Part shown: positions 1 to 64,000 of the stretch, piece by piece
Numbering within the stretch: the first letter of the stretch is position 1
Layout: each line of letters opens with the position of its first letter
Assembly (NCBI GenBank): GCA_050260455.1
Contig: JBLNCF010000017.1
Span: 639 to 64,638, forward strand
Length of the DNA: 64,000 bases
DNA from: Bacillota bacterium
GTDB taxonomy: Bacteria; Patescibacteriota; Minisyncoccia; Phycocordibacterales; Phycocordibacteraceae
Direction: 5' to 3'
Program-made: the position numbers and the translations under genes
The notes under the pieces: model-generated
What the model was told of the DNA's origin: nothing
Database searches by the model: none
Seen by the model: the letters and a program-made list of their open reading frames with translations, nothing else

Positions 1-3
1 TAT

Positions 4-1809
4 GTGGCCGGTGGTGTAGGTCTCGCGGTGCTCGCTCTCGTTAACTCCCAGCTTATCTGGGGTCTCGTCGCATTGGTGGCACTCGGACTTTTCATCGAGT
101 CCATTATGAAAAAGCGCGGCGATGCCGATGACAGTGACTTCGATGGTGTGGCCGTCGTTTCTGGCGAGCGCATGATTGATGCACCAGATACTGAATCATC
201 CTCGCTTGCCGCTCCGCTGGTAACGCTTCTCATCTCGATCTTCTTCTTGATTGGGGGTTCCACCATCGGTAATGCACTCGTGACAGCATTCAATGCGAGC
301 GTGCTCGATGTCCGTCCGTCCTGGCAATCCACCTTTGATGTGGGTAGTCACACGTTTGCGACCTCGCCGATCTTCGGTTCAGGTCCAGGCACATTCGGTC
401 AGCAGTGGCTCAAGTTCCGTGACCAGTCCTTGAATAACACCATCTTCTGGAATATCGACTTCACGTCGGGCATCGGATACATTCCGACCTCGTTTGTGAC
501 GACCGGTGTCATTGGTGTTCTTGCCTGGCTCGCGTTCCTCGGTCTCTTCCTGTTCTTCGGTATTCGTGCGCTCTTGTTCCGCACCCCGTCGGATGCGTTC
601 ATGCGGTATGTCTCGCTTGCGTCGTTTACCGGCGCAGCGTACGTGCTCGTGCTCTCCATCCTTACGGTGCCGGGTCCTATGGTGCTCATGATTGGGTACC
701 TCATGCTCGGCGTCTTCATCTCGAGCTTGCGGTATGGCCGTGAACGCCGCGAGTTCGGCGTGATCTTCGCCCGGAGCCCGCGCATCGGCTTCGTCATTGT
801 GTTTGGTCTGACGCTTCTCTTGCTTGCGTCAGTCGTCGCAGCGTATGTGGTCGTCGAGCGTTATCTTGCAGATGTGTCGTACGCAAATGCCACGGTGAAG
901 TACGCTTCCGGTGATCTCGCCGGTGCTACTACCGCAGTGAATCGCTCAATCCTGTTCGCTCCTTCCGAGCGCGCATATCAGCTTGCTGCCGCTATCGGCA
1001 TCGGCCGTATGCGTCAGATTGTGGCGGATACCACGCTCGCGCCGTCGGACGCACAGCAGCAGTTCCAGGCCGCGCTTACGGGCGGCATTCAGGCGGGAGC
1101 TACTGCAACACGTCTCTGGCCAAAGAACTACCAGAACTGGGTGATGCTCGGCAATGTGTATGAGACGGTCGTGCCGCTCAATATTGAAGGTGCCTATGAG
1201 AATGCGAAAGCTGCGTTTGAGCAGGCAGAAACACTCTCACCGACCAATCCGACTCTGCCATTCACCATGGCACAGCTTGAGATCGCCAAGGGAAATGCAC
1301 AGGCAGCCGAGGATGATCTTGGAAAGGCCATCACGTTGAAGCGCGATTACACGCAGGCCATCTTCCTTCTCTCGCAGCTTCAGGCGCAGGAAGGGAAGGC
1401 CAAGGAGGCGCTCCAGGCAGCAGAGGCGGCAGCGTACTTTGCACCGAATGATCCAACTGTGCTCTTCCAGGTAGGTATCCTTCGTTCTGCGAACGGCAAT
1501 ACGGATGGTGCAATCGAAGCACTCTCAAAGGCAGTACAGATCAATCCGCAGTACGCGAACGCACACTACTTCCTTGGCGTCATGTACGCCATCAAGGGAC
1601 AGTACGACAAGGCGCTTACGGAGTTGTCCACGGTCGCTGCATACTCGCCGGAAAACGAGAAAGCAGTCGCGGACGACATTGCGGCTCTCAAGGCAGGCAA
1701 GAATCCGTTCCCGGCTTCACGCCTCGGTGCACTCGGCATCCCGCAGGCGAACATCAACGAGCCAGCGAACGCTTCCCCGAAGCCTGCAGCAGCCAGTACC
1801 ACGCAGTAA
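4..1809 (+). CDS. O-antigen ligase (Wzy_C)-like polytopic membrane protein with C-terminal TPR repeats; may be 5'-partial at window edge
   Basis: Long ORF. N-terminal ~270 aa multi-TM hydrophobic segments. C-terminal ~300 aa with repeated TPR-like 34-aa Ala/Leu/Tyr patterns (e.g. 'AHYFLGVMYAIKGQYDKAL'). Confidence 0.55.
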   Translation: MAGGVGLAVLALVNSQLIWGLVALVALGLFIESIMKKRGDADDSDFDGVAVVSGERMIDAPDTESSSLAAPLVTLLISIFFLIGGSTIGNALVTAFNASVLDVRPSWQSTFDVGSHTFATSPIFGSGPGTFGQQWLKFRDQSLNNTIFWNIDFTSGIGYIPTSFVTTGVIGVLAWLAFLGLFLFFGIRALLFRTPSDAFMRYVSLASFTGAAYVLVLSILTVPGPMVLMIGYLMLGVFISSLRYGRERREFGVIFARSPRIGFVIVFGLTLLLLASVVAAYVVVERYLADVSYANATVKYASGDLAGATTAVNRSILFAPSERAYQLAAAIGIGRMRQIVADTTLAPSDAQQQFQAALTGGIQAGATATRLWPKNYQNWVMLGNVYETVVPLNIEGAYENAKAAFEQAETLSPTNPTLPFTMAQLEIAKGNAQAAEDDLGKAITLKRDYTQAIFLLSQLQAQEGKAKEALQAAEAAAYFAPNDPTVLFQVGILRSANGNTDGAIEALSKAVQINPQYANAHYFLGVMYAIKGQYDKALTELSTVAAYSPENEKAVADDIAALKAGKNPFPASRLGALGIPQANINEPANASPKPAAASTTQ

Positions 1810-1832
1810 ATAAAGTGGTAAGCTAGCAAGTA

Positions 1833-3515
1833 ATGGTAAACAGGATACTGAAAACCTTAGTATCCCCGGTACGCGGCCTTCACCAGGCCGCGTACTTGCT
1901 TGCTTTCCTAACGCTTGCCTCGCAAGCACTCGCCCTCATACGCGATCGCCTGTTCGCAAGCCATTTCGGGGCAGGGGAGATACTCGATCTCTACTACGCG
2001 GCCTTCAAGGTGCCGGACGTGGTGTTCGCGCTCGTCGCCTCACTGGTCTCCGCCTATGTGCTTATCCCGCTTATTGCGAAGGCGGATCAAGAAGAATCCA
2101 AACGCTTGTTGTCTCATGCGGCATCGTTCCTGGTGATTGCGGGTGGACTGATCTGTATTGTGCTTGCGATCTTCGCACCGACGTTCCTCTTTGCTTTGTT
2201 CCCGACGTTCCGGCATTCAGTGCATGCAGGCGACTTTGTATTGCTTGCTCGACTGCTTCTCGTCCAACCCATCCTGCTCGGACTCTCGGGAATACTCACC
2301 AGCGTGACGCAGATTCATCGACGCTTTGCGCTCTTTGCTCTGTCACCGGTGCTCTATAACCTGGGCATCATCTTCGGTACGGTCGTGCTCTATCCGTATG
2401 TAGGACTTCCGGGTATCGGCGTGGGTGTGTTACTCGGTGCATTCTTGCATCTGGCCATTCATATCCCCGTGGTGTCACAGGCGGGGCTCTTACCACGACC
2501 AACGCTGCCGTCGCCATCCATCATCTGGTCTGTGATGAAGAGCTCTGTGCCACGTTCGCTCGCACTTGGTATGAGTTCGGTCATCACGCTTCTTCTGATC
2601 TCGCTTGCGTCGCGCACGAGCGAGGGAGGTGTGGCAGTGTATACGCTTGCGGGGAATCTTGAAGCTGTGCCGCTTTCTCTGGTAGGTGCGTCCTACGCGA
2701 CCGCCGCGTTTCCAGTGATGGCGGAACATATGGGAGCCAAGCGGGTGAAAGAATATACTGCAACGCTTGTGGCCGCTGCTCGCCACATCATCTTCTGGTC
2801 GGCGGTGATCACCGTGCTCGCCATTGTATTGCGGGCATATGTGGTGCGCATCATTCTGGGTGCCGGTGCGTTCGATTGGGATGATACCCGCCTCACAGCG
2901 GCAGTGCTCGCTATCCTCGTGGTTGGACTCATGGCGCAGGGACTCATCCTTCTGGCTGCGCGCGCCTTCTATGCCGCCCAGAAATCCTGGAACCCACTTC
3001 TGGTGCAGCTGGCTGACTGCGGTATCTCGGTGGTTTCCGCGTGGGGACTGGTACGTCTCGCCGAGACCTATCCTATGCTTCGGTACTTCATCGAGTCACT
3101 CTTCCGTGTCGGCGACGTGCCCGGTACGAACATCCTCTTCATCGCGCTTGGTGCGACCTTGGGACAGGTCATCATGGGAACGGTCGCGCTCGCAACCTTA
3201 CGCACCGTGGCACCCGGGGTCGCCGGTTCGCTTATACGTCCAGCACTCGAGGCGGCTGGGGCCGCCATTCTCGGTGGTGCAGCCAGCTACGGCGTGCTCT
3301 CGTTCATGGGAACGCTTGCCCCGCTGTCGCGTCTCCCAACTGTCTTCCTTGAGGGTACGGTTGCTGGTATGGTGGGCCTTGCTGTCGCGGCCGCTGTCCT
3401 CGCCGTCCTTGAGAATCAAGAGCTTAAGGATCTTGGGGATGCGCTCACCCGTCTGACGTCCTCGAAGGCGCTCCGTCCGCACGGGGCTCTCCTGGACGAT
3501 CGTGCTGATACCTAG
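1833..3515 (+). CDS. murJ: Lipid II flippase MurJ/MviN
   Basis: 560-aa polytopic membrane protein. N-terminus 'RDRLFASHFGAGEILDLYYAAFKVPD' is the canonical MurJ signature. Confidence 0.9.
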   Translation: MVNRILKTLVSPVRGLHQAAYLLAFLTLASQALALIRDRLFASHFGAGEILDLYYAAFKVPDVVFALVASLVSAYVLIPLIAKADQEESKRLLSHAASFLVIAGGLICIVLAIFAPTFLFALFPTFRHSVHAGDFVLLARLLLVQPILLGLSGILTSVTQIHRRFALFALSPVLYNLGIIFGTVVLYPYVGLPGIGVGVLLGAFLHLAIHIPVVSQAGLLPRPTLPSPSIIWSVMKSSVPRSLALGMSSVITLLLISLASRTSEGGVAVYTLAGNLEAVPLSLVGASYATAAFPVMAEHMGAKRVKEYTATLVAAARHIIFWSAVITVLAIVLRAYVVRIILGAGAFDWDDTRLTAAVLAILVVGLMAQGLILLAARAFYAAQKSWNPLLVQLADCGISVVSAWGLVRLAETYPMLRYFIESLFRVGDVPGTNILFIALGATLGQVIMGTVALATLRTVAPGVAGSLIRPALEAAGAAILGGAASYGVLSFMGTLAPLSRLPTVFLEGTVAGMVGLAVAAAVLAVLENQELKDLGDALTRLTSSKALRPHGALLDDRADT

Positions 3516-3518
3516 TGC

Positions 3519-5309
3519 ATGAATATCCGTAACTTCTCAATCATCGCCCATATTGATCACGGCAAGTCGACTCTCGCGGACCGGCTTCTTGAGCGCACCG
3601 GTACGATTGAAGCGCGCAAGATGCGCGATCAGGTGCTCGACAAGATGGATCTTGAACGCGAGCGCGGCATCACTATTAAGATGCAGCCGGCACGCATGGA
3701 ATACCGAGCCAACGATGGACAGACGTATGTTCTTAATCTCATCGATACACCGGGACACATCGACTTCGCATACGAGGTCTCCCGTGCACTCTCGGCGGTG
3801 GAAGGTGTCATCCTCCTCGTCGACTCCACCCAGGGCGTGCAGGCACAAACACTCACCACGCTTGGCATGGCGCAGAAGGCGGGTTGTGTCATCATTCCGG
3901 TGCTTTCGAAAATCGATGCACCCGCTGCGCGTGTGGAAGAGGTGAAGACAGAGCTTGCGGCACTTCTGGATATTGAAGAGGATACCGTCCTGGCAGTGTC
4001 CGGCCGCACCGGTGAAGGGGTTGAGGCTCTCCTTGAAGCCATTATTGAGCGTGTTCCGAGTCCTCGGGCAAGTGAGGCAAACGAACCGCGTGCGCTTATC
4101 TTCGACTTCTCATATTCCACCCACCGCGGTATCGCCGTCTACGTTCGCGTGTTTGATGGTCAGGTAAAAAAGGGTGATACGCTCGCGTTTGCGTCTGCTG
4201 GAAAGAAATTCGTCGCGCTTGAAACTGGCATCTTTATGCCGGATGAGAAGCCGACCGCATCGCTTTCCGCAGGCGAGATCGGATATGTGGTAACCGGTAT
4301 TAAGGAGGCGGGTGTGGTGGCCGTGGGCGATACGGTAGGTATGGATAAAGGAAAGCTACCGGCACTGGGAGGATTCGACCGACCACGCCCGGTGGTGTGG
4401 GCCTCTATCTATCCAGAAAGCCAGGACGACCTTACCGAGCTTCGCCAGGCGCTCGAACGTCTTCGCCTGTCCGACTCCTCACTTTCGTTTGAAGAAGAGT
4501 CTTCAGGTGTACTCGGTCGGGGTTTCCGTTGCGGTTTTCTTGGCATGCTTCATCTTGAAATCATTACTGAACGTTTGAAGCGAGAATTCGATCTCACGCT
4601 CATCGTCACTATTCCGACCATCGCGTATATCGTCACCGATATAAAAGGGAAGCGCGAAACCATCTACACCGCTTCCAAGTTTCCCGCGTTTGGAGACATT
4701 GCGACGATTGAAGAGCCGTGGGTGAAGGTGGTCCTCATCACCCCACCAGAATCATTGTCGGGACTTCTGCAGGCCTTCCATGATCACGAGGGAGCCGTTA
4801 TGGCCACTGAAACGCATTTGGATGGTCGCATTGAGCTTACGGTTGAGATGCCGCTTCGGGAACTTATGCGTGGTTTCTTCGACAAGGTAAAGAACATCTC
4901 ATCGGGCTATGCCTCACTCTCATATGAGTTTCTTGAGAACCGTGTCGCCGACGTGGTGAAGCTTGAGATCTATGTAGCCGAGGAACCGGTCCCTGCGTTT
5001 GCTCGCGTTGTCTCGCGCCGCCGGGTACAGGAAGAAGGAGAGCGCATGGTGGAGAAGCTTCAGGAAATCCTGCCTCGCCAGCTCTTTGTGGTGAAGATCC
5101 AGGCACATGCCCTGGGACGCATCATTGCCTCACGTAGTATCTCCGCGCTTCGCAAGGATGTGACCGGGTATCTGTATGGAGGCGACATCACCCGCAAGAT
5201 GAAACTGCGTGAGAAGCAGAAGAAGGGTAAGAAGCGCCGTGGCGAGCATGCCAATATGGAAATCCCGCAGGAGGTGTTCATGAAGATGGTTCAGGATAGC
5301 GAGCGCTAA
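3519..5309 (+). CDS. lepA: Elongation factor 4 (LepA)
   Basis: 'NFSIIAHIDHGKSTLADRLL' G-domain plus LepA-specific C-terminal domain; 596 aa. Confidence 0.95.
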   Translation: MNIRNFSIIAHIDHGKSTLADRLLERTGTIEARKMRDQVLDKMDLERERGITIKMQPARMEYRANDGQTYVLNLIDTPGHIDFAYEVSRALSAVEGVILLVDSTQGVQAQTLTTLGMAQKAGCVIIPVLSKIDAPAARVEEVKTELAALLDIEEDTVLAVSGRTGEGVEALLEAIIERVPSPRASEANEPRALIFDFSYSTHRGIAVYVRVFDGQVKKGDTLAFASAGKKFVALETGIFMPDEKPTASLSAGEIGYVVTGIKEAGVVAVGDTVGMDKGKLPALGGFDRPRPVVWASIYPESQDDLTELRQALERLRLSDSSLSFEEESSGVLGRGFRCGFLGMLHLEIITERLKREFDLTLIVTIPTIAYIVTDIKGKRETIYTASKFPAFGDIATIEEPWVKVVLITPPESLSGLLQAFHDHEGAVMATETHLDGRIELTVEMPLRELMRGFFDKVKNISSGYASLSYEFLENRVADVVKLEIYVAEEPVPAFARVVSRRRVQEEGERMVEKLQEILPRQLFVVKIQAHALGRIIASRSISALRKDVTGYLYGGDITRKMKLREKQKKGKKRRGEHANMEIPQEVFMKMVQDSER

Positions 5310-5329
5310 GCGGTTGCTATACTCTACCC

Positions 5330-5686
5330 ATGCCGCGACGCGTCAGCAGCCGAAGGATGGGGGAGTACATAGTGGCCGGCTTGCTGGCCCTACTCGTGCT
5401 CTGGCTTCTCTGGCTCCTGTTCGGGATTGTCCGAAAAGAAGAGATTGCGCGTCATGCCGTTGCCGATACTAAGGCCGATTTGGCGTCGCTTGAGGAGCGT
5501 CAGACAACGCTGAATCAGAACCTCGCCGAGCTCAATACACAGCGGGGCCAGGAAGCTACCCTACGCGACACCTACGGCGTTGCGAAGCCGGGTGAAGGGG
5601 TTATCATCGTCGTACCACCCAAAGAGGCCACCACCACGCCCAAGCTGCCGTGGTGGAAGAAACTCTTCGGAAGGTTCACGTTCTGA
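5330..5686 (+). CDS. FtsB/DivIC-like septum formation initiator (membrane-anchored coiled-coil protein); true start possibly Met at 5357
   Basis: Single N-terminal TM, coiled-coil region, C-terminal 'YGVAKPGEGVIIV' resembling the FtsB conserved motif. Confidence 0.4.
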   Translation: MPRRVSSRRMGEYIVAGLLALLVLWLLWLLFGIVRKEEIARHAVADTKADLASLEERQTTLNQNLAELNTQRGQEATLRDTYGVAKPGEGVIIVVPPKEATTTPKLPWWKKLFGRFTF

Positions 5687-5687
5687 A

Positions 5688-5760
5688 GCGGAATTAGTTT
5701 AGTGGTAGAACGGTTGCTTCCCAAGCAACAAGTACGGGTTCGATTCCCGTATTCCGCACC
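5688..5760 (+). tRNA. tRNA-Gly (anticodon CCC)
   Basis: Cloverleaf: acceptor gcggaat/attccgc, anticodon loop ttCCCaa, T-loop ttcgatt. Confidence 0.85.
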
Positions 5761-6291
5761 ATGAAGAAGATCGTCGTCGCTTCGCACAATCCCGTGAAGG
5801 TGGATTCAGCTCGTATGGCATTCGAGCAGATGTTTCCCGATGAAACATTTGAGATCGAGGGGGTGTCGGTTCCATCAGGTGTCTCGGATCAGCCCATGAC
5901 TGATACAGAAACCTTCGAGGGGGCACGCAATCGGCTCGAGGTCATCCAGAAAGAACGACCAAACGCAGACCACTGGGTCTCGTTTGAAGGAGGTGTCGAA
6001 GATAAGGACGGAGAAATGGAGGCGTTCGCCTGGGTGCTTGCCGCTGATACTTCCGGTCGTATCGGTAAGGGACGGACCGCGACTTTTATTCTGCCTCAAG
6101 CGATTGCCGAACTCATTCGCTCCGGCACGGAACTCGGTGAGGCGAGTGACATCGTGTTCAACGAAGAAAATTCAAAACAAAAGAGTGCCACGGTCGGGAT
6201 TCTTACTGACGACCTCATTACCCGCAGGGCATATTACGTGCATGCAGCGATTCTGGCGCTGATACCGTTTAAGAACTCGAATCTCTACTGA
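5761..6291 (+). CDS. yjjX: Inosine/xanthosine triphosphatase (non-canonical purine NTPase, YjjX family)
   Basis: Colinear similarity to E. coli YjjX ('VVASHNPVKVDSARMAF...GARNR...AILALIPF'). Confidence 0.8.
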   Translation: MKKIVVASHNPVKVDSARMAFEQMFPDETFEIEGVSVPSGVSDQPMTDTETFEGARNRLEVIQKERPNADHWVSFEGGVEDKDGEMEAFAWVLAADTSGRIGKGRTATFILPQAIAELIRSGTELGEASDIVFNEENSKQKSATVGILTDDLITRRAYYVHAAILALIPFKNSNLY

Positions 6292-6300
6292 TTTGCTTTC

Positions 6301-6825
6301 ATGAGGATCAGCATCATCGGCCACAGCGGAAGCGGGAAGACCACACTTGCCGAGAAGATCTCCCAGAAGTTTGAGATACCGCACCTTCACTTGGATCGTC
6401 TCTGGTTTGAAGCTGGAGGGCACCTCCTTGCTCCAGGTGAAGAAGGATCAGAAAAGGACAGGGTGCGCGATTATATCCAAGAGAAAGTACGCAAATTCAT
6501 CGTCCAAGAGAACTGGGTCTCTGATGGTCTCTATTCTCGAGTCCAGGCCGACATTGCCACGCGAGCAGATGCGGTGGTCTTTATCGATATTCCACTCTGG
6601 CGCAGGCTACTCAATCACGCGTATCGCATCTGGTTCACCGAGCGACACCCTGAACTCAGTCTCAAAGGTGAACTAGCCTTCTTTCCAGATATGGTGCGTC
6701 GTAATCGGGTCCATGAGCCCAAGTTGCAAGCCGTAGTTGCTCAATTTAAGGATAAAATCGTGCACCTCCGGTCGTATAAGGAGGTGGAGCAATATTTCGC
6801 TGACTTATCCACAGAACCATTGTGA
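6301..6825 (+). CDS. P-loop NTPase, adenylate-kinase-like / topology-modulation (FlaR-like) family
   Basis: Walker A 'IIGHSGSGKTTLA' at the N-terminus; size and layout of AAA_33/FlaR-type small kinases. Confidence 0.5.
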   Translation: MRISIIGHSGSGKTTLAEKISQKFEIPHLHLDRLWFEAGGHLLAPGEEGSEKDRVRDYIQEKVRKFIVQENWVSDGLYSRVQADIATRADAVVFIDIPLWRRLLNHAYRIWFTERHPELSLKGELAFFPDMVRRNRVHEPKLQAVVAQFKDKIVHLRSYKEVEQYFADLSTEPL

Positions 6826-6853
6826 TATAATCCGACCACAATAATTCACGCAT

Positions 6854-7111
6854 ATGGATCAGAAGCCAGTCAGCATTTACACCACCCCGACCTGCCATTT
6901 CTGCCAGATGAGCAAAGAGCTCTTCAAGGCTAACGGTATCGAGTACACGGAATACAACGTGGCTGCGGATACCGAGAAGCGCCAGGAAATGATCGAGAAG
7001 AGCGGTCAGATGGGCGTTCCGGTCATCTTCATCGGTGACGACATGATCATTGGCTTCGATAAGAAGCGCATTGACGCAGCTCTCGGTCTCGGAGAGGCAC
7101 CGGCAGCGTAA
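6854..7111 (+). CDS. Glutaredoxin-like protein (NrdH/Grx family)
   Basis: 85 aa; 'CHFC' CxxC active site near the N-terminus; 'GVPVIFIGDDMIIGFD' thioredoxin-fold motif. Confidence 0.75.
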   Translation: MDQKPVSIYTTPTCHFCQMSKELFKANGIEYTEYNVAADTEKRQEMIEKSGQMGVPVIFIGDDMIIGFDKKRIDAALGLGEAPAA

Positions 7112-7123
7112 AGAACTACCCAC

Positions 7124-7157
7124 AAAACCCGCCGCTCTCGAAGCGGCGGGTTTTGTG
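7124..7157 (+). terminator. Rho-independent terminator after glutaredoxin gene
   Basis: GC hairpin 'cccgccgct-ctcgaa-gcggcggg' followed by 'ttttgtg'. Confidence 0.6.
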
Positions 7158-7192
7158 CTAGGCTCGAGAAATCGAGAGAATCCTCTCGCATG

Positions 7193-7267
7193 GCCCTTGT
7201 AGTTCAATGGATAGAACATCTCACTCCTAACGAGACGATGTAGGTTCGATTCCTACCGAGGGCACCA
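7193..7267 (+). tRNA. tRNA-Arg (anticodon CCT)
   Basis: Acceptor gcccttg/cgagggc, T-arm gtagg-ttcgatt-cctac, anticodon loop cTCCTaa, 3' CCA encoded; one A-C mismatch in the anticodon stem. Confidence 0.7.
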
Positions 7268-7281
7268 ATACGTTATACTCA

Positions 7282-7629
7282 ATGCATATGGAACTGAATC
7301 CTCCGACCGGTTCGGGCGGCATACCCTACGGACATCTTGAGAGTCTCCTGAAAGAGAATCTCGAGCTCGCAAAACAGAACAATCGAATCCTGCGACGCAT
7401 GGAACGCAATGCGTTTATTGGTCTTATCGTGAAGATTGTCATCTGGCTCCTCGTTCTTGGCGTGCCGATCTTCTTCTTGAGCTCGTATCTTACGCCACTT
7501 ATGGCTGCGCTCCAGCAGCAGGGTAACGGAACCTCAACGGTGCCGGCAGGTGTTTTTGGCCTTCCGTCCGCAGCACAATTCCAGCAGGTGCTCGACGAAT
7601 ATAAAATGACCCAACAGATCAAGCAGTAG
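7282..7629 (+). CDS. Hypothetical small membrane protein
   Basis: 115-aa ORF with a central TM segment ('IVKIVIWLLVLGVPIFF'); no recognisable domain. Confidence 0.4.
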   Translation: MHMELNPPTGSGGIPYGHLESLLKENLELAKQNNRILRRMERNAFIGLIVKIVIWLLVLGVPIFFLSSYLTPLMAALQQQGNGTSTVPAGVFGLPSAAQFQQVLDEYKMTQQIKQ

Positions 7630-7688
7630 AGAGCTTGGTAAAAGCGGCCTTTGAAAAAAGGCCCCTTTTACGCTACACTCTGCCTACC

Positions 7689-7763
7689 GCTTGGGTAGCT
7701 CAGTTGGTAGAGCATTCGCCTGAAGAGCGAAGGGTCGGCGGTTCGAACCCGCCCCCAAGCACC
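7689..7763 (+). tRNA. tRNA-Phe (anticodon GAA)
   Basis: Acceptor gcttggg/cccaagc, D-loop agttggtag, anticodon arm ttcgc-ctGAAga-gcgaa, T-loop ttcgaac. ORF-track ORF 7635.. reads through it. Confidence 0.9.
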
Positions 7764-7766
7764 TGC

Positions 7767-8849
7767 ATGGATTCGTTCAAACGCCTTCTCGCCTGGGCGC
7801 AGCGCAATGAACGGCATTTAGGAGCGATCCTCTTTGTATTCGGTTTTGTTACCGATCTCTTCACGTTCGCATTCCTATCACCGTCCGTCGCAAATCTGGC
7901 CTTCATAGGCTACCTCTTGCTTGCCGCGTTCTGCACATTCGTAAGCTATGTCTATCCGGCCGGTTCAGGAAAGAGAATATGGATACGCGCGTTTTCAGTA
8001 ATTGCTCCGCTTGGAGCACAGTACGCCATCGGTAGCCTCCTATCGGGCTTTCTCATTTTCTACACTAAAAGTGCGGCTGTCATTGTGTCGTGGCCATTCC
8101 TTGTACTCCTTGCTGCGGTATTTATCGGCAACGAATATTTCCGTACGTACTACAAACATCTAGCGTTTCAGCTAGTGCTCTTCTTCTTTGCGCTGTATGC
8201 GTACTCCATTTTCGCTCTTCCCATCCTTCTGCAACGGCTTGGCCCTATCATCTTTCTTTCTTCGACCGCGATAAGTGGCGTGGTCTTCAGCTCCTTTCTC
8301 CTGCTTATCTCAAGGATTCGTCGATCCGGTTTCGCTCGAACCCTGCGATATGTCATCCCGGCAACGGGTATGGTGATTGCGCTCATGACGGTAAGTTATT
8401 TCACCGGCCTCATTCCTCCTATCCCGCTCTCGCTTGCGGCCGGTGGTGTCTACCACTCGATTGAACACCGTGATGGTGCATACGTCGTTACCGCAGAAGC
8501 GCCCAAACCATGGTGGGATCCACGCCCAGAAGTTGTGCATCATGTGTCGGGGACGCCATTGTATGCCTTTAGTTCAGTCACGGCGCCATTCTCTTTCGAT
8601 GCATCGGTGGTGCATGTATGGGAACGATATGATCCCACGCAGAAAAGGTGGGTCGAACGCACACGCGTAGCGTTTCTCATCACTGGCGGGCGTGATGGCG
8701 GATATCGCGGCTATTCAGAAGTACTGAATCCTGAAGCAGGGAAATGGCGGATCAGTATTGAAACCACGGGAGGTCAGGTTATCGGTCGCATCTACGTCAC
8801 GGTTGTCGAAAGCGAAACTCCTCCCGCAGTACGAGAGGAGTTTCGGTAG
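7767..8849 (+). CDS. Hypothetical polytopic membrane protein with C-terminal soluble domain
   Basis: ORF 7635..8849 trimmed to the first ATG after tRNA-Phe ('MDSFKRLLAWAQ'); about 7 TM helices then ~120-aa beta-rich C-terminal domain. Confidence 0.5.
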   Translation: MDSFKRLLAWAQRNERHLGAILFVFGFVTDLFTFAFLSPSVANLAFIGYLLLAAFCTFVSYVYPAGSGKRIWIRAFSVIAPLGAQYAIGSLLSGFLIFYTKSAAVIVSWPFLVLLAAVFIGNEYFRTYYKHLAFQLVLFFFALYAYSIFALPILLQRLGPIIFLSSTAISGVVFSSFLLLISRIRRSGFARTLRYVIPATGMVIALMTVSYFTGLIPPIPLSLAAGGVYHSIEHRDGAYVVTAEAPKPWWDPRPEVVHHVSGTPLYAFSSVTAPFSFDASVVHVWERYDPTQKRWVERTRVAFLITGGRDGGYRGYSEVLNPEAGKWRISIETTGGQVIGRIYVTVVESETPPAVREEFR

Positions 8850-8864
8850 GAGAGGGTCTGGAGG

Positions 8865-9368
8865 CTAGCCTGCCTTCACGCGAAGCTTGGTCTGACGGCT
8901 CTTATCGAGCTTGGGCATCACGATGGTGAGCAATCCGTCCTTTGCGGTCGCGGTGGAGGCATCTACATCGATTTCCTGTGGGAGGAGCACGGTGCGTGCA
9001 AATGAGCCCCAGAAGAGTTCCTGGCTGAAGTAATCCGGACCAGTTACCTGATCACGCTCTTCGCGGGAGCCTTGAAGCTCCACCATGTCACGGCTTATCG
9101 AAACATTAAGCTCGTCAGGACGAACACCGGCAACAAATGCACGGATGACGATTTCGTTCGGAGTCTGATACACATCAACCGGAAGCTCGCCTTCTGCTGC
9201 GGGTTCATCATGTGTGATGTGGATGGGTTCCGGTGCGACCGGAGCATTCGGTACCATTTTGCGTACGGGCGCAGCCGGTGTCATGAGATCATCGTCAAAT
9301 GCATCGTAATCATCGGCGGGGAGGGCGCCGGCGAGTCGATCGAAGAAGGAGCGTTTCTTGGGAGGCAT
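8865..9368 (-). CDS. Small heat-shock protein, Hsp20/alpha-crystallin family
   Basis: Alpha-crystallin domain pattern ('VDVYQTPNEIVIRAFVAGVRPDELNVSI...GLLTIVMPK'). Confidence 0.85.
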   Translation of the reverse strand: MPPKKRSFFDRLAGALPADDYDAFDDDLMTPAAPVRKMVPNAPVAPEPIHITHDEPAAEGELPVDVYQTPNEIVIRAFVAGVRPDELNVSISRDMVELQGSREERDQVTGPDYFSQELFWGSFARTVLLPQEIDVDASTATAKDGLLTIVMPKLDKSRQTKLRVKAG

Positions 9369-9371
9369 AGG

Positions 9372-10097
9372 CTAGCAAGTATTTTTTGGTAAATGACGAT
9401 ACCGGAAGTATTTCAGTATCTCGAAGAGGGCAAGGAAGATGACGGCACCGCTCCATACGATGGAGAACGCCGTAAGCGTATGAGCGCCATCTCGCATGAT
9501 TATAAGGAAGTTGAAAACCGCGTGCAATCCGATCGCAAGGATAAGTCCGATCGCTGCAAACAGGGTGCGCATCGTGCGGTTAAGCTTTAGTGAAAACGCG
9601 AGAGCGAAACCAATTGCAGACGAGGAGATGACGTGCACGAGAGTGGAACCAATAAAGCGGAGATTCTCGGTAGCGATGCCCGCTGCGAGATGACCGTGTG
9701 CTAGAGGCTGCACTAGGAAGAGCATGTTCTCGACAGCGGCGAATCCGAGTGCAACCGTAATCATATACACCACGAGGTCGACCGATTCGTTTACCCATCT
9801 GCGCCAGAGTACGATGATGGCAGCGAGCGCATATTTAGCGATTTCCTCAATGGCTGCCCAGGCGGTAATAACGAGGGCACCGGGCGCAGGTTCGGTCGCG
9901 GGGAGCATGATGATCGCAAGGTGTTCAACCGGGAGGACGAGCGGGACTGCAAGCATGCCTGCGAAGAGGGCGAGCACAATCATGTGCTTAGGTTCCGGGC
10001 ATCGGGAATCTTCCTGGAGAAGGAAATACAGCCACACGAGCGCAGGCAGGAATCCTCCAAGGAAGGAGTACCCAAGGGTGGCGATCGAGAAAGGCAT
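9372..10097 (-). CDS. PrsW-family intramembrane glutamic protease
   Basis: Polytopic; conserved 'EEIAKY' (EExxK) and 'FAAVEN' motifs typical of the PrsW/CPBP fold. Confidence 0.65.
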   Translation of the reverse strand: MPFSIATLGYSFLGGFLPALVWLYFLLQEDSRCPEPKHMIVLALFAGMLAVPLVLPVEHLAIIMLPATEPAPGALVITAWAAIEEIAKYALAAIIVLWRRWVNESVDLVVYMITVALGFAAVENMLFLVQPLAHGHLAAGIATENLRFIGSTLVHVISSSAIGFALAFSLKLNRTMRTLFAAIGLILAIGLHAVFNFLIIMRDGAHTLTAFSIVWSGAVIFLALFEILKYFRYRHLPKNTC

Positions 10098-10112
10098 TAG
10101 CCTTATTTTACC

Positions 10113-12236
10113 CTATGCCTGAGGCCACGACTCCACCATGAGGAACTCGGACTGCTTGTGCGGATGCGCCTGGTAGATTTCTTCGGTAACGAAGGGCATG
10201 AAGGGGTGAAGGAGCTTCAGACAGTCTTTGAGAATAACAAGGAGAGCTGCGCGACGTGCCTGCTGTGCAGCTGGATCGCCTTCCTTGAATATCGTCTTGG
10301 ATTCCTCAAGAATCTCTGCGGCAAAGCGATCCCAGACGTAGTGATAAAGCTTCTCGGACGCGAGATGGAATCGGTAGTTATCCATGTCGCTGGTCACGTC
10401 GGTGACGACTGCATTGAATTCCGTCACAAGTTCGACATCCGTAGTAGCATCGGATTCCTGTGTCTCTCCTGCGTTGTCGAACACAAAGCGGGCCACGTTC
10501 CAAAGTTTATTAGCGAATTTCTTGTATGCCTCCACTTTCTTGGGGTCGAGATTAAGATCCGTGCCGGGTGTATTGCCCACAACGAGTCCCATGCGCAACG
10601 CGTCGGTCCCATAGAGTGCTGTCACCTCGAGCGGACTGATGACGTTGCCTTTGGACTTACTCATCTTCTGACCTTTTGCGTCACGTACAAGACCATGGAG
10701 ATAGACATTCTTGAACGGCACTTCGCCGGTGCGATAGAGACCGAGCATCGTCATGCGCACCACCCAAAAGAAAAGAATGTCTGCACCTGTCTCCATGACA
10801 GAGGTAGGGTAGAAGGTCTTGAAATCAGGATTCTCGGGGTACCCGAGCGTTGCAAACGGCCACTGTCCTGAAGAGAACCAGGTATCAAAAGTATCAGGGT
10901 CGGGACGAACAGCTCCACCGCAATCGGAACAGGTGGTGATGGTGTCATTGAGATCCACAAAGCCCGTATTACAGGAGTCGCAAAGCTTGGCAGGAATGGG
11001 AATACCCCAGGCGATCTGTCGGGAGATGTTCCAATCCTCAATATTTGAAAGCCAGTGAAGTGCAATGCGTTTGTGGCTCTCTGTGAGTATACGCACCTCG
11101 TCCTTTTCAATAGCTTCTGCTGCAGGCTTTGCAAGCGGTTCCATCTTCACGAACCACTGATCACGGATCTGCGGCTCAATAAGGGTGCTGCACTTGTAGC
11201 AGAGTTGCACCGAGTGCGTGTAGTTTTCATCGGTTCGCACAAGGAGCCCCTTCTCCGCGAGCTTCTCAATGATCTTGGGTCGCGCCTCAAGAATCTTCAT
11301 GCCTTCAAATTCACCGGCAATGGGGAGCAATTTACCGCGGTCATCAATGACCTGTTCGTATTCAAGATGGTGACGCTTGGCGATCTCGAAGTCAGTCTTG
11401 TCATGCCATGGAGTGATCGTCATCACACCAGTTCCCGCCTCCATGTCGACCGCCTCGTCCTTGATGACTGTTGCGGTTACGGGTCCGTTGATCCATTCGA
11501 GTTCCAGTGTGTCGCCCTCCTGGTACTCCGCATACCGAGGGTCATCAGGATGCATCACCACGTACTTGTCACCGAACTTCGTTTCAGGACGAGAGGTACT
11601 GATAACGAACGGGCCGTACTGGAGGTACCAGTACGGTTCCGTGCGTTCGACGTATTCCGTCTCGAGATTGGAAAGGGAAGTCTGATGCTTGGGGCACCAG
11701 TTCACAATACGCGGTGCACGATAGAGGAGACCGTCCTCATCAAGCTTCTTGAATGTCGCGTACACCACTTCAATGATCTCGGGATCGAGCGTGAACTTCT
11801 CACGCGACCAGTCGCAGGAGGCACCCAGCTGGCGAAGCTGCCCTTCCATGAAAGACTTGTTTGCGAGCGTGAAATCCATGATTTCCTGATAGAGCTCTTC
11901 TCGCGTCATTTGGAAACGCGAACGGCCTTCCTTTTCGAGTTTCTTTTCATACACCACCTGGGTCTCAAAGCCTGCATGATCGGCGCCTGGAAGCCAGAGC
12001 GCTTTCTTGCCGCGCATGCGTGCATAGCGAGTCATGATGTCCTCAAGCGTGACGAAGAGGGCATGTCCGGCATGGAGGCTGCCGTTGGCGTTCGGAGGCG
12101 GCATGATGATGGTGAACGGTTCGGTACGATCTCCCGGCAGGTTATCCGGGTTGAAATATCCGCTCTTCTCCCAGGCCTCGTAGATGCGTGACTCGGTAGC
12201 TGCCGGGTCGTACGGCTTCAAGAATTTATCATCCAT
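10113..12236 (-). CDS. valS: Valyl-tRNA synthetase (short form lacking C-terminal coiled-coil)
   Basis: Class I motifs 'PPPNANGSLHAGHA' (HIGH) and 'KMSKSKGN' (KMSKS); 'TFDTWFSS' ValRS-type editing motif. ORF trimmed to Met 'MDDKFLKPYDP' at 12236; the 38 upstream codons are likely spurious. Confidence 0.85.
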   Translation of the reverse strand: MDDKFLKPYDPAATESRIYEAWEKSGYFNPDNLPGDRTEPFTIIMPPPNANGSLHAGHALFVTLEDIMTRYARMRGKKALWLPGADHAGFETQVVYEKKLEKEGRSRFQMTREELYQEIMDFTLANKSFMEGQLRQLGASCDWSREKFTLDPEIIEVVYATFKKLDEDGLLYRAPRIVNWCPKHQTSLSNLETEYVERTEPYWYLQYGPFVISTSRPETKFGDKYVVMHPDDPRYAEYQEGDTLELEWINGPVTATVIKDEAVDMEAGTGVMTITPWHDKTDFEIAKRHHLEYEQVIDDRGKLLPIAGEFEGMKILEARPKIIEKLAEKGLLVRTDENYTHSVQLCYKCSTLIEPQIRDQWFVKMEPLAKPAAEAIEKDEVRILTESHKRIALHWLSNIEDWNISRQIAWGIPIPAKLCDSCNTGFVDLNDTITTCSDCGGAVRPDPDTFDTWFSSGQWPFATLGYPENPDFKTFYPTSVMETGADILFFWVVRMTMLGLYRTGEVPFKNVYLHGLVRDAKGQKMSKSKGNVISPLEVTALYGTDALRMGLVVGNTPGTDLNLDPKKVEAYKKFANKLWNVARFVFDNAGETQESDATTDVELVTEFNAVVTDVTSDMDNYRFHLASEKLYHYVWDRFAAEILEESKTIFKEGDPAAQQARRAALLVILKDCLKLLHPFMPFVTEEIYQAHPHKQSEFLMVESWPQA

Positions 12237-12296
12237 GAATAGCGAAACTATACCAGGAATCGGCGAAATTGCTCGCCCTAACGGAGGAGGGGCACC

Positions 12297-12794
12297 GTGC
12301 ACCGCAACCATTACGATGAATACGATGAAATCGATTTGGGTGGCGGGCACATCCTTGAAGTGCGTGGCAGGGTGACCCTCTGCTCCGGTCGTCTGACCAG
12401 TGTCCCGCTTACATTCTTCACCGAGGATCCCGAGGTGGATTCAAGCGAAGCATACCTCGGGATGCTTCTCTCCCGTCCCGGTCACGGGGAGGTTAAACGG
12501 GACACCAAAGCAGAGGCGGGATTCGCCGACGCAGCGTTCTTCGCCGATGGGTGCGAAGTGTATCGCATGCTCGATCGAGCTCGTTTCATCGAACCATGGA
12601 TGATCGGAGAACTTATCTATTCCCAGTGGAGCCTGTCACCGCGTCCGTTGCTCGTCGACCTACCCAACTGGTTCTATCTGGAAGAAGGGCTGGTGTCGGT
12701 CGCGATGCGAAGCGACAAGAAATGGGGTACGGATATCAGGGCGAAAGAAGAAACGATATTCCTCCCCGGGTCACGTCTCTTCGTAGCGCTCTAG
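12297..12794 (+). CDS. Hypothetical protein
   Basis: 165-aa ORF in the gap between divergent valS and tsaD; no recognisable motif. Confidence 0.3.
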   Translation: MHRNHYDEYDEIDLGGGHILEVRGRVTLCSGRLTSVPLTFFTEDPEVDSSEAYLGMLLSRPGHGEVKRDTKAEAGFADAAFFADGCEVYRMLDRARFIEPWMIGELIYSQWSLSPRPLLVDLPNWFYLEEGLVSVAMRSDKKWGTDIRAKEETIFLPGSRLFVAL

Positions 12795-12832
12795 TATCCA
12801 ACTCCCGTAGTCCTCGAGACTGCGGGATATTT

Positions 12833-14011
12833 TTATGCGAGCGAGAGATTGCCGTTGGCGCGAAGTGTCTCTAGGTCTGCGTGTTCTCCACGCAGCATGC
12901 GGTAGAAACCAGCCAGGCCGATCATAACGGCATTGTCGGTCGTAAACTCTCCTGCTGGGATATGGAGCGCAACCTCAGGATGGTTCCGCTCTATCTCTTC
13001 GGTGAATACTCGTCGAATATGGGTGTTGGCCGATACACCGCCGCCGAGCGCCAGTGTTTTTGCACCTGTCATTTCAATAGCCCGAGAAGACTTTGACCAG
13101 AGCACCTCAGCGACCGCGTCCTCGAACTCACGCGCAAGCTGCTCCTTTTCCACTTCAGAAAGGGAACCGCGTTCTTTAAGAAGGTAGAGTACGGCAGTCT
13201 TAAGACCGCTGAAAGAGAAATCGCACGTACTGTCGCCGAGCATAGGACGAGGTAGTGAGAATGGCATCGTGGAAAAGTCCTCTCGATCGCGTTCGGCCAG
13301 TTTCGATATTTCGGGACCACCCGGGTAGGGAAGATCCATCATGCGCGCCACCTTATCAAATGCCTCACCCACGGCGTCGTCGCGCGTCTGCCCCACAAGT
13401 TCATAGGAGAGCCACTCGTTCATGGCGACAAGTTCTGTGTGGCCACCGGAAATAAGAAGACCGAGTACTGGCATACCTACGTGCTCTATGACGATATCGT
13501 CGCCACCTGTACGTTCGGCGAGGGCGGAGAGCAAATGTCCCTCCATGTGATTTACCGCGATAAGCGGTTTCTCCCATACTACAGAGAGTGCTTTGGCGAA
13601 ATTGATACCCACCCAGAGTGCAGGCTCAAGCCCGGGTCCCGCGGTGACGGCAATGGCGTCGATGTCCGGTCGTGCCATCTGCGAGAGCGAAGCGAAGAAT
13701 GCCTCGTCGAGTTCAGGCTCGCGTTCAAGAAGTGTGCTGATACGAGTGGTGAGTTCTTCGGGGAATGCCTGCGTGTCTTCTTTGAGGAGTTCGGCTTCAG
13801 AGAGTGCGGCCTCAAGCAAGGGAACAAGGTTCTTTGCATGCTCGCGCTTCGCGAGTGCAGGAAAGACGCCACCGTATTCGCGATGGATCTCTATCTGTGA
13901 CAAGAGTGCATTACCCAGTATTCGGAAGCGGGCGGACTCTTCGGTACCTTCCGCTTCAATGACCGCAATAGCGGTCTCATCGCACGATGTCTCAATCGAG
14001 AGGAGTCGCAT
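12833..14011 (-). CDS. tsaD: tRNA N6-adenosine threonylcarbamoyltransferase TsaD (Kae1/Gcp)
   Basis: 'MRLLSIETSCDETAIAV' N-terminus and 'GGGVSAN' C-terminal motif; trimmed from ORF 12833..14104 to the canonical Met. Confidence 0.85.
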   Translation of the reverse strand: MRLLSIETSCDETAIAVIEAEGTEESARFRILGNALLSQIEIHREYGGVFPALAKREHAKNLVPLLEAALSEAELLKEDTQAFPEELTTRISTLLEREPELDEAFFASLSQMARPDIDAIAVTAGPGLEPALWVGINFAKALSVVWEKPLIAVNHMEGHLLSALAERTGGDDIVIEHVGMPVLGLLISGGHTELVAMNEWLSYELVGQTRDDAVGEAFDKVARMMDLPYPGGPEISKLAERDREDFSTMPFSLPRPMLGDSTCDFSFSGLKTAVLYLLKERGSLSEVEKEQLAREFEDAVAEVLWSKSSRAIEMTGAKTLALGGGVSANTHIRRVFTEEIERNHPEVALHIPAGEFTTDNAVMIGLAGFYRMLRGEHADLETLRANGNLSLA

Positions 14012-14849
14012 CGTCAGGAATGGTCGTCCAAGGGAATGGACCGTCGCGAGGAATGAGGAACCCTGCCGCATTGGGGTGCCCATTGCCGCCGTACTTCTGT
14101 GCAATCTTTGCTACATCGATGGAACCGTCACCGCGTATGGACATGCCATAGCCGTCTGGGTGTGCGGACGCGACGAGCGCAAATGGTCCATGTTTCTTAG
14201 CCAGAAGATTGCCGACCAGAGACTTCATCGTCGAATGTGTTGAAGCAAAATATATTTCGTATCCTTCAAAGGATACGAGCTTCGCATGATCGGCTGACAT
14301 GTTTGCGAGAAGCTCAAAGTATTCACGATATGCCTTTGCACGCGAGAGAATGGAAGCGAGCTCTTCAGGAGAGTCCAGTTTCTGTGCTATCGCATCCCAC
14401 GTTGCGAAATCTTGCGGTTGAACTTCAAGATAGGTGATGACTGCTTTTGTGTCTGGAAGAGTGTAGGTAAAGAGATCGTCATCTTGCACGTGCTCAAGAA
14501 GTTTGGGGAGAGGGGTTCCTGGATGGAAGTATTCCCAGGCAATACCGGAGCCCGAGCGTACCGTGTCATAGACGTATTCCGGCATGTTCTTGATCACGTC
14601 CTCCATACCCTCATGGTGGTCGAGCATTGTGAGGGAGGCGGCCGCCTCAACGAAGCGATCCATGATGTCCTGCGGATAGCAAAAATCAACAAAGTATAGG
14701 TTTGCTCCGCGACAGTGTTCCACCGGCGGTTCTTTGGCACGAGATAAAGGAAGGTACTCGACCGAGTCGCCCAATTTCTTCCACGCGGCATACGCGCCAC
14801 CGAACCCGTCCGGGCAGCCTCCGTGATACAGGACTATAGTGCGTTCCAT
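13992..14849 (-). CDS. DHH/DHHA1 phosphoesterase (NrnA-like nanoRNase / pAp phosphatase family)
   Basis: 'DHH' motif ('MLDHHEG') and DHHA1 'GGNGHPNAAGF'; trimmed to Met 'MERTIVLYHGG'. The N-terminal 47 codons of the ORF are low-complexity. Confidence 0.75.
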   Translation of the reverse strand: MERTIVLYHGGCPDGFGGAYAAWKKLGDSVEYLPLSRAKEPPVEHCRGANLYFVDFCYPQDIMDRFVEAAASLTMLDHHEGMEDVIKNMPEYVYDTVRSGSGIAWEYFHPGTPLPKLLEHVQDDDLFTYTLPDTKAVITYLEVQPQDFATWDAIAQKLDSPEELASILSRAKAYREYFELLANMSADHAKLVSFEGYEIYFASTHSTMKSLVGNLLAKKHGPFALVASAHPDGYGMSIRGDGSIDVAKIAQKYGGNGHPNAAGFLIPRDGPFPWTTIPDDATPLD

Positions 14850-14935
14850 AGAAAGGTTATAGCGCATTACGGGGGAGGGCGCGAATGAAGTTCGCCGCGG
14901 TCTGGGGGACCGCGGCGAGCTACACGCTGTAGGCT

Positions 14936-15094
14936 TCAGATCGTCCGACGTCGCCAGACGGCAAGAAGCAGGAACACAAGTCCGATGCACAGGAAGCTAA
15001 TGGCCGGAGCGGCCAAAGATCCTATCACCTGATTGAAATGCACGATGGCGCCACTATAGGCCCCATCCACGTACTGTTTGATGTAGTCGAGCAT
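14936..15094 (-). CDS. Small (52-aa) membrane protein, not in ORF track
   Basis: ATG at 15094 (minus) preceded by a strong RBS 'gggaggtg' at 5-8 nt spacing. Translates to 'MLDYIKQYVDGAYSGAIVHFNQVIGSLAAPAISFLCIGLVFLLLAVWRRRTI' with a C-terminal TM and basic tail. Confidence 0.35.
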   Translation of the reverse strand: MLDYIKQYVDGAYSGAIVHFNQVIGSLAAPAISFLCIGLVFLLLAVWRRRTI

Positions 15095-15143
15095 CGCCCA
15101 CCTCCCGTATCGATGCTAGCACCGGAAAGAGAGACCGAACGAG

Positions 15144-15587
15144 TTATGCACCACTTACGATGTCGTTGGTGAATGTCCCCGACAACCAGGAATCAATAAT
15201 GCCGCGTGAAGGTGGAAATGTGGGTTCAGGAATATCGTGCGGGTCGTACCACGTCCAGTTACGCGATTTCTCGGGTTCCGGATTAGTGGGTTCGCCACTG
15301 TTGCAGTCGACCAAGAAACCTATATTTACATAGTGTTTGTCGAACACGCGTTCATTGTTGATGCAAAACATTCTCACGAACGTGAGGTCCGTGAGACCAG
15401 TTTCTTCTGCAACCTCATCGCGAGCTGCTTGTTCAAATGTTTTACCGTATTCGAGATGTCCGCCCGGCGTTTGATACATGCCTGCACCGTGACTCGCGAG
15501 ACGCTCACCAAGGAGGATCTTGCCCTCTTTATTGCGTACGATGATGCCGACGGCTACCAGAGGGCGCTGCTTGGCTTCTTCGCTCAT
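15144..15587 (-). CDS. NUDIX hydrolase
   Basis: NUDIX box 'GGHLEYGKTFEQAARDEVAEETG'; trimmed to the Met after tRNA-Val ('MSEEAKQRPLV'). Confidence 0.75.
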   Translation of the reverse strand: MSEEAKQRPLVAVGIIVRNKEGKILLGERLASHGAGMYQTPGGHLEYGKTFEQAARDEVAEETGLTDLTFVRMFCINNERVFDKHYVNIGFLVDCNSGEPTNPEPEKSRNWTWYDPHDIPEPTFPPSRGIIDSWLSGTFTNDIVSGA

Positions 15588-15589
15588 TG

Positions 15590-15662
15590 TGGACGATAGA
15601 GGACTCGAACCTCTGACCCTTCCCACGTCAAGGGAATGCTCTACCAACTGAGCTAATCGTCC
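15590..15662 (-). tRNA. tRNA-Val (anticodon GAC)
   Basis: Reverse complement gives ggacgat...gctcagttggtagagc...ttccc-ttGACgt-gggaa...ttcgagt...atcgtcc; no CCA encoded. Confidence 0.85.
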
Positions 15663-15704
15663 GTACGTATCGCACAATAGCGTGTCTTGCTCTACTATTC
15701 AACT

Positions 15705-16328
15705 ATGGAAATCGTGCGACTCAATCAGGGAAATCTCGTAGGGGCAGTGCGGTTAGCAGCCGATATTCTTACTCGCGGCGGCATCGTGCTGTATCCCACC
15801 GACACGCTCTATGGCCTTGCGGTGGACGCCACCAATCGATCAGCACTGCAGAAGCTTCGGGAACTTAAAGGACGCGAGAAAAAGAAACCTATATCGGTGG
15901 TGGTGGGAGATATGGCGGGCATCGAGGCTCACGCCGAAATGGATAGTGTGGCTCGCCACTTTGCTAAGCAGCACCTCCCGGGCGCGCTCACCCTCGTCCT
16001 TCCAGGAAAAGAGCATCTACCTGAAGAACTGATGCTTAATGGTGCGATAGGCATTCGGATTCCTGACGATCCATTTGCACTCGCTCTTGCCAGAACCTTC
16101 AACAAGCCGTTCACGGCAACCTCTGCCAACCGCTCGGGACTGCCTACGGCAGCGCATCCCGATGAGATTATCCGGCAGTTTGGTTCTCTCATGCCGTACA
16201 TTGATTTGGTCATCGATGCGGGTGAACGTACGAGTAGTCCTGGCTCGACCGTCATGGCATTCAGGAACGGGGAAGCAGTCATACTGCGGGAAGGCATCAT
16301 CCCCCGCGAGAAACTCCTCGGCATATGA
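15705..16328 (+). CDS. tsaC: L-threonylcarbamoyladenylate synthase TsaC/YrdC
   Basis: YrdC-fold motifs ('LYPTDTLYGLAVDA', 'KGREKKKPISVVV', 'TSANRSG'); single-domain length. Confidence 0.85.
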   Translation: MEIVRLNQGNLVGAVRLAADILTRGGIVLYPTDTLYGLAVDATNRSALQKLRELKGREKKKPISVVVGDMAGIEAHAEMDSVARHFAKQHLPGALTLVLPGKEHLPEELMLNGAIGIRIPDDPFALALARTFNKPFTATSANRSGLPTAAHPDEIIRQFGSLMPYIDLVIDAGERTSSPGSTVMAFRNGEAVILREGIIPREKLLGI

Positions 16329-16726
16329 TCAAACGACTCGTCGCTATTTTCCTTCTCGCATTCGGAACCAACTACATCTGGGAGCACCTCCACTCCGTGT
16401 TGTATGCACACTACAAGGGAGGTCCCATCACTGAGTTCATCTTGGCGCGTGCCACGCTTGCCGACGCGGTCCTCATCACACTCATCTCCATGCCGTTTCT
16501 GTTACGTGAACGTCTCGCGAAGCGTTCCTGGCTCATCATCATTATCGGCATAGTGGTGAGCATCGGCATTGAAGAACATGCGCTTACAACAGGGAGGTGG
16601 GCGTACACCGCCGTCATGCCGGTCATTCCGCTTCTGCATACTGGACTGACACCCACGATACAGATAGGTCTTCTCGGGTATTTCTGCTATCTCCTCACCG
16701 TTCGAATATTTAAACAGAGTGAATAA
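16325..16726 (+). CDS. Hypothetical small polytopic membrane protein
   Basis: 133 aa, about 4 TM segments; start overlaps tsaC stop by 4 nt (coupling). Confidence 0.45.
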   Translation: MIKRLVAIFLLAFGTNYIWEHLHSVLYAHYKGGPITEFILARATLADAVLITLISMPFLLRERLAKRSWLIIIIGIVVSIGIEEHALTTGRWAYTAVMPVIPLLHTGLTPTIQIGLLGYFCYLLTVRIFKQSE

Positions 16727-16738
16727 CACACAAAGACT

Positions 16739-17182
16739 ATGAATATCCCTACACTCGATCGCCACACAAAGGCAGCCATACAGCACACCCTTCATTGTCT
16801 CGCAGGCTGTTCTATTGGTGAGGTGCTGGGCATGGTGGTCTCCACACTGCTCAATTGGTCTAATGCAGCGAGTATCCTCGTTTCTATTGTGCTCGCGTTC
16901 TTCTTCGGATACTTACTTACCTCATGGTCGCTCTACCGGAATGGCCTGTCGTTTGGGAAGGCTGTTCGTGCCGCAGTGGCTACAGACACCACATCGATAA
17001 TTTCTATGGAAGCGGTAGACAACCTATTCATTCTGTTAGTGCCCGGCGCACTGAACGCGACGCTGGACACCTCACTGTTTTGGCTCAGCCTGGCAGCATC
17101 TCTGGTGGTGGCCTTTATTATTACTGTCCCGGTTAACCGCTGGTTTATTGCGCGTAATCCGCACGCTCATCACCATCACTAA
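16739..17182 (+). CDS. DUF4396-like membrane protein with natural C-terminal His-rich tail
   Basis: 'HCLAGCSIGE' motif typical of DUF4396; 4 TM; ends 'NPHAHHHH'. Confidence 0.5.
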   Translation: MNIPTLDRHTKAAIQHTLHCLAGCSIGEVLGMVVSTLLNWSNAASILVSIVLAFFFGYLLTSWSLYRNGLSFGKAVRAAVATDTTSIISMEAVDNLFILLVPGALNATLDTSLFWLSLAASLVVAFIITVPVNRWFIARNPHAHHHH

Positions 17183-17634
17183 AGGGTGGATACAGAAAGC
17201 CGCGACGGTACATCGCGGCAACACTGGATAGTATGTTTGTGCTCGTTTACGAGGGCACGCTCGCGAGTCGAGTTTCTTGTTTAAGGCGGAAGAAACCCTC
17301 ACCCTCAAAACCTCTCGCCGTTTTTGCCAGGGGAAGGCCCTGGCCCCCTTTCGGCCTTGACCTACACTCCCTATTCCCAAGCCAGTGCCTTGTGAATAGG
17401 GCGGGTCGCGAAAGCTCTTTCCCAAGTCAAATCGTATCACCGCCGGGTGGATCAAATCAAATTGGGAACCCTGTTGGTCCCAGGCGTAATTCTATGTATG
17501 AAAAGCAATTCGGTGACCCAAATTAGTGGTAATTGGAACTCTCTCGTTTCAGAGCTTAATTCCTGGCTTATATTCGGCCGCTCTCTCGAACGAGAGCTGG
17601 AGCTCGTGTAAATACTGCCTTTAAGGACTAGAAA

Positions 17635-18282
17635 CTAAGGGCTATCAGTATCCGGCGGAAATTTATAATCGTTAATTTCACCTGCCACAAACCTGTCTAG
17701 GTATTCTTCCTTTTTGCGATCAAAGTACTGAATCTTTTCCATCGTGTGCTTGCCCTCACGGAGCGGTTCTTTTGTGTAGTTATCGAGAATATATCCGTGC
17801 CCCGGTTCTGGATTGAGCATAGTAAAGAGCTCCGACAGATCTTCTAGCAAAGATTCTACTTCATCATACTGAACTGGAAATCGTTGTAGAAGCTTACTTG
17901 GATCCGCAAGGTGCTCAGCGTTTAAATGTGCAAGCTGATGATCACGCAGACGAGCTATGCTGGTAATAACTCGCTCATGCTTTTTTAGTAATGTCTCTGC
18001 TCGCTCACGCCTAGACGGATCGGGATGATGTTTTAATAGTGCTTGAACCGAAATCACTTGACCGCGCTCGCTAAAGTTTGATTTCTCAAAACACTTTGCC
18101 AAACTTAAAAGCCACTCATTCTGTAGTGCTAGTAGGGTTGCACTCCAGAAGTAATTTGCTTTGTGATATATAGGCTCATAATCCTTATTTTGGAGAGACT
18201 TCCATGAATAGAAAGTGGCACTTGCGCCGAGGAGGTTGCTATATAGCTGGTCGAATCTTTTTTTATATTCATTAACTTCCAT
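17635..18282 (-). CDS. Uncharacterised 215-aa alpha-helical protein encoded immediately downstream of HerA in the island; possible HEPN-like (Rx5H) motif
   Basis: AT-rich like the SIR2/HerA genes; 9-bp gap to the HerA stop, same strand (likely co-transcribed). 'RLRDHQLAHLNAEH' contains an R-x5-H pattern. Confidence 0.55.
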   Translation of the reverse strand: MEVNEYKKRFDQLYSNLLGASATFYSWKSLQNKDYEPIYHKANYFWSATLLALQNEWLLSLAKCFEKSNFSERGQVISVQALLKHHPDPSRRERAETLLKKHERVITSIARLRDHQLAHLNAEHLADPSKLLQRFPVQYDEVESLLEDLSELFTMLNPEPGHGYILDNYTKEPLREGKHTMEKIQYFDRKKEEYLDRFVAGEINDYKFPPDTDSP

Positions 18283-18291
18283 TTTAATAAT

Positions 18292-20223
18292 CTAGTTAGT
18301 CACGTCCTCGTCTTTCCACTTCTCAGAAAGGGTCATTGTCTTGTTTCGGGGTTCGTACTTGGTCGGTATTTTGCCTATATCTACGACCACAGGCACCTGA
18401 GCAAGTAGTCCTGCAAGAATACAGGTACCGGTGGGCAAAATAGGAAGATACTCGAATGAGACTTTGTCTAGATAAGATATCGTCTTTTCGATCGCATAAA
18501 TATCGTTGTTATTTATGAGTCGATGAAGGAAGTAGTTATGCAACTGAGAAATAATGGTGGGAGAAATGTCCGCAGGACGCTGACTGGCAATAGTTAGGAA
18601 CACACCAAATTTGCGGCCTTCCTTGATTATTTCTTCGAAGGTCTCGAGGCGGTAGTCTTTCCATTGCTCGCTCTCTCGGTCAGAAGTGTCTGAGAGAATG
18701 TTGTGTGCCTCGTCAACAATGATGTTGAGATATGAGTTCCCATCTCTCAACTCTTTCTTCTCGTCGTAAAGATTCTTACAGAGCAGAAGGGGCAGGATTT
18801 TTCTGATATGAATATTTACATCTTTTAACGAAACGATGGTTAGATTTCTCTGATTGGTTTCCTCCTCCTGCTCCCCCTTCACAGCCACTACCTTGATCAG
18901 GTCCTTAACTTTCGTATCGAGACGCTTTAAAAGAGGTGAAATATGATCTCGATTAGAGTAGCCTTTGAAGATCTCATCGTAATACTTGATGATTATCTTT
19001 AGACGGATAAAGGCAATCTCATTTTCAGTAAATTCGAGTAGGTTGATTTGAGCTCTCACTGGCTCTGTGAAGTGGGTTGAGATATTCGCAGCACTGTAGC
19101 GATCATTTCCAACTACTCCATTAGCACGAACAAAGTAAGTGCCATTGGTGCTGTTGAAGTCCAGAGTGTTGTTTACAAGGCCCATGATTGTGTTTATTGG
19201 ACCCTCATCGTTTACGCTGGCCCTTAGATCAGAGAAAAGCTCAACAAAAATCCTTGCACCGAGGCTCTTGTCGTTTTTAGCTAGAACGTCCTCAACAAAA
19301 GAGGCAATTTTCTCGCGAAGGTTCGCGTTTGGTGAACCTGTAGTATCTACATTCTCGAAGATTTGCCTTGTGAAGCCACCTTCGAGCGCCCGCACCAAAA
19401 ATGGAGCTTGAGTCTTTTCAGTAGCCTCCAGGAAAACAGTCCAGAAACTGGCTTCGTTGAGAGCCTCTTTTGTTATGGGGTATTTATCTTTCCCAGTCGT
19501 TGCGCGGGTGGAGAGTTTATAGATTCGTTTGTGTTTTGACTCGACAATAATGTCGTCGGCTTCCTCGTCGTCTGCTGTGTATTCACCATTGAAGTCAATA
19601 AGGAAGAACTTAGCGTTTTGAAAGAACTTTGACTGATCTTTATAAAATTTGAAGAGCTCGTGATAGATCTTCGCAAGTGTATAGGATTTACCGCTTCCAG
19701 TATTACCAAAAATGCCTATATGGCTCGCGAAAAGACTATTGACTCCAACGCTGATGTCCTGACCCTTTTCCAGAGCCAGACGGCCAATTGCAATTGGATC
19801 ATCGTCTCCGCGAATGAAATTGTGCACCTCGTTAAACTCTCTATTAGGAAGGAGGTAGCATTCATTCCCTACAAGGGGGAGTTCCTTTATTCCTCTTTCG
19901 AATTGGTCTCCCTTAAAGAAACCGAGAAGGCTTACGGCAAGTATCCTATTGATACGTTCCTTCTCATTCACGTAATCCTTCTTTGAAAAGGTGGGATCTT
20001 CGCTAGTGAATTCACCTTCAACCTTGCCGATAATCTTCGTAAAGCCTTTGACGATTTTTATATAACCTCCAACAGAGATATTTTTGAGCAACTCACCCTT
20101 ATAAAGGAGGTGCGATGTGTTCTTGGTCTTATCGACTTTTATCTTAATGGTTCTGCCATCCACCGATACAACCTTACCTATCTTAAATATGGAGTCCTCG
20201 AGGATTTGGCTGTCGTTGCTCAT
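18292..20223 (-). CDS. herA: HerA-like ATPase (DUF87/HerA helicase family) of a SIR2-HerA defence system
   Basis: N-terminal HAS-barrel-like beta region, Walker A 'GIFGNTGSGKSYTLAKI', Walker B 'IIVDEAHNIL'; 643 aa. Start overlaps the upstream SIR2 gene stop by 4 nt. Confidence 0.8.
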   Translation of the reverse strand: MSNDSQILEDSIFKIGKVVSVDGRTIKIKVDKTKNTSHLLYKGELLKNISVGGYIKIVKGFTKIIGKVEGEFTSEDPTFSKKDYVNEKERINRILAVSLLGFFKGDQFERGIKELPLVGNECYLLPNREFNEVHNFIRGDDDPIAIGRLALEKGQDISVGVNSLFASHIGIFGNTGSGKSYTLAKIYHELFKFYKDQSKFFQNAKFFLIDFNGEYTADDEEADDIIVESKHKRIYKLSTRATTGKDKYPITKEALNEASFWTVFLEATEKTQAPFLVRALEGGFTRQIFENVDTTGSPNANLREKIASFVEDVLAKNDKSLGARIFVELFSDLRASVNDEGPINTIMGLVNNTLDFNSTNGTYFVRANGVVGNDRYSAANISTHFTEPVRAQINLLEFTENEIAFIRLKIIIKYYDEIFKGYSNRDHISPLLKRLDTKVKDLIKVVAVKGEQEEETNQRNLTIVSLKDVNIHIRKILPLLLCKNLYDEKKELRDGNSYLNIIVDEAHNILSDTSDRESEQWKDYRLETFEEIIKEGRKFGVFLTIASQRPADISPTIISQLHNYFLHRLINNNDIYAIEKTISYLDKVSFEYLPILPTGTCILAGLLAQVPVVVDIGKIPTKYEPRNKTMTLSEKWKDEDVTN

Positions 20224-21392
20224 ACGTGAGGCTTATTCCTCTCTTCGATCATCTTCAAAAGGCAGTCGAATATCTCAGTGTTTATATTCGCGAAATCGAA
20301 TTCATATTTATCACCCCCGCCGTCTTCTTCTGGTTTCTGCTCCGGTACAATAACTTTCACGTTGTCGTTCTTAATATGCGCGATATCAAGTTTCGCCTCA
20401 AAGTCAGCTTTTGATTTCGAGGAATGAGCAATTATGAGGACAGTAAGGGTTGGGTTCGAGTTTGCCGCTCGAAGCGTAATTTCGCGAATATGCTCATCAG
20501 CGAAAGAAAAGCCTAGAACAAAGAGAACGGTGTTTTCCTTTTCGAGCTCATTAGCGTACATGCGCAATAGCTCATAATGGATTTGGTTCAGGAGTGTAAG
20601 CTTAAATTTCTCCTTAGTCGGGTTAATGATAGGGAGTTCCTGGTACGAGCCAAGAAATTCCTCCGTTGTCGGAGAGAGGCGTTTTCTCGCAGTTGCAGTA
20701 GTAAGGTCCTGAAGAGATTGTCCAGGCGCGGCCGCCACGATCTCCGTGTAGCCATTAGCTTTCAGTTTGCTGACAATCCTAAGATCGGGACTGAACTTAA
20801 TCTTCTTCTCTCCATTTACCTCGCATACCTCCCAAGTAAGGGAGCCGTGCAACTTAAGAAGATTAAAGACCGGAATTTCTGAGGTGTTGTCGAAATGCAG
20901 GCTCTTTTGGAAAGTAGACTTTCTAAAATTACTCAAGTTGAAGATAGGCATAAATCGCCCATTGAAGCCATCGCTATATTCCAGGCCGAGTTCCTCGAGA
21001 GCTTTTTCGAAATAAATATCGATATTCGTCGTGAAGATGTTTACTTGCTTGTTTATTATTGAATTCTTTCGACTGAGGAGAATTGTGTTAATGACTTTAA
21101 GAAACTGCTTGTAGTTTTTAAGAACTTCCTCGGATGCAGGGTCGTCCTTCAGGATCTCTACGTTTTTGAAGACGATTTCCTCGCAATAGCGTTTATAGAG
21201 AGCGGCACGAATCAGCTTCTTCTTTGAATCTGCTAGATCGGAGCTATCGACTTGGCTAAGCAGATCCTCGATGTTGCCAAGAACTCTAAGGAACGGCATA
21301 GAAAGGCCCGACCCTATGAGGAAGTTAATGTTGCTGTCCTGGACAGTATCTTTAAGCGCCCCTATGTTCATAGGACCCTTGCCTGGTGCCAT
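20220..21392 (-). CDS. SIR2-like (SIR2_2 family) NAD-binding/NADase domain protein, partner of HerA
   Basis: SIR2_2 motifs 'NFLIGSGLS...PFL' (GAGxS Rossmann motif), 'FTTNIDIYFEKALEE' (TTNYD-like) and 'LLKLHGSLTW' (HGS); 390 aa. Confidence 0.75.
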   Translation of the reverse strand: MAPGKGPMNIGALKDTVQDSNINFLIGSGLSMPFLRVLGNIEDLLSQVDSSDLADSKKKLIRAALYKRYCEEIVFKNVEILKDDPASEEVLKNYKQFLKVINTILLSRKNSIINKQVNIFTTNIDIYFEKALEELGLEYSDGFNGRFMPIFNLSNFRKSTFQKSLHFDNTSEIPVFNLLKLHGSLTWEVCEVNGEKKIKFSPDLRIVSKLKANGYTEIVAAAPGQSLQDLTTATARKRLSPTTEEFLGSYQELPIINPTKEKFKLTLLNQIHYELLRMYANELEKENTVLFVLGFSFADEHIREITLRAANSNPTLTVLIIAHSSKSKADFEAKLDIAHIKNDNVKVIVPEQKPEEDGGGDKYEFDFANINTEIFDCLLKMIEERNKPHV

Positions 21393-21990
21393 ATCTTGGA
21401 TTATAGACCTTATCTCCTTAAGTCAATAGTTTAGCAAGCCCCACAAAGTAAAATAGTAGTTTTGCAAGGCCTAAAAGAGATAAGAGAAAATTTAGGAGCC
21501 TATAAAGTGCTCTCACATTGAACTAGGGGATATTGAACGGATTTGCAGATACTAGAAACGCCTAAATTCCAGCCCAAGAATAGGGCGATGAAAAATACCG
21601 TCCCAATTATTATCCACGCACCCAAACGCTCTCCAGAGCTCATCTTTGACTCGCTCATAGCAGATCTTGACTAGCCTGATAAAAAACCTCGTGTGGACAC
21701 AGAGAACCCGCCACGGGTCCCTGACCGAAGCCAGGCGTACAGGTTTCCCCATACGGCGATCAAGCACCCCCATGACGGGTTCTCTGTGCTTGATCGACTT
21801 TTCATGCCATGCCGTTGCCGGTTTAGGCATCGCCCTTGCTTGGGCCGGTATTCAGTTGTCTCCTAATGCTACTTCCTAACGACACCTCTCGCAATTGGGC
21901 TGGTATAATGATCTGAACAACCAAAGTGTAGGTAGGGGAGGCCCAAACCTTAGATCAAGTCTGAGCTTGAGATAAGACGGGCGAATCCCA

Positions 21991-22185
21991 ATGCTTACCC
22001 TCTCTCAGTTAAGAAAAATAGATCCGGCTCTAACTCATATATCGGATGAGGATCTTGAAGCTATTAGATCTGAGCTATACCAGATCGCTCGGCTAGCCTT
22101 TGATTTCAAATACAGAGAAGTTGATTCCAAAAATCTAATTGGGTTATTGGCACCGGAACCCGTTATGCCTAAGATTGAATCATGA
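21991..22185 (+). CDS. Small (64-aa) ORF translationally coupled to the serine recombinase; possible recombination-directionality/regulatory factor
   Basis: Stop overlaps the recombinase ATG (ATGA); preceded by a 'tataat' -10-like element at ~21913. Confidence 0.3.
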   Translation: MLTLSQLRKIDPALTHISDEDLEAIRSELYQIARLAFDFKYREVDSKNLIGLLAPEPVMPKIES

Positions 22186-23708
22186 AGCATATTGGCGAAC
22201 TAACAGGCGTCGTATACTGTCGAGTTTCATCGCAAGAGCAAGTAGCAGGCACAAGCCTTGCTATGCAGGAAAGGTCTTGTCGCGAATATGCTAGGAGAGA
22301 AGGTATTGAGGTGGTTGGCTGCTTCGTTGAAGAAGGTGAATCGGCAAAAACAGCAAACCGAACGGAGTTTCAAAAGGCGCTAGCGTTTTGCGCGGATAAA
22401 AAGAAACCTGTTGATTTTTTCATCGTACATAAACTTGATCGTTTCTCCAGAAACCAGGATGATCATGTTACAACTCAGGCCTTTCTAAGAAAATACGGGA
22501 CGAAGCTTAGATCAGTAACTGAGCAAATCGACGAGACTCCAATCGGCAAAATGATGGAGGGAGTTCTCGCCACATTTGCAGAATTTGATAATAACGTTCG
22601 CGCTGCTCGAAGTAAGAGTGGAATGCAAGAAAAAGCACGTAAAGGAATATGGGTCTGGATTGCCCCTCTCGGCTATAAAAGACTCGTAAAAGGCGGAAAT
22701 TTGGTCATAGACGAGGAAGCTGCTCCTTTTGTGCGCCTAGCTTTTGAGGAGTACTCAAAGGGTATTCATAGCTTTGAGTCGCTAGCGGATCACTTGTTTG
22801 AGAGAGGATTTCGCACCTCCAGTGGTAAGAAAATTTATAAACAACTTCTTGAGAAGATACTACGCAATCCGATTTATTACGGGAAGATCAAAGCCTTTGG
22901 TGAAGAAATTGATGGTGCGTTCCCATCGATTATCGATGAAAGACTTTTTTGGAAATGTCAGCCAGGAACAAAGAGCAAGTTTCGGCCAGGTAAGAGACTT
23001 AAAGAAAACTCAGATTTTCCTCTCAGGAGAATTGTTAAGTGTACAGAATGCGGCTCCTCGATTACAGGTAGCGCATCAACTGGACGCAAAGGAGTCAAAT
23101 ACCCTTATTACCATCATCACAAGCAAGGATGTTCTTTAGCCTCATTCGTCCCAAAAGAATCTTTTGAACAGAATTTCATTTCTTATTTGCAGGAACTCTC
23201 TCCAAACCCAGCTTATGAGAAGCTTTTTAGAGCAATTGTGATCGATACCTGGCAATCAAATTATCAAGAACTAGATAAGGAAAACGAGAAGGTCAGAAGA
23301 GAAATATCTGATTTGGAAGATGAGCGCCAAAGAGTATTTGATGCTCAGCGTTCTGGCGTTTACACAAATGAAGAGTTTTTGCAGCAAAAAGATCGTATCA
23401 ATAAAATAATCAACCAGAAGAAGTTTCTACTAGAGGAAAAACAAATTGAAGAATTCAATATGGAAGAAGCTTTAGACTACTGTTTCCGGTTTGTGGGTGA
23501 TAGCTCAAGAACCTGGATCGAGCTCGGAGAAGATCCGTCATTCCGTCTTAGATTCCAAAATCAGTTATTCCCAGAAAAACTTACGTACGATGGGCAAAAA
23601 TTTGGAACCACTAAAACATCCCTTATATACGAGCTAAGCCAGCCCTGTAATGACGATTCAACTAAATTGGTGACCCCACGGGGAATCGAACCCCGATTTA
23701 CGCCGTGA
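22182..23708 (+). CDS. Large serine recombinase (resolvase catalytic domain + recombinase domain + zinc-ribbon + coiled-coil)
   Basis: N-terminal 'VVYCRVSSQEQ' catalytic-serine motif and 'FIVHKLDRFSRN'; central recombinase domain; 'CTECGSSITGS' Cys-rich zinc ribbon; C-terminal coiled-coil. The last 41 nt overlap the antisense tRNA-Glu. Confidence 0.9.
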   Translation: MKHIGELTGVVYCRVSSQEQVAGTSLAMQERSCREYARREGIEVVGCFVEEGESAKTANRTEFQKALAFCADKKKPVDFFIVHKLDRFSRNQDDHVTTQAFLRKYGTKLRSVTEQIDETPIGKMMEGVLATFAEFDNNVRAARSKSGMQEKARKGIWVWIAPLGYKRLVKGGNLVIDEEAAPFVRLAFEEYSKGIHSFESLADHLFERGFRTSSGKKIYKQLLEKILRNPIYYGKIKAFGEEIDGAFPSIIDERLFWKCQPGTKSKFRPGKRLKENSDFPLRRIVKCTECGSSITGSASTGRKGVKYPYYHHHKQGCSLASFVPKESFEQNFISYLQELSPNPAYEKLFRAIVIDTWQSNYQELDKENEKVRREISDLEDERQRVFDAQRSGVYTNEEFLQQKDRINKIINQKKFLLEEKQIEEFNMEEALDYCFRFVGDSSRTWIELGEDPSFRLRFQNQLFPEKLTYDGQKFGTTKTSLIYELSQPCNDDSTKLVTPRGIEPRFTP

Positions 23709-23742
23709 AAGGGCGCTGTCCTAGCCGTTAGACGATGGGGCC
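23668..23742 (-). tRNA. tRNA-Glu (anticodon TTC)
   Basis: Reverse complement: ggcccca...T-arm cgggg-ttcgatt-ccccg, anticodon loop ctTTCac, 3' CCA encoded; G-U in the anticodon stem. Confidence 0.75.
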
Positions 23743-23807
23743 TTCATATGAAGGCGCACGGCTACATCCTACATTTTTACCGCATAAAATGCTAGGATAG
23801 CGGCACT

Positions 23808-23897
<90 letters not shown>

Positions 23898-23902
23898 TAA
23901 GC

Positions 23903-23936
23903 AAAAGGACGCATCAATGCGTCCTTTTGCTTTGTA
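23903..23936. terminator. Bidirectional rho-independent terminator
   Basis: Hairpin 'aaaaggacgcat-caa-atgcgtcctttt' flanked by A/T runs, between tRNA-Ser (+) and the convergent minus-strand gene. Confidence 0.55.
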
Positions 23937-23950
23937 CGTTCCTGGCTCGC

Positions 23951-24418
23951 TTAGGTAGTGCGCTTACGCTGTAGGTAGGTGATGCCTGCGAGCGCGGCGA
24001 GTCCCGAGAGAAGGAGGACAGCCAGTGTTTCTGCTGCGTTACCTCCAGCTCCGGTATTCGGTACGCCTACCGTCGAGGCTCCGAGCACCGAACCGGGATA
24101 GGTGGTGGTCGTAGGATTGTTGCTGGTGGATGCTCCGAGGACGGAACCGCCACCACCGCCTCCTCCACCTCCACCGCCCCCACCACCTCCACCAGAGGAG
24201 CCGCCTGAGACGGTGCCCGTGAGGGAACCGGTACTGCTTCCGCTAACGGTGCCGGTGAGCGTGCCGCTTGAGGAAGTGGAGACCGTTCCGGTCAGGGTGC
24301 TCGTGGAAGTGTTCGTGGCTGCGGAGCCTGCGGTGAGCGTTCCCGTGATCTCGGACGCGAACGCTGGCGTTGCGATAGCGAACGCAAGCAGTCCAGAAAC
24401 GAGAAGTCGAGTGTTCAT
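23951..24418 (-). CDS. Small secreted cell-wall-anchored (LPXTG-type 'VPNTG') repeat protein with poly-Gly tract
   Basis: Signal peptide. Four 'TLTGTVS' Thr/Ser-rich repeats and a 16-Gly run. C-terminal sorting signal 'VPNTG' + hydrophobic stretch + 'QRKRTT'. Confidence 0.6.
   Translation of the reverse strand: MNTRLLVSGLLAFAIATPAFASEITGTLTAGSAATNTSTSTLTGTVSTSSSGTLTGTVSGSSTGSLTGTVSGGSSGGGGGGGGGGGGGGGGSVLGASTSNNPTTTTYPGSVLGASTVGVPNTGAGGNAAETLAVLLLSGLAALAGITYLQRKRTT
24146..24193. repeat. Simple-sequence (GGN)16 tract encoding poly-glycine
   Basis: Uninterrupted run of 16 Gly codons ('ccaccaccgcctcctccacctccaccgccccc...' on the plus strand). Confidence 0.7.
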
Positions 24419-24457
24419 GTGATGGTACTAGCTGCTAATCATCCCGAGTTCTCACGA

Positions 24458-26122
24458 TTACGGGGTGGTCGAGGTTGCCGTCGACGGGATGGACTGTGCG
24501 CCGTACGTGGTGCTGTACGAACCATTCGGCGTGCCGCTTGGAACCTTCACCTGAATATCGACATCAACCTGCCGGCCGGGCGTCGTAGTAGACGTGTCGC
24601 CTGCGAGGTAGAGCCAATCTCCGTAGTCATTGTCCGTTGCGTAGACTGCGCTCGCGGTCGACGTAGCGTTTGTAGACTGCGAGGAGAAGATACGGATGTT
24701 GTTCGCTGCAGGAATGGTGCTTGAGCCTGACACGAAGTCAGAGAACTTCATGCGGAAGGCGTTTTCAAGATCAGGCACGGTGAGGTGCATGATCCATTCC
24801 CATCCATGCAGGAACGTGTCATCTGCCGTTGCATCGGTCTTGATGGCATCAATACCGGTCACCGCAAGCGGTGTTGAGGACGAAGTCGAGCTCGTCGTGA
24901 ATGTCTGGTCAGACGACGTGGTGGTGCCCACACCATTGGCCGCTACGATCTGGAAGTGATAGAGGGTCGCTTCCGTGAGATTCGTGAGCGTCACCGAATG
25001 AGTGGACGACGCGGTCGTGTCGAGCGTCGAGGACGAACCATAGCCAGTCGTCGTGCCGTACATGAGCTGCGTCGAGGAGGCGGTCGTGTTCCACGAGACC
25101 GTCGCCGTACTGGTGCCGATACCCGTTACCGAGATACCGCTAATGACCGGTGCACTCGGGGTCGAGCTGCCCGAGGTGGTCGTGAACGTCGCATCAGCGG
25201 AGGTGGTGGTACCTACCGCGTTTGCGGACGCTACCTGGAAGTGGTAGGTCGTCGACGCATCAAGGCCGGTGAGCGTCACCGAATGGGACGTAGACGCGGT
25301 CGTGTTTAGGGTCGAAGACGAGCCGTATCCTGCGGTAAGGCCATAGAAGACCTGCGACGATGCTGCCACATCCGTGTTCCAGGTCACCGTAGCGGTGGTG
25401 GAACCGATGTTAGTCACCGTCACTCCGCTCACTACCGGAGCAAGAAGTGCCCCAAGTGTAGTGAACGTATCATCGGTGGTCGTTGCGGTATTGTCCGAAG
25501 CATCCGTCGCCGAGATCTGGAAGTGATACAGCGTGGATGCGGTAAGACCAGTGATGGTTACGGAATGAGTCGTCGTTGCGCTTGATTCAAGCGTGGTTGA
25601 CGAACCATACCCGCTCGTGAGGCCGTAGGAGACCTGACCCTGCGTGGCTTCGTCCGTGGTCCAGCTGATGGTCGTGCTGGTAGCACTCGGCATCACCGAG
25701 ACATTCGAGATGACCGGAGCGGTCACATCGGCGGGCGTGAAGCTGAAGACCAGCAAGTTCGAGTTCTCGTTCTGCTTGTGCGGAGGATCGGAAGCTGCAG
25801 CGGAATTCTCCGGAACCGAGACAGAAACCGTCCCTGTTGCGGTCGGATTAAGATTGAAGCTGTAGCTTGCACCGCTTCCGGTGAAATCAGACACGGTTCC
25901 GTTTGATACCGAAAGATCAGAAGACGTGAAGCCCGTCACGGATGCTGAAAACGTTACGGTTACCGGAATCGAAGTTGCTGATGTGGTGGATGCCGTCGAG
26001 GAGGCGAGCAGTACCGACGGACCACCGGAATCCGCGAAGGCGATCGAAGACATGCCAATAGCGCTAAGCGCCACGGCCGCAGCGGTCACCGCGGATATAA
26101 TGCGTGGTTGTTTAAGTCTCAT
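24458..26122 (-). CDS. Secreted surface protein with three tandem FN3-like ~95-aa repeats
   Basis: Signal peptide. Repeats 'APV(I/V)SG(I/V)(S/T)V...T(V/I)(S/T)W(N/T)T...Y(G/T)...GYGSS(S/T)TL...H(S)VTLTGL...YHFQ(I/V)' x3, resembling FN3/PKD modules. Ser/Thr-rich linkers; distinct N- and C-terminal domains. Confidence 0.7.
   Translation of the reverse strand: MRLKQPRIISAVTAAAVALSAIGMSSIAFADSGGPSVLLASSTASTTSATSIPVTVTFSASVTGFTSSDLSVSNGTVSDFTGSGASYSFNLNPTATGTVSVSVPENSAAASDPPHKQNENSNLLVFSFTPADVTAPVISNVSVMPSATSTTISWTTDEATQGQVSYGLTSGYGSSTTLESSATTTHSVTITGLTASTLYHFQISATDASDNTATTTDDTFTTLGALLAPVVSGVTVTNIGSTTATVTWNTDVAASSQVFYGLTAGYGSSSTLNTTASTSHSVTLTGLDASTTYHFQVASANAVGTTTSADATFTTTSGSSTPSAPVISGISVTGIGTSTATVSWNTTASSTQLMYGTTTGYGSSSTLDTTASSTHSVTLTNLTEATLYHFQIVAANGVGTTTSSDQTFTTSSTSSSTPLAVTGIDAIKTDATADDTFLHGWEWIMHLTVPDLENAFRMKFSDFVSGSSTIPAANNIRIFSSQSTNATSTASAVYATDNDYGDWLYLAGDTSTTTPGRQVDVDIQVKVPSGTPNGSYSTTYGAQSIPSTATSTTP
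24850..25720. repeat. Three tandem ~290-bp imperfect DNA repeats (encode the FN3-like modules)
   Basis: Protein-level triplication mapped back to DNA; repeats share ~60-70% identity. Confidence 0.6.
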
Positions 26123-26229
26123 AATGCGTGCTTACTTAACTGCTAATAAACACTCGGTCATTTACGCAAACGGGGCCTAAAATACGGGTGAATCATTAGT
26201 CATTCATGAATGACTAGAAGCGAGGTAAA

Positions 26230-26547
26230 ATGGGAATTATGACGACATCGTTCAGGGACCGTGTATATGCGCTCGCGGCGCGCATTCCAAAGGGCAAGGT
26301 GGCCACCTATGGTCAGGTGGCAGCGCTCGCAGGAAATCCGAAAGCTGCCCGCGCGGTAGGTATGGCCATGAGGAATAATCCGAGTCGAAAGGAAGTACCG
26401 TGCCACCGTGTCGTTGCGTCTGACGGTTCACTCACCGGCTATGCGTTCGGAAAGGGGATTGCTACTAAGAAAACGATTCTCGCCAAAGAAGGAGTGGTGT
26501 TTGTAGGAGAGCGAGTAGATCTCTCCGTTTCGGGTTGGAAGGTTTGA
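26230..26547 (+). CDS. ogt: Methylated-DNA-protein-cysteine methyltransferase (Ogt/MGMT DNA-binding/active-site domain only)
   Basis: 'VPCHRVV' active-site Cys motif, 'YGQVA' HTH region; 105 aa. Confidence 0.8.
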   Translation: MGIMTTSFRDRVYALAARIPKGKVATYGQVAALAGNPKAARAVGMAMRNNPSRKEVPCHRVVASDGSLTGYAFGKGIATKKTILAKEGVVFVGERVDLSVSGWKV

Positions 26548-26548
26548 T

Positions 26549-27748
26549 ATGGGAGTACCAAAAGCGGCGGTGTGCGAAGAGTGCGGAAGCGATCCAGTAT
26601 TTCACCGGATGACCTACTACACCATCCTCATCGATGAGTCGATGCGAGGGGTGTTTGATCCGGGATTCCTCGGACGATGGTTTGGAAAGGTCGCCCAGGC
26701 AATTGAACGGGTGGTCACGCCCCACCTCATGGAGCTCCTCATGTCGCTTGGCCTTGCAGGACGTGCGACCGAACCGGACGATGGCACGCAGCTACTTGCC
26801 CTCATGCTCTGGAACGAGGCGAAAGACCGCGGCATTACTGTAAACGAATTCCGTCTCTTCGATCTGCCGCGTAATCTTTTTGTAGCGACGTTTCCGACTG
26901 GCAAGAAGATAGCGTACGAAGGTATTCCGTTACCGCCGCGCGCCATCGATCGTGCGCCGTGGCTTGATAACAAGGCGGAAATGAAAAAGCAGTTCGCGAA
27001 GCTCGGGCTTCCGGTTGCCCAGGGGGCGGCAGCAAAGAATTGGTGGGCGGCAAAACGTATATATAGGAAGCTTTCTCCGCCAGTGATTGTGAAGCCATAC
27101 TCTGGTTCTGGCTCGCGTCACACGCTACTTCATATTGATACTCTCGAAGAACTCAAACGTGCATTCAAAATAGCTACCCAGATCTGCCCTGCGGCCGTAA
27201 TCGAAGAAGAACTCGTAGGAGCGGTGTATCGCGCTACCGTAGTGGACGGGAAGCTTGCAGCAACACTTCGCCGCGACCAACCTCACGTCATCGGAGATGG
27301 TGTTCATACGGTTATGGAGCTCATTAATGAAGCGAACAAGCATCCGGCACGTCAGGGTCCATATTTCCATATGATGAAACTGGACGACGCTGCCAAGAAA
27401 GAACTTGCCTGGCAGAAACTTACCGAGACGAGCATTCCGGAGTATGGTCAGCGGGTCACGCTCCATCAGAAGATCAACTGGAGTGTGGGTGGCACTACTG
27501 CGGATGTGTCGGACATCGTCCATCCAGACAACGTCGCGCTATTTGAAGAGGTGGCACGAGTACTCAAGGCGCCGATCGTCGGCCTTGATTTCATTATTGG
27601 TGACATCTCGCTTTCGTGGAGAGACCAGGAACGCTGTGGCATCATTGAATGCAACTCAATGCCGTTCTTTGATAACCATCACTTACCATTTGAGGGTGAG
27701 CCGAGGAACGTAGCCGCTCTGATTTGGGACATGGTTGAGCGCGGATAA
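26549..27748 (+). CDS. ATP-grasp domain protein, cyanophycin-synthetase-like
   Basis: 'VIVKPYSGSGSRH', 'RRDQPHVIGDGVHTVMELINEAN' (CphA-type 'HVIGDGxHT' motif), 'LDFIIGD'. Possible alternative start at Met 26609. Confidence 0.55.
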   Translation: MGVPKAAVCEECGSDPVFHRMTYYTILIDESMRGVFDPGFLGRWFGKVAQAIERVVTPHLMELLMSLGLAGRATEPDDGTQLLALMLWNEAKDRGITVNEFRLFDLPRNLFVATFPTGKKIAYEGIPLPPRAIDRAPWLDNKAEMKKQFAKLGLPVAQGAAAKNWWAAKRIYRKLSPPVIVKPYSGSGSRHTLLHIDTLEELKRAFKIATQICPAAVIEEELVGAVYRATVVDGKLAATLRRDQPHVIGDGVHTVMELINEANKHPARQGPYFHMMKLDDAAKKELAWQKLTETSIPEYGQRVTLHQKINWSVGGTTADVSDIVHPDNVALFEEVARVLKAPIVGLDFIIGDISLSWRDQERCGIIECNSMPFFDNHHLPFEGEPRNVAALIWDMVERG

Positions 27749-27887
27749 GCGCGTGAAGACTTCATTGCAATTACGGAAACGGCACAGTAGAATTGGAGTA
27801 TAGGTCGAGTTTTGCCAGCCAATACCTTTGGACGGCTTTCTTTTTTGCTCGCGCAGGAAAGGAGTCGTTCTCCCACATCACATCACT

Positions 27888-28013
27888 ATGGACGAGATGA
27901 ACAACGACCAGGTCATGGAGGAGCAGACTGCTGACACCATGCCTGAGGAGGAGGCTACGGAAGAGACTTCTTCCGACATGCCTGCCGAGGAGACTGGCGA
28001 AGAGGCTGCGTAA
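27888..28013 (+). CDS. Small acidic protein (doubtful)
   Basis: 41 aa, ~40% Asp/Glu; followed by a strong terminator. No convincing RBS. Confidence 0.2.
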   Translation: MDEMNNDQVMEEQTADTMPEEEATEETSSDMPAEETGEEAA

Positions 28014-28033
28014 GCGCCCCTTCGGACAACTAA

Positions 28034-28068
28034 CAACAAAGCGCCCGCAAGGGCGCTTTGTTGTTTTA
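28034..28068. terminator. Bidirectional rho-independent terminator
   Basis: 'aacaacaaagcgccc-gcaa-gggcgctttgttgtttt', an A-run/T-run flanked GC hairpin between convergent genes. Confidence 0.65.
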
Positions 28069-28080
28069 CCGTGGCTCCAA

Positions 28081-29004
28081 TTAATGAGCCATGAGCCACT
28101 GGTAGATGTCCTCCAGGGCTTTCACCGCGTTTCCTGCGGCGATGTTGTTCTGGTGATAAAGCTCATCGGTACAATCTCCGGCTGCCCAGATGCCCTCTAC
28201 GGACGTGTGCTGGTTTCGAGCGTCTGTCTTGATGCGGTTCACCTCATCCATGTCCACTACGCCCTTGGCGAAATCAGTGTTAGGCATCACGCCGATTTCG
28301 ACAAAAACACCAGTGACTGGGAGGGAAGTCTCTTCACCGGTATCGCGATGGGCAACTTTCATACCTGTGACGAACTTTTCACCGAGGACTTCCGTCGGCT
28401 CGGTCTTGTACAGCACAGTGAGCTTCGGGTTGGAGAGAAGCTTCTCGACGGTGATCGCATCGCCCTTTAGTTTGTCGTGACGGTGGATGAGTGTAACGCT
28501 CTTGCAGTACGCAAGAAGCTGAGCAGTGGTCTCAAGGCCGGCATTGCCGCCACCTACGACTGCGACATCCTGATCAGCAAACAAGGGACCATCGCAGGAC
28601 GCACAATAGGTCACCCCTTTGTTCTCAAAGGTGTCTGCACCCGGGACGTGCAGCTTCTTACGAGCTGCACCGGAGGCAATGAGTACGGCGCGTGCCATAA
28701 ATGATTTCCCGTCGCGGGTTAAGACCAAGAAGCCACCATCTGTCTTCTCTAACTTTTCTACGCGATCACCCTCAACCACTTCCACAATGTCTCCTTTATA
28801 TGCATCCAAATGTTCTCGGAATGCCTTCGCCATTTCAGCTCCCGGGATTTTCACCGTACCGATCCAGTTCTCAACTCCTTCGGAGACGGTGGATTGTCCC
28901 CCGATTTCTTCGGCGATAAGGACTGATTTCAAACGCTTGCGGGCTGCGTAGACGCCGGCAGAAATGCCGGCAGGACCACCGCCGATGATGATGAGGTCGT
29001 GCAT
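28081..29004 (-). CDS. trxB: Thioredoxin-disulfide reductase
   Basis: FAD motif 'IIIGGGPAGISAGVYAAR', redox 'CASC', NADPH motif 'VVGGGNAG'; 307 aa. Confidence 0.85.
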   Translation of the reverse strand: MHDLIIIGGGPAGISAGVYAARKRLKSVLIAEEIGGQSTVSEGVENWIGTVKIPGAEMAKAFREHLDAYKGDIVEVVEGDRVEKLEKTDGGFLVLTRDGKSFMARAVLIASGAARKKLHVPGADTFENKGVTYCASCDGPLFADQDVAVVGGGNAGLETTAQLLAYCKSVTLIHRHDKLKGDAITVEKLLSNPKLTVLYKTEPTEVLGEKFVTGMKVAHRDTGEETSLPVTGVFVEIGVMPNTDFAKGVVDMDEVNRIKTDARNQHTSVEGIWAAGDCTDELYHQNNIAAGNAVKALEDIYQWLMAH

Positions 29005-29064
29005 AGTGAGGCAAGTATAACAAAATCCCCGGCGCTTGGCCGGGGATTTTGTATTAGAAGATGA

Positions 29065-30351
29065 TTATTTCTTGTGGCGGCGGAGGAAGGAGGGAATTGC
29101 ACCCCAGGCCTCATCCTCTTCCTCTGCAGGCTGCTTCGCAGACGGAGGAGTAACCGTTTTAGGAGCTTCCTCGCGGGGCTTCGGCTGTGCCGTCACGATG
29201 GGTTCGGGCTTCTCGCGACGCTCTTCCTTCGGAGCTTCCTCGGGGGCGGGAGCAGGTGCGGGTTCTTCCGCATGCTTGCGGAGCACGTCGTTGAAAATCT
29301 TGCCGCGAGTCTCCTCCTGCTCCTTGGCAGGCATAGCAAAGAGGGAGCGCTCAAAGCCGGCAGGACCTGCCGAGCTCGTGTCGGCTGCTGCGGACTCGGG
29401 GAAGCCAGTCGCAATGACGATGATGCGGATCTGGCCCTTCTTGAGCTTCTCGTCGCGCATGATACCGAAGATGACCTTGGCAGACTTGTCTACCGAGTCG
29501 CTCACGACCTTGGCAGCTTCCTGAACCTCGAGGATACCCAGATCGTCGGAGCCGGCAACGACGAAGAGTACGCCCTTTGCACCCGAGATAGAGACATCGA
29601 GAAGTGGAGAATTGACGGCCTGTGCCGCTGCATCAGCGGCGCGACGATCGCCATCAGCAATACCGATACCCATGAGGGCCGGACCTGCACCTTCCATGAT
29701 GGTCTTGATGTCATTGAAGTCGGTATTGATTTCACCCGGCGTGGTGATGATGTCAGACACACCTTCAACGGCCTGGCGGAGAATCTCATCGGCCATGGCG
29801 AATGCCGATTTGGCGCTGGTCTGTGCCTCGACAATGGCGAGGAGTTTGTCGTTCGGAATCACGATAAACGCGTCGACTTCCTGCTTAAGATCAGCAAGGC
29901 CGCGCTCAGCGATGTCCTTGCGCTGTGCGCCTTCGAATGTGAACGGACGAGTGACGACGGCGATAGTGAGTGCACCGATCTCCTTGGCAATGCGTGCGAC
30001 TACCGGTGCTGCACCCGTGCCAGTGCCGCCTCCCATACCGCAGGTGATGAACACCATGTCCGAACCCTGGAGAGCTTCCTGGATCTCTTGGCGGGTCTCC
30101 TCGGCGGCGCGCTTGCCGAGGTCAGGGTTCATACCCGTGCCGAGGCCGCGGGTAAGATTCTTGCCGATATGGATCTTGCGCTTGGCAAGGCTGCGATGCA
30201 GGTCTTGTGCATCGGAGTTAACTGCGATGAATTCCACTCCCTTCACCTTGGAATTCACCATGTGATTGACTGCATTGCAGCCCGAACCTCCCACGCCCAC
30301 CACGCGAATGCGTGCAAATGTTTCGATCTCTGGTTCTACGCGCTTGGACAT
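29065..30351 (-). CDS. ftsZ: Cell division GTPase FtsZ
   Basis: 'VVGVGGSGCNAVNHM' and tubulin signature 'GGGTGTGAAPVVA'; Pro/Glu-rich C-terminal linker. Confidence 0.95.
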   Translation of the reverse strand: MSKRVEPEIETFARIRVVGVGGSGCNAVNHMVNSKVKGVEFIAVNSDAQDLHRSLAKRKIHIGKNLTRGLGTGMNPDLGKRAAEETRQEIQEALQGSDMVFITCGMGGGTGTGAAPVVARIAKEIGALTIAVVTRPFTFEGAQRKDIAERGLADLKQEVDAFIVIPNDKLLAIVEAQTSAKSAFAMADEILRQAVEGVSDIITTPGEINTDFNDIKTIMEGAGPALMGIGIADGDRRAADAAAQAVNSPLLDVSISGAKGVLFVVAGSDDLGILEVQEAAKVVSDSVDKSAKVIFGIMRDEKLKKGQIRIIVIATGFPESAAADTSSAGPAGFERSLFAMPAKEQEETRGKIFNDVLRKHAEEPAPAPAPEEAPKEERREKPEPIVTAQPKPREEAPKTVTPPSAKQPAEEEDEAWGAIPSFLRRHKK

Positions 30352-30444
30352 AGTAAAGAATTAAGCCGCCAATTTATGGTCGCTTCATGATACCAGGGCA
30401 CGCAATTACGCAAATATTGACAAGAACCGGATTCGTTTCGACGT

Positions 30445-31611
30445 TTATGGCAAGAATTGCTTGATGAAACGCTCAAATGAGGTACCAAAACCTGCGAATC
30501 GATGTTTTTTTGGCGTCTCGGTGTCTCCGGTGAGACCCCAGAGGGCAAGGCCATACGCGACTGCCCAGGTGGCATCGCGCACCTTACTGTCATTGCTGAC
30601 CTTCATGTCTGCGATGCGTGCGGGGAGGGCGAGTGTGCCTTTTGCAATATCGGCGATGGAGCCCTGACCAGAGGCACCACCCGAGATGACGATACCTGCA
30701 GGAAGAGCTCCTTTACGTCCGAGTGATTTCAAATGTTTGTCGATAAGTTCGAACATTGCGCGGAAGCGTGCTGCAATGACTTCTTCCACTTTGCGGCGTG
30801 GGTACATAGATCCACCGAGCCGTCCGATCTTCAAACGCTCCGCATCCTCAAGCGAGACCTTGAAGCCGAGCGCAAGGTCATCAGTGATGTTGGTGGAGCC
30901 GATGGGGAACACTTTTACCGACATGGGGACGCCCTCATCGTAGACCACGATAGAGACGGTTTCGGCGCCGATGTTCGCGAGCACACAGCCTTTCATCTTC
31001 TGGTCTTTGGAAAGCGTGACGTAGGAGCCTGCGAGCGGGGAAGCCATACGATCGATGACCTCAATGTCAGCGGCCTCAATAGCGTGGGTGAGAAGATTTT
31101 CATGGCTCTCTAGACAGGTGATGAACAGGTAATCCACCTCAAGACGGGTGCCCTTAAGGCCATACGGCTCACCCAGGCACTTGGCACCATCAACGCGGTA
31201 TTCGAGAGGAATCTCGTGGAGTACGCGACGGTTGAGGAAATTAGGCGCTGCCGCTTCGCGCGCGGACTCCCGTGTCTTGGCAACATCGAGATCGGTAATC
31301 TCTTGGTCAGCACGGGAGATGATAGTGGTGCCGCTTGCGCGCACTTCATCGAGCGATACTCCGCCGATGGCGACGAATCCTTTCTTGATAGGAACGTGAG
31401 CGATCTGTTCCGCCTGGTGCTTGGCCGCTCGTACGCTTGCGGCAACATCCTCTACATCTACGACGTAGCCATGATGCATACCGGCACTCTGGGCGAGTCC
31501 GGTGCCGATGATGTGTATCGCGGACCCTTCAGGTCCGCTTACCTCCTCGACCACCACGATTTTCGTGTGGTGTGTTCCGATATCGATTCCGGTTGCGATG
31601 CGTCGGGACAT
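30445..31611 (-). CDS. ftsA: Cell division protein FtsA
   Basis: Actin-fold N-terminus 'IATGIDIGTHHTKIVVVEE'; located upstream of ftsZ. Confidence 0.9.
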   Translation of the reverse strand: MSRRIATGIDIGTHHTKIVVVEEVSGPEGSAIHIIGTGLAQSAGMHHGYVVDVEDVAASVRAAKHQAEQIAHVPIKKGFVAIGGVSLDEVRASGTTIISRADQEITDLDVAKTRESAREAAAPNFLNRRVLHEIPLEYRVDGAKCLGEPYGLKGTRLEVDYLFITCLESHENLLTHAIEAADIEVIDRMASPLAGSYVTLSKDQKMKGCVLANIGAETVSIVVYDEGVPMSVKVFPIGSTNITDDLALGFKVSLEDAERLKIGRLGGSMYPRRKVEEVIAARFRAMFELIDKHLKSLGRKGALPAGIVISGGASGQGSIADIAKGTLALPARIADMKVSNDSKVRDATWAVAYGLALWGLTGDTETPKKHRFAGFGTSFERFIKQFLP

Positions 31612-31999
31612 TCGAGGTAGTTACATTAATAAAACGCTTGAGCAGCGCGCGTTCTTGTATATCCATTGTATCCCCGTGCACCACGCCCTTCAAATGTAGT
31701 AGACCGTGGATAAAGAGGAAGCCAATCATGGCTGTGGTGGAAAGGTCGTATGAAAACGCCTGACGTTTGGCGACTTCTGGGCAGATAATGATCTCACCAG
31801 ACTTAGGACCAACAACGTATGAGAGCACATTCGGGATGTAGTCTTTTCCACGCAGAGAGATATTCAGTGACTTCGCGCGTTTCTCTCCAGCAAATACGAG
31901 CGAGAGTTCCCAGCCGGGAAGAACGGCCTCAAGTGCTTTATCAAAAGGAAAATTCACCCGCGCAGAGCGAGTGAAGTTTCGTATCTCGAGTCGAGACAT
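31529..31999 (-). CDS. ybeY: rRNA maturation endoribonuclease YbeY
   Basis: Zinc motif 'HGLLHLKGVVHGD'. ORF 3' end overlaps the ftsA 5' end by 83 nt in another frame (see findings). Confidence 0.65.
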   Translation of the reverse strand: MSRLEIRNFTRSARVNFPFDKALEAVLPGWELSLVFAGEKRAKSLNISLRGKDYIPNVLSYVVGPKSGEIIICPEVAKRQAFSYDLSTTAMIGFLFIHGLLHLKGVVHGDTMDIQERALLKRFINVTTSNVPTHRNRNRYRNTPHENRGGRGGKRT

Positions 32000-32017
32000 T
32001 AGGAGGAGAAAGAGAAG

Positions 32018-32275
32018 CTAGCGCTTCTTGGTTCGACGAGCGGCCGGATCAATCTTGCCGAGCTTCACTGCCTCGTTATATGCCTCGCGGCGGGTTGCTG
32101 CGACGAGCGCACGAGCGTGATCGACGTTCTTCGACTTCTGGCGCGTGTAATAGCGACGCTTCCTCATCATACGGACGAGGTTCAAGCCCTGGGCACGGCG
32201 GGAGAAACGGCGAATAAGCGAGGCGGTGCTCTCGTTCTTGCCGCGCTGTACTTCGACGCGTGATGCGTTTGTCAT
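32018..32275 (-). CDS. rpsU: 30S ribosomal protein S21
   Basis: 'VEVQRGKNESTASLIRRFSRR...LVRMMRKRRYYTRQKSK' matches the bS21 pattern; trimmed to Met 'MTNASRV'. Confidence 0.7.
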   Translation of the reverse strand: MTNASRVEVQRGKNESTASLIRRFSRRAQGLNLVRMMRKRRYYTRQKSKNVDHARALVAATRREAYNEAVKLGKIDPAARRTKKR

Positions 32276-32380
32276 GTAGGTAGGAGCATAGCATAACGGG
32301 GCTATTTTGGGCAACTGGTATGTAAAAAGCCGCCCCTTCCTTTCGGTCGGAGCGGCTGGAACTAGGTGCCGTTAGATGGT

Positions 32381-32845
32381 TCAGGCCACGCGACGCAACG
32401 GCTCGGCGGTCGTCCCTTCGGCCGGAAGCAGGGGCAGTTGCGTCTGGTCTTCCGGCTGGATCGCATCGCTTGTGGGCGATTCCGTCGGGGCCTTGAGGTG
32501 CTCGGGGTCGTCTGGCAGCTCCAGGTCGTCATCTTCATAGTTGGCTGGTTCCAGACGGTTCCAGCCGTAGATGAAGAAGATGGTGCCCAGGATGGCGAGG
32601 ATGGTCGGAGCGACCATGCCGAGAGTGCCGGAGCCGAGGAACCGTTCAGCCGGACCCGGATAGAGGGTGGTCTCCACCCCGCGGGCCGCATCGGCGCCGA
32701 GGCTGATCAACGTGCCGCCGTAGGCGATTTCCTCGTTGAGCATCTGGACCAGGGCGTTGCCGCCGTAGAGGCTCGCGCCGATGAGGGCGGCGCCGGCCAG
32801 GATGGAAGTTACGCCGATGAACCGGTTGCTGATGAATTTGCTCAT
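32381..32845 (-). CDS. Hypothetical membrane protein with acidic C-terminal tail
   Basis: Two TM helices then a Pro/Glu/Asp-rich tail; trimmed to Met 'MSKFISNRF'. Confidence 0.4.
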   Translation of the reverse strand: MSKFISNRFIGVTSILAGAALIGASLYGGNALVQMLNEEIAYGGTLISLGADAARGVETTLYPGPAERFLGSGTLGMVAPTILAILGTIFFIYGWNRLEPANYEDDDLELPDDPEHLKAPTESPTSDAIQPEDQTQLPLLPAEGTTAEPLRRVA

Positions 32846-32938
32846 GGATCTCCCCGTAGTGAGCGTTGGAACCAACAGGTGAACTAGGAATATTATGTAC
32901 TAATCATAGTGAAAGTCAAGCCCCGCTTGAGGCGGGGC

Positions 32939-34087
32939 TTAGGCGACTGCCTTTAGGCGATCCACCAAGGAATCAAGAGGTATGAACGTTTCCGTGTGCG
33001 TGGCACGTTCGCGTAGGATGACCGAGCGTTCGAGAGCCTCCTTACGACCCATGATGAGGAGATAGGGAGCTCCGGTAGAGTCAGCGAGCCGCATCTGTTC
33101 GGTGAGCGATTCAACTCCAATCGCCTGTGTGAGAGGAATGCGTGCATGACGAAGGGTATCAGCCATCTTCATGCTTTCGCGCTTAGCCTCTTCACCAATG
33201 TGGACGAATACGAACCGAGGAGTGCCGCGTTCCTTCATGGGCGATACTTCGGAACGATCATCAAGGGTGATGCGTACAACCGCACCCACGGAGGCAAGCG
33301 TTCCCTTGAAAAAGGGCTTGGTGAGCTCCATATGACGAGAACCCCATGCCTGCACTTGGTCGTCTCCCAGAATCTCGAAGCAGGTCTCTGTCCAGGCGTT
33401 GCCGCGCGACAGAATATCGGGTGCGAGCTCGTAAGAGGTATCGGTGGCTTCAAGGTATTCGAGCACTGCCTCGAAGTGTTTGCGACTCGCTTCCGAAAGG
33501 TGATCGGTAGGAGAGGGGAGGAACTCGCACGAACCATCTTGGCACTTAATGAGCTTCTCTGCTGCTTCAAATACATCGGTGCGAGCACAGGTAACGCAGT
33601 CAGCAGGAAGGTTCGCGCCATTCTTGCGGAAGAAGCCGGTGAGTTCGCGCGCGAAACGGCTGCGCGTTTCTTTGTCACCCATCGAGTTCAAACGGAGGCG
33701 CGGCTCGGTTTTCGAGAGATCTGCCACGAGTGAACGGACGGCGCGGATGAGTACAGCGTCGGCGATGGCACGCTCCACCCCAAAGGCATGGAACTGCACC
33801 ACAATGGACTTCGGAGCTGCACGGCCGGCAGCAGCGTTGCTGTGCCAAATGAAGAGCGGCTGCGTGCTTGAGGGAGCAAGTCCGGCATCGCGTACGTGCT
33901 TCACGAGCGAGGTCACCTCGCGGGCGATGGGATCAAGCTTCTCTAGATCAAGTGAGTCGGGGTAGGGCGCACGAGCGCCTGAACCTTTCTTCGCTGCGGC
34001 AGCTGACGAAAGCGACGTGAATCCGTAATAGGTACCGATCGCCGACGCGCGACGAAGAACATCAGACGGAGTCAGGTGTGTACTCAT
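32939..34087 (-). CDS. Class-II aaRS-like protein with HisRS-type anticodon-binding domain (divergent HisRS or HisZ-like paralog)
   Basis: C-terminal 'PRFVFVHIGEEAKRESMKMADTLRHARIPL...APYLLIMGRKEALERSVILRE' resembles the HGPT anticodon-binding domain; catalytic motifs too divergent to confirm by eye. Confidence 0.45.
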   Translation of the reverse strand: MSTHLTPSDVLRRASAIGTYYGFTSLSSAAAAKKGSGARAPYPDSLDLEKLDPIAREVTSLVKHVRDAGLAPSSTQPLFIWHSNAAAGRAAPKSIVVQFHAFGVERAIADAVLIRAVRSLVADLSKTEPRLRLNSMGDKETRSRFARELTGFFRKNGANLPADCVTCARTDVFEAAEKLIKCQDGSCEFLPSPTDHLSEASRKHFEAVLEYLEATDTSYELAPDILSRGNAWTETCFEILGDDQVQAWGSRHMELTKPFFKGTLASVGAVVRITLDDRSEVSPMKERGTPRFVFVHIGEEAKRESMKMADTLRHARIPLTQAIGVESLTEQMRLADSTGAPYLLIMGRKEALERSVILRERATHTETFIPLDSLVDRLKAVA

Positions 34088-34635
34088 TGCGGTTCTGTGG
34101 CGGAGCCCGGGAGCACGCCTACTTCAGTTGCAGGAAGCAGCCGTACGAATGCGCGACCCATGATGTCTTTCTTCGGAAGCGGGCCCCAGATGCGCGAATC
34201 GGAACTGCGCGGGCGATTGTCACCCATGACGAAGTACTGATCCGGACCAAGTGTCGTGTCTTGGGTGTAGGTCGCATCTTCAGTGACGACATAGGATTCA
34301 TCGAGCGTCACGGTGGTACCGTCAGTCTTCGTGACGGTGGTTTTCCCGTGATCGATGTGCACCGTTTCTCCGGGGAGACCTACGATGCGTTTGATGTAAA
34401 ACACGCTTGGGTCACCCGGGTAGCGGAATACGATTACGTCGCCGCGCTTTGGAGCGGAAACGTGGTAGGTAAGCTCATCGACGATGAGGTAGTCACCGCT
34501 TTCGAACGTGGGATGCATAGACTCACCCTCGACGACGAAGGGTTGTGCGACGAAGAGTCGGATGGGCACAACTATGATGATGGCGAGAAAAATGAAGGTA
34601 AGGATCTCCTTGAAGGCGCTCCCGAGGAACTTCAT
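34084..34635 (-). CDS. lepB: Signal peptidase I
   Basis: S26 motifs 'GESMHPTF' (Ser box), 'YIKRIVGLPGETV', 'FVMGDNRPRSSDSR'. Confidence 0.85.
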   Translation of the reverse strand: MKFLGSAFKEILTFIFLAIIIVVPIRLFVAQPFVVEGESMHPTFESGDYLIVDELTYHVSAPKRGDVIVFRYPGDPSVFYIKRIVGLPGETVHIDHGKTTVTKTDGTTVTLDESYVVTEDATYTQDTTLGPDQYFVMGDNRPRSSDSRIWGPLPKKDIMGRAFVRLLPATEVGVLPGSATEPQ

Positions 34636-34689
34636 AGTGAGGGTATTGTATTCCTACTTACGAGCGCGTCAAATGTTTCGCTCTACGCT

Positions 34690-35463
34690 ATGATGCAAGC
34701 GATGGAAACGAGGGAACTGGTGCTCACAAATCGCGATGGAAAACGCATGCCGGCGACACTCCAGCTCCCGGACGGTGCGCCGAAAGGTGTTGCTCTAGTG
34801 CTCCATGGGATTGGAGGATGGCGGTCGCAGCCGGTACTTACACACACGGCTGACGCACTTCAGGCGGAAGGGTATGCGGTACTGCGGTTCGACGAGTCCG
34901 ACGGCATCACGGCACCGGATAACGACTTCTTTCACAACACCACTACGCATTACCTGCGGGATGTAGATGATGTTATTGCATTCATGCACACACAGGACTG
35001 GTACCGAGCACCGATGATCCTCGCAGGCCACTCAATGGGTGGTCTCGTGGCAGCAAAGTATGCCAGTGAACACCTGAATGAGGTATCGAAGCTTATCCTT
35101 CTTGCGCCCGCCATGTCGTTGCGCACTATGTGGTGGGGTCAGCTCCCCTTTGCGCTCATGTGGCTCATTCGTGGGCACTGGAAGATGCTTGGAATTGATG
35201 GGAGGAAATTCGTTCTGGGTCCTGACTGGCTGAAAGATTTTGCTCGATATAGTGGATATAAATGTGCGCCGCTAATCACTGCTCCCACCCTCATCATTTC
35301 TGCTGAACGCGATTACACGGTCGCAAAACCACGAGAGCATCGTTTGTACGCTCGTCGTTTCCCGAATGCAGAGCACTCCACTATCACCTGGGCCGATCAT
35401 GACTTCGACGGGCATGAAGCGGAGGTCGCTGCTACAATCAGGCAATGGCTTACGTCATCCTAG
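34690..35463 (+). CDS. Alpha/beta-hydrolase fold protein
   Basis: Nucleophile elbow 'GHSMGG', 'LVLHGIGG'. The upstream 204 codons of ORF 34078..35463 are antisense to lepB and were discarded. Confidence 0.65.
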   Translation: MMQAMETRELVLTNRDGKRMPATLQLPDGAPKGVALVLHGIGGWRSQPVLTHTADALQAEGYAVLRFDESDGITAPDNDFFHNTTTHYLRDVDDVIAFMHTQDWYRAPMILAGHSMGGLVAAKYASEHLNEVSKLILLAPAMSLRTMWWGQLPFALMWLIRGHWKMLGIDGRKFVLGPDWLKDFARYSGYKCAPLITAPTLIISAERDYTVAKPREHRLYARRFPNAEHSTITWADHDFDGHEAEVAATIRQWLTSS

Positions 35464-36041
35464 GGCTCGGCAATCCAGAAGGTGAATACGCAAAGACACG
35501 TCACAATGCGGGTCGTCTTGCAGTGGAACGCATTGCAGCCGAGTACGATTTCCCCGAGTTCACGCTTAGGAAAGCGGCTAACGCACTCGTATCCGAAGGC
35601 GCCATTGCGGGTGAGAAGGTTGTGCTCGTCCTCCCGAACGTTGCGATGAACCTGTCTGGCAAAGTCGCACCGAGTTTCATAAAATCGAAGCCCGCCGCAA
35701 AGAAACTTCTCGTCATCCGTGACGAACTCGATATGCCGCTCGGAGCCATGAAGATGACGTTCGGTCGCGGTAGTGGCGGTCATAAAGGCGTCGAGAGTAT
35801 TATGCGTGCGCTAAAGACAAAGGATTTTGCACAGATGAAGCTCGGTATCTCTGGTCAGACGGCGAAAGGGAAACTTAAAAAGCCCGGAGACGAAGAGAAG
35901 GTAGTGAAGCATGTGCTTGGCAAGTGGAAGCCTGAAGAGGAAAAGACGTTGAAGAGGGTGCTGGGAAAAGCAGTCGAAGCAACACACGCATTTATTGCAG
36001 AAGACATTGAGCGCGCGATGCTCATCGCGAATACGCGTTAA
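35445..36041 (+). CDS. pth: Peptidyl-tRNA hydrolase
   Basis: 'ILGLGNPEGEYAKTRHNAG' N-terminal Pth signature. Confidence 0.9.
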   Translation: MAYVILGLGNPEGEYAKTRHNAGRLAVERIAAEYDFPEFTLRKAANALVSEGAIAGEKVVLVLPNVAMNLSGKVAPSFIKSKPAAKKLLVIRDELDMPLGAMKMTFGRGSGGHKGVESIMRALKTKDFAQMKLGISGQTAKGKLKKPGDEEKVVKHVLGKWKPEEEKTLKRVLGKAVEATHAFIAEDIERAMLIANTR

Positions 36042-36829
36042 ACTAACGACGAGCCGACAACCTCAAGAAGTTTCTCGTGGTATTTCTTGGTGCCCGCGCA
36101 AATGAATCCGTTTATCTCTTTATCGTATCGCTGGATGTTGCCGGCAAGATCAGACGTATAGCCACCCGCTTCTTCAACAATGACCTTTGAGGCGGCTGCA
36201 TCCCAGGGACGTTTGCCGGGGAACACGACTGCCTCAATCTGACCGGCGGCAACGAGCATTTGGGCATAGATCGTCGAGCTATAGGAAAGGAAACGTACAT
36301 CGCGTTCATGGAGGCGCTCGAAGAACGAGAAATCTTTAAAGCCGCGATGGTGATCGGTCTCGATGTAGCTGCGCTCAAGTTCTGTACGTGAGGAGGTGTG
36401 TATGGATACACCATTCAAGTACGCACCGCCCCCTTTGGTCGCATGGTAGAGACGCTTGGTGTGCGGATCATGGACGACACCGAGTACCGGTTCGCCATGG
36501 TGTACCAAAGCAAGGGCAAATACATTCGTGGGAACGCCGCGCAAAAAAGGGACGGTACCGTCGATAGGATCGAAGACCCATGCGTATTCACTCTCAACTT
36601 CTTTCCTACCTTCTTCGCCCACGAGGCTATGTTCAGGGAATGCTTCGGAGAGACGAGCGATGACGAGCTCGTTCACTATACGGTCCGCGTCGGTAACGGG
36701 GGAATAGTCGTCCTTGAGTTCATGCTTACTGCCGATGCCGAATGAATCAGAGATGATGCCGCCGGCCTCGTGGGCAACGGCGGTGGCACGTGCAAGATAT
36801 TCCTCCATAACGGCCTGATTGTACCTCAA
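36038..36829 (-). CDS. Inositol monophosphatase family protein (SuhB/IMPase-like)
   Basis: 'WVFDPIDGT' metal-binding motif and 'WDAAA' motif. Confidence 0.8.
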   Translation of the reverse strand: MRYNQAVMEEYLARATAVAHEAGGIISDSFGIGSKHELKDDYSPVTDADRIVNELVIARLSEAFPEHSLVGEEGRKEVESEYAWVFDPIDGTVPFLRGVPTNVFALALVHHGEPVLGVVHDPHTKRLYHATKGGGAYLNGVSIHTSSRTELERSYIETDHHRGFKDFSFFERLHERDVRFLSYSSTIYAQMLVAAGQIEAVVFPGKRPWDAAASKVIVEEAGGYTSDLAGNIQRYDKEINGFICAGTKKYHEKLLEVVGSSLV

Positions 36830-36882
36830 AGGATTATGTAGAGTTCATGAAGCAGAAGAGGCCACAGCACAATACCAGTTGG

Positions 36883-37587
36883 TCATGCTATGGCCTCAAG
36901 TTCAGGGTAGAGAGGGAACCAGCGGATGAGTAAGAGAACCTCGCCATCCCGAAGGGTGCGCTTTTCGCTCCATCGCCGTTTGGGCATTACGAGTCTCGTG
37001 CGAGCCTCTTTCACGAAACTCAAGATGCCGTAGTACGCGCTCGATTCATGTGGTTCCGGTTCCTCGTTAGGATCGGCTGAACCATGTTCATGATGTAGAT
37101 AGTACAGATGGTCCAAGCAAAGGACTCCCTTGAATGTTTCACTCCGCTCCAAGGGTTCTTTTACAGGGGGTCCAAGCAGTACCGGCTTCACCACGAAGTC
37201 GTCGGGCGACATACCCCATTCTTCTTCGAGGCAGCGAGCGGCCGTAAGAAGCGGCTTACCCAATTCGTGTGGAAGGACGGTCTCGCTCGCGGCGTAATCC
37301 TTAGGCTCGGGGTATTCGATTTTCACCGGCTCCCCATTCTCTCCGCGATGGAGATAAATACGTCCGACCTCACGAAGTTCGTATCCGTTCGACTCAATGG
37401 CGATCTTCACGCTGTGTGCATGTCGTTCGACGCGGCCGGTCTCCTCGTTGTATTTAAGTGTCGCTTCTCCTCTCTCTATTTCCTGACAAAGATCGTCGAG
37501 GGTCTTCAGCCCCTTATTGAACTCTTCGATATCAATCCCCCCCTTGGTCAGTATCGCGATGACTTCATCGCAAATTACGTCCGCCAT
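36883..37587 (-). CDS. Hypothetical protein
   Basis: 235 aa from Met 'MADVICDEV'; no recognisable domain. Confidence 0.4.
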   Translation of the reverse strand: MADVICDEVIAILTKGGIDIEEFNKGLKTLDDLCQEIERGEATLKYNEETGRVERHAHSVKIAIESNGYELREVGRIYLHRGENGEPVKIEYPEPKDYAASETVLPHELGKPLLTAARCLEEEWGMSPDDFVVKPVLLGPPVKEPLERSETFKGVLCLDHLYYLHHEHGSADPNEEPEPHESSAYYGILSFVKEARTRLVMPKRRWSEKRTLRDGEVLLLIRWFPLYPELEAIA

Positions 37588-37647
37588 GGCGGCACCTCCC
37601 AAGTGGTTTACCCACCGGAAGCGTACTATCTGAAAGACAAATTGCAA

Positions 37648-39669
37648 CTAGCCCAGTTCAGGAATGACGCGCTTTAGATCAGCGAATCCAGCAGGCTTCA
37701 CAAGATAATGGTCGAAACCTGCTCGTTTGCCGCGTTCTTTCGCTTCTTCCGTGCTGAAACCGGTGAGTGCGATGAGACGTCCTGTATAGCCACGTTCGCG
37801 GAGAAGTCTCGCCACTTCGTATCCATCACGGTCGGGGAGACCGACATCCAGCAACACAACATTAGGTGAGTGACCGATTGTCTGGTCGATGGCTTGGCCT
37901 CCATCATAGGCATACATGACACGACATCCTCGGAGCTCTAGCAATCTACCGATGCCAGCAGCAGCAGCGTCATTGTCGTCCACAACAAGTACAAGCAAAT
38001 TGTGATGAGTGGGTGCCTGCAATTCGGTCGTTGTGTCCGTGAGGGGTCGTTCAGCAAGGTCGTAGAGAGGGAGGTGAACGATGAACTGGCTCCCCTTGCC
38101 CTTGCCTGCACTCTTTGCCGTTACTGTGCCATCGTGCATTTCGACAAAACTGCGGACGAGTGCCAATCCGATGCCAAGACCTTTTTTGTTGTGAGACGTC
38201 CCGTCAGCTTGGTGGAAGGGAACAAAGATAGCCTCAAGATCTTTAGGGTGAATACCGATGCCGTGATCGCTAACGATGACCTCCACAGTCTGTTCATTAC
38301 AGAGCTGCATGGATACGGTGATGGTGTCTCCCGGATGCGTGTATTTGGAAGCGTTCGTAATGAGGTTGGAAAAGACTTGTTCAAGGCGCACCGGATCGCC
38401 GAGGACGAACTCTTTACGCTTGGGAAGTTTAAGGGCGAGAGTCTGGTGACGCTCCTTGATGTAGTGTTCGGTTGAGATGATCGCGCGACGGAGAATGCCT
38501 TCAAGTTCAAGGGGCTCCCGTTTAAGTGCAATCTTACCTTCAGAAATACGCGAGATGTCGAGCAGGTCGTCGAGAAGACGACGAATGGTATTCATACGGT
38601 CTTCCATGATGTCGAGCGTGTCGAGTTCTTCTTGGTCGCGGCCAGGCTTTAATTTCAACAGGTCAATACCGGACATAACCGGAGCAAGTGGGTTGCGCAA
38701 TTCATGAGCCAAGATGGCGATGAAATCGTTCTTCGCGTTCGATTCCGAACTGATGCGTGCGACAGCATTCTCAAGCATGGACACCTGTGAACGCATGACA
38801 TTAGTGCTCACCCGTCGATCCTCTTCGAGCGAGACAATGGTGTAGAAGAAAATGGAAAGCACAATAAGGAACAGGTCGACCTCGTACATTCGTGCGGCAA
38901 GGTCAGGACGAGGATGAGCAAGAAGGCTTCCTACGGCAAACAGTGCGAGTAGTAGAAGAGCGAGTGTTATGAAACGAGGACGAAGCCGCAGTGCAATCCA
39001 GAACAAAGGAATGAGGAGAAAATACACGAGGGGTATACCAAGCACGACGCTCACGCCCATGGGGAAGATAAGAACGGAAAGTGCGATCAAGAAACTGAAG
39101 ACCACCACAAGTTCTACCCCCTCGATGACTGATCGGTTGAATCGGGGCTTGGCAAACCACCGCAAGATAAACGGAGTGATGACCAGCAAGCTCGTTTCCA
39201 TGGCGACCCACTGACGCCACCAGGTGAGCGTCGATACCGGATAGCCGAACGCACTTCCCACCAATGCAGAAAGGAGTGGCACGATCGTTGCGGTCACCAT
39301 AGAGATGCCGATGAAATAGAACGTATCGCGATAGCGGCGGAAGAGGGGATCAATGTGCTCTCGGCGCAGCAGATATGCTCCGGCACTTGCTTGCAAGGCG
39401 GTAAAGATAGGGTAGGCAACCGTGACCAGTAGTGGTGCGTGATTGCGCAGCGCCACGATAAGCGCAGCTGCTGCCACGAATGGAGTCATACGCATGCCTC
39501 CGAAGAAGAAACCGGCGAGCGCTATGGCTGCCGCAGGGTATATCTGAACGCCAGGTGGCGTGAATATCCAGGCGAGTTCAGCGACGAAGACATATCCGGC
39601 GAATGTCAGTGCTGCCGTCCGCAACTCTTGGAACGTGTACGGGCGGAGATAGGAGGAGAACCGAGTCAT
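37648..39669 (-). CDS. Hybrid sensor histidine kinase / response regulator with N-terminal polytopic sensor domain
   Basis: H-box 'ILAHELRNPLAPV', HATPase_c region, C-terminal receiver 'LVVDDNDAAA...LLDVGLPDRDGYEV'. Confidence 0.8.
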   Translation of the reverse strand: MTRFSSYLRPYTFQELRTAALTFAGYVFVAELAWIFTPPGVQIYPAAAIALAGFFFGGMRMTPFVAAAALIVALRNHAPLLVTVAYPIFTALQASAGAYLLRREHIDPLFRRYRDTFYFIGISMVTATIVPLLSALVGSAFGYPVSTLTWWRQWVAMETSLLVITPFILRWFAKPRFNRSVIEGVELVVVFSFLIALSVLIFPMGVSVVLGIPLVYFLLIPLFWIALRLRPRFITLALLLLALFAVGSLLAHPRPDLAARMYEVDLFLIVLSIFFYTIVSLEEDRRVSTNVMRSQVSMLENAVARISSESNAKNDFIAILAHELRNPLAPVMSGIDLLKLKPGRDQEELDTLDIMEDRMNTIRRLLDDLLDISRISEGKIALKREPLELEGILRRAIISTEHYIKERHQTLALKLPKRKEFVLGDPVRLEQVFSNLITNASKYTHPGDTITVSMQLCNEQTVEVIVSDHGIGIHPKDLEAIFVPFHQADGTSHNKKGLGIGLALVRSFVEMHDGTVTAKSAGKGKGSQFIVHLPLYDLAERPLTDTTTELQAPTHHNLLVLVVDDNDAAAAGIGRLLELRGCRVMYAYDGGQAIDQTIGHSPNVVLLDVGLPDRDGYEVARLLRERGYTGRLIALTGFSTEEAKERGKRAGFDHYLVKPAGFADLKRVIPELG

Positions 39670-39751
39670 GTGGTAGTAGTGCCGAGTATAGCAGGGAGAA
39701 AAATGAACGATTAATGAAAATCGCCGGGTGATCCGGCGATTTTCATCTTTC

Positions 39752-40873
39752 TTACTTCTTCTTACCCGAGTAGGAGAGCGTCATGCGCTGATCCTTTGGC
39801 TCGAAGAGCGTGATGGTGAACGGATAGGCCTTGCCAAGTTCGAGAGTCTCGCGAAGCTCTGCTGGGGAAGCGAACTCGCTGATATGTACGAGGCCAGCGA
39901 CACCTTCCTCGATGGAAGCGAGTGCGCCATGCTTGTTGTACTTGATGATGACACCCTCGACTTCCATACCCTTCTTGTAGCGATCAGATGCCGTCTTCCA
40001 CGGATTCTCCTTGAGAGCCTTGATGGAGAGGGAAATCTTGCCGTCCTTGATCTCGATGACCTTCACCTGAACCTTGTCGCCCACATTGAAGAGGGCGCGA
40101 GGATCCTCAACGAGACCCCAGTCGAGTTCGCTGATGTGTACGAGACCCTCGAGACCCTGCTCGAGCTTCACGAAGACACCGAAGTCGACAGCGCCCGTGA
40201 CTTCGCCTTCAACGACATCTCCCACCTGGTACTTGTCGATAAGGTTTGCCTTCTCCTGCTCCTCGTCACCGGCGCGCTCAGAGAAGATGAGCTTACCCTC
40301 CTTCGGATCTGCGGTGATGATGCGGACCGGGAGGACCTGGCCCACGAGCTTCACAAGCTCACCGAAGATCTTCTCCTTGTCGCCTTCCGGAACACGCGGA
40401 TAGTGCTCCTTGGCAAGCTGGGAAGCAGGGAGGAAGCCCTGGATGCCCTGCCAGGAAAGGATAAGGCCACCCTTGTTGGCTTCTTCAACCGTGAGGTTGT
40501 AAATGGTCTGGCTTACGATTGCGGTTTCCGCTTCGCTCCAGATAGCTGCCTGACGAGCCTCCTTGAGGGAAAGTTCGATATAGCCCTCGATGCCTGCCGC
40601 ATCGACGACCTTGGCGGTGATGACATCCCCTGGGTTTGCCTTGCGAAGCACGTCGGCTGCGTTCAGGTATTCACGACCGTAGATGATGCCGGTGCCGTAG
40701 GGCGGGAGGTCGACATAGAGACGACCCCGAACGAGCTCAATAATCGTACCCTCCACGAGATCACCCGGACGGGGTGGGGCAGGAATGCGGTCGATAAGCC
40801 CCTCCATCGGATGGCCGGGCTCCACAACTACAGTACTTGCGACCGGAGCGGTCACTTTCTTCTCCTCTTCCAT
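39752..40873 (-). CDS. rpsA: 30S ribosomal protein S1 (short, 4 S1 domains)
   Basis: Repeated S1 OB-fold motifs; trimmed to Met 'MEEEKKVTAPVA' at 40873. Confidence 0.85.
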   Translation of the reverse strand: MEEEKKVTAPVASTVVVEPGHPMEGLIDRIPAPPRPGDLVEGTIIELVRGRLYVDLPPYGTGIIYGREYLNAADVLRKANPGDVITAKVVDAAGIEGYIELSLKEARQAAIWSEAETAIVSQTIYNLTVEEANKGGLILSWQGIQGFLPASQLAKEHYPRVPEGDKEKIFGELVKLVGQVLPVRIITADPKEGKLIFSERAGDEEQEKANLIDKYQVGDVVEGEVTGAVDFGVFVKLEQGLEGLVHISELDWGLVEDPRALFNVGDKVQVKVIEIKDGKISLSIKALKENPWKTASDRYKKGMEVEGVIIKYNKHGALASIEEGVAGLVHISEFASPAELRETLELGKAYPFTITLFEPKDQRMTLSYSGKKK

Positions 40874-40989
40874 ATATAAAGGACGCGTGCGTTCGCGGCG
40901 GGTACTGATTCCTTGCGGTTTCAGGGCTAGCCCACTCGCTACTGGCCTCGCGTACTGACGATCGGAATATACCAGATTATATATAAAGT

Positions 40990-41450
40990 GAAAACCCCCG
41001 CAGAGCTTCCGAGGAAGACTGCGGGGGTTGGTCGAATCCGGCTCGACCACCGAAAGGGGTTTATGACCAGGGCAGGGCAGGACGAGGTCCTACCGCGGCC
41101 CGAGCCAGGTTCAGGTGGCCGTGTCGTGGCCCAGGGCGCCGGCGCCGTCGGTGAAGGCCTTCATCGTCATCGCGTGAGGAGGACTCGTCTTTTGGAACCT
41201 GTGGGTCATGGTGACCTCCCTTTGAGTTCTACCGGAAACAGTCATCCTGGCTGCCCAGGTGCTTCCAGTGTCAGGCCGGATGGCAAGACCTGGTAACGCT
41301 AGCATGGCCGTCGCGTTTGTCAAACGCGAAAAGTGTGGTGTGGATAACTTTCTTGGTGAGGCGAGCAGGGGAGTGGGGAAAAGGAAGAAGAGCTCGACCC
41401 CCGATCGAGCTCTTCTAAATGACCCTCCTTTCGTCTGCGCGGCAAAGCCG
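40990..41450 (+). ncRNA. Candidate structured ncRNA, possibly RNase P RNA (rnpB); strand and ends uncertain
   Basis: 680-bp gene-free gap; 9-bp GC hairpin at 40994-41030; 'cgaaagGGGTTTATGACCagggcagg' mirrors the spacing of the bacterial RNase P 'GGAAAG-N12-AGGGCAGG' (P4/J region); 'cctttcg' complementary to 'cgaaagg' at ~41437. Not verified. Confidence 0.25.
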
Positions 41451-41555
41451 CTCGGTTGAAAAAGGGAGAGGGTAAGCAGGTACTACATATAGCCTAGCAC
41501 GTGTCCCGGATTCTTGTTTCTGCTAATTCCCTTTCGTGATAAAATTGAAGCATTC

Positions 41556-42197
41556 ATGGTTATCACCCACCACGGCGGTCAGTGCTTTAAGGTCACCTTT
41601 GGTGACCTGACGCTTGTCTTCGACCCCATCTCAAAGAAAGGCTCTCTCCCAGCTGTTCGTTTCGGAGCAGACATTGCGCTTGTCTCCCGCAATCACCCAG
41701 ACATGAACGGCGTGGATGAAGTCTCCTTCGCGGGTAAAGAGCCCTTCGTCATCAGTGGACCGGGCGAATACGAGCACTCGGGCGTCACCGTGCAGGGCTT
41801 TATGACTAAGAGCGAGTACGGGCTCGCTAAAGGGCAGTCCGAAGCAGTGAACACGGTATATGCCGTGAACCTCGAAGGGATGACATTGGTCCACTTGGGT
41901 GCCATGAGCGATCCTATGCTTTCCCAGGAAGCGCGCGAAGCCATTGATGAAATAGATGTGCTCTTCCTTCCGGTTGGTGGGGATGGTGTACTCGATGCGG
42001 CTGCAGCAACCAAGCTCGCCGTGACACTTGAGCCCCGTATCATTATTCCTATGCACTGGAGCGGCATGGGCGAGCCCAAGTCGCTCGATCTTTACCTCAA
42101 GGAGGAAGGTAATGGGTCAGAGAAGGTCGATAAACTTACGCTCAAAAAGAAGGATGCAGCCGAAAAGGATGGTGCTATCATAGTGATAACGCCCTAA
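41556..42197 (+). CDS. MBL-fold metallo-hydrolase
   Basis: 'HHGGQCFKV...DP' His motif and beta-lactamase-fold layout; trimmed to Met 'MVITHHGG'. Confidence 0.65.
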   Translation: MVITHHGGQCFKVTFGDLTLVFDPISKKGSLPAVRFGADIALVSRNHPDMNGVDEVSFAGKEPFVISGPGEYEHSGVTVQGFMTKSEYGLAKGQSEAVNTVYAVNLEGMTLVHLGAMSDPMLSQEAREAIDEIDVLFLPVGGDGVLDAAAATKLAVTLEPRIIIPMHWSGMGEPKSLDLYLKEEGNGSEKVDKLTLKKKDAAEKDGAIIVITP

Positions 42198-42202
42198 TCC
42201 CC

Positions 42203-42571
42203 TTGCCTATGGAACCCAAGCGTATACACGAAGTCGTCCATACGCTCCGCCAGAAACCGCAGCATGTGCGGGAGAATATCGCTCTCGGTGTTTCGGGAGG
42301 TGTTACCCTCCTCGTGGCACTCGGTTGGCTTGCCGCGACAGTCTCGGGCGGCGTGCTCGCTCCTTCATCCGGCACCCTCGCGGATAACCACGCAGATGTA
42401 AAACAGGCGTTGTCCGATGGACAAAACAACTTCTCGACACTTCTCGGTGCTGCAGGAGCTGCTATGGGTGCAAGTTCGTCTCCTGCAACCATCACGATCG
42501 TTGATACGGAGGTACATTCCACGCTCGACCAGCCTTCCGTTCCTGCTGACGCGACCGTCATTCACTTTTAA
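42203..42571 (+). CDS. Hypothetical membrane-anchored protein
   Basis: 122 aa, one TM ('[14 protein letters not shown]'), Ala/Gly-rich. Confidence 0.35.
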
Positions 42572-42573
42572 GT

Positions 42574-45045
42574 ATGGCTAAGAAGAAGTCTGAAGACGCA
42601 GCACCGGCGCCGATTGAGCGCGTTTCCATAATTGATCAGCCTATTGTGGCCGAGATGCGTTCCTCGTATCTCGACTACGCGATGTCGGTCATCACCTCGC
42701 GCGCGCTTCCTGATGTGCGTGACGGATTGAAGCCAGTGCATCGCCGCATCCTCTATGCCATGGGCGAGCTCGGTCTTTCCGCGAGCGCGAAGTTCCGCAA
42801 GTCGGCACTCGTGGTGGGTGAGGTGCTCGGTAAGTACCATCCACACGGCGATGTGGCGGTGTACGACGCGATGGTGAAGCTTGCACAGGACTTCACGACG
42901 CGATATCCGCTCGTGCTCGGACAGGGAAACTTCGGCTCGGTGGACGGCGACCCTCCTGCCGCCATGCGTTATACCGAAGCCAAAATGTCGCGGTTGGGAA
43001 GCGACATGCTTCGCGATTTGGAAAAGGAGACCGTCGACTGGACCCCGAACTATGACGGTTCGCATCAAGAACCCCTGGTGCTTCCAGCTGCCGTACCGAA
43101 CCTTCTTTTGAACGGTACGCTTGGTATCGCCGTGGGTATGGCGACCAATATTCCGCCACATAACCTGCGTGAAGTGGCCGCTGCGACTATTCATTTGATA
43201 GAGAATCCCGAGGCCACCACCGACGATCTTCTTGGGTTCGTGAAGGGCCCCGACTTCCCTCTCGGTGGTATCGCATTTAATCAGGCTGACATTAAGCATG
43301 CGTACACTAACGGCAAAGGCCCCGTCGTGGTACGTGGTGAGGCGGACATTGTCGAAGACAAAAAGGGAACGCAGATCGTCATCACTTCCATTCCGTTCCG
43401 GGTAAATAAAGCTGACCTTATTACCCGCATTGCAGAGCTTGTACGTGATAAGAAGATCGAAGGTATTAGAGACCTTCGCGATGAATCCACTGCCGATATT
43501 CGTGTGGTGGTAGAGCTGAAGGGTACAGCGCACCCACAGAACGTACTGAACGCCCTCTACAAACACACCGAGCTTGAGAGCACCTTCCACTACAACATGC
43601 TTGCGCTTGTTGAGGGAGTACCGGAAACGCTCTCTCTAAAGAGCATGATCGAGCACTTCATTGCGCATCGCGAAGTGGTGGTGAAGCGCCGCACGGAATA
43701 TGATCTGCGTAAGGCGGAAGAGCGCGAGCACATTCTTCTCGGTCTCTCCAAAGCACTCGACCATATTGATGAGGTCATTGCCATCATCAAGAAATCCAAG
43801 GATGTCCCGACTGCGAGCGAGGCGCTCATGAAGAAGTTTGGTTTCAGTGATCGCCAGACTGCTGCAATTCTCGCCATGCGCCTCCAGACGCTTGCTGGTC
43901 TTGAACGCAAGAAGATCGAGGACGAACTTACCGAGATCCAGGAAATCATCAAGAAGCTCAAGAAAATCCTTTCTTCGCAGAAGAATATTCTCGCAGTCGT
44001 GCGTGATGAGCTTTCCGAGGTTGCCGAAAAGTACGGCGATGATCGCCGCACGAAGATAGTGAGGGGTGGCGTGAAGAACATCTCGATTGAGGATCTCGTG
44101 CCGGACGAAGAGTCCGTCCTCGTCCTTACCGCAGGGGGGTATGTGAAGCGCACCAACCCAAATGAGTACAAGGCGCAGAAGCGCGGTGGCGTGGGTGTCA
44201 TCGATATGTCCACCAAGGAAGAGGATGTGGTCACGCACTTCTTGGTGGCGTCCGCCCATTCAGACCTCCTCTTCTTCACGGACAAGGGAAAGGCGTATCA
44301 GACCAAGATGTACGACATTCCGGAGGGTCGCCGCGCAACTAAGGGTAAGTCCATCATGAACTTCCTGCCGCTTGCTGCCGACGAAAAAGTGACGAGCGTG
44401 CTCCCGGTGCCTAAGGGAGCAGCACGCGATGCCATGAGTGTATTCTTCGTGACCTCCGAGGGCGTCGTAAAGAAAGTCGAAGCCAAGAACTTTGCCGACG
44501 TGCGCCGCTCGGGAATCATCGCCATCAATCTGAAGGGCAGCGATCGCCTGGTCTCTGCCATGCTTGCAGGAGATGGCGACTCCATTTCTATAGTGACCTC
44601 AAAGGGTCAATCCATTCGTTTTGATGAAGCCGATGCGCGTGCCATGGGCCGCACGGCTGCTGGAGTGCGCGGCATGAGCGTGAAGAAGGGTGATTACGTT
44701 GTATCGGCTGAAGTGGTGCCGGCTGATGCAAAGAATGCATCGCTCCTCGTCATCATGGATAAGGGGTATGGCAAGCAGACTGCCATGAGCGAATACAAGG
44801 TGCAGGGCCGCGGCGGCTCGGGCATCAAGACTGCCGAAGTGACCGCGAAGACTGGTGAGATCATCGGCGCGAAGATTCTGCTCGGTGATGAGGCGAACGA
44901 GCAAGAAGTGGTGGTCATTTCGAAGAAGGGCCAGGTTATTCGTTGTTCGGCCGGCGAGATTCCTTCGCTGTCACGCGCAACCCAGGGCGTCCGCATTATG
45001 AAGATGCGCGAAGGCGATTCCATTGCCTCGATGGTGGCGCTGTAA
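42574..45045 (+). CDS. gyrA: DNA gyrase subunit A
   Basis: '[29 protein letters not shown]' with the catalytic Tyr region; C-terminal beta-pinwheel repeats. Confidence 0.95.
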
Positions 45046-45093
45046 CCAGTGCTTCGTTGACACTCCTGGCTGCGGGAGTAAGCTCTCTGCAGG

Positions 45094-45120
45094 GCTGAGA
45101 ACGGGTCTCAGCCTTGTATT
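45094..45120 (+). terminator. Putative terminator after gyrA
   Basis: 'gctgaga-acggg-tctcagc' then 'cttgtattgtt'. Confidence 0.45.
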
Positions 45121-45337
45121 GTTACGGGGGAGTTACCGTGAAAGATCGTCAATTGTCGGATGCAGAACGCCAGGACCATGATCATGGCCACGTGCAGCGC
45201 CGGGAAACCTTCAGCGGAGGTCCGCTGGGGATCAGTCCCAGCGCGAGCGCGTGGAGGAACAGTCCGGCCGGGCAAGCCTACTGCAATCCGCCCAAGCATC
45301 GCCTCTTGTAACTAAGAGGACCGGACGGTCATCGGGG

Positions 45338-45375
45338 CGCGTCGTTCACTCGGCGCGCCTTCTCTTTTATAGTCA
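45338..45375 (+). terminator. Putative intrinsic terminator ending an unannotated transcript between gyrA and the methyltransferase gene
   Basis: 'ggcgcg-tcgttcactcg-gcgcgcc' followed by 'ttctcttttat'; a 'tataat' -10 box follows at ~45393. Confidence 0.4.
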
Positions 45376-45422
45376 GTGCACAAGAACGGCATGCGTATAA
45401 TCGCGCGTGCTATTTTTATTGC

Positions 45423-45953
45423 ATGCACTTTGCGGACCCGACGACAAACGTTCTCCAGATGGGACTTTCAGATGGCATGAAAGTTGCCGATCTTGGTGCG
45501 GGCTCGGGACACTATGCGCTCGCTGCGGCAGGAATTATCGGTCCTGCCGGTCGTGTGTACGCAGTGGATATCCAAGAAGATGTGTTGAAGCATGTCCGTG
45601 ATGAAGCGGGCAAGCGGGGCCTTAAGAATGTAGAAACTATCTGGGGAGATTTTGAGCGACCCGGAGGCACGAAACTTCGCGACGGGGTTGTTGATGCCGT
45701 GATTCTTTCAAATGTTTTGTTCCAGCTTGAAGACCGCTATTCCGCAGTCGCCGAGATTCGTCGCATTCTCGCACCAGGAGGGAAACTGCTCGTCGCTGAC
45801 TGGGCAGGGGCGTTCGGGGGTCTTGGTCCCGCCGAGGAGCACATCGTATCTGAACGCGACGCGGAGGAACTTTTCATAACGGCTGGGTTCCATAAAGTGA
45901 AGAGCTTCCGTGCTGGTCCCCATCATTACGCTATTATGTTCACATCTCCCTAG
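45423..45953 (+). CDS. Class I SAM-dependent methyltransferase
   Basis: Motif I 'VADLGAGSGHYA', motif II 'AVDI', post-I acidic residue; 176 aa. Confidence 0.75.
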   Translation: MHFADPTTNVLQMGLSDGMKVADLGAGSGHYALAAAGIIGPAGRVYAVDIQEDVLKHVRDEAGKRGLKNVETIWGDFERPGGTKLRDGVVDAVILSNVLFQLEDRYSAVAEIRRILAPGGKLLVADWAGAFGGLGPAEEHIVSERDAEELFITAGFHKVKSFRAGPHHYAIMFTSP

Positions 45954-45955
45954 CT

Positions 45956-47248
45956 ATGCGCCCATTTCAAATCATCACCCTGTCCGTATTCGCTGTCCTC
46001 GCACTTCTCGGCCTCCTCCTCTTTGCTACGTTCAAAGGGACAGGCACGAATAAATCAGTGGGGAATGTGACGGTATGGGGAACACTCCCGGCCTCTGCAG
46101 TGAATGCGGCAATAGATGATTTGCGCCGCAACCACAAAGAATTCGGCACTATTACCTACGTTGAACGCGATCCCGGCACATTCGATTCAGATCTTTCCGA
46201 AGCTATTGCGTCCGGTTCAGGACCCGATCTTCTCATCACGACACAGGAACGTTTGCGTGCCGAGGCGAGCAAGCTGTCTGTCATTCCATTCTCTTCGATT
46301 CCCGAGCGCACCTATCGCGACACCTACTTGCCGATACATGAGCTCTTCCTCACCTCTACCGGGACCTACGGTATCCCTCTTGCCGTTGATCCGCTTGTGC
46401 TCTATTACAACCGTGCGACTCTCGTGAGTGCGAATGTGGCGCTGCCACCATCGACCTGGGAAGCAGTCGTCGGTTTAGCGCCTCATCTTACGGCACGCAC
46501 CGGCGTGGGTACTATACAAAAGAGTGCCATTGCCCTCGGTGCCTATGACAACATCCCGGCTGCGCGCGCGATCGTGTCGTTACTTCTGCTGCAATCGGGA
46601 AGTCATATTGTTGAGACAAGTACTGCTGGCACCCGGGGCGCGCTCACTACCGGGGTTGGACCGGATGCTTCTGGGGTGGCACCTGCAGAATCGGCGATGA
46701 ATTTCTACACCCAGTTCGCTGATCCGGCGAAGGTGGTGTATAGCTGGAATCGTTCACTTCCTGACGCACGACAAACCTTCATTTCTGGTGATACCGCGTT
46801 CTATATCGGATTTGCTTCCGAGCGGAGTTTGATCGCTGCGTCGAACCCTCACCTTGATTTCGACATGGCACCGATTCCGCAACCGCAGACGGCGGCTTCG
46901 AAAACTGACTACGGTATTGCGTATGCGTTTGCGCTACCGAAGGCGAGCGGAAACCCCACGGGAGCATTCCGCGTTGCTTCCGCACTCGCCTCCAAGGCAG
47001 AAGCGCCACTTCTGGTAAAGCCGGCTGGCATGGCGCCTGCAATACGCTCGTTGCTTACCCCCTCATCAAACGACGCATACGCTCCGGTCGTGTATTCGCA
47101 AGCGCTCATTGCTTCTGGTTGGCTGTCCCCATCGCCAGCCGTAACCGACCGGATCTTCGCTGCTATGATTAATAGCATCATCAGTGGAAGCGCGACGGTG
47201 CATGACGCGCTCTCTACGGCAGATGAATCACTCACCGCTGCACTCTAA
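45956..47248 (+). CDS. Secreted/lipid-anchored extracellular solute-binding-protein-like protein
   Basis: N-terminal TM/signal anchor, ~400-aa alpha/beta periplasmic-binding-protein-like region ('YGIPLAVDPLVLYYNRA'). Confidence 0.55.
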   Translation: MRPFQIITLSVFAVLALLGLLLFATFKGTGTNKSVGNVTVWGTLPASAVNAAIDDLRRNHKEFGTITYVERDPGTFDSDLSEAIASGSGPDLLITTQERLRAEASKLSVIPFSSIPERTYRDTYLPIHELFLTSTGTYGIPLAVDPLVLYYNRATLVSANVALPPSTWEAVVGLAPHLTARTGVGTIQKSAIALGAYDNIPAARAIVSLLLLQSGSHIVETSTAGTRGALTTGVGPDASGVAPAESAMNFYTQFADPAKVVYSWNRSLPDARQTFISGDTAFYIGFASERSLIAASNPHLDFDMAPIPQPQTAASKTDYGIAYAFALPKASGNPTGAFRVASALASKAEAPLLVKPAGMAPAIRSLLTPSSNDAYAPVVYSQALIASGWLSPSPAVTDRIFAAMINSIISGSATVHDALSTADESLTAAL

Positions 47249-47811
47249 TGGCTCTCCCGCTTAGAACATCTCGCATAGTAGGCTTTGTCATTTGCCTCTT
47301 TCTCCTGACTCCGTTTGCTTCTCATGCTGCAGTGGGTGACACCTGCGATATTTCTCACCCGTGTTCCACTGGCCTAACCTGTCAGCTTTCTTCTGATAAC
47401 AGTGGTGCTAAATGCGTTAGTGCGCCCGCCGGAACTGACTCGCAAAACACCGCACAAAATGGTGCGTCGGATCAAAATACTGCACAAAATGGTGCGTCGG
47501 ATCAAAATACTGGCTCCAACACCGACGCCTGCGGGAATGAAGAGGGAAAGCTCCACAATCCCCTTAAATTCTGCTCACTCCCCGAGTTGATGGACGGTAT
47601 TTTGCAGGCCGTGGTTGAGCTTGGCGCTATCCTCCTCATCTTCATGCTGGTATGGGTGGGCTTCCTCTTTGTCGCGGCACAGGGTAACCCGGAGAAGATT
47701 TCTGCAGCACGATCTGCACTCATTTGGGTGCTCATCGGCGGTCTCATCCTTCTCGGTGCCGAAGCAATCAGTAAGGTTATCGAGGCGACCGTAAACAGCC
47801 TAACGGTATGA
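47248..47811 (+). CDS. Pilin-like small secreted two-helix membrane protein (TrbC/VirB2-type architecture), paralog 1
   Basis: Signal peptide, Cys-rich and 'QNTAQNGASD' repeat region, then helix-'GNPEKISAARSALIWVLIG'-helix. Confidence 0.45.
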   Translation: MALPLRTSRIVGFVICLFLLTPFASHAAVGDTCDISHPCSTGLTCQLSSDNSGAKCVSAPAGTDSQNTAQNGASDQNTAQNGASDQNTGSNTDACGNEEGKLHNPLKFCSLPELMDGILQAVVELGAILLIFMLVWVGFLFVAAQGNPEKISAARSALIWVLIGGLILLGAEAISKVIEATVNSLTV

Positions 47812-48257
47812 TGCGCGCTGCACTACCACTTTTTCTATTCACCGCCTTTCTTGTCTTCCAGCCGGCACACGCGCAGACCTGTACGCCTGCTTGCGGCGAA
47901 GGCATGATCTGCGTCTATAAGGGTATTTCCGATAATCCCAACGATACAGCGTGCATCCCCCAAGAACAGAATGGAACCGTGGACGAGCTGGTGGTGACCG
48001 GTGCTCCCGTTCATCACACTACCTTTGCAGACCTAGTGTACAAGGGCATCGTTCCGTTCGTGGATAGTTTTGTGATTCCGTTCTTGTATGTCCTCGCTTT
48101 CCTATTCTTTCTCATCGGAATCGTGCGGTATTTCTTTATGGGCGGCGAGGAGCAGCGCCAGGCAGGCAAGACCTTTGTCGTGTGGGGTCTGGTTGGCATG
48201 GTGATCATCTTCGGGGTGTGGGCTATCGTACGTCTCCTCCTCGGCGTTATCCAGTAG
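47808..48257 (+). CDS. Pilin-like small secreted two-helix membrane protein, paralog 2
   Basis: Signal peptide, Cys-rich segment, 'FFMGGEEQRQAGKTFVVWGLVG' family motif between two hydrophobic helices. Confidence 0.5.
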   Translation: MMRAALPLFLFTAFLVFQPAHAQTCTPACGEGMICVYKGISDNPNDTACIPQEQNGTVDELVVTGAPVHHTTFADLVYKGIVPFVDSFVIPFLYVLAFLFFLIGIVRYFFMGGEEQRQAGKTFVVWGLVGMVIIFGVWAIVRLLLGVIQ

Positions 48258-48299
48258 GGGGAGTTGCTGGGTAAGACCTGCTTGGTACCCTTTAGTCAT

Positions 48300-48914
48300 A
48301 TGCATATTCTTCGCTCAGCTCTCCGTGCCGGTTTTGCCACGCTTACCTTGTTTCTCTTTGTCGGAGTCGCGCATGCGCAGGTTCCTGACACTAAGGGTGT
48401 CGACAACCTGGGCGTGTTTCTTCTCAAGGGCATCTATTTCATAGATCGTTATCTCGTTCCGGTCATCTTCGCTCTCGCATTTATTGTCTTCGTCATTGGT
48501 GTCTACCGGTTCTTCATCGCTGGTGCTACGAATGAAGAGAAGCGGCAGGAAGGGCAGAAATTTGTCGTGTATGGTCTCGTAGGATTCGTGCTCATGCTTT
48601 CCGTCTGGGGCATTGTGAACTTGCTTCTCAACACACTCGGTTTTAACCGGACTGCACGTCCTGACTTGCCCATATTCGGTGCACCAACTGACTACATGAA
48701 CAGCACGAAGACGAGCTTGCCAACCTCCAACACCAAAGATACAAGCAATACGACGAACTCAGGGACGCCTGATAACCTCCCTAACGGCGGCGAGGGGTGT
48801 ACCAAGGGAGCCAACGGTAGCTTCACGTGTCCGACGGATACTACGAAGACCCCCACCTCAAATACCACCCAGACCTCGGGATCCTTCAATTACGGTAATC
48901 CGCAGGACATTTAG
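48300..48914 (+). CDS. Pilin-like small secreted two-helix membrane protein, paralog 3 (with Thr/Asn-rich C-terminal tail)
   Basis: 'FFIAGATNEEKRQEGQKFVVYGLVG' motif; ORF 48264.. trimmed to Met 'MHILRSAL'. Confidence 0.45.
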   Translation: MHILRSALRAGFATLTLFLFVGVAHAQVPDTKGVDNLGVFLLKGIYFIDRYLVPVIFALAFIVFVIGVYRFFIAGATNEEKRQEGQKFVVYGLVGFVLMLSVWGIVNLLLNTLGFNRTARPDLPIFGAPTDYMNSTKTSLPTSNTKDTSNTTNSGTPDNLPNGGEGCTKGANGSFTCPTDTTKTPTSNTTQTSGSFNYGNPQDI

Positions 48915-49022
48915 TCCAGAAACCGTTTTCCACATCCTGGACGGGCCCAGATTGAAGCTGGTCAGGGCGCGCGTTATCCTATAAGGGAACACCTCCGCGG
49001 TTGTTTACAGTAATCACATCTT

Positions 49023-49382
49023 ATGAAGAAACTTGGCTTTATCGGTGCTGCTTTCGCGCTTCCATATCTGGCATTCGCCCAGATCAACAGCGCGTTCGAT
49101 GCGGGTCGCATCATCATCGACCTTATCAACAATGTTGCGGTGCCGATCGTTTTCGCTCTCGCATTCATCGTCTTCATCTGGGGTATCTTCCAGTACTTCA
49201 TTCAAGGAGGTCACGATGAGGAGAAGCGCGAAGGCGGTAAGCAGCTCATGCTGTGGGGCCTTATTGGCTTCTTCGTCATGGTTTCGGTCTGGGGCCTCGT
49301 GCATGTCCTTACCGGTACGTTCAATCTGAACTCGAACGTCCCGACGTATCCGACCGCGCCGTACACTACCCAGGGCCACTAG
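49023..49382 (+). CDS. Pilin-like small secreted two-helix membrane protein, paralog 4
   Basis: Signal peptide 'MKKLGFIGAAFALPYLAFA', 'FIQGGHDEEKREGGKQLMLWGLIG' motif. Confidence 0.5.
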   Translation: MKKLGFIGAAFALPYLAFAQINSAFDAGRIIIDLINNVAVPIVFALAFIVFIWGIFQYFIQGGHDEEKREGGKQLMLWGLIGFFVMVSVWGLVHVLTGTFNLNSNVPTYPTAPYTTQGH

Positions 49383-49447
49383 TCGCACCCATTTTCTCCA
49401 CGGAACCCCGCGTCTTATGGCGCGGGGTTCTGCTATTATGGGTATCA

Positions 49448-49711
49448 ATGGATGTCTTCCACGAATTCCTCGGCAAGATCGAGCAAGCAATCATTAATCC
49501 CCTCATTACTCTTATTGGACTTGCCGCGTTCGTCTTATTTGTGTGGGGTGTCGTCGAATTTATCGCTGGAGCGGGCAATGAAGAGAAGCGCACAAAAGGA
49601 CAGCAGCATATCATTTGGGGCATCATTGGTCTCGTCATAATGTTTGGCGCCAAGGCGATCATTATGATTGCGGCAAGTACCTTCGGTATTGACCTTCCGG
49701 AAGGAGTATAG
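49448..49711 (+). CDS. Pilin-like two-helix membrane protein, paralog 5 (no obvious cleavable signal)
   Basis: 'FIAGAGNEEKRTKGQQHIIWGIIG' motif; trimmed to Met 'MDVFHEF' at 49448. Confidence 0.4.
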   Translation: MDVFHEFLGKIEQAIINPLITLIGLAAFVLFVWGVVEFIAGAGNEEKRTKGQQHIIWGIIGLVIMFGAKAIIMIAASTFGIDLPEGV

Positions 49712-49763
49712 AAAGAGGCCCGACGCATGCGCCGGGCCTCGCTTCCTGTGCCACCGTCTGTGA

Positions 49764-50348
49764 TCAGCAGTGTTCGTCTGTCCATGCGTAGTGGTAGGGC
49801 AAATCGAACTCGTTCTGGTCAGCCGACATGAACGCCATGGCGTTCGCTGACACGTTGCCGAACGGTTGCATCGGAATCCAGTGGTCGGTCTCGGTGTAGT
49901 CGGGGTAGCGGTTGTCGTGATAGAACCGCTCGAACCCGTCTTTCACCGGATCGAGATCGGGACAGAGCTTCACCCCTTCCCCTTCGTAGGTGAGACGAGG
50001 GATGGGAACCGGCTCAGACCGGATGTTGTTCAGGTTGAGCGCCGGCACATGGACCGAACCCGAGGGCGGGAGTTGCGGCCGAGTCGGAGCGACCGGAGCA
50101 ACATTATCCGCCGTGGCCGGAGCACTGGCGACAGCAGTCGTAGCGCGGCCGTTCACCGGGTTGTAGTCCGTGTGGGGATGACAGTCCTTCAGAAGAAGGA
50201 GAATCACGATCCCCAGCAGGATGAAGATAATCGCCTTTGCGAAAAAGGGGACGGGGTGTCCGTGATGGTGATTACCCTTTTTGGCGTGCTTTTGTTCTGG
50301 AGCTTTCTTTTCGGGGTGTTCTTCCGAAGCGTGTGCTTGAGCGGCCAT
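49764..50348 (-). CDS. Hypothetical membrane-anchored protein with His-rich N-terminal segment
   Basis: Trimmed to Met 'MAAQAHASEEH' (the longer ORF runs into tRNA-Leu); 'KKGNHHHGHP', one TM, C-terminal soluble domain. Confidence 0.45.
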   Translation of the reverse strand: MAAQAHASEEHPEKKAPEQKHAKKGNHHHGHPVPFFAKAIIFILLGIVILLLLKDCHPHTDYNPVNGRATTAVASAPATADNVAPVAPTRPQLPPSGSVHVPALNLNNIRSEPVPIPRLTYEGEGVKLCPDLDPVKDGFERFYHDNRYPDYTETDHWIPMQPFGNVSANAMAFMSADQNEFDLPYHYAWTDEHC

Positions 50349-50438
50349 GCCGCGTCCTCCTGATCTCGTGGTGGCTATAGGAAGCAGAAACAACCTCTGC
50401 CTAAGGCAGAGAATATCATATTTGTATGAAAAGTCAAG

Positions 50439-50520
50439 TGCTGGGGAGAGGACTCGAACCTCCATGCCCGAAGGCGCCTGCTCCTAAGGCAAGTGCGTCT
50501 ACCAATTTCGCCACCCCAGC
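50439..50520 (-). tRNA. tRNA-Leu (anticodon TAG)
   Basis: Reverse complement: gctgggg...D-loop aaattggtag...anticodon arm cttgc-ctTAGga-gcagg, long variable arm, T-loop ttcgagt. Confidence 0.85.
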
Positions 50521-50556
50521 GGGTATAGGTACTATACCGGGAAGCGAAAGTGCCCG

Positions 50557-50964
50557 CTAGCATAAGCGGGCACCTGCTGCGCCTCGGGCGGCACGGAGCG
50601 TTGCTCTTGCGAGAATATCCACGCGATCTAAGAAAAGTCGACGAGCGTGATACTGCGCAATAGCTTCCTTGCCTTGAGGTCCGATAATGAACACACGGAT
50701 AATTGAGCATCCCTCCTCACGCGTTTGCTCCTCGTCCTCTATCACCCACTTTTCTTTGATGACGCGCTCCAAATCAATTCGCGTGTAGCGATGAGGCTCT
50801 GTCAGGTGTCCGCGCCATGCGTAGTTCCCGTTGTATTGCACATACAGCCGGGCATTAGTCTCTGGGCGATTGAGATGTTCAAGCACATCGATAACGTGGC
50901 GTGTGGGCAGAGTATAGGGATCCCACATCCCAGCCAGTTTGATGCGGGCTAGCACATTAGACAT
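50557..50964 (-). CDS. Hypothetical protein
   Basis: 135-aa ORF; the 3' end runs into a GC hairpin at 50550-50573 (putative terminator). Confidence 0.35.
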   Translation of the reverse strand: MSNVLARIKLAGMWDPYTLPTRHVIDVLEHLNRPETNARLYVQYNGNYAWRGHLTEPHRYTRIDLERVIKEKWVIEDEEQTREEGCSIIRVFIIGPQGKEAIAQYHARRLFLDRVDILARATLRAARGAAGARLC

Positions 50965-51028
50965 GTCCGTTCCTCCGGTCTGAAAGGAGGGTACTACATA
51001 TCAGATATTTTGTCGGCTTCCGCTATCG

Positions 51029-51104
51029 TGGTGCGCCCACTAGGACTCGAACCTAGGACCCTTCGCTTAAGAGGCGAGTGCTCTACCAACTGAGCTATGG
51101 GCGC
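51029..51104 (-). tRNA. tRNA-Lys (anticodon CTT)
   Basis: Reverse complement: gcgccca-ta-gctcagttggtagagc...loop ctCTTaa...T-arm ctagg-ttcgagt-cctag...tgggcgc-a-CCA; one C-A mismatch atop the anticodon stem. Confidence 0.8.
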
Positions 51105-51161
51105 AAAAAATCGCACCAGGCGATTATCCGCAGTATAGCGGAAAGTTCCGGAAGCGCCAGC

Positions 51162-52337
51162 TTATTCCACAACCCGCTCGAGGTGTGGAGCGATGTGGGC
51201 GAGGATGACGTATTCCGTCTCGCGGTAGTCGGGAGAACTCACCGTGTGGGCTATATTCGATACTGAATTGGGGTCAGACGGTGTACGACTGATGGCAATA
51301 ACGGGATCACCCACAGCCACATCTTCCACATGGGTGACATCGATGGACGTCATGTTCATAGAAACGCGTCCCACGATAGGACACATCGTACCGTTCACTA
51401 TCATGGCTCCGCGACTCGAAAGACGGCGGTCGATGCCCTCGTAGTATCCGACCGGAACGGTAGCAACGCGTATCGGATGATCGGCAGTATAGGTCGCGTT
51501 GTAGCCGATGGATGCTCCGGGACGAAGTTCACGAAGAGAAGTGATGAGCGTGCGGATTTCGAGCACTGGTGTGAGGGGTGTCTCCGTGTCAGGAGCCGTA
51601 TCAAAACCGTAGAGTCCTATACCTACCCGTGCTACGTTTGTGCCTGCTTCCTCCGCAAAGCGAATGCCTTTCGTGCCGGCCAGGTGACGGTATTCGATCG
51701 AGGGGAAGGTAGGAAGGAGTTCAGCCGCTGCACTCTTCCAGACTTCGAGCTGTCCTCGCGTAAAGGTATCGTCATCGTTGTCTGCATCAGCAAAATGCGA
51801 ACAGATTCCGACCAGTTCAAGAAGCGGCTCTCCTTTAAACAGATCTTCCGCATACGAGATATCGCCTATAGGTATGCCCTGACGATGCATACCGGTATCT
51901 ATCTTTAGGTGGAGACGCACGGGGCGGGTAACTACATCTGCCAGTTCTTGGAGCTGCTCAAGTGCGATGATTGCGAAGTCGATATGAGGAAGCTTGTTGC
52001 GCGCGATATCTTCTGGACGCACATATCCCATCACGACAATACGCGATCGGATGCCGGCACGACGTAAGCGTCGTGCTTCGTAATAGGAATCGACCATGAA
52101 GAAGGCAATCTTCTGCCGGTCGAGCAGGCGAGCAACCGTGCCCATGTCGTGACCGTATGCGTTTGATTTGAGTACCGGTGCTATACCAATGCCGGGATAG
52201 CGCTTCTGATAGCTCTTCAGATTATTGAGAAGGTTCTCGCGAGAAATGGAGACTTCCACCAGAGGGGTGTAGCCGGTAAGGTGTCGACGAATCTTACGAA
52301 GGGAAGAGCGAACGGTCATGAATATATAAAGTACCAC
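51162..52337 (-). CDS. alr: Alanine racemase
   Basis: PLP site 'VLKSNAYGHD'; full-length two-domain layout; possible alternative start at Met 52319. Confidence 0.85.
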   Translation of the reverse strand: MVLYIFMTVRSSLRKIRRHLTGYTPLVEVSISRENLLNNLKSYQKRYPGIGIAPVLKSNAYGHDMGTVARLLDRQKIAFFMVDSYYEARRLRRAGIRSRIVVMGYVRPEDIARNKLPHIDFAIIALEQLQELADVVTRPVRLHLKIDTGMHRQGIPIGDISYAEDLFKGEPLLELVGICSHFADADNDDDTFTRGQLEVWKSAAAELLPTFPSIEYRHLAGTKGIRFAEEAGTNVARVGIGLYGFDTAPDTETPLTPVLEIRTLITSLRELRPGASIGYNATYTADHPIRVATVPVGYYEGIDRRLSSRGAMIVNGTMCPIVGRVSMNMTSIDVTHVEDVAVGDPVIAISRTPSDPNSVSNIAHTVSSPDYRETEYVILAHIAPHLERVVE

Positions 52338-52357
52338 ACCGTTCCTGCTGGATTATT

Positions 52358-52444
52358 TGGTACCGAGGGCCGGACTCGAACCGGCACGGCTGTTTAGGCC
52401 CGCGGGGTTTAAGCCCGCTATGTCTACCATTCCATCACCTCGGC
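52358..52444 (-). tRNA. tRNA-Leu (anticodon TAA)
   Basis: Reverse complement: gccgagg...gcggg-ctTAAac-cccgc, long variable arm, ggttcgagtcc, CCA encoded. Confidence 0.85.
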
Positions 52445-52472
52445 TCTCGGGTATTTGTAGCACGAAATCAGG

Positions 52473-52544
52473 AGGCCAGGACGGGAATCGAACCCGTGCA
52501 TAGCGGTTTTGCAGACCGCCGTGTTACCACTTCACCACCTGGCC
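52473..52544 (-). tRNA. tRNA-Cys (anticodon GCA)
   Basis: Reverse complement: ggccagg...gcggt-ctGCAaa-accgc...acggg-ttcgatt-cccgt...cctggcc. Confidence 0.85.
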
Positions 52545-52565
52545 TATAGTTTGAATATAGCGCGG

Positions 52566-52892
52566 CTAGAGCTCCTTCGAAAGCTCGTCGAGGCGCTGCC
52601 GGTTCTGCTCACCGCTATCCTCCACAAACTTCACGAACGGAAGGATCGAGAAACGACCGTGCTTTTTTATATAATCACGGAACTCACTCGCATTGCGTTC
52701 GAGAAAGGAGAGCGCGTGTTCCATTTCTTGGTGGGGAAATACAGAGACGTAGATGGTGGCGTGCTTCGGACTATTACCGAACTCCACTCGTGTGGGAGTG
52801 ATGAGTGTGCTGCGACCAGCTTCACGTGCGATGAATTCCCCCGCCAGGTCACGGAGCTCGGATGCAGCCTTTTCGTCGCGGTGTTCCTTCAT
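52566..52892 (-). CDS. rbfA: Ribosome-binding factor A
   Basis: KH-like RbfA pattern ('IYVSVFPHQEMEHALSFLERNASEFRDYIKKH...ILPFVKFVED'); immediately downstream of infB. Confidence 0.8.
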   Translation of the reverse strand: MKEHRDEKAASELRDLAGEFIAREAGRSTLITPTRVEFGNSPKHATIYVSVFPHQEMEHALSFLERNASEFRDYIKKHGRFSILPFVKFVEDSGEQNRQRLDELSKEL

Positions 52893-52895
52893 ACG

Positions 52896-54374
52896 CTAGG
52901 ATTCGACGACACGGAAGGCGATGATGGTATCGCCGCCTGCGATATCCGCCTTAGTTTCAATCTGCATACCGAACTCGCCTTCCACATGGATCTCTTTCAC
53001 GTCAGCACGCGCCTGCTGCATGTTGGTAATCCTGCCGCGACCAAGGTCGATACCGCGACGATCAATCTTGACCTGATCACCAAGCGAGAGTTGACCAGAA
53101 AGCCATTTAGCACCGAGCACAATCTTGCCAGAGGAGGCGTTGAAGGTTTTGAGGATTTTGGCCTGTCCCAGCTCTTCTTCGACTGCGACCTTGGGAGCGT
53201 TCTTCAACACCAGTTCTTCCACGCGTTCCTTGAGTTCGTAAATGATGGTGTAGCTGTCGATGGAAACATCAGAACGATCTGCAAGATCCCGGGCGGTTGA
53301 ATCCGTACTCACATTGAAAGCAATGATGTGAGCACCTCCCGCTACCGCTGTTTTCACATCTCCTTCGGTGACCGCACCAATGCCTTCGGAGACAATGCGT
53401 ATTGCCACACGCTCGTGATCAATCTTTGCCAGTTCGTGCTTAATGGCGAGAATACTTCCTGTGACGTCTGCCTTCACAATGAGTGGCAGAACGACTTTGC
53501 CCGAGCTATCAGTCTCGGTGGATGCCTTCATAAGAGGCTTCTCGGATTCAGCAATCATTTTCTCGGCCTCTTTCTTTGTTGCCACCGTGCGGAACTGGGT
53601 ACCTGCGGGCGGTAGCTCACTCCAGCCAGAGATACGTATGGGCTGCGAAGGTCCCGCAGACGGAATGCGTGCTGCGGCAAAGTTCTCGATGAAGCGCACT
53701 GGAGCGTATGCGCCACCAGCGACCACGAATGAACCGGTCGAAAGCGAACCATTTTTAATAATGAGGGAGGCGGTGAGGCCCTGCTTCGGATCCTGCGAAG
53801 ATTCGAGCACGTATCCTTCAGCCGGGAGGTCAGGGTCAGCCGTGAGTTCCGCCAGATCTGCCGTGAGAAGAACAAGGTCAAGCAGTTCGGGGATACCGGC
53901 TCCGGATTTGGACGAAACACCGGTGAAAGGGATAGAACCACCAAGCCCCTCGAGGTAGATGCCGTTTTCCAGAGCAGAAATCTTGGCACGCTCGATATCA
54001 GCGCCTGGCTTATCTATCTTAGTAAAGGCGACGACGATGGGAGTGCCTGCCTCGGTCGCTGCTTCGTAGGCTTCCATGGTCTGGGGTTTAATACCCTCCT
54101 CGGCTGCGATAACGAGGATGGCAATGTCAGCTGCCGTTGCACCACGGGCACGAAGAGCACGAAACGCTTCATGTCCTGGAGTATCGAGGAAGGTTATGTG
54201 TCGTTCCGTACCCTCATGCTCGTGCACTGCTTCGTACGCAGAAACATGCTGGGTAATGCCACCCGCTTCACCTGCGGTGACATTGGTTTTGCGTATATAG
54301 TCGAGCAGGGAAGATTTTCCATGATCGATGTGACCCATTACGGCCACGATGGGTGGTCGGACGCTAGACGCCAT
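52896..54374 (-). CDS. infB: Translation initiation factor IF-2 (short form, no N-terminal extension)
   Basis: G-domain '[18 protein letters not shown]', 'DTPGH'; trimmed to Met 'MASSVRPP' at 54374 (the ORF-track start 54449 would overlap the divergent desulfurase gene). Confidence 0.9.
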
Positions 54375-54438
54375 AAGTGGAGGGATTATGTCATAAAAAT
54401 AGTGGTTTTCCAAGCCGCGAAATGCTAGAACAGAAGAC

Positions 54439-55569
54439 ATGTGGGGCACACGTAAGCGCAGCTATCTGGACTGGGCGGCGGCGAGCCCAGTTTCTCCTGA
54501 AGCGGAACGGGTATTCCGAGCGGCCCTCCCATATTCCGGGAATCCAAACGCACTCCATGGTGAAGCACGAGCGGCTAGAGCGCTCCTTGAAGAGGCGCGT
54601 ACCAACATTGCGCGCCTAGCAGAGATGAAGCCCGAAGGAGTAGTATTCACCTCGGGCGCTACTGAAGCGAACGCACTTGCCATTCTCGGTGCAGTGCGAG
54701 CCAGAGGAGTATCAGGTGCACATGTGCTCTATCATCCCGCGCAGCATGCGTCGGTCATCGGCGCTGTCGAGATGTTGAAGGAAGAAGGTGTATCGGTGGA
54801 AGAAATCGATATTGCGAAACTGGCGTCGCAGATTCGTCCGGACACTGTTCTGGTCACCATGGATCTTGTATGTGGGGAGACAGGCACCCGTCATGACACT
54901 CTCGCGGTTCGTCGCACCCTTGATGCTTTTCGCGCAGGCATCCTGTTGCATGTGGATGCTAGTCAGGCGCCGTTTGCCGAATCATTCATGCTCTCGCATG
55001 TCGGTGCAGACATGCTCTCACTTGATGCGCAGAAAGTGGGAGGCATACGGGGCATCGGTGCGCTTCTGTTGCGGCGGGGGATTACGCTTGCACCGCTTAT
55101 GCGAGGTGGTGGACAGGAGAGAGGTAGGCGCCCCGGCACCGAGAGTCCAGCGCTCGCACTTGCGTTCTCGGTTGCGCTTCGCGAAGCAGCGGAAGGACGT
55201 CAGAAATTTGTGGAACGCGCGACATCGATGCGCAACAACCTCCTTATGCGCATGCGTGAGCTCCCGAATATTGAAGTGAATGAGGGTGCGGAGAAAGTCC
55301 CCCACATTCTCAACGTCTCATGTATAGGACGAGATACCGATTATCTTGTCATGCTCCTCGACAAAGCAGGGTTTGCTGTCTCAACTAAGAGCGCCTGCGA
55401 AACAGATGCTACGGGATCTCGCGCAGTGCTTGCCTATACGGGGGATGCTACCCGTGCCGAAGCAACGCTCCGTATTTCCTGGGGGCCGGTAACGAAAGAA
55501 CGGGAGCTTATCCGATTTGCCGATGCTTTTGCAGAGGCTATTCGTTTCCTTGACGAGAAAACGATATAA
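54439..55569 (+). CDS. Class V aminotransferase / cysteine desulfurase (IscS/NifS-like)
   Basis: 'SGATEANALAI', 'HVDASQA', PLP-Lys region 'SLDAQKVGG'; 376 aa. Confidence 0.8.
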   Translation: MWGTRKRSYLDWAAASPVSPEAERVFRAALPYSGNPNALHGEARAARALLEEARTNIARLAEMKPEGVVFTSGATEANALAILGAVRARGVSGAHVLYHPAQHASVIGAVEMLKEEGVSVEEIDIAKLASQIRPDTVLVTMDLVCGETGTRHDTLAVRRTLDAFRAGILLHVDASQAPFAESFMLSHVGADMLSLDAQKVGGIRGIGALLLRRGITLAPLMRGGGQERGRRPGTESPALALAFSVALREAAEGRQKFVERATSMRNNLLMRMRELPNIEVNEGAEKVPHILNVSCIGRDTDYLVMLLDKAGFAVSTKSACETDATGSRAVLAYTGDATRAEATLRISWGPVTKERELIRFADAFAEAIRFLDEKTI

Positions 55570-55576
55570 TACGGAC

Positions 55577-56335
55577 ATGAACCTGGAGGACCTTACGAAA
55601 ACGCAGCTGCTCTTGCTCACGGTGCTCGTGAACTTCGTTACGTCGATTGCCGTCGGCGTGCTCACGGTCTCGCTTCTAGATCAGGCACCGCCCACCGTTA
55701 CCCAGACCGTGAACCGAATTGTTGATCACACGGTGGAGACCATTGCGTCCACGAGTCCTATTCAGATTATTCCTGCGCCGCAGCCCACCACAGTCATCAT
55801 TCATGATGAGGACTTGCAGACGGCCGCACTTGCAGCAAACGCGGCGCGTCAAGTCGACATCTATGCGCATGCGACTTCAACGCCACCCGTTGCTATCGGT
55901 ACGTTCATTCCGAAAGCAAAAGCCGTTGCAACGGCAAGTACGCAGGGACTGCCTAAGGAAGTACTCATCGTGTTCCCGGATGGATCTTCGGCTCCCGCAT
56001 CACTCTCTCGTGCTGGAGCAACCGTTACCATCTACGGGTTCTCCGATTCCGCCACTCTTCCGAAGGTGGCCGTCCCACTGCTCGTGGGCAAGGGCGAGCT
56101 CAAGCTAGGTCAGAATGCGCTCGCTAATGGTCGTGACGGTAGCGCACTCATCGGCATCGTGACGAAGGTGGACGACTTCATTCACACCACTCTCACGAAC
56201 GTGCCGGTAGGCTCAGCTGCAGTAAATAGTTCCGGTAATATCATCGGGATCGCGCTTGATTCGATAGGCACGTTTGCTCCGGCCGACAAGATAAACACCC
56301 TGCTTTCCGCAACGTCATCGCCCGGTTCACCGTAA
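55577..56335 (+). CDS. Hypothetical N-terminally anchored secreted protein
   Basis: Trimmed to Met 'MNLEDLTKTQLLLLTVLV' (TM anchor), then ~230-aa Ala/Thr-rich ectodomain. Confidence 0.4.
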   Translation: MNLEDLTKTQLLLLTVLVNFVTSIAVGVLTVSLLDQAPPTVTQTVNRIVDHTVETIASTSPIQIIPAPQPTTVIIHDEDLQTAALAANAARQVDIYAHATSTPPVAIGTFIPKAKAVATASTQGLPKEVLIVFPDGSSAPASLSRAGATVTIYGFSDSATLPKVAVPLLVGKGELKLGQNALANGRDGSALIGIVTKVDDFIHTTLTNVPVGSAAVNSSGNIIGIALDSIGTFAPADKINTLLSATSSPGSP

Positions 56336-56358
56336 TATAAAGAGTAAGTACCAACGAT

Positions 56359-59034
56359 ATGCCTCCCTTCAAAAACTTCACCACTAAAGCAAAAGAAGCG
56401 ATCCGCAAAGCCCATGAGCTCGCGATCGAGCGGGGCCAGAATCACGTGAGCCCGCTCCATCTGCTTGCTGCACTCATCCATCAGGAGGAGAGCATGGTCT
56501 TTTCCGTACTCGATCGCATGGATATCGACACCATGCTGCTTGCCGACACCGTGCTCGAAACGCTTGAAGCGCCGGAGTCTAACGCAACGCTCTCGCCTTC
56601 CTACCAGCTCTACCTCACACCGGATCTTGCACAGGCCCTCGAATCAGCTGGGAAAATTGCCGCGCGCATGAACGATTCGTTCATTGGCACAGAGCACCTC
56701 TTCGTGGCAGTGCTCGAGAATCCTGGACCAGCAGGTGACATCATCGATCGTTTTAAGATCGATGAAGAAACAGTACTCGCTGTTTTGCGCGAGCTTAAAT
56801 CCACAAAGGATGGTCAGGTGGCACCCGAGAAGCGGTTCCGTGCGCTCGCAAAGTACACACGCAATCTCACGAAACTTGCTGCCGACAACGCACTCGATCC
56901 GGTTATTGGCCGTGATCAAGAAATCAATCGCGTCATCCAAATCCTTTCTCGTCGTACGAAGAACAATCCGGTGCTCATTGGAGAGGCAGGTGTAGGAAAG
57001 ACTGCAATCGCAGAAGGGCTCGCAGCACGCATGGCTGCGGGCGACGTCCCCGAATCCCTGAAAGGAAAGGAACTCCTTTCGCTCGATCTGGGTCTCATGA
57101 TTGCGGGCACCAAGTACCGGGGTGAATTCGAGGAGCGCATGAAGACCGTCATGAAGGAGGTTGAGAAGGCGGAAGGGAAGGTGATCCTCTTCGTCGACGA
57201 GCTCCATACCCTCGTTGGTGCCGGTGCAGCCGAGGGTGCGATGGATGCATCTAATATGCTGAAGCCCGCGCTTGCCCGTGGTGAGTTCCGCATCATCGGC
57301 GCGACTACCCTCAAGGAATACCAGCAGCACATTGAGAAAGACACCGCGCTTACCCGTCGTTTCCAGCCAGTCTTCGTGAACGAGCCGACCGTAGAGGATG
57401 CCGTTGCTATTCTCCGTGGTCTTCGCGACAAGTACGAACTCTTCCATGGGGTACGCATTACCGACGGCGCTATTGTGTCGGCGGTTGATCTCTCCTCGCG
57501 TTACATCACCGACCGCTTCCTTCCAGATAAAGCTATCGATCTCATTGATGAAGCTGCTTCGGGTCTTCGCATTGCACTTGAGAACAAGCCTCCGCAGCTT
57601 GAAGAAACCGATCGTCGTATTCGTCGCCTCGAAATTGAGCGTCAGGCGCTCATGAAGGATATCGAGACCGAGCACGCCAAGGAGATCAAAGAGCGTATCA
57701 AGGCTATTGAGGCGGAAATCGCTGATCTTCGTGAAAAAACTGGCGAGCTTGAGCTTAAGTGGAAGAACGAAAAGGAGGTCATCCAGTCTATCCGCGAGAT
57801 CAAGGGCGAACTCGAACGATTACGTGTGCAGGCAGACAATGCTGAATCCATTGGTGACCTCGGCGCCACTGCCGAGATTCGCTATGGCCGCATCCCGGTT
57901 CTAGAAAAGGAGCTGGAAACCAAGACTAAGCGTCTAAAGACACTCCAGAAATCGCGTCGTGTGCTCCATGAGGAGGTCACCGAGCACGAGATTGCCGGGG
58001 TCGTATCTCGCTGGACAGGTATTCCAGTATCAAAGATGCTCGAGGAGGAGGCTGCGAAGCTCGCGCGTATGGAAGATGCCCTTAAGGATGCGGTTATCGG
58101 ACAAGATACAGCTGTGAAGGCGATCGCAGATGCGGTGAAGCGTTCCCGCGTGGGTATCGCAGATCCGAATCGTCCGATTGGCTCATTCCTCTTTATGGGT
58201 CCTACGGGAGTGGGTAAGACGGAGCTTTCGCGCAAGCTTGCGGAGTTCATGTTCAACGACTCGGATGCACTGGTGCGGGTCGACATGTCGGAGTTCATGG
58301 AGAAGCACTCGGTCGCGAAGTTGATCGGCGCGCCTCCGGGGTATGTCGGCTACGAAGAGGCAGGCTCTCTCACCGAGCGTATTCGTCATCGTCCGTATGC
58401 CGTCGTCCTCTTCGATGAGATCGAGAAAGCGCATCCTGAAGTGTTCAACATTCTCCTCCAGGTTCTCGACTCCGGTCATCTGACCGACGGCAAGGGCCGT
58501 AAGGTGAACTTCAAGAACACGATCATCGTGCTCACCTCAAACATTGGTGCGGAGTACATCGATCGTATGGCCAATATTGGCTTCGGTCACTCAAGTGCCG
58601 ACGATGTTGCCCAGTACGAGCAGGTGAAGGAAAAGGTGCTTTCCGCGCTCAAGGATCGCTTCCGCCCCGAATTCCTGAACCGTCTCGATGAGATAGTCAT
58701 CTTTGACGTGCTTTCAAAGGAGTCACTCGCACGGATTGTCGAGAATCAGGTGAAGGATGTGATAGCACGTCTCTCTGGCAAGCGCATCACGCTTAATCTT
58801 GATCCGGACGTGCGTGCGTGGCTTGCGGACAAGGGATACAACCCACAGTACGGTGCCCGTCCCTTGAAGCGCGCTATCCAGGACAAGATTCTCACTCCTA
58901 TCGCATCTCTCATGGTGGGGCAGGGCATCATGGAAGGGGGCACAGTCAACGTCACGATGAAGAACGGCGAACCGCACTTCGATGTGAAGAAAGCCCCAAG
59001 CCGTCGCGCATCAACCAAGAAGGTCGCGGTATAG
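56359..59034 (+). CDS. clpB: Chaperone ClpB (AAA+ disaggregase)
   Basis: Two AAA+ modules (Walker A 'GEAGVGKT' and 'GPTGVGKT'), middle coiled-coil, Clp N-domain. Confidence 0.95.
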   Translation: MPPFKNFTTKAKEAIRKAHELAIERGQNHVSPLHLLAALIHQEESMVFSVLDRMDIDTMLLADTVLETLEAPESNATLSPSYQLYLTPDLAQALESAGKIAARMNDSFIGTEHLFVAVLENPGPAGDIIDRFKIDEETVLAVLRELKSTKDGQVAPEKRFRALAKYTRNLTKLAADNALDPVIGRDQEINRVIQILSRRTKNNPVLIGEAGVGKTAIAEGLAARMAAGDVPESLKGKELLSLDLGLMIAGTKYRGEFEERMKTVMKEVEKAEGKVILFVDELHTLVGAGAAEGAMDASNMLKPALARGEFRIIGATTLKEYQQHIEKDTALTRRFQPVFVNEPTVEDAVAILRGLRDKYELFHGVRITDGAIVSAVDLSSRYITDRFLPDKAIDLIDEAASGLRIALENKPPQLEETDRRIRRLEIERQALMKDIETEHAKEIKERIKAIEAEIADLREKTGELELKWKNEKEVIQSIREIKGELERLRVQADNAESIGDLGATAEIRYGRIPVLEKELETKTKRLKTLQKSRRVLHEEVTEHEIAGVVSRWTGIPVSKMLEEEAAKLARMEDALKDAVIGQDTAVKAIADAVKRSRVGIADPNRPIGSFLFMGPTGVGKTELSRKLAEFMFNDSDALVRVDMSEFMEKHSVAKLIGAPPGYVGYEEAGSLTERIRHRPYAVVLFDEIEKAHPEVFNILLQVLDSGHLTDGKGRKVNFKNTIIVLTSNIGAEYIDRMANIGFGHSSADDVAQYEQVKEKVLSALKDRFRPEFLNRLDEIVIFDVLSKESLARIVENQVKDVIARLSGKRITLNLDPDVRAWLADKGYNPQYGARPLKRAIQDKILTPIASLMVGQGIMEGGTVNVTMKNGEPHFDVKKAPSRRASTKKVAV

Positions 59035-59041
59035 TGGGGTA

Positions 59042-59725
59042 ATGGACATACGTGAGCATGAGGCGCTTATCGAAGCGCTGAATGACCCCGCGCAATTTGA
59101 AGCGTATCGAGAACCGGTCGATGGATATCGCCCGGGTATCGTTCCCCGATTGCTGGGAGGTCTCCTCGTGTTCTTCGGAAATCTTGTATATGGAAAGCGG
59201 CCCTCGTACCTCAAGTTCCGTTCGGTGGAAGTGATCGCACGCGTACCCTATCAATCATGGGTCTCGGCGGCATACACCATGTTCACGCTTTTCTACAGCA
59301 ATGAACGCAAAGCACTTGAACTCTCGCATACCGCGCGATTCGGGAGACTAGCCCAAGACAACGAGACCATGCATGTAGTGGTCATTTCACAGCTCGCAAA
59401 GAAGTATGTGCGGGCGAATCCGCTCATACATACGGTAATACCGATGCTCTTTGCATTCGGATATTTCTGGGCCTCCTACTGGCTTTTCCTCCTTAACCGC
59501 CGCTGGTCATATGAGCTCAACTACTGCTTCGAGAGTCATGCGTTCGAGCAGTACAGCCGTTTCCTTGAGGAAAACGAGGCGGCGTTGAAGTCCCGACCTA
59601 TCGAAAGTGATTTCCTGACCTGGTATGGTCGTCACCCGCGTACCGAGTATGAATTCTTCCGTTCGGTGAGAAACGACGAACTCGTCCATCGAAATGCCAG
59701 TATTCACCAGATCTCGGCTCGCTAG
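59042..59725 (+). CDS. Alternative-oxidase (AOX/PTOX)-like di-iron carboxylate protein
   Basis: Four-helix ligand motifs in AOX order: 'VEVIARVPY' (LET-A-VP), 'NERKALELSH' (NERMHL-like), 'FESHAFEQY' (EEEA-H-like), 'RNDELVHRN' (RADEAHHR-like); 227 aa. Confidence 0.45.
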   Translation: MDIREHEALIEALNDPAQFEAYREPVDGYRPGIVPRLLGGLLVFFGNLVYGKRPSYLKFRSVEVIARVPYQSWVSAAYTMFTLFYSNERKALELSHTARFGRLAQDNETMHVVVISQLAKKYVRANPLIHTVIPMLFAFGYFWASYWLFLLNRRWSYELNYCFESHAFEQYSRFLEENEAALKSRPIESDFLTWYGRHPRTEYEFFRSVRNDELVHRNASIHQISAR

Positions 59726-59768
59726 GACCCTGATTGCGGGAAAACGGCCTATTTGGTAAGGTAGCGAT

Positions 59769-59924
59769 ATGTCACAAGACCGCCTTATCAAGCTGAAGTC
59801 CACCAAGTCGGACCACGTGTATTTCAGCCGCAAGAACAAAAAGAAGGTGGAGCGCAAGATCGAGCTCAAGAAGTTCGACCCGACGCTCCGCGAACGTGTG
59901 GTCTACAAGGAGGCCAAGAAATAA
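59769..59924 (+). CDS. rpmG: 50S ribosomal protein L33
   Basis: 51 aa 'MSQDRLIKLKSTKSDHVYFSRKNKKKVERKIELKKFDPTLRERVVYKEAKK', typical bL33; below the ORF-track length cut-off. Confidence 0.8.
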   Translation: MSQDRLIKLKSTKSDHVYFSRKNKKKVERKIELKKFDPTLRERVVYKEAKK

Positions 59925-59940
59925 TCTCCTACGAGTCGCA

Positions 59941-59976
59941 CAATGGAAAAGCCGCCCGAGGGCGGCTTTTCCATTG
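59941..59976. terminator. Strong bidirectional rho-independent terminator
   Basis: 16-bp perfect stem 'caatggaaaagccgcc-cgag-ggcggcttttccattg'. Confidence 0.65.
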
Positions 59977-60150
59977 TGCTTTGGAGGACCGGCAGCCGTA
60001 GCTGGTGCACCGCTCCTTAGCACGCGCGTACTATAGCGGAAAAGGTATGAAGAAGCGCTGAACGTTGCTCTCCGTCCTCCTCTCCAGTACTATCCACCCG
60101 GACCTGACACAGACACGTGTCTACGGCCAATCCATTCATGGGGACGGTTA

Positions 60151-61551
60151 ATGCAGTACATTTCGACCCGCGGCATGGCCGCATCGAAGCCCTTCAAGAA
60201 GATTCTTCTCGAAGGGCTCGCTGAAGATGGCGGCCTCTATGTTCCCGGTCGTCTCCCGTCCTTGAGCCCAGAGGAGTGGAACGGTCTTGCCGGAAAAGAT
60301 TACGTGAGCGTTGCACTCGCGGTGCTCTCAAAACTGGCGAGCGATATTCCGCCGGATGATCTCAAGCGGCTCCTTGAAGACACGTACGTCAGCGGCTCAT
60401 TCGAGACGCCCGTCGTACCGCTCCAACAGCTCGATGACGATATCTGGCTGATGAAGCTGTCCCAAGGGCCTACGCTCGCGTTCAAGGACATCGCGCTTCA
60501 GCTCGTGGGACGTCTCATGTCTTACGTGCTCGAAGAACAGGGCGGAGAGTTGAATATTCTCGGCGCGACATCGGGTGATACCGGTTCTGCGGCGGCGCAT
60601 GCGATCCGGGGCCGGGATAACCTACGGCTCTTCATGCTTTCTCCCAAGGATCGCATGAGTCCGTTCCAGCGTGCGCAGATGTACACGCTCGATGAGCCCA
60701 ACATCTTCAATCTGGTGGTCGAGGGCACGTTCGATGACTGTCAGAACGTCGTGAAGGCAGTGAACGCCGATGCCACATTCAAGGCTCAGTTCAACATCGG
60801 CGCCATGAACTCTATCAACTTCGCCCGCATTGCGGCTCAGATTGTTTACTGTTTCTGGGCGTGCCGGATGATGGCAGGATGGGATAAACGCAGAGTCTCG
60901 TTTGGGATTCCTTCGGGGAATTTCGGGAATGCACTGGCCGCTCACATGGCCGGCATGATGGGCGCCCCTATCGGGCAGGTCATCGTTGCTACGAACGAGA
61001 ACGATGTGCTGGATGAGTTCTTCCGTACCGGCATCTATCGCCCGCGGAAGGGAGAAGAAGTGCATATCACCTCGAGTCCGTCCATGGACATCGCGCTTGC
61101 ATCTAACTTTGAGCGGTATGTCTTTGAACTGTTTGGTGGACGAGGTGATCTTCTCCGAGCGGAATGGGAACGCCTTGATTCAGACGGCTGCTTGGACCTT
61201 GCACCTCCGTTTCAAGTATTCGGCGGACCAGAAGTGGTTTCCGGGAAGGCAACGCAGGCAGAAGTGCTCGACACCATTCGTATGGCGCATCGGGAGTACG
61301 GCATCATCATCGATCCACACACCGCTATCGCGATGAAGGTCGGTCTCGAGCGGCGGAGCAAAGAATCGCCACTCGTGATCGCGGAAACGGCACAACCGGC
61401 TAAGTTTGAGGCTACCATCCGCGAAGCGCTTGGCATCGATCCGCCACGGCCCACCGGCTATGAGAACATCGAGAGCTTGCCCGAGCAGGTAACGCATATT
61501 GCGGCTGACCCGGATCGTGTGAAAGAGTTCATTCGGGCACACGCGGCGTAG
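60151..61551 (+). CDS. thrC: Threonine synthase
   Basis: 'MQYISTRG', PLP-Lys region 'GPTLAFKD', full 466-aa length. Confidence 0.9.
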   Translation: MQYISTRGMAASKPFKKILLEGLAEDGGLYVPGRLPSLSPEEWNGLAGKDYVSVALAVLSKLASDIPPDDLKRLLEDTYVSGSFETPVVPLQQLDDDIWLMKLSQGPTLAFKDIALQLVGRLMSYVLEEQGGELNILGATSGDTGSAAAHAIRGRDNLRLFMLSPKDRMSPFQRAQMYTLDEPNIFNLVVEGTFDDCQNVVKAVNADATFKAQFNIGAMNSINFARIAAQIVYCFWACRMMAGWDKRRVSFGIPSGNFGNALAAHMAGMMGAPIGQVIVATNENDVLDEFFRTGIYRPRKGEEVHITSSPSMDIALASNFERYVFELFGGRGDLLRAEWERLDSDGCLDLAPPFQVFGGPEVVSGKATQAEVLDTIRMAHREYGIIIDPHTAIAMKVGLERRSKESPLVIAETAQPAKFEATIREALGIDPPRPTGYENIESLPEQVTHIAADPDRVKEFIRAHAA

Positions 61552-61574
61552 CATCTGGTTGGTGCCATGACTTT

Positions 61575-61604
61575 GACCCCTGGGAGCGATCCCAGGGGTC
61601 TTTT
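61575..61604 (+). terminator. Rho-independent terminator after thrC
   Basis: 'gacccctggga-gcga-tcccaggggtc' + 'tttt'. Confidence 0.65.
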
Positions 61605-61651
61605 GTAATAATTTGACGTGGTATGGAAAAAGTGATTTATTCATCCCGGAC

Positions 61652-61700
61652 GTTCGACATAGCGCAGAGCTGCTCACGGCAGTTGTGCGCTATGTCGAAC
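61652..61700. repeat. Perfect 15-bp inverted repeat with 19-nt spacer
   Basis: 'gttcgacatagcgca' ... 'tgcgctatgtcgaac', exact reverse complements, 40 bp upstream of the 61741 gene. Confidence 0.7.
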
Positions 61701-61740
61701 TGCATCCTGCAGTCAGGCCGCTAGCCCTAGGAGAAAACTG

Positions 61741-62484
61741 ATGCTGGATAGCACTCAGAAGACCTATGACGCTCACACCGCTCACTTTCTCGGTGTAGTC
61801 GCCCAGAACATTCCTCCGTTACCTCGAGGAATCATGCAGCACTGGATCGAACATCCCAGCCGTCTGCAGCAAATGCTCGCTCTGGCGCTGTACTGCGATC
61901 CGAACGATGACATGTGGACGTCGGTCGGTAAAGGGAAGGAGCCGGCAGGACGCGATGTCGGGGTTGTTCCACTCCCGCTCAAGACCATGCGCTGTCCGGG
62001 ACAGAACCCGTTTGCAGCGTGGAAGACCGAAGCCCATCTGCAGTTCGGGGTGGAATACAATCATCTTCCGGACCGGAAGCGGTATGAGCTGGTCTTGCGT
62101 CCCTATCTCGATCTCGAGTTCGACGAGAGCGGCAAGTACATCCAAATCCCGGCGCGGGACGTGTTCCGTGGCGGACAACGACTGGAGATCAAGCTGCCCG
62201 ATATTCTCCCGCTGCTTGAACGTACGACGCGAGGTCTTTCCTCACTCTTGGCCGCGGGAGAAACGGCTTATGCCGACCAAGTCGTGACCTTCGTTCGCGA
62301 CGACTTGGAGACGCGGCTCACCTGCGAGGAGCGTCGCGATGGGTGGGAAATCACCCTCACGCTTCTTAAGGAGGGAGCCAGCTACTACTCAACAACCTTC
62401 TGGTTGAGCGGAGTCAGTTTCCGAAAAAGACTGCAGGACAATGACATGAAGGTTCCGGCTTACGTTGAGATGCACATCATCTAA
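61741..62484 (+). CDS. Hypothetical protein
   Basis: 247-aa ORF; no recognisable motif. Confidence 0.4.
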   Translation: MLDSTQKTYDAHTAHFLGVVAQNIPPLPRGIMQHWIEHPSRLQQMLALALYCDPNDDMWTSVGKGKEPAGRDVGVVPLPLKTMRCPGQNPFAAWKTEAHLQFGVEYNHLPDRKRYELVLRPYLDLEFDESGKYIQIPARDVFRGGQRLEIKLPDILPLLERTTRGLSSLLAAGETAYADQVVTFVRDDLETRLTCEERRDGWEITLTLLKEGASYYSTTFWLSGVSFRKRLQDNDMKVPAYVEMHII

Positions 62485-62549
62485 GTCTTCTCTCAAGCCT
62501 ATTCTGGGGCTCCGGTAGAAATACCGGGGCTCCTTTATTTTTTGAAGTG

Positions 62550-62620
62550 CGGGCCCACGAGGAATCGAACCTCGACCGACGGTTTTGGAGACCGACGTTC
62601 TACCATTAAACTATAGGCCC
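62550..62620 (-). tRNA. tRNA-Trp (anticodon CCA)
   Basis: Reverse complement: gggccta-ta-gtttaatggtagaac...loop ctCCAaa...cgagg-ttcgatt-cctcg-tgggccc; one T-T mismatch at the base of the anticodon stem. Confidence 0.7.
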
Positions 62621-62696
62621 TATATCGCTACCTTAGCAGATTTAGTACCTGGGAACAAAACCCGCTAAGCGTCGGGCAGGACGCTACAATGGAACG

Positions 62697-63713
62697 ATGC
62701 GGCGCATCATATTGGCACTTCCACTGACACTTCTCCTTTTCATGAGCGTGTCGGTTCCTGTGCACGCGGCGAGCATCCCGCTTCTCGACCCTAATTTCCA
62801 CATTGTGCCGGATGCGCACGAGATAAATAGCGCCTGTCCGGTAGGAGCGCCGTTGAGCTACGGCGGCATACTCCTTCTGATCCAGCGCCTCATGAACGCC
62901 GGCATCATGCTCGGCATCATTGCCTTTGTTTTCGTAATGGCCTATGCCGGAGCTTCGTTCATGATGAACCCGACAAACCCTGAAGCACGCAGTCATGCAC
63001 GAGGCATGATCATTAATGTGGTGATAGGCATGATTATTCTCCTGTCTTCGTGGCTCGTTGTAGATTTTGTGATGAAGGTTCTCTACAACCCTGATCAAGT
63101 TCTTTCTGGAGGCATACATCTGGGTGGTTGGAACGAAATACTCAAGCCTGATGGCGGCGATCCGGGCTGTATCCAGGAAGGGAAAACCACCAAGATTCTC
63201 TCTGGAGTACCAGGTGCCGTCTTCGATCAGGTAGTGGGTCCCTCGAGCGAATCGCCGACACCCATCACCCCATCCACACGCGGTCTGTGTACTCCTGCCA
63301 ATCTTGAGAAGAATGGATGGCCAAGCAATCTTTCCAAGCAGATGTCGTGTGTCACAAAATACGAGAATGGATCCTGCAACGCGAGCGCTCCGAGTAGTAC
63401 TGACGTCGGTAAAGACGGCAATTCTGTATCCATAGGTCTCTTCCAGGTGAACCTTTCGGCGCATGATATGAACTATCCTGCCTGCAAAGCGTTTAATGGC
63501 GGGAAGCCGCTTAACTGCACAAAGGCTTTTGCAGGCGGAAAATACACAAGCACCAATCACAATACTTACGTCAGTGATCCGCGCTTATATCAGCAATGTC
63601 GAGCGGCTGCTAGTAACCCGGCATGCAACATTGCTGCTGCGATAGAGATTCGGCAAAACGAAGGTATTGGCGCATGGGGAACGGCAGCCCAGAATAATTG
63701 TAAGAGCCTGTGA
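62697..63713 (+). CDS. Secreted fusion protein: pilin-like two-helix membrane module + Cys-rich lysozyme/lytic-transglycosylase-like domain
   Basis: Signal peptide; two-helix pilin-like segment ('LLLIQRLMNAGIMLGIIAFVFVMAYAGASF...') as in the 47.2-49.7 kb paralogs; C-terminal ~200 aa with 'YENGSCN' and 'SIGLFQVN' (GLMQ-like) SLT-type motifs and many Cys. Confidence 0.5.
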   Translation: MRRIILALPLTLLLFMSVSVPVHAASIPLLDPNFHIVPDAHEINSACPVGAPLSYGGILLLIQRLMNAGIMLGIIAFVFVMAYAGASFMMNPTNPEARSHARGMIINVVIGMIILLSSWLVVDFVMKVLYNPDQVLSGGIHLGGWNEILKPDGGDPGCIQEGKTTKILSGVPGAVFDQVVGPSSESPTPITPSTRGLCTPANLEKNGWPSNLSKQMSCVTKYENGSCNASAPSSTDVGKDGNSVSIGLFQVNLSAHDMNYPACKAFNGGKPLNCTKAFAGGKYTSTNHNTYVSDPRLYQQCRAAASNPACNIAAAIEIRQNEGIGAWGTAAQNNCKSL

Positions 63714-63725
63714 TACGCTTTTGAT

Positions 63726-64000
63726 ATGAACCGCGTCGTCATCATCGTAATGGGAGTTGTCCTACTGGTGATCGTGAGTATCGCCGGCTTCTTGTTGCTC
63801 CAGCGTTCTAAAATCACGTCGTCATCGACAGATACCAGTGGTACGGTCTTTCCGGGGAGCGATTCTACAAACGGTGGCGGTAACGGTACGACTCCACTCC
63901 GCACCGTTTCTACATCAAATGGTTCTGCCATGGCAGTGAAAGATTTTACTACCGAGGAAGGAGTTATTCAGGATCCAAACGTTCCTGATCAGTACGATCT
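63726..64000 (+). CDS. N-terminally anchored Ser/Thr/Gly-rich protein, 3'-partial at window end
   Basis: ATG at 63726, TM 'VVIIVMGVVLLVIVSIAGFLLL', open to the end of the window. Confidence 0.4.
   Translation, partial: MNRVVIIVMGVVLLVIVSIAGFLLLQRSKITSSSTDTSGTVFPGSDSTNGGGNGTTPLRTVSTSNGSAMAVKDFTTEEGVIQDPNVPDQYD

What the first reader, a model, noticed from the sequence alone, without database searches (positions are those of the whole stretch)
17635..21392. SIR2-HerA anti-phage defence module on an AT-rich island, with an extra third gene
Seen in sequence: three co-directional minus-strand genes are much more AT-rich than the flanking ~58% GC core genes. The first (20220..21392) carries the SIR2_2 motifs GxGxS ('IGSGLS'), 'TTNID' and 'KLHGS'. 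Its stop overlaps by 4 nt the start of a 643-aa HerA/DUF87 ATPase with Walker A 'GNTGSGKS' and Walker B 'VDEAH'. Established knowledge: SIR2+HerA pairs form a supramolecular NAD-depleting abortive-infection system (Gao 2020; later structural work). Inference: a 215-aa helical gene (17635..18282), 9 bp downstream and of matching composition, may make this a three-component variant, which is not part of the described canonical system. Defence islands in tiny Patescibacteria-like genomes are uncommon and worth characterising.
Basis: partly seen in the sequence, partly recalled or inferred. Interest (0 to 1): 0.8.

Follow-up and report, generated by a model that had tools for sequence, protein, structure and literature searches.

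The report
SIR2-HerA plus solo HEPN gene on island
A 6.2-kb mobile island inserted at a tRNA-Glu gene of a Parcubacteria-type bacterium carries an ordinary two-gene SIR2-HerA anti-phage system, and the "extra third gene" is a separate HEPN (AbiU2-family) gene that is never its partner elsewhere.

Summary
Three co-directional minus-strand genes lie in a 43% GC island within a 55% GC genome. The first two are a bona fide SIR2-HerA pair: the family HMMs match, the catalytic motifs are present, and both proteins match both subunits of solved SIR2-HerA complexes.

The three-component interpretation is not supported. The third gene is a HEPN_AbiU2 protein (PF18734) with an invariant R113...H119 motif. 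None of 160 related SIR2-HerA loci carries it. None of six other lineages of its homologues lies next to SIR2 or HerA. In relatives the slot after HerA holds unrelated defence genes, including type I and III restriction enzymes, AbiH and QatA-like proteins.

The island is a 6,157-bp integrative element. It has a large serine recombinase whose 3' end overlaps tRNA-Glu(ttc), 8-bp flanking repeats (GGTGACCC) and an empty site in related genomes.

Two side observations may be new. A LOOT RNA (RF03000) heads the cargo operon here and in related serine-recombinase elements of Patescibacteria. The AbiU2-family gene recurs as low-GC cargo immediately 3' of tRNA-Glu genes.

Verdict: a new member of known kinds, of modest interest.

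The parts
20220..21392 (-). SIR2-family NADase subunit of SIR2-HerA (390 aa)
   Evidence: PF13289 E=3.7e-12. PADLOC SIR2 PDLC04080 E=4.9e-62. It matches the SIR2 chains of solved SIR2-HerA complexes 8j4u_A, 8yhx_G and 8w9l_A, with TTNID and KLHGS aligned to ifttNyD and klHGS. Motif residues are G27/G29, N123/D125 and H182.
18292..20223 (-). HerA-type ATPase subunit of SIR2-HerA (643 aa); its start overlaps the SIR2 stop by 4 nt
   Evidence: PF01935 E=1.6e-15. PADLOC HerA PDLC04097 E=3.7e-176 over residues 11-639. It matches the HerA chains of the same solved complexes: 8yho_A, 8wiv_A and 8j4u_M. Walker A is at K179 and Walker B at D504/E505. More than 5,400 homologues were found, the closest at 59-71% identity, across many phyla.
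17635..18282 (-). HEPN_AbiU2-family protein (215 aa): a predicted RNase-type abortive-infection or toxin gene. It is the last cargo gene of the island and is not a SIR2-HerA component.
21500..21658 (-). Hypothetical 52-aa ORF with a hydrophobic stretch (judged by eye; no transmembrane prediction was run), between the LOOT RNA and SIR2
   Evidence: ORF listing only; no family hit. In the other LOOT-bearing elements checked, a small co-directional ORF likewise follows LOOT. Whether it codes for protein is unverified.
21680..21829 (-). LOOT RNA (RF03000; Rfam match 21720-21829) plus a conserved ~20-nt 3' tail (about 21698-21719) complementary to the apical part of its long hairpin
   Evidence: Rfam score 68.4 bits against a gathering score of 46.4, full model. 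My own covariance model gives 73 bits. The tail pairing is seen in all 6 LOOT loci, with changes on both strands.
21991..22185 (+). 64-aa ORF overlapping the recombinase start by 4 nt (possible small accessory or directionality factor; unverified)
   Evidence: ORF listing. No Pfam, NCBIfam or PHROG hit. No tblastn hit in any fetched locus.
22182..23708 (+). Large serine recombinase (integrase), 508 aa; its last 41 nt overlap the 3' end of tRNA-Glu
   Evidence: Resolvase PF00239 E=4e-35, Recombinase PF07508 E=5.5e-13 and Zn_ribbon_recom. PHROG 95 'integrase' E=2.7e-92. NCBIfam CcrB/XisF-like, below the equivalog cut-offs. The YCRVSS motif is visible in the sequence.
23668..23742 (-). tRNA-Glu(UUC), the integration target; its 3' end is rebuilt by island sequence
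   Evidence: ARAGORN and Rfam tRNA, 60 bits. Related genomes L297 and L298 have the same tRNA-Glu without an island.
17512..17519 (.). Left island boundary: 8-bp direct repeat GGTGACCC (a copy of the tRNA-Glu 3' end), followed by the original tRNA-Glu 3' flank
   Evidence: Read on the minus strand, the left junction is TGGGTCACCGAATTGCTTTTCATAC. This matches the sequence just after tRNA-Glu in the island-free relative L297, GGGGTCACAATTGACTTTTGTATAC. The GC content shifts at this point.
23669..23676 (.). Right island boundary: the 8-bp direct repeat GGTGACCC inside the tRNA-Glu acceptor end. The two repeats are 6,157 bp apart.
   Evidence: The reconstructed attP core AATTTGG-GTCA-CCAATTT is an imperfect dyad, as expected for a serine-recombinase site (sequence; the site function is inferred).

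Best explanation
The region is a 6.16-kb integrative element. A large serine recombinase inserted it into the 3' end of tRNA-Glu(UUC) in a Parcubacteria-group genome. Its cargo operon starts with a LOOT RNA and a small ORF. It then encodes two independent defence modules placed back to back.

(1) A canonical two-gene SIR2-HerA system. By homology to the solved and tested systems, the HerA ATPase hexamer scaffolds a SIR2 ring. On phage infection the complex releases the SIR2 NADase, which depletes NAD+ and aborts the infection.

(2) A single-domain HEPN_AbiU2 protein. It is predicted to be a metal-independent RNase that uses R113 and H119, acting as a separate abortive-infection or toxin-type effector with an unknown trigger. 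It is probably co-transcribed with HerA, since the gap is only 9 nt, but it is not a subunit or obligate partner.

Shown here: gene identities, catalytic motifs, island boundaries, the empty site in relatives, and the absence of co-occurrence. Inferred from homology: the NADase, ATPase and RNase activities, the anti-phage phenotype, co-transcription and the recombinase's site use.
For: SIR2-HerA identity:
- Family HMMs match.
- Both proteins match both chains of the solved complexes 8j4u, 8yhx/8yho and 8wld-series entries.
- 153 of 160 HerA relatives have an adjacent SIR2.
- The mechanism comes from the literature: PMC11514289, PMC11472057 and PMC13434337. All described types are two-gene systems.

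Independence of the third gene:
- 0 of 160 SIR2-HerA loci carry an AbiU2 homologue.
- The homologues P0004, P0007, P0008, P0009, P0017 and P0019 (51-71% identity) are never near SIR2 or HerA.
- All of about 150 listed family representatives are small single-domain proteins, with no SIR2 or HerA fusions.
- Genes following HerA fall into 56 clusters among 70 ORFs. They include HsdR, a type III REase, MTases, AbiH, KAP/QatA-like, NERD, PIN and PDC-S05 proteins and a BsoBI REase.

Mobile element:
- Serine recombinase domains and overlap of its 3' end with tRNA-Glu.
- 8-bp repeats, and a left-junction flank homologous to the tRNA-Glu 3' flank of island-free relatives.
- 43% against 55% GC, and island-type codon usage for all island genes.
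- The same layout (tRNA or tmRNA, overlapping serine recombinase, LOOT, SIR2, HerA, variable last gene) in L018, L019 and L023.
Against: - The 9-nt HerA-AbiU2 gap has no obvious ribosome-binding site or promoter. This implies co-expression and leaves room for a functional link specific to this locus.
- In the founding lactococcal system, the HEPN protein AbiUii did not confer resistance by itself. It lowered the activity of its neighbour AbiUi (PMC13064643). AbiU2-family proteins may therefore be modulators rather than stand-alone effectors.
- Only seven AbiU2 lineages of this subfamily could be examined.
- No activity was or could be tested.
- The NCBIfam 'equivalog' cut-offs for the anti-phage SIR2 and HerA models are far from met: 76 against 500 bits and 121 against 800 bits. 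This is therefore a divergent subtype whose biochemistry might differ from the studied ones.
Confidence: 0.8

Rival explanations
1. A true three-component variant. The AbiU2-like HEPN protein is an accessory of SIR2-HerA. It could be a second (RNase) effector switched on by NAD+ breakdown, or a modulator that tunes SIR2-HerA toxicity, as AbiUii tunes AbiUi in Lactococcus.
For: The gap after HerA is 9 nt, on the same strand and with the same composition. No independent promoter or terminator signal lies between the genes. Lactococcal AbiUii modulates its neighbour's activity (PMC13064643).
Against: 0 of 160 related SIR2-HerA loci have it. 0 of 6 other AbiU2 lineages have SIR2 or HerA nearby. 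No domain fusions were found. Equally tight junctions in relatives link HerA to unrelated restriction, Abi and other defence genes. All experimentally described SIR2-HerA types are two-gene systems.
Confidence: 0.08
2. Composite history. The AbiU2 gene was already resident as a mini-island at tRNA-Glu, as in other Parcubacteria. The recombinase/LOOT/SIR2-HerA element later inserted between the tRNA and it. The adjacency would then be an accident of two insertions at one hotspot, not joint cargo.
For: In L001, L007, L010 and L014 the AbiU2 homologue lies 81-868 bp 3' of a tRNA-Glu, in integrase-less low-GC mini-islands of about 1.3-1.6 kb. L001 is at the same tRNA-Ser(cga)/tRNA-Glu(ttc) site as the window. 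L010 has two extra copies of the tRNA 3' end, a mark of repeated integration.
Against: Only 9 nt separate HerA from AbiU2, and there is no copy of the tRNA 3' end or att remnant between them. The only repeat of the tRNA end lies distal to AbiU2. AbiU2's GC (42%) and codon usage match the recombinase rather than the host. The closest relatives L297 and L298 have no AbiU2 at this tRNA. Either way the functional conclusion (independent modules) is unchanged.
Confidence: 0.1
3. The third gene is not an anti-phage gene at all. It would be an addiction or stabilisation toxin, or an RNA-processing factor, serving the mobile element itself.
For: It is always on low-GC mobile DNA at tRNA genes. There is no hit in PADLOC or PHROGs. 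The founding AbiUii has no demonstrated protective activity on its own.
Against: No conserved antitoxin-like neighbour is seen; the adjacent small genes differ between loci. In L013 it sits in a defence island with an OLD-family ATPase-nuclease and restriction-modification-type genes (a DNA methylase and a DEAD/ResIII helicase). HEPN Abi families are widely linked to defence (PMC3710099).
Confidence: 0.1

Closest known systems
SIR2-HerA (Gao 2020 'SIR2+HerA'; Nezha; E. coli types I-III; Paenibacillus and other solved complexes 8j4u, 8yhx, 8wld)
   Same: A two-gene operon with overlapping stop and start codons. A SIR2_2 NADase with the N/D and H catalytic motifs. A HerA/DUF87 ATPase with Walker A and B. 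Both proteins match both chains of the solved complexes.
   Different: Very divergent from the studied systems (phmmer E about 1e-12 for SIR2 and about 1e-29 for HerA) and well below the NCBIfam equivalog cut-offs. It belongs to the subtype captured by PADLOC models PDLC04080 and PDLC04097, which is spread across Patescibacteria, Bacteroidota, Acidobacteriota, Campylobacterota, Actinomycetota and one archaeal MAG (Methanomassiliicoccales). No member of this subtype is known to me to have been tested.
AbiUii / HEPN_AbiU2 (PF18734) of the Lactococcus lactis AbiU locus
   Same: It scores above the Pfam gathering threshold, has the HEPN Rx4-6H motif, and is a small all-helical single-domain protein on mobile DNA next to other defence genes.
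   Different: In Lactococcus it is paired with AbiUi, the nuclease-like effector, and dampens it. Here no AbiUi-like gene is present, and the homologues are solitary. This subfamily is small: 179 representatives at 50% identity among 1.84 billion. In the lineages whose neighbourhood was examined it was found in Patescibacteria-type contexts. It is recurrently placed 3' of tRNA-Glu.
Large-serine-recombinase integrative elements (phage-type serine integrases, SCCmec Ccr, XisF-type)
   Same: The Resolvase + Recombinase + zinc-ribbon architecture. A short core repeat at both junctions. A reconstructed attP with imperfect dyad symmetry. A target inside a tRNA gene. Defence cargo.
   Different: Very small (6.2 kb), with no replication, transfer or capsid genes. 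The recombinase ORF runs into the tRNA gene. The element carries a LOOT RNA. The related elements L018, L019 and L023 use tRNA-Trp, tmRNA and tRNA-Leu.
LOOT RNA motif (Rfam RF03000; Weinberg et al. 2017 collection)
   Same: A full-length match above the gathering score with the consensus multi-hairpin structure, which is also the MFE fold.
   Different: Rfam lists it as a metagenome-derived sRNA, and I found no assigned function in the library I could search. Here and in five other loci it lies in mobile or defence contexts, four times next to a serine recombinase. It also has a 3' tail complementary to its own long hairpin that lies outside the Rfam model.

Membership tests
SIR2-HerA anti-phage system | SIR2-family (SIR2_2) protein with the NAD-binding GxG motif and catalytic N/D and H motifs | tested here: met
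   PF13289 at 47 bits against a gathering score of 24.5. PADLOC SIR2 E=4.9e-62. G27/G29, N123/D125 and H182 align with the motifs of 8j4u_A.
SIR2-HerA anti-phage system | HerA/FtsK-type P-loop ATPase with Walker A and B, encoded immediately next to SIR2 in one operon | tested here: met
   PF01935 E=1.6e-15. PADLOC HerA E=3.7e-176, full length. K179 and D504/E505, with a 4-nt stop/start overlap. 153 of 160 relatives keep the SIR2-HerA pairing.
SIR2-HerA anti-phage system | Homology of both proteins to the two subunits of experimentally solved SIR2-HerA assemblies | tested here: met
   SIR2 matches 8j4u_A, 8yhx_G and 8w9l_A. HerA matches 8yho_A, 8wiv_A and 8j4u_M.
SIR2-HerA anti-phage system | Equivalog-level match to NCBIfam SIR2_antiphage / HerA_antiphage | tested here: not met
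   76 bits against a cut-off of 500, and 121 against 800. This is a divergent subtype, not the same orthologous group as the curated ones. It does not affect family-level membership.
SIR2-HerA anti-phage system | Supramolecular SIR2 ring:HerA hexamer assembly; phage-triggered NAD+ depletion; phage protection | not testable with these tools
   This needs multimer modelling or biochemistry, and phage assays.
Hypothetical three-component SIR2-HerA-X variant | The third gene is conserved next to SIR2-HerA in related loci, or fused to or co-evolving with them | tested here: not met
   0 of 160 loci by tblastn and by profile. 0 of 6 AbiU2 lineages are near SIR2 or HerA. There are no fusions among the family representatives. 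The slot after HerA is hypervariable.
HEPN_AbiU2 (PF18734) | Pfam model above the gathering score | tested here: met
   52.6 bits against 26.8, covering residues 5-156. 16 of the 18 other homologues also carry a precomputed PF18734 hit.
HEPN_AbiU2 (PF18734) | HEPN Rx4-6H catalytic motif, conserved | tested here: met
   R113-x5-H119 is invariant in 19 sequences.
HEPN_AbiU2 (PF18734) | HEPN-type helical bundle fold | tested here: inconclusive
HEPN_AbiU2 (PF18734) | RNase activity / abortive-infection phenotype | not testable with these tools
   The founding AbiUii was not protective on its own (PMC13064643).
Large serine recombinase integrative element | Resolvase catalytic domain + recombinase domain + zinc ribbon | tested here: met
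   PF00239, PF07508 and PF13408. PHROG 95 integrase E=2.7e-92.
Large serine recombinase integrative element | Defined junctions with a short core repeat, and an empty site in related genomes | tested here: met
   GGTGACCC at 17512-17519 and 23669-23676. The left-junction flank matches the tRNA-Glu 3' flank of L297. L297 and L298 lack the island.
Large serine recombinase integrative element | Recombinase-catalysed excision and integration at these sites | not testable with these tools
   This needs junction reads of the circular form or an in vitro/in vivo attB x attP assay.
LOOT RNA (RF03000) | Covariance-model score above the Rfam gathering threshold over the full model | tested here: met
   68.4 bits against 46.4, model positions 1-121.

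The most novel reading that the evidence does not exclude
The LOOT RNA, so far an orphan metagenomic motif, may be a working part of a family of very small serine-recombinase integrative elements of Patescibacteria. These elements insert into tRNA and tmRNA genes and ferry swappable defence cargo: SIR2-HerA plus a variable last gene. LOOT would head the cargo operon and could switch between two folds through its conserved 3' tail. Alongside this, the AbiU2-family HEPN gene may be a dedicated tRNA-Glu-site cassette (integrase-less mini-islands of 1.3-1.6 kb) that such recombinases mobilise in trans.
Probability: 0.3. Interest if true: 0.55.

Novelty: new member of a known kind. Interest (0 to 1): 0.3.

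Why it matters
The main claim would have been a new architecture for a well-studied NAD+-depleting defence system. The comparative evidence says it is not one. The locus is a divergent but ordinary two-gene SIR2-HerA with an unrelated single-gene HEPN module packed behind it.

The case is a useful caution. Tight, even translationally coupled, spacing inside defence islands does not imply a shared system: in relatives of this HerA the same slot holds dozens of unrelated defence genes.

The context has some value of its own:
- It gives a fully delimited, minimal (6.2 kb) defence-carrying integrative element in a reduced Parcubacteria genome.
- It puts the orphan LOOT RNA in a concrete genetic setting.
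- It shows that tRNA-Glu 3' ends are a recurrent landing site for AbiU2-family cargo in this group.

Tried and rejected
- A loose LOOT sequence pattern scanned against viral contigs returned 120 loci. From the pattern's low information content I judged these to be mostly chance matches. They were never scanned with the covariance model, so the scan was set aside as uninformative.
- Searching viral contigs for relatives of the recombinase found none.
- A MAFFT alignment of four LOOT copies gave almost no consensus structure.
- A single-sequence covariance model missed known copies. It was replaced by a model built from a structure-guided alignment.
- PHROGs, PADLOC and PDB sequence searches gave nothing for the third protein, the 64-aa ORF or the 52-aa ORF.
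- The promoter and terminator scans were at background level.
- I tried to delimit the related islands by repeats of the tRNA end. L018 gave a 12-nt repeat 12.6 kb away that would enclose an ORF I took, from its N-terminal sequence only, to be the housekeeping gene murB, so I did not trust it. L019 and L023 gave nothing convincing.
- I considered whether the LOOT loops match the att cores, as in RNA-guided recombinases. I saw no convincing match by eye and did not pursue it.
- No supplementary text of the 2017 motif paper was available to check what its authors said about LOOT's gene neighbourhood.

Full report
**1. Observation**

All quoted motifs are present:
- SIR2: IGSGLS at residue 26, TTNID at 121 and KLHGS at 180.
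- HerA: GNTGSGKS at 173 and VDEAH at 503.

The SIR2 stop and HerA start overlap in ATGA. Nine nucleotides (ATTATTAAA) separate the HerA stop from the start of the third gene.

The low-GC stretch is real and longer than reported. It runs from about 17.5 kb to about 23.7 kb, at 43.1% GC against 54.8% for the rest of the window.

**2. The first two genes are a SIR2-HerA system**

- SIR2: PF13289 E=3.7e-12; PADLOC SIR2 model PDLC04080 E=4.9e-62.
- HerA: PF01935 E=1.6e-15; PADLOC HerA model PDLC04097 E=3.7e-176 over the whole protein.

Against PDB sequences, the SIR2 protein hits the SIR2 chains of 8j4u, 8yhx and 8w9l. The HerA protein hits the HerA chains of the same assemblies: 8j4u_M, 8yho/8yhx and the 8wiv/8wld series. 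The catalytic N/D and H motifs align.

The pair is divergent from the studied systems. NCBIfam equivalog models score 76 and 121 bits against cut-offs of 500 and 800. It belongs to a large, horizontally spread subtype:
- More than 5,400 HerA homologues were found. The closest are 59-71% identical and occur in Patescibacteria, Bacteroidota, Acidobacteriota, Campylobacterota, Actinomycetota and an archaeal MAG.
- In 160 fetched loci encoding relatives (43-68% identity), 153 have SIR2 next to HerA.

The mechanism is taken from the literature, not tested here. HerA (ATPase, with helicase, nuclease or nickase activity) and SIR2 (NADase) form one complex. Phage cues and an ATP checkpoint gate its NADase, which leads to NAD+ depletion and abortive infection (PMC11514289, PMC11472057, PMC13434337). 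Every described type, including the 2026 E. coli types I-III, is a two-gene system.

**3. The third gene**

It is a HEPN_AbiU2 family protein:
- PF18734 E=5.1e-14, 52.6 bits against a gathering score of 26.8.
- Nineteen homologues (51-100% identity) keep R113 and H119 invariant. This is the HEPN Rx4-6H motif, here RDHQLAH.
- The AlphaFold2 model is confident (pLDDT 84) and all-helical.
- PADLOC, PHROGs and PDB sequence searches give nothing.
- An exhaustive profile search of 1.84 billion representatives finds only 179 relatives. Essentially all are small single-domain proteins, so there are no fusions to SIR2 or HerA.

In the founding Lactococcus locus, AbiUi alone protects and the HEPN protein AbiUii lowers that protection (PMC13064643 citing Dai 2001). 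A stand-alone defence role for this family is therefore plausible (PMC3710099) but not proven.

**4. Is it a partner of SIR2-HerA? No.**

Forward test. Six other lineages of the third protein were examined in their contigs (P0008, P0009, P0007, P0004, P0017, P0019). None has SIR2 or HerA within the sequence available. Five sit among housekeeping genes. One (L013) sits with an OLD-family ATPase-nuclease and restriction-modification-type genes (a DNA methylase and a DEAD/ResIII helicase).

Reverse test. None of the 160 SIR2-HerA loci contains an AbiU2-like ORF, by tblastn or by a family HMM at E<=1.

The slot after HerA:
- 134 loci have at least 700 bp downstream of HerA.
- 106 loci have a co-directional ORF starting within 200 bp, and 38 have one of at least 100 aa within 30 bp.
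- The 70 downstream ORFs of at least 100 aa fall into 56 sequence clusters, the largest with four members.
- The tightly linked ones hit type I HsdR, a type III REase, DNA methylases, DUF2779/Cas4-like nucleases, AbiH, KAP/QatA-like NTPases, NERD, PIN, RhuM and PDC-S05. L019 has a BsoBI endonuclease.

Tight packing behind HerA is therefore usual and joins unrelated defence genes.

**5. What the island is**

The remaining low-GC DNA encodes a 508-aa large serine recombinase at 22182..23708 (+). It has Resolvase, Recombinase and zinc-ribbon domains and matches PHROG 95 'integrase' at E=2.7e-92. A 64-aa ORF overlaps its start.

Its last 41 nt overlap the 3' end of tRNA-Glu(UUC) at 23668..23742 (-).

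The 8-mer GGTGACCC occurs at 23669-23676, inside the tRNA acceptor end, and again at 17512-17519, 6,157 bp away, just beyond the AbiU2 gene.

Read on the minus strand, the left junction is …TTTGGGTCACCGAATTGCTTTTCATAC…. In the island-free relative L297 (TsaD 79% identical), the tRNA-Glu is followed by …GGGGTCACAATTGACTTTTGTATAC…. The sequence left of the island is therefore the displaced original 3' flank of the tRNA. L298 also has tRNA-Ser(cga)/tRNA-Glu(ttc) with no island.

The reconstructed attP core (AATTTGG-GTCA-CCAATTT) is an imperfect dyad. That it functions as a serine-recombinase site is an inference.

All island genes share low GC (40-44%) and a codon usage unlike the host's.

The host is a Parcubacteria-group organism. 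The named best TsaD hits are Parcubacteria, Patescibacteria and a taxon whose name is cut at 'Min' in the output, at about 67-75% identity. The record is nonetheless labelled 'Bacillota bacterium'.

**6. Related elements**

Three of the closest SIR2-HerA loci have the same layout:

| Locus | Host | Target gene | Recombinase |
|---|---|---|---|
| L018 | Paceibacterota | tRNA-Trp 699-770 | 705..2468, overlapping the tRNA |
| L019 | Saccharibacteria | tmRNA 376-766 | 745..2214, overlapping |
| L023 | Saccharibacteria | tRNA-Leu 189-273 | 216..1856, overlapping |

Each continues with a LOOT RNA, then SIR2-HerA, then a different last gene. The last genes are two unknown ORFs in L018, a BsoBI REase in L019 and an unknown 199-aa protein in L023. 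L023 also carries a Prim-Pol gene.

The window's element is one member of a small family of recombinase-borne defence islets in Patescibacteria. AbiU2 is its particular variable terminal cargo.

**7. Side findings**

(a) LOOT RNA.
- RF03000 matches 21720-21829 (-) at 68.4 bits against a gathering score of 46.4, and the Rfam structure equals the MFE fold.
- A covariance model built here finds LOOT in only six places among 176 loci: the window, L013, L018 (=L097), L019, L023 and L162. Four of these are next to a serine recombinase. L013 is a defence island that also ends with an AbiU2 homologue.
- In the five loci checked, LOOT lies 48-230 nt upstream of a small co-directional ORF.
- In all six, the ~20 nt after the last Rfam hairpin are complementary to the apical part of the long hairpin (for example CACAGAGAACCCGUCAUGGG with CCCGUGGCGGGUUCUCUGUG), with changes on both strands between loci. 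Duplex z-scores against shuffles are -2.3 to -6.9.
- This suggests a pseudoknot or an alternative fold outside the Rfam model.
- I could find no functional description of LOOT in the library.
- The sample is biased, because the loci were chosen for HerA or AbiU2. The association therefore needs an unbiased survey.

(b) AbiU2 and tRNA-Glu.
- In four of the six other lineages the homologue lies 81-868 bp 3' of a tRNA-Glu (UUC or CUC), in the same orientation.
- It sits in low-GC segments of about 1.3-1.6 kb: AbiU2 is 35-44% GC against flanks of 48-52%.
- In L001, L007 and L014 these segments end in 9-10-nt repeats of the tRNA end, preceded by a conserved pseudo-tRNA 3' half. In L010 no distal repeat was found before the contig end.
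- L010 has two extra 16-18-nt copies of the tRNA 3' end.
- L001 is at the same tRNA-Ser/tRNA-Glu site as the window.

This fits AbiU2 being mobile cargo tied to tRNA-Glu integration sites. It raises the alternative that AbiU2 was there first and the recombinase element landed beside it. Three points argue for joint cargo here: the 9-nt junction with no att remnant, the matching composition, and the absence of AbiU2 in the nearest relatives. The functional conclusion is the same either way.

**8. Verdict**

- The SIR2-HerA, AT-rich island and Patescibacteria parts of the interpretation are supported.
- The three-component variant is not supported.

The locus is a new, divergent member of known kinds: SIR2-HerA, a HEPN_AbiU2 gene and a serine-recombinase integrative element. 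Interest is modest (0.3). What is potentially new lies outside the original claim: the LOOT-recombinase element family and the tRNA-Glu-linked AbiU2 cassettes.

Noticed in passing
window 21680-21829 (-); also L013:4142-4263, L018:2796-2925, L019:5593-5717 (-), L023:4743-4871, L162:4928-5050: A LOOT RNA (RF03000), an orphan metagenomic motif, lies between the serine recombinase and the defence operon. It recurs in related Patescibacteria elements, four of six times beside a serine recombinase. In the five loci checked it lies 48-230 nt upstream of a small co-directional ORF. The sample is biased towards HerA and AbiU2 loci.
   Followed up: partly
window 21698-21719 with 21769-21788; equivalent positions in the five other LOOT loci: The ~20 nt immediately 3' of the Rfam LOOT model are complementary to the apical part of LOOT's long hairpin in all six loci, with changes on both strands. 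This suggests a pseudoknot or an alternative fold that is not part of RF03000 (duplex z -2.3 to -6.9 against shuffles).
   Followed up: partly
L001:7784-9301, L007:7664-9058, L010:4145-5730, L014:861-2512: Homologues of the third gene sit just 3' of tRNA-Glu (UUC or CUC) genes in four other lineages. They are in low-GC, integrase-less mini-islands of about 1.3-1.6 kb. In L001, L007 and L014 these end in 9-10-nt repeats of the tRNA end preceded by a conserved pseudo-tRNA 3' half.
   Followed up: partly
L010:4418-4436 and 4831-4849: Two extra 16-18-nt copies of the tRNA-Glu 3' end lie between the tRNA and the AbiU2 homologue. They look like scars of repeated integration and excision at this hotspot.
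   Followed up: no
window 23668-23708; L018:705-770; L019:745-766; L023:216-273: In all four elements the serine-recombinase ORF runs into the 3' end of the target tRNA or tmRNA gene, so the element supplies both the recombinase C-terminus and the rebuilt RNA 3' end.
   Followed up: partly
whole window (source record): The NCBI source labels the contig 'MAG: Bacillota bacterium'. The closest named TsaD relatives and all AbiU2 and element relatives are Parcubacteria or Patescibacteria, so the taxonomic label looks wrong.
   Followed up: partly
window 17183-17511: About 330 bp of GC-rich sequence lies between the last host gene (16739..17182) and the island boundary. It has no convincing ORF and no Rfam hit, and contains a hairpin followed by a T-containing tail on the minus strand at 17465-17481. 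Its function is unknown. It includes the displaced tRNA-Glu 3' flank.
   Followed up: no
L297:5064-8140: In this close relative the tRNA-Glu gene is inverted and separated from tRNA-Ser by about 3 kb carrying four genes, unlike the window and L298. This indicates further rearrangement at the same hotspot.
   Followed up: no
L017-L176, position just 3' of HerA: The slot directly downstream of HerA is hypervariable: 56 clusters among 70 ORFs. It often holds other defence genes with gaps of 30 bp or less or overlapping start codons. This is a caution against reading tight spacing as system membership.
   Followed up: yes
window 23951-24418 (-) and 24458-26122 (-): Just outside the island lie two ORFs. 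One is a 155-aa Gly/Ser/Thr-rich protein with a 9-nt tandem repeat (24147-24191) and a hydrophobic C-terminal stretch that by eye resembles an anchor. The other is a 554-aa Ser/Thr-rich protein with internally repeated sequence blocks, possibly a surface protein. No domain search was run on either.
   Followed up: no

Follow-up and report, generated by a model that had tools for sequence, protein, structure and literature searches.

The window, by which we mean the whole 64-kb stretch of DNA analysed here, carries a gene for a protein of 215 amino acids directly behind the ATPase gene of a SIR2-HerA pair, and the question raised by this locus is what the protein does and whether it does so together with its neighbours. 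A first-pass annotation had described it as an accessory protein of HerA with a possible HEPN-like motif. The open reading frame reported there at 17635-18282 is confirmed; it begins with ATG and is encoded on the minus strand, which the annotation had left unstated. The gene and its candidate active site are as follows.

17635..18282, minus strand: HEPN_AbiU2 gene, predicted RNase of 215 aa (open reading frame; PF18734 at 52.6 bits; AlphaFold2 pLDDT 95.8)
17926..17946, minus strand: codons of R113-D-H-Q-L-A-H119, the predicted HEPN catalytic R-x5-H motif (R113 and H119 invariant in alignments A1 and A2)

Membership of the HEPN_AbiU2 family

The earlier suggestion of an HEPN-like protein was based on an Arg followed by a His at R-x5-H spacing, and this string is indeed present: residues 111-124 of the protein read RLRDHQLAHLNAEH, within which R113-DHQLA-H119 forms the motif. 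By itself the motif is at chance level and is weak evidence for an HEPN domain: the 215-aa sequence has 12 Arg and 9 His, and an R-x4-6-H turns up at least once in 79% of its shuffles. The family-level evidence is of another kind. The protein matches the Pfam family HEPN_AbiU2 (PF18734) with an E-value of 5.1e-14 and 52.6 bits, about twice the gathering score of 26.8 bits, over residues 5-156 (profile positions 3-168 of 193). Among 5.8 billion clusters, 19 homologues with 51-70% identity were found, 17 of them with a precomputed PF18734 label. R113 and H119 are invariant across these 19 close homologues (alignment A1), at a spacing of x5, or of x4 in three homologues, which is inside the HEPN range. 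A profile search of 1.84 billion representative proteins yielded only 179 relatives at E<=1e-3, nearly all of them single-domain proteins of 170-260 aa. Metagenomes were scanned with alignment A1. An alignment of 65 full-length members reaching down to about 20% identity, with a mean column identity of 21% (alignment A2), has only two invariant columns, and these are again R113 and H119, so that the conservation of Arg and His across homologues, proposed earlier as a check, holds in both alignments. Based on the PF18734 match and the invariance of R113 and H119, the 215-aa protein is established by its sequence as a genuine member of HEPN_AbiU2 with a predicted R113-x5-H119 catalytic pair.

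An AlphaFold2 model computed with the 65-sequence alignment (pLDDT 95.8, pTM 0.90) is all-helical with 12 helices, in agreement with the all-alpha prediction made from the sequence previously. Foldseek searches initiated with this model against the PDB and BFVD did not find any match below E 0.3, and sequence profile searches of the PDB with A1 and A2 retrieved spurious helical or designed proteins only. Hence the HEPN assignment stands at the level of the family and of the invariant pair, and the four-helix core is putative. PADLOC, NCBIfam and PHROGs gave no informative match for the protein, and a tblastn search of plasmid and phage records was negative.

A compact mobile element at tRNA-Glu

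The GC content of the gene is 0.423 against 0.537 for the window, and that of the HerA, SIR2 and recombinase genes is 0.42-0.44, which bears out the island-like composition noted before. These genes lie together with the following features.

17512..17519, no strand: proposed distal boundary attL, GGTGACCC, an 8-nt copy of the tRNA-Glu 3' end (23669-23676), at the GC step; longer repeats occur elsewhere
18292..20223, minus strand: HerA ATPase of SIR2-HerA, 643 aa (PADLOC PDLC04097, E 4e-176; Pfam DUF87)
20220..21392, minus strand: SIR2, predicted NADase effector of SIR2-HerA, 390 aa (PADLOC PDLC04080, E 5e-62; Pfam SIR2_2)
21720..21829, minus strand: LOOT RNA (Rfam RF03000), 68.4 bits against a gathering score of 46.4
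21991..22185, plus strand: 64-aa open reading frame overlapping the start of the recombinase gene, 46% identical to a 73-aa open reading frame at the same position in L062
22182..23708, plus strand: large serine recombinase, 508 aa (Pfam Resolvase, Recombinase and Zn_ribbon_recom), 59% identical to that of L062
23668..23742, minus strand: tRNA-Glu(UUC), integration site and proximal boundary (ARAGORN and Rfam)

The SIR2 and HerA genes overlap by 4 nt and, going by their profile matches, are a SIR2-HerA defence system. The LOOT RNA is on the same strand about 330 nt upstream of SIR2, the 64-aa open reading frame has no Pfam or PHROG match, and the 3' end of the recombinase gene overlaps the tRNA-Glu by 40 nt. 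The GC content is 0.42-0.46 from about 17520 to 23667, compared with 0.54-0.57 on either side. The left step, from 0.54 to 0.44, is at about 17460-17520, past the HEPN gene; because the step at about 17500 falls beyond the gene, the gene is inside the element. A low-GC element of about 6.15 kb (about 17520-23668) is inserted at the 3' end of tRNA-Glu(UUC), containing the serine recombinase, the 64-aa open reading frame, the LOOT RNA, SIR2, HerA and, as its last gene, HEPN_AbiU2. The 8-nt repeat coincides with the GC step and is the counterpart of longer tRNA-Glu 3'-end repeats seen at other HEPN islets. Taken alone it is at chance level, since chance would give about four such 8-mers in 9 kb, and three are seen; we propose it as an att site in a supportive role only.

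A sister element, designated L062 (loci used for comparison are cited by such numbers), is present at tRNA-Glu(CUC). Its recombinase (507 aa, 59% identical to that of the window) also overlaps its own tRNA-Glu at the 3' end, and its SIR2 and HerA are each 71% identical to their counterparts. The order in L062 is tRNA-Glu, recombinase, small open reading frame, LOOT RNA, SIR2 and HerA, followed by genes for proteins of 150 aa and 183 aa. The backbone from tRNA-Glu through recombinase, small open reading frame, LOOT and SIR2 to HerA is thus kept.

Besides L062 (5359-5470), LOOT RNAs occur in the sister element L061 (4060-4178) and in L015 (3743-3871), L010 (4593-4717), L031 (4566-4687), L008 (4142-4263) and L048 (4269-4397). 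The matches score 56-81 bits against the gathering score of 46.4 and recur in mobile and defence regions of candidate-phyla-radiation (CPR) bacteria, where the RNA usually has a serine-recombinase or HTH module on one side and SIR2-HerA or other cargo on the other. A scan of the remaining 23 SIR2-HerA loci, which come nearly all from other phyla, and of the 10 other HEPN loci found no LOOT. The orphan LOOT RNA appears to be part of the backbone of these integrative elements.

Some features adjoining the element are noted for completeness. Downstream of the HEPN gene there are 450 nt of non-coding DNA and then a convergent DUF4396 gene. The stretch between the DUF4396 gene and the element boundary (17183-17520) comprises 340 nt of GC-rich (0.54) non-coding DNA with a strong terminator-like hairpin at 17199-17219, and has no Rfam match even at E 0.1. 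At the other end, adjoining the tRNA pair, 23951-24418 (minus strand) encodes a protein of 155 aa that contains about 18 Gly in a row and a membrane anchor at the C-terminus. The product of 24458-26122 (minus strand) is a Thr/Ser-rich protein of 554 aa in which a unit of about 100 aa is repeated three times, and it has the look of a surface protein.

Comparison of SIR2-HerA and HEPN loci

The HEPN start codon is 9 nt (ATTATTAAA) past the TAG stop codon of HerA on the same strand. Because no promoter-like or terminator-like site fits in this gap, the HEPN gene is very likely co-transcribed with SIR2-HerA, as the probable operon proposed in the first-pass annotation would have it. Such an arrangement, with no room for a promoter of its own, invites the explanation that SIR2-HerA has the HEPN protein here as a third functional component, a second effector recruited or activated by the HerA assembly, so that the system would cleave RNA as well as deplete NAD+. 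Scaffolding by HerA is known for the effector partners SIR2, DUF4297 and NurA. Also, of about 35 related loci, 11-12 have a gene tightly behind HerA, at -28 to +55 nt from its stop codon, and several of these genes are nuclease-like. Among the genes in this position are:

L012 7874-8659, L035 7893-8651 and L014 7925-9430: PD-(D/E)XK or Cas4-like genes
L009 8030-8626: DEDDh exonuclease
L013 7836-8354: 169-aa family with an RNNLFHG motif (UniRef name RiboL-PSP-HEPN; matches phrog_19013)
L015 7869-8468, L024 7848-8396, L025 7897-8580, L038 5499-6182 and L062 8926-9971: unknown genes

The comparison of loci, however, argues against a third component. We fetched 32 complete related SIR2-HerA loci from many phyla, with HerA 47-68% identical to that of the window; together with L062, and minus three with less than 700 nt of downstream flank, these make about 30 informative loci. 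Neither tblastn nor the family HMM run on all open reading frames detected an AbiU2 gene in any of the 32 loci, and the closest informative locus, L062 at 71% identity, does not carry one either: the 150-aa and 183-aa genes behind its HerA are not AbiU2 and are unrelated to the HEPN gene. In a blastn comparison of the window with L062, homology begins at the tRNA and continues as far as window position 18311, where it ceases at the end of HerA. Since homology stops there and different genes follow, the HEPN gene occupies a variable distal cargo position. Conversely, the close HEPN homologues (51-71% identity) all lack SIR2 and HerA. About ten loci with close AbiU2 homologues are without both genes, and neither was found within the fetched flanks of L001-L008 and L044-L057. 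The close homologues are solitary genes, mostly in CPR genomes (for example, Candidatus Zambryskibacteria) and amid housekeeping genes, and a search for a conserved neighbour, partner or antitoxin beside them found none. One homologue, in L008, is located in a defence island with a type III R-M system and an OLD-like gene. The description of the protein as an accessory of HerA is therefore not upheld by either set of loci, nor by the sister element, in which homology ends exactly where HerA does.

The genes behind HerA also belong to at least eight unrelated families, each sporadic, and several clearly represent different systems, among them a BsoBI R-M system and an AAA_15 ATPase. This variety looks like cargo turnover. 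An hhalign comparison of the AbiU2 family with the HEPN-like gene of L013 was not significant. We regard a third component as unlikely. A broader version of the idea, in which the place behind HerA is a dedicated slot for exchangeable co-effectors that are functionally coupled to the HerA assembly, could be filled by HEPN_AbiU2 here and by PD-(D/E)XK/Cas4-like, DEDDh and RiboL-PSP-HEPN-like proteins elsewhere; it would turn the locus into a three-component system attacking both NAD+ and RNA, and we give it little credence.

Other observations on HerA-related loci are as follows. L040 (6001-6579), L041 (6001-6423) and L043 (6001-6504) match only the C-terminal 140-190 residues of HerA (69-87% identity) and have no SIR2 gene in the vicinity. 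They could be remnants left by truncation, or another architecture could have the HerA C-terminus in common. In the Legionellaceae locus L034, a RAGATH-13 ribozyme-like RNA (8377-8471) is present about 530 nt downstream of HerA. On the Flavivirga contig L017, group II intron pieces (50-125 and 4324-4445) flank the SIR2-HerA pair.

HEPN islets at tRNA genes and the origin of the locus

The HEPN gene is found just downstream of tRNA-Glu in L001, L006, L046, L052 and L055, and of tRNA-Gln in L051. Directly after tRNA-Glu, these loci have low-GC HEPN islets of 1.2-1.6 kb that lack an integrase:

L001, 7784-9310
L006, 7664-9060
L046, 7772-9030
L052, 4145-5730
L055, 861-2512

The tRNA-Glu islets are bounded by incomplete repeats of the tRNA 3' end (9-18 nt) that lie a few hundred nt past the gene; in L052 two tandem tRNA-end copies of 17-18 nt, 413 nt apart, precede the HEPN gene. 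The distal arms of the L001, L006 and L055 islets are similar to each other. In most loci the GC content of the HEPN gene is 6-15 points under that of the host surroundings. The gene alone matches between loci, the HEPN flanks of the window having no nucleotide homology to other loci.

The window shares more with L001, from Candidatus Zambryskibacteria, than the HEPN gene. Positions 8868-14110 and 28084-34653 are syntenic with L001 from TsaD to FtsZ, with TsaD, IleRS, PrsW and HSP20 in one part and TrxR, FtsZ and FtsA in the other, at 41-56% amino acid identity; the two differ by an inversion between tRNA-Ser and tRNA-Val. The name given to the source MAG at NCBI, 'Bacillota bacterium', is therefore probably mistaken, and an origin in CPR/Patescibacteria agrees better with these matches. 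The HEPN gene is in the same tRNA-Glu to tRNA-Val interval in both loci. This synteny, and the occurrence of tRNA-Ser(CGA)/tRNA-Glu(UUC) followed by the HEPN gene without the element in L001-L004, L046 and L052, would suit an alternative history in which the HEPN gene was resident at the tRNA-Ser/tRNA-Glu locus and the recombinase-SIR2-HerA element was later inserted between tRNA-Glu and the gene, their adjacency being accidental. Such an insertion should have left a displaced tRNA fragment and the old spacer of 80-870 nt in front of the gene, and we rank this history as decidedly improbable because only 9 nt separate HerA from the HEPN gene. The GC step and the tRNA-end repeat, moreover, are located beyond the HEPN gene at about 17500-17520. 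The identities point the same way: the HEPN proteins of the window and L001 are 64% identical, compared with the 41-56% of the flanking housekeeping proteins, and the gene is low in GC in both genomes, which argues for transfer rather than vertical descent. The pattern fits horizontal movement into a shared hot spot.

Proposed function

Based on the above, we propose, with a probability of roughly 0.7, that the protein is a HEPN RNase of the abortive-infection type that is autonomous and encoded by a single gene, and that the 6.15-kb serine-recombinase element at tRNA-Glu carries this gene as its variable distal cargo. By analogy with the HEPN superfamily, it would act alone as a metal-independent endoribonuclease using R113 and H119, and would probably be a homodimer with a composite active site. 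It would be kept inactive until phage infection and, once triggered, would cut host and/or phage RNA (tRNA, rRNA or mRNA), leading to a growth stop and abortive infection. SIR2-HerA and HEPN_AbiU2 would then be two independent suicide-type defences stacked in one mobile-element operon and not a three-component machine. Some points speak against this reading. A genuine operon partner would also be expected to lie as close to HerA as this gene does, at 9 nt, and the founder of the family, AbiUii of L. lactis, conferred no resistance and lowered the activity of AbiUi (PMC13064643).

The behaviour of AbiUii is also compatible with the protein being a regulatory or housekeeping factor and no infection-triggered toxin, either a CPR RNA-processing enzyme or a modulator in the manner of AbiUii on AbiUi. 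Many homologues are indeed located amid housekeeping genes of small CPR genomes, without antitoxin or defence neighbours. A housekeeping role is, however, difficult to reconcile with the patchy distribution, the low GC and the tRNA islets with att-like repeats, with the position of the L008 homologue in a type III R-M/OLD island, or with the small size of the family, which is not universal in CPR bacteria. Furthermore, a solitary HEPN-AbiU2 integron cassette of Vibrio mimicus, HNPBCG_15845, is reported to protect against T4 and T7, and its protein to be a dimer (bioRxiv 10.64898/2026.03.17.712381). We consider a regulatory or housekeeping role highly improbable and retain the autonomous RNase as the preferred reading.

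The HEPN protein itself belongs to a known family and will not surprise a specialist; the CPR defence element with its conserved LOOT RNA is more unusual. The locus adds a single-domain HEPN_AbiU2 subfamily from CPR bacteria that is catalytically intact as judged from its residues, the RNase activity of the family being a prediction, and the gene appears to move as small cargo at tRNA-Glu sites. It also cautions that tight operon adjacency to HerA need not mean functional partnership. Finally, the locus delimits a compact mobile element for defence, about 6 kb long, in which a serine recombinase and a LOOT RNA are combined with SIR2-HerA and a last gene that varies; such an element would be convenient to work with in experiments.

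Comparison with known systems

The SIR2-HerA (Nezha) system is the immediate upstream neighbour of the HEPN gene and probably shares a transcript with it. That system consists of SIR2 and HerA only, and no other sampled locus has the HEPN gene alongside it; we do not file the gene as a SIR2-HerA component because of this lack of co-occurrence.

The protein resembles the HEPN_AbiU2 family in its HMM match over residues 5-156, its predicted all-alpha structure, its length of about 200 aa and its conserved R-x4-5-H motif, and differs in having an extra conserved C-terminal helix (residues 167-199) beyond the Pfam match. AbiU2 is one of six Abi-derived HEPN families described by Anantharaman et al. 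2013 (PMC3710099), where it is known as a solo gene or beside or within R-M operons, and also in an operon with the gene of a Sel1-repeat protein (PMC3710099). The solo gene of the window, on mobile DNA, and its homologues near other defence genes are of the same kind. Compared with the founder AbiUii from L. lactis pND001, the 215-aa protein is very divergent and comes from CPR-type bacteria. Unlike the L. lactis AbiU system, in which AbiUi and AbiUii occur together, the window locus is without an AbiUi-like partner; PADLOC has no Abi match for the protein, and there is no Abi protein among the annotated neighbours, either here in the window or at the loci of the homologues.

With the HEPN-MNT type II/VII toxin-antitoxin toxins and the anticodon nucleases PrrC, RloC and DARNA, the protein is predicted to share R-x4-6-H RNase chemistry and the logic of growth arrest on infection. 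It differs from them in lacking an MNT gene, an ATPase or sensor domain, and linkage to an R-M system at this locus; the genes adjoining it are HerA upstream and the convergent DUF4396 gene downstream, neither of which is an MNT antitoxin gene. By description, HNPBCG_15845 is alike in being a single-gene HEPN_AbiU2 carried as exchangeable cargo of a site-specific recombination element. The carrier there is an integron cassette in a different phylum, whereas here it is a serine-recombinase element integrated at a tRNA gene.

Follow-up and report, generated by a model that had tools for sequence, protein, structure and literature searches.

In Paceibacteria, the genes for a SAM methyltransferase, a membrane-anchored solute-binding protein (SBP) and several small VirB2-like pilins form a block that recurs across the class. 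This block is new here. Pilin arrays as such have already been published, with 441 VirB2-like arrays recorded in 383 Patescibacteria assemblies (Quinonero-Coronel et al. 2025, PMC12102498). What appears to be undescribed is the fixed link between such an array and a binding protein; the word 'solute' is absent from that survey, and its sole mention of a methyltransferase refers to KsgA. On balance, the locus examined here seems rather likely to encode a cell-surface module of a Patescibacterial monoderm-type T4SS, with the SBP as its candidate receptor or adhesin partner.

The linkage was scored in those species loci, 72 in number, whose downstream DNA was long enough. In all 72, an SBP homologue is directly followed by three to eight pilin genes; the array is always on the strand of the SBP gene, and identity among the SBPs falls as low as 35%. 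The stop-to-start gap between SBP and pilin genes is 30 nt or less in 59/72 loci. A methyltransferase homologue was detected upstream of the SBP gene in 67/72 and is missing in a few; in 59 of these 67, the stop-to-start gap between the two genes does not exceed 30 nt.

Organisation of the locus

The host is an ultra-small Paceibacteria (Parcubacteria/CPR) bacterium and the locus is a chromosomal operon; the labels of homologues agree with the guess of a Patescibacteria-like organism in the original prediction. Within the window (the whole 64,000-nt stretch of DNA that was analysed), the predicted methyltransferase, PBP-fold protein and five small same-strand genes were all found, as seven open reading frames on the plus strand between 45423 and 49711. 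The methyltransferase gene (45423–45953, 176 aa) is followed by the SBP gene (45956–47248, 430 aa) and by the genes for the pilins P1 (47248–47811, 187 aa), P2 (47808–48257, 149 aa), P3 (48264–48914, 216 aa from a TTG start), P4 (49023–49382, 119 aa) and P5 (49448–49711, 87 aa). For P3, orthologues favour an ATG at 48300, giving 204 aa; the ATG start of P5 is backed by its orthologues, which begin MDAF(H/N)SFL. Stop and start codons overlap at the SBP/P1 (TAATG, 1 nt) and P1/P2 (ATGA, 4 nt) junctions, as had been claimed, whereas the methyltransferase and SBP genes are separated by a 2-nt gap.

Upstream, gyrA is 377 nt away from the operon, and the interval carries a terminator-like hairpin (45334–45361) behind gyrA and before a promoter-like region (45345–45401, plus strand). 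The latter was found upstream of the methyltransferase gene by consensus scan and by reading the sequence, and comprises TTCACT-17-TATAGT (45345–45373) and TATAAT (45396–45401); these are pattern matches only, and shuffled sequence would be expected to yield the same number of consensus matches as this upstream region does. A hairpin at 49715–49740 marks where the operon ends, detected by terminator scan between the P5 gene and a convergent minus-strand open reading frame (49764–50465); its fold (−20.5 kcal/mol, z = −1.9) is weak by itself.

Across the class, the surroundings are also syntenic: a gene for a metallo-beta-lactamase-fold protein, gyrA, the methyltransferase, the SBP and the pilins are followed by rbfA and infB. 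Since the whole neighbourhood is conserved, adjacency alone is no proof that either the SBP or the methyltransferase works with the pilins.

The binding protein and the methyltransferase

The PBP-fold assignment holds: the SBP scores 62.7 bits against SBP_bac_1 (cut-off 26), and its PDB profile matches are to sugar SBPs, among them MalE and the mannooligosaccharide-binding protein MnBP1. An AlphaFold2 model (pLDDT 92) consists of a helix at residues 3–25 and a two-lobe fold, which Foldseek matches to sugar SBPs (E about 1e-20, TM about 0.7). The N-terminus is a transmembrane helix, and there is no lipobox Cys. The protein is thus confidently predicted to have a MalE-like, family 1 carbohydrate-type, membrane-anchored solute-binding fold, and is a candidate carbohydrate receptor. 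It is called an 'orphan' here because no gene for an ABC permease or ATPase lies within 10 kb of it, either in the window or in the three relatives with annotation.

On the Enterococcus plasmid pCF10, a monoderm conjugation (T4SS) locus includes a gene for a binding protein. This protein, PrgZ, is likewise membrane-tethered and genetically tied to a Gram-positive-type T4SS, and it senses a partner-derived molecule rather than serving nutrition. PrgZ, however, belongs to SBP family 5; it is a lipoprotein, binds peptides as OppA does and passes them to the Opp permease of the host, whereas the SBP in the window is of the sugar-type family 1 and has a transmembrane anchor.

The second protein was correctly predicted to be a SAM methyltransferase (Methyltransf_31/11/25, E = 6e-19 to 1e-15). 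It is a small class I enzyme with neither leader nor Cys, and is cytoplasmic. None of the NCBIfam equivalogs reaches its cut-off, and the closest solved structure is that of an uncharacterised SAM methyltransferase (3dh0).

Both proteins might nevertheless be passengers, namely the receptor of an ABC importer whose permease is encoded elsewhere and a housekeeping enzyme, caught in a frozen gene order beside pilins that act in a T4SS. We regard this as unlikely, but as an alternative to be taken seriously. The SBP has a normal, confidently MalE-like fold, gyrA, the metallo-beta-lactamase-fold gene, rbfA and infB are nearly as constantly adjacent as the SBP is, and a few loci lack the methyltransferase; moreover, the Southlakia epibionticum array lacks an SBP, in contrast to the window array with its translationally coupled MalE-like SBP and its methyltransferase. 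What argues for a functional link is that the methyltransferase/SBP/P1/P2 junctions are 2 nt or overlapping, as opposed to the 377 nt and the terminator-like hairpin that set gyrA apart, that the tight SBP–pilin junction persists over deep divergence, and that the orphan state of the SBP extends to every annotated locus.

Family and architecture of the small proteins

All five small proteins exceed the Pfam gathering score of PF18895 (T4SS_pilin; 26.6 bits), with 37.9 (P1), 26.9 (P2, only just above), 33.6 (P3), 45.0 (P4) and 38.8 bits (P5). This supports the proposed identity as conjugative, TrbC/VirB2-like rather than PilA-like pilins; direct reading of the five sequences revealed no PilA-type prepilin leader, and the profile searches returned no holin or bacteriocin matches that would point to these alternatives. 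Together with the presence of the same array in all 72 related loci, five out of five is far beyond chance. The relation to TrbC itself (PF04956) is only partly borne out: the best score in the window is 17.6 bits (cut-off 27.9), but 46 of 148 array members in relatives match this family (best E = 4e-10), while 144/148 match PF18895. A few of the 148 also match Maff2, DUF4134 and DUF6112, small-protein families from conjugation elements. Alignment of profiles (hhalign) with VirB2 of Agrobacterium strain C58 was not significant, and neither structure nor sequence searches matched P4 to a solved pilin. 'Pilin' is already the NCBI name of two proteins in the window, P4 and a 338-aa protein discussed below.

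The five proteins align with one another, but paralogue identity to P1 is only 23–36%. Topology was assessed from Kyte-Doolittle windows and AlphaFold2 models. The loop between the two hydrophobic helices that had been noted as common to all reads GG/AG-x-(D/N)EEKR-x-x-G-x5-WG(L/I)(I/V)G in P2–P5; P1 has a variant, QGNPEK. Hydrophobic N-terminal leaders are present in P1–P4, where they end in AxA with A or Q as the next residue, and absent from P5, as had been described. The reported Cys-rich segments were also found, with six Cys after the leader of P1, four in P2 and two in the C-terminal tail of P3.

P1 has a leader, an N-terminal extension with six Cys and low complexity, and two helices. 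This 'p1-type' is a distinct orthologue group that always takes first or second position in the array, and P1 is the most TrbC/VirB2-like of the five (TrbC E = 0.0046). Its extension contains a 30-bp tandem repeat (47443–47512, plus strand; Tandem Repeats Finder, 2.3 copies, 95% identical) that encodes QNTAQNGASD repeats, a linker of variable length. In P2, a leader ending in AHA before a Q precedes a four-Cys module (C-x3-C-x5-C-x13-C) and a two-helix core; positional orthologues are present, and the local pilin HMM matches at E = 6e-34. P3 combines a leader and two-helix core with a C-terminal tail of about 90 aa rich in Thr, Ser and Asn; in its orthologues, these tails are variable and Cys-rich. 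P4 is a minimal pilin, with a leader, two helices and a short Pro/Thr tail, modelled by AlphaFold2 (pLDDT 78) as a leader helix and a helical hairpin (helices 24–61 and 66–99). P5 matches Maff2 at 0.0042 and TrbC at 0.096; its 'p5-type' usually closes the array.

Putative control of P4 and P5

About 40 nt before the start of P4, at 48952–48980 (plus strand), there is a sigma-70-like motif, TTGAAG-N17-TATCCT. A four-genome alignment shows its TTGA and TAT-CT to be invariant, and TTGAC(G/T)-N16-18-TAT(C/G)CT occurs in 17/26 close-clade loci; judged from this conservation, the motif may be P4's own promoter. Directly 3' of P4 lies a G+C-rich hairpin with a 14-bp stem (49401–49432, plus strand; −35.2 kcal/mol, z = −7.2). 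Its equivalents in three related loci (L002–L004) reach −25 to −29 kcal/mol, and all 26 close-clade loci have one of −22 kcal/mol or stronger; the structure is kept between genomes, while the stem sequence differs. These properties suggest a candidate intra-array terminator or attenuator. An extended −10-like box, TGCTATTAT (49431–49439, plus strand), precedes the ATG of P5 by 8 nt; all four aligned genomes agree in TGCTAT-AT, and a strict regular expression finds the box in 12/26 loci. It could possibly serve as a separate promoter for a leaderless P5 mRNA.

P4 is also the most conserved paralogue. Identity to its orthologues (80, 57 and 68%) is level with that of Alr or IF-2, and its range of 57–80% compares with 39–51% for P1–P3. 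This conservation, the conserved promoter-like motif of its own and the conserved terminator hairpin together suggest that P4 is the major subunit.

Proposed mode of action

In the favoured T4SS reading, the five non-redundant VirB2-like pilins would enter the membrane as helical hairpins, P1–P4 via cleavable leaders and P5 without one, with the charged loop in the cytoplasm and both termini outside. Extracting them and polymerising them into a short, heteromeric pilus or conduit would then fall to a VirB4/VirB3/VirB6 machine whose genes would lie elsewhere in the genome. The candidate bulk subunit is P4; P1, being the most TrbC-like, may be a specialised subunit at the base or tip. The variable Cys-knot and low-complexity decorations of P1–P3 would be displayed outside. 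The SBP, translationally coupled and membrane-anchored, could bind a carbohydrate, either a glycan of the host envelope or a host-derived oligosaccharide, and so act as adhesin or receptor partner of the pilin apparatus. The cytoplasmic methyltransferase would be co-transcribed with both.

Whether these proteins need form a filament at all is a fair question; to our knowledge, a pilus built of PF18895 proteins has never been seen. They could instead be membrane-resident subunits of a T4SS translocon, or anchors that dock extracellular domains, which we consider improbable. Conjugation in monoderms normally proceeds without a pilus, and there are weak matches to the two-TM Maff2 and Mbov_0395 families of Gram-positive and Mycoplasma elements; an anchor role also fits the fusion of the same hairpin to enzyme-like ectodomains in the 338-aa protein and a 303-aa protein. 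A filament is favoured by the matches of part of the array family to TrbC/VirB2 pilins proper and by the decorations, which sit on termini that would be external. A promoter-like motif and a hairpin round a single subunit are, moreover, typical of a bulk structural subunit, and expression is very high in cultured Paceibacteria, in which few secreted proteins are expressed as strongly as the PF18895 pilins.

Positional orthology of the array

The description of the five genes as tandem paralogues is correct in so far as they align, but it hides an ancient, position-specific orthology. Same-position comparisons score 80–205 bits and cross-position comparisons 16–114 bits. The order 1-2-3-4-5 is kept in 25 complete close-clade arrays and in the window, with one extra p4-type copy in six of these close-clade arrays, and holds across genomes whose SBPs are only 48–68% identical. 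By sequence comparison, the paralogues are therefore ancient positional orthologues, neither recent nor hypervariable copies.

Such constancy makes it very doubtful that the array is a device for diversity or antigenic variation, in which interchangeable, fast-evolving pilins would widen the host range, as has been suggested for Patescibacterial arrays by analogy with the VirB2 paralogues of Bartonella and Anaplasma. The low identity of the paralogues, the variable extensions of P1–P3 with their recent 30-bp repeat and a copy number of 3–8 across the class would all suit such a device; against this stand the strict positional order over diverged SBPs, the housekeeping-like conservation of P4 and P5, and the fact that, apart from the 30-bp repeat, neither repeats nor substrates for recombination were seen.

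Comparison with known systems

Like the published Patescibacterial VirB2-like arrays, which include the 'Sec-secreted array' of TM7x, the window array consists of tandem PF18895 genes (five here, 2–11 per array in the survey), its paralogues are divergent (about 25% identity) and structurally similar, and it is chromosomal, in a monoderm CPR host, with no relaxase nearby. It differs by its fixed five-type grammar and the apparently separate control of P4. The essential six-gene PF18895 array of Southlakia epibionticum ML1, SEML1_0014–0019 (Wang et al. 2023, PMC10633639), adjoins T4SS genes (VirB4/VirB6/PrgI), whereas the window array lies beside gyrA, with more than 14 kb between it and any T4SS gene.

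With the diderm TrbC/VirB2 pilins (Agrobacterium T-pilin VirB2 and RP4 TrbC; PF04956), the window proteins share small size, a cleaved leader, two hydrophobic helices with a short charged loop between them, and, in P2–P4, an Ala-Gln leader junction. VirB2 is likewise cleaved before a Gln. In contrast to these systems, the host is monoderm, there is no VirB5, VirB7, VirB9 or VirB10, there are five distinct paralogues instead of one major pilin, and some of them carry long extracellular extensions. The VirB2 arrays of Bartonella and Anaplasma/Rickettsiales also comprise several tandem divergent copies in a host-associated bacterium, and have been cited as an analogy for Patescibacterial arrays (PMC12102498); they are thought to vary in connection with immune evasion and host range, whereas the copies here are stable positional orthologues. 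The Mbov_0395 family of pilin-like conjugal transfer proteins (NF045849, Mycoplasma integrative conjugative elements) and Maff2 (PF12750, integrative conjugative elements of Firmicutes) are small two-TM proteins too, from conjugation systems of monoderm or wall-less bacteria, but they are encoded by single-copy genes inside mobile elements, and all five window proteins score 25–33 bits with NF045849, below its cut-off of 40 bits.

T4SS machinery and a second pilin-like cluster

As had been stated, the window contains neither VirB4 nor VirD4 among the 38 open reading frames scanned, and VirB6 was not found among them either; there is no T4SS ATPase or channel gene within the 45 kb upstream or 14 kb downstream that it covers. 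Table S1 of Quinonero-Coronel et al. lists VirB4 for seven genomes of relatives in which the module is present. A novel transporter-like assembly, in which the SBP and the five two-TM proteins would serve uptake or adhesion in an SBP-dependent manner and without a T4SS, is very unlikely. In its favour, 3–8 hairpin proteins always follow the SBP while a classical permease never does, virB4 is remote from the array, and there are DctQ-like matches. These matches, however, are weak, typical of hydrophobic helices and limited to 3/148 array members; in other classes, moreover, the family is tied to T4SS loci and is essential, and VirB4 is listed in all seven relatives checked.

The gene for the 338-aa protein (62697–63713, plus strand) lies 13 kb downstream of the array. 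Its product scores 25.4 bits with PF18895, just under the cut-off; behind a leader it combines a pilin-like hairpin of the p1-type with a C-terminal domain rich in Cys, and a weak lysozyme-like match was also found (SLT_3, PF18896, E = 0.0025). Just past the end of the window, there follow a 180-aa open reading frame and the 303-aa PF18895 protein (41.1 bits). In relatives, no T4SS ATPase or channel gene is present within 10 kb of this second cluster. The 338-aa/303-aa cluster is conserved after clpB in these relatives, and the 338-aa gene is probably an accessory gene related to the array.

Organisation of the operon

Seven genes packed tightly on the plus strand between 45423 and 49711 form an operon that is probably the surface module of a Patescibacterial T4SS, with a solute-binding-type protein as its receptor or adhesin partner. 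The first gene, MT (45423-45953), encodes a SAM methyltransferase of 176 aa and the second, SBP (45956-47248), the solute-binding-type protein of 430 aa. Five small proteins follow, namely P1 (47248-47811), P2 (47808-48257), P3 (48264-48914, with 48300 as the more likely start), P4 (49023-49382) and P5 (49448-49711). ORF positions and alignment of the common core thus uphold the original prediction of five consecutive same-strand two-helix genes behind a methyltransferase and a solute-binding protein. The coupling by overlapping stop and start codons that it described is present at SBP/P1 (1 nt, TAATG) and also at P1/P2 (4 nt, ATGA); MT and SBP are separated by 2 nt. Spacers of 108 nt and 65 nt precede P4 and P5, respectively, and a hairpin (49715-49740) lies between P5 and a convergent gene.

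Upstream, gyrA ends 377 nt before MT, and this spacer (45046-45422) contains two terminator-like hairpins. Its length is not conserved; in relatives it ranges from 60 nt to about 730 nt, sometimes with small ORFs. Rfam at gathering threshold gave no match in the 377-nt spacer or within the operon. The convergent minus-strand ORF downstream (49764-50465, 233 aa) matches no family and has a single TM helix. Because the 5' end of this ORF as annotated runs into tRNA-Leu (50438-50520), its true start probably lies further inside. In most relatives the equivalent ORF is adjoined by a gene for a Band_7/SPFH (stomatin-like membrane) protein, which is absent in the window.

The small proteins as T4SS pilins

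All five small proteins score above the gathering threshold of PF18895 (T4SS_pilin; 26.6 bits) as whole proteins: 37.9 bits for P1, 26.9 for P2, 33.6 for P3, 45.0 for P4 and 38.8 for P5. The precomputed PF18895 annotation of their orthologs is consistent with this result. P2-P5 are 23-36% identical to P1, and all five can be aligned over a two-helix core; the loop motif GG/AG-x-(D/N)EEKR is common to P2-P5, and P1 has QGNPEK. Hydropathy windows give two hydrophobic helices and a short polar loop, as PF18895 requires. The AlphaFold2 model of P4 consists of a leader helix (residues 3-17) and a helical hairpin (24-61 and 66-99). A leader had been expected on all but the last small protein, and P1-P4 indeed carry AxA-type leaders, with P5 leaderless. 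Small Cys-rich modules follow the leader in P1 and P2, and P3 has a long, Thr/Ser/Asn-rich tail with two Cys.

The original prediction had named PF18895 and PF04956 (TrbC/VirB2 pilin) among the families to search; the first applies to all five proteins, and for the second the window proteins stay below the gathering score (27.9 bits), the best being P1 with 17.6 bits (E = 0.0046), with P5 at E = 0.096. When 148 array members from about 40 genomes of relatives are scanned singly, 144 match PF18895 and 46 match PF04956 with E ≤ 0.01 (lowest 4.2e-10). These matches tie the array family as a whole to TrbC/VirB2 pilins, with the window copies sub-threshold. A superfamily link of the arrays to TrbC/VirB2 is thus supported, and direct PF04956 membership of the window proteins is not. 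The link is drawn through the relatives because direct comparison is not significant: hhalign of A. fabrum C58 VirB2 with the pilin profiles A3 and A1 and with a core alignment of 362 sequences gives a probability of <1% and aligns only an 11-14-residue stretch of helix 2. NCBIfam yields sub-threshold matches to a Mycoplasma-ICE pilin-like family. A Foldseek search of the P4 model against the PDB returned nothing better than E = 1.5, a helical hairpin being too simple for an informative search, and the pilin alignment profile found no pilin among PDB sequences.

Type IV (PilA-type) pilins have a class III leader (G then F/M-T-L-x-E), are cleaved by the prepilin peptidase PilD and contain a single N-terminal hydrophobic helix. 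This class is ruled out by the AxA-type leaders, the two helices and the lack of a G-F-T-L-I-E motif, so the earlier choice of T4SS-type over PilA-type pilins stands. An unrelated holin- or bacteriocin-like family, which would have spoken against that choice, was not found in Pfam or PHROGs; there is no Pfam match of this kind, and the sole PHROGs match (20.9 bits) is to a head-protein family. Overall, what had been observed in the sequence is confirmed, and its interpretation is supported.

Properties of SBP and MT

The solute-binding protein matches PF01547 (SBP_bac_1) with 62.7 bits, and profile matches in the PDB include MnBP1 and MalE. Its AlphaFold2 model (pLDDT 92) retrieves sugar-binding SBPs in Foldseek at E of about 1e-20. 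By sequence profile and predicted fold, SBP is a family 1, MalE-like carbohydrate-type two-lobe binding protein. It has an N-terminal TM helix in place of a lipobox. The family is large and uniform: at E < 1e-30 it comprises 966 clusters (50% identity), with lengths of about 430 aa throughout. Its alignment contains many invariant aromatic residues, namely W41, Y68, W168, F254, Y262, W264, F275 and Y283. No BPD_transp or ABC_tran match, and thus no cognate permease or ATPase, was found among the scanned window ORFs or within 10 kb in the relatives' contigs L002-L004. MT can be assigned to class I SAM enzymes in general, but not to a specific family. The predicted pairing of a PBP-fold protein with a SAM-methyltransferase upstream of the small genes is therefore correct.

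Coupling of SBP and pilins in relatives

In three long contigs from different sources, gyrA, MT, SBP and five PF18895 genes occur in the same order as in the window. A profile scan with SBP, at one genome per species, gave 593 related loci, of which the best 80 (SBP identity 35-68%) were taken; these are titled Kaiser-, Zambryski-, Nomura-, Campbell-, Adler- and Taylorbacteria, Minisyncoccia and others. A pilin HMM built from 20 pilins was run on these 80, and the 72 with at least 1.5 kb downstream were scored. All 72 have 3-8 pilin ORFs (mode 5) on the same strand directly after SBP, with a stop-to-start gap of 30 nt or less in 59; the rest of each 20-kb locus is free of pilin matches. In 67/72, SBP is directly preceded by an MT homolog.

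SBP and MT might nevertheless be mere neighbours of the pilins, an alternative judged unlikely. In its favour, gyrA and other neighbours are nearly as fixed in position, so that synteny alone is no proof of shared function. The argument for coupling comes instead from the junctions: those of MT, SBP, P1 and P2 overlap or are close to zero, whereas a terminator-containing spacer follows gyrA.

Relation to published pilin arrays

A recent survey (Quinonero-Coronel 2025, PMC12102498) used PF18895, PF04956 and diderm T4SS pilin profiles and counted as an array any set of at least two PF18895/PF04956 genes of a Patescibacteria genome that are adjacent or one gene apart, with low identity between copies. 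It lists 441 arrays of 2-11 genes in 383 Patescibacteria assemblies. The window locus is of this kind, with five tandem PF18895 genes, low identity between copies and homologs in Patescibacteria. In Southlakia epibionticum, a six-gene array beside T4SS genes is essential (PMC10633639); that array has no SBP, whereas the one in the window does. In cultured Paceibacteria, PF18895 pilins rank with the most strongly expressed secreted proteins. The NCBI name 'pilin' is already attached to P4 and to a 338-aa window protein. Given the published arrays and the existing names, the core of the finding is a further example of known pilin arrays.

What appears to be new here is the class-wide coupling to SBP and MT, a fixed five-type grammar and putative P4-specific control. 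No mention of an SBP beside these arrays was found in the Patescibacteria literature searched, in which subscription journals are thinly covered. The locus merits specialist attention as a variant rather than as a categorical novelty. The literature reports no extracellular, VirB4-dependent pilus polymerised from such pilins for any Patescibacterium; that they are membrane-resident subunits or anchors instead of filament components is considered improbable.

The close homologs all belong to Parcubacteria, Paceibacterota or Patescibacteria, and their labels place the source organism in the class Paceibacteria. NCBI lists the source MAG, from which the exact proteins come, as 'Bacillota bacterium', at odds with these Paceibacteria-only homologs. 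Similarly, about 23 of the best 80 syntenic loci (L006, L010 and L015, for example) are titled 'uncultured Candidatus Saccharibacteria bacterium' despite synteny of the Paceibacteria type. The record taxonomy looks unreliable.

Five fixed pilin types

In a BLASTP matrix across four genomes, the best match of each pilin is the one at the same position, with 80-205 bits for same-position and 16-114 bits for cross-position pairs. When position-specific HMMs are applied, 25 close-clade loci and the window show the order 1-2-3-4-5; one extra p4-type copy is present in 6 of those 25. In more distant arrays, a p1-type pilin is usually first or second and a p5-type usually last. The identity of P4 to its orthologs is 80, 57 and 68%, a level similar to that of Alr and IF-2. 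For P1-P3 ortholog identity is 39-51%, the differences residing mainly in the extracellular extensions.

Positional orthology and conservation together favour non-redundant roles of the five types. They argue against the analogy with antigenic variation drawn in the literature, a reading rejected on positional orthology; that the array is a variation device is improbable.

The N-terminal extension of P1 contains a 30-bp tandem repeat (47443-47512; 2.3 copies, 95% identical), which points to a low-complexity linker that has recently changed in length. In two C7867 Parcubacteria genomes (L003 7613-7870 and L007 7668-7925), the p1-type protein is only 85 aa long, without leader or N-terminal extension, so the extension of the window's P1 is dispensable in some lineages.

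Putative regulatory signals around P4 and P5

The spacer between P3 and P4 (48915-49022) contains the promoter-like motif TTGAAG-N17-TATCCT, whose core is invariant in four genomes; the motif occurs in 17/26 close-clade loci. P4 is immediately followed by a putative terminator, a 14-bp G+C hairpin (-35 kcal/mol, z = -7.2). Its structure is kept in the four genomes with different stem sequences, and a strong hairpin (-22 kcal/mol or stronger, within 70 nt after P4) is found in 26/26 close-clade loci. In the P4-P5 spacer (49383-49447), a TGCTATNAT box stands 7-9 nt before the P5 ATG, which suggests a separate, possibly leaderless P5 transcript. Taken together, these sequence signals suggest that there are three transcription units, namely [MT-SBP-P1-P2-P3], [P4] and [P5]; P4 would be the bulk subunit. 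The stop codons of P3 and P4 are each followed, within a few nt, by a conserved TTYTCCNC box.

Secretion machinery and possible mode of action

Among 38 window ORFs scanned against Pfam, no match to the VirB4, VirD4 or VirB6 families was found, in agreement with the earlier remark that the window has no VirB4/VirD4 ATPase. The only HerA/DUF87 ATPase (18292-20223) was considered as VirB4-like and rejected, as it pairs with SIR2 in a SIR2-HerA defence island. The exact window proteins were found on only two short Logan contigs (4.8 and 3.9 kb). No T4SS genes were found within 10 kb of the array in relatives. A published table records VirB4 for seven relatives that have the SBP-pilin module. That the module is a T4SS-independent, SBP-dependent complex is very improbable.

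If the operon is a T4SS surface module, a distant VirB4 engine would extract and polymerise the hairpin pilins, their N- and C-terminal decorations would face outward, and the orphan, membrane-tethered sugar-type SBP would be the receptor or adhesin partner of the apparatus. A more specific version can be proposed tentatively: throughout the class Paceibacteria, about five fixed, non-interchangeable VirB2-like subunits may make up the T4SS 'pilus' as a heteropolymer, with assembly or targeting coupled to a dedicated, membrane-anchored sugar-binding SBP derived from ABC transport. SBP could then be a host-glycan receptor or adhesin that functionally replaces VirB5 or PrgB, or it could gate a conduit for uptake from host to epibiont; the gyrA-adjacent operon would be apart from the VirB4 engine, and P4 would be a separately controlled major subunit.

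The one Patescibacterium amenable to genetic manipulation cannot live as an epibiont without its T4SS genes and their pilin array (PMC10633639), and no adhesin has been reported for this apparatus (PMC12102498, PMC10633639). If SBP is part of the machine, it offers a concrete, soluble, expressible candidate for host recognition or cargo capture, and the locus defines, for structural studies, a fixed set of five subunits with a likely major one among them. This matters because Paceibacteria are among the best-represented classes of the phylum (PMC12102498). Should SBP be no more than a neighbour, what is left is an ordinary locus of a family that has been published, with its annotation already in place.

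A second pilin-related cluster and a defence island

The 338-aa protein (62697-63713), encoded 13 kb downstream of the array, has a leader, a p1-type pilin-like hairpin (PF18895, 25.4 bits) and a Cys-rich C-terminal domain. A lytic transglycosylase assignment for this domain was rejected, as its lysozyme-like SLT_3 match is weak (E = 0.0025) and below the cut-off. Beyond the window end (L085 2079-3535), there follow a 180-aa protein and a 303-aa PF18895 protein (41 bits), again with a Cys-rich C-terminal domain; the guess that the latter is a LAS/M15-type peptidase (zinc D-Ala-D-Ala peptidase family) has no Pfam support. This second cluster is kept after clpB in relatives and is followed by miaA, parB, relA, topA and dprA. 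No VirB4 lies within 10 kb of homologs of the 338-aa protein in the relatives' long contigs. In this cluster the pilin hairpin may tether ectodomains that resemble enzymes.

Elsewhere in the window, the segment 17600-23900 has a low GC content (43-45%, against about 55% in the rest). It contains the anti-phage defence pair SIR2 (20220-21392) and HerA, an Rfam LOOT RNA on the minus strand (21720-21829, 68 bits) and a large serine recombinase (22182-23708), and it adjoins tRNA-Glu and tRNA-Ser (23668-23897). The segment looks like a mobile defence island integrated into a CPR genome.
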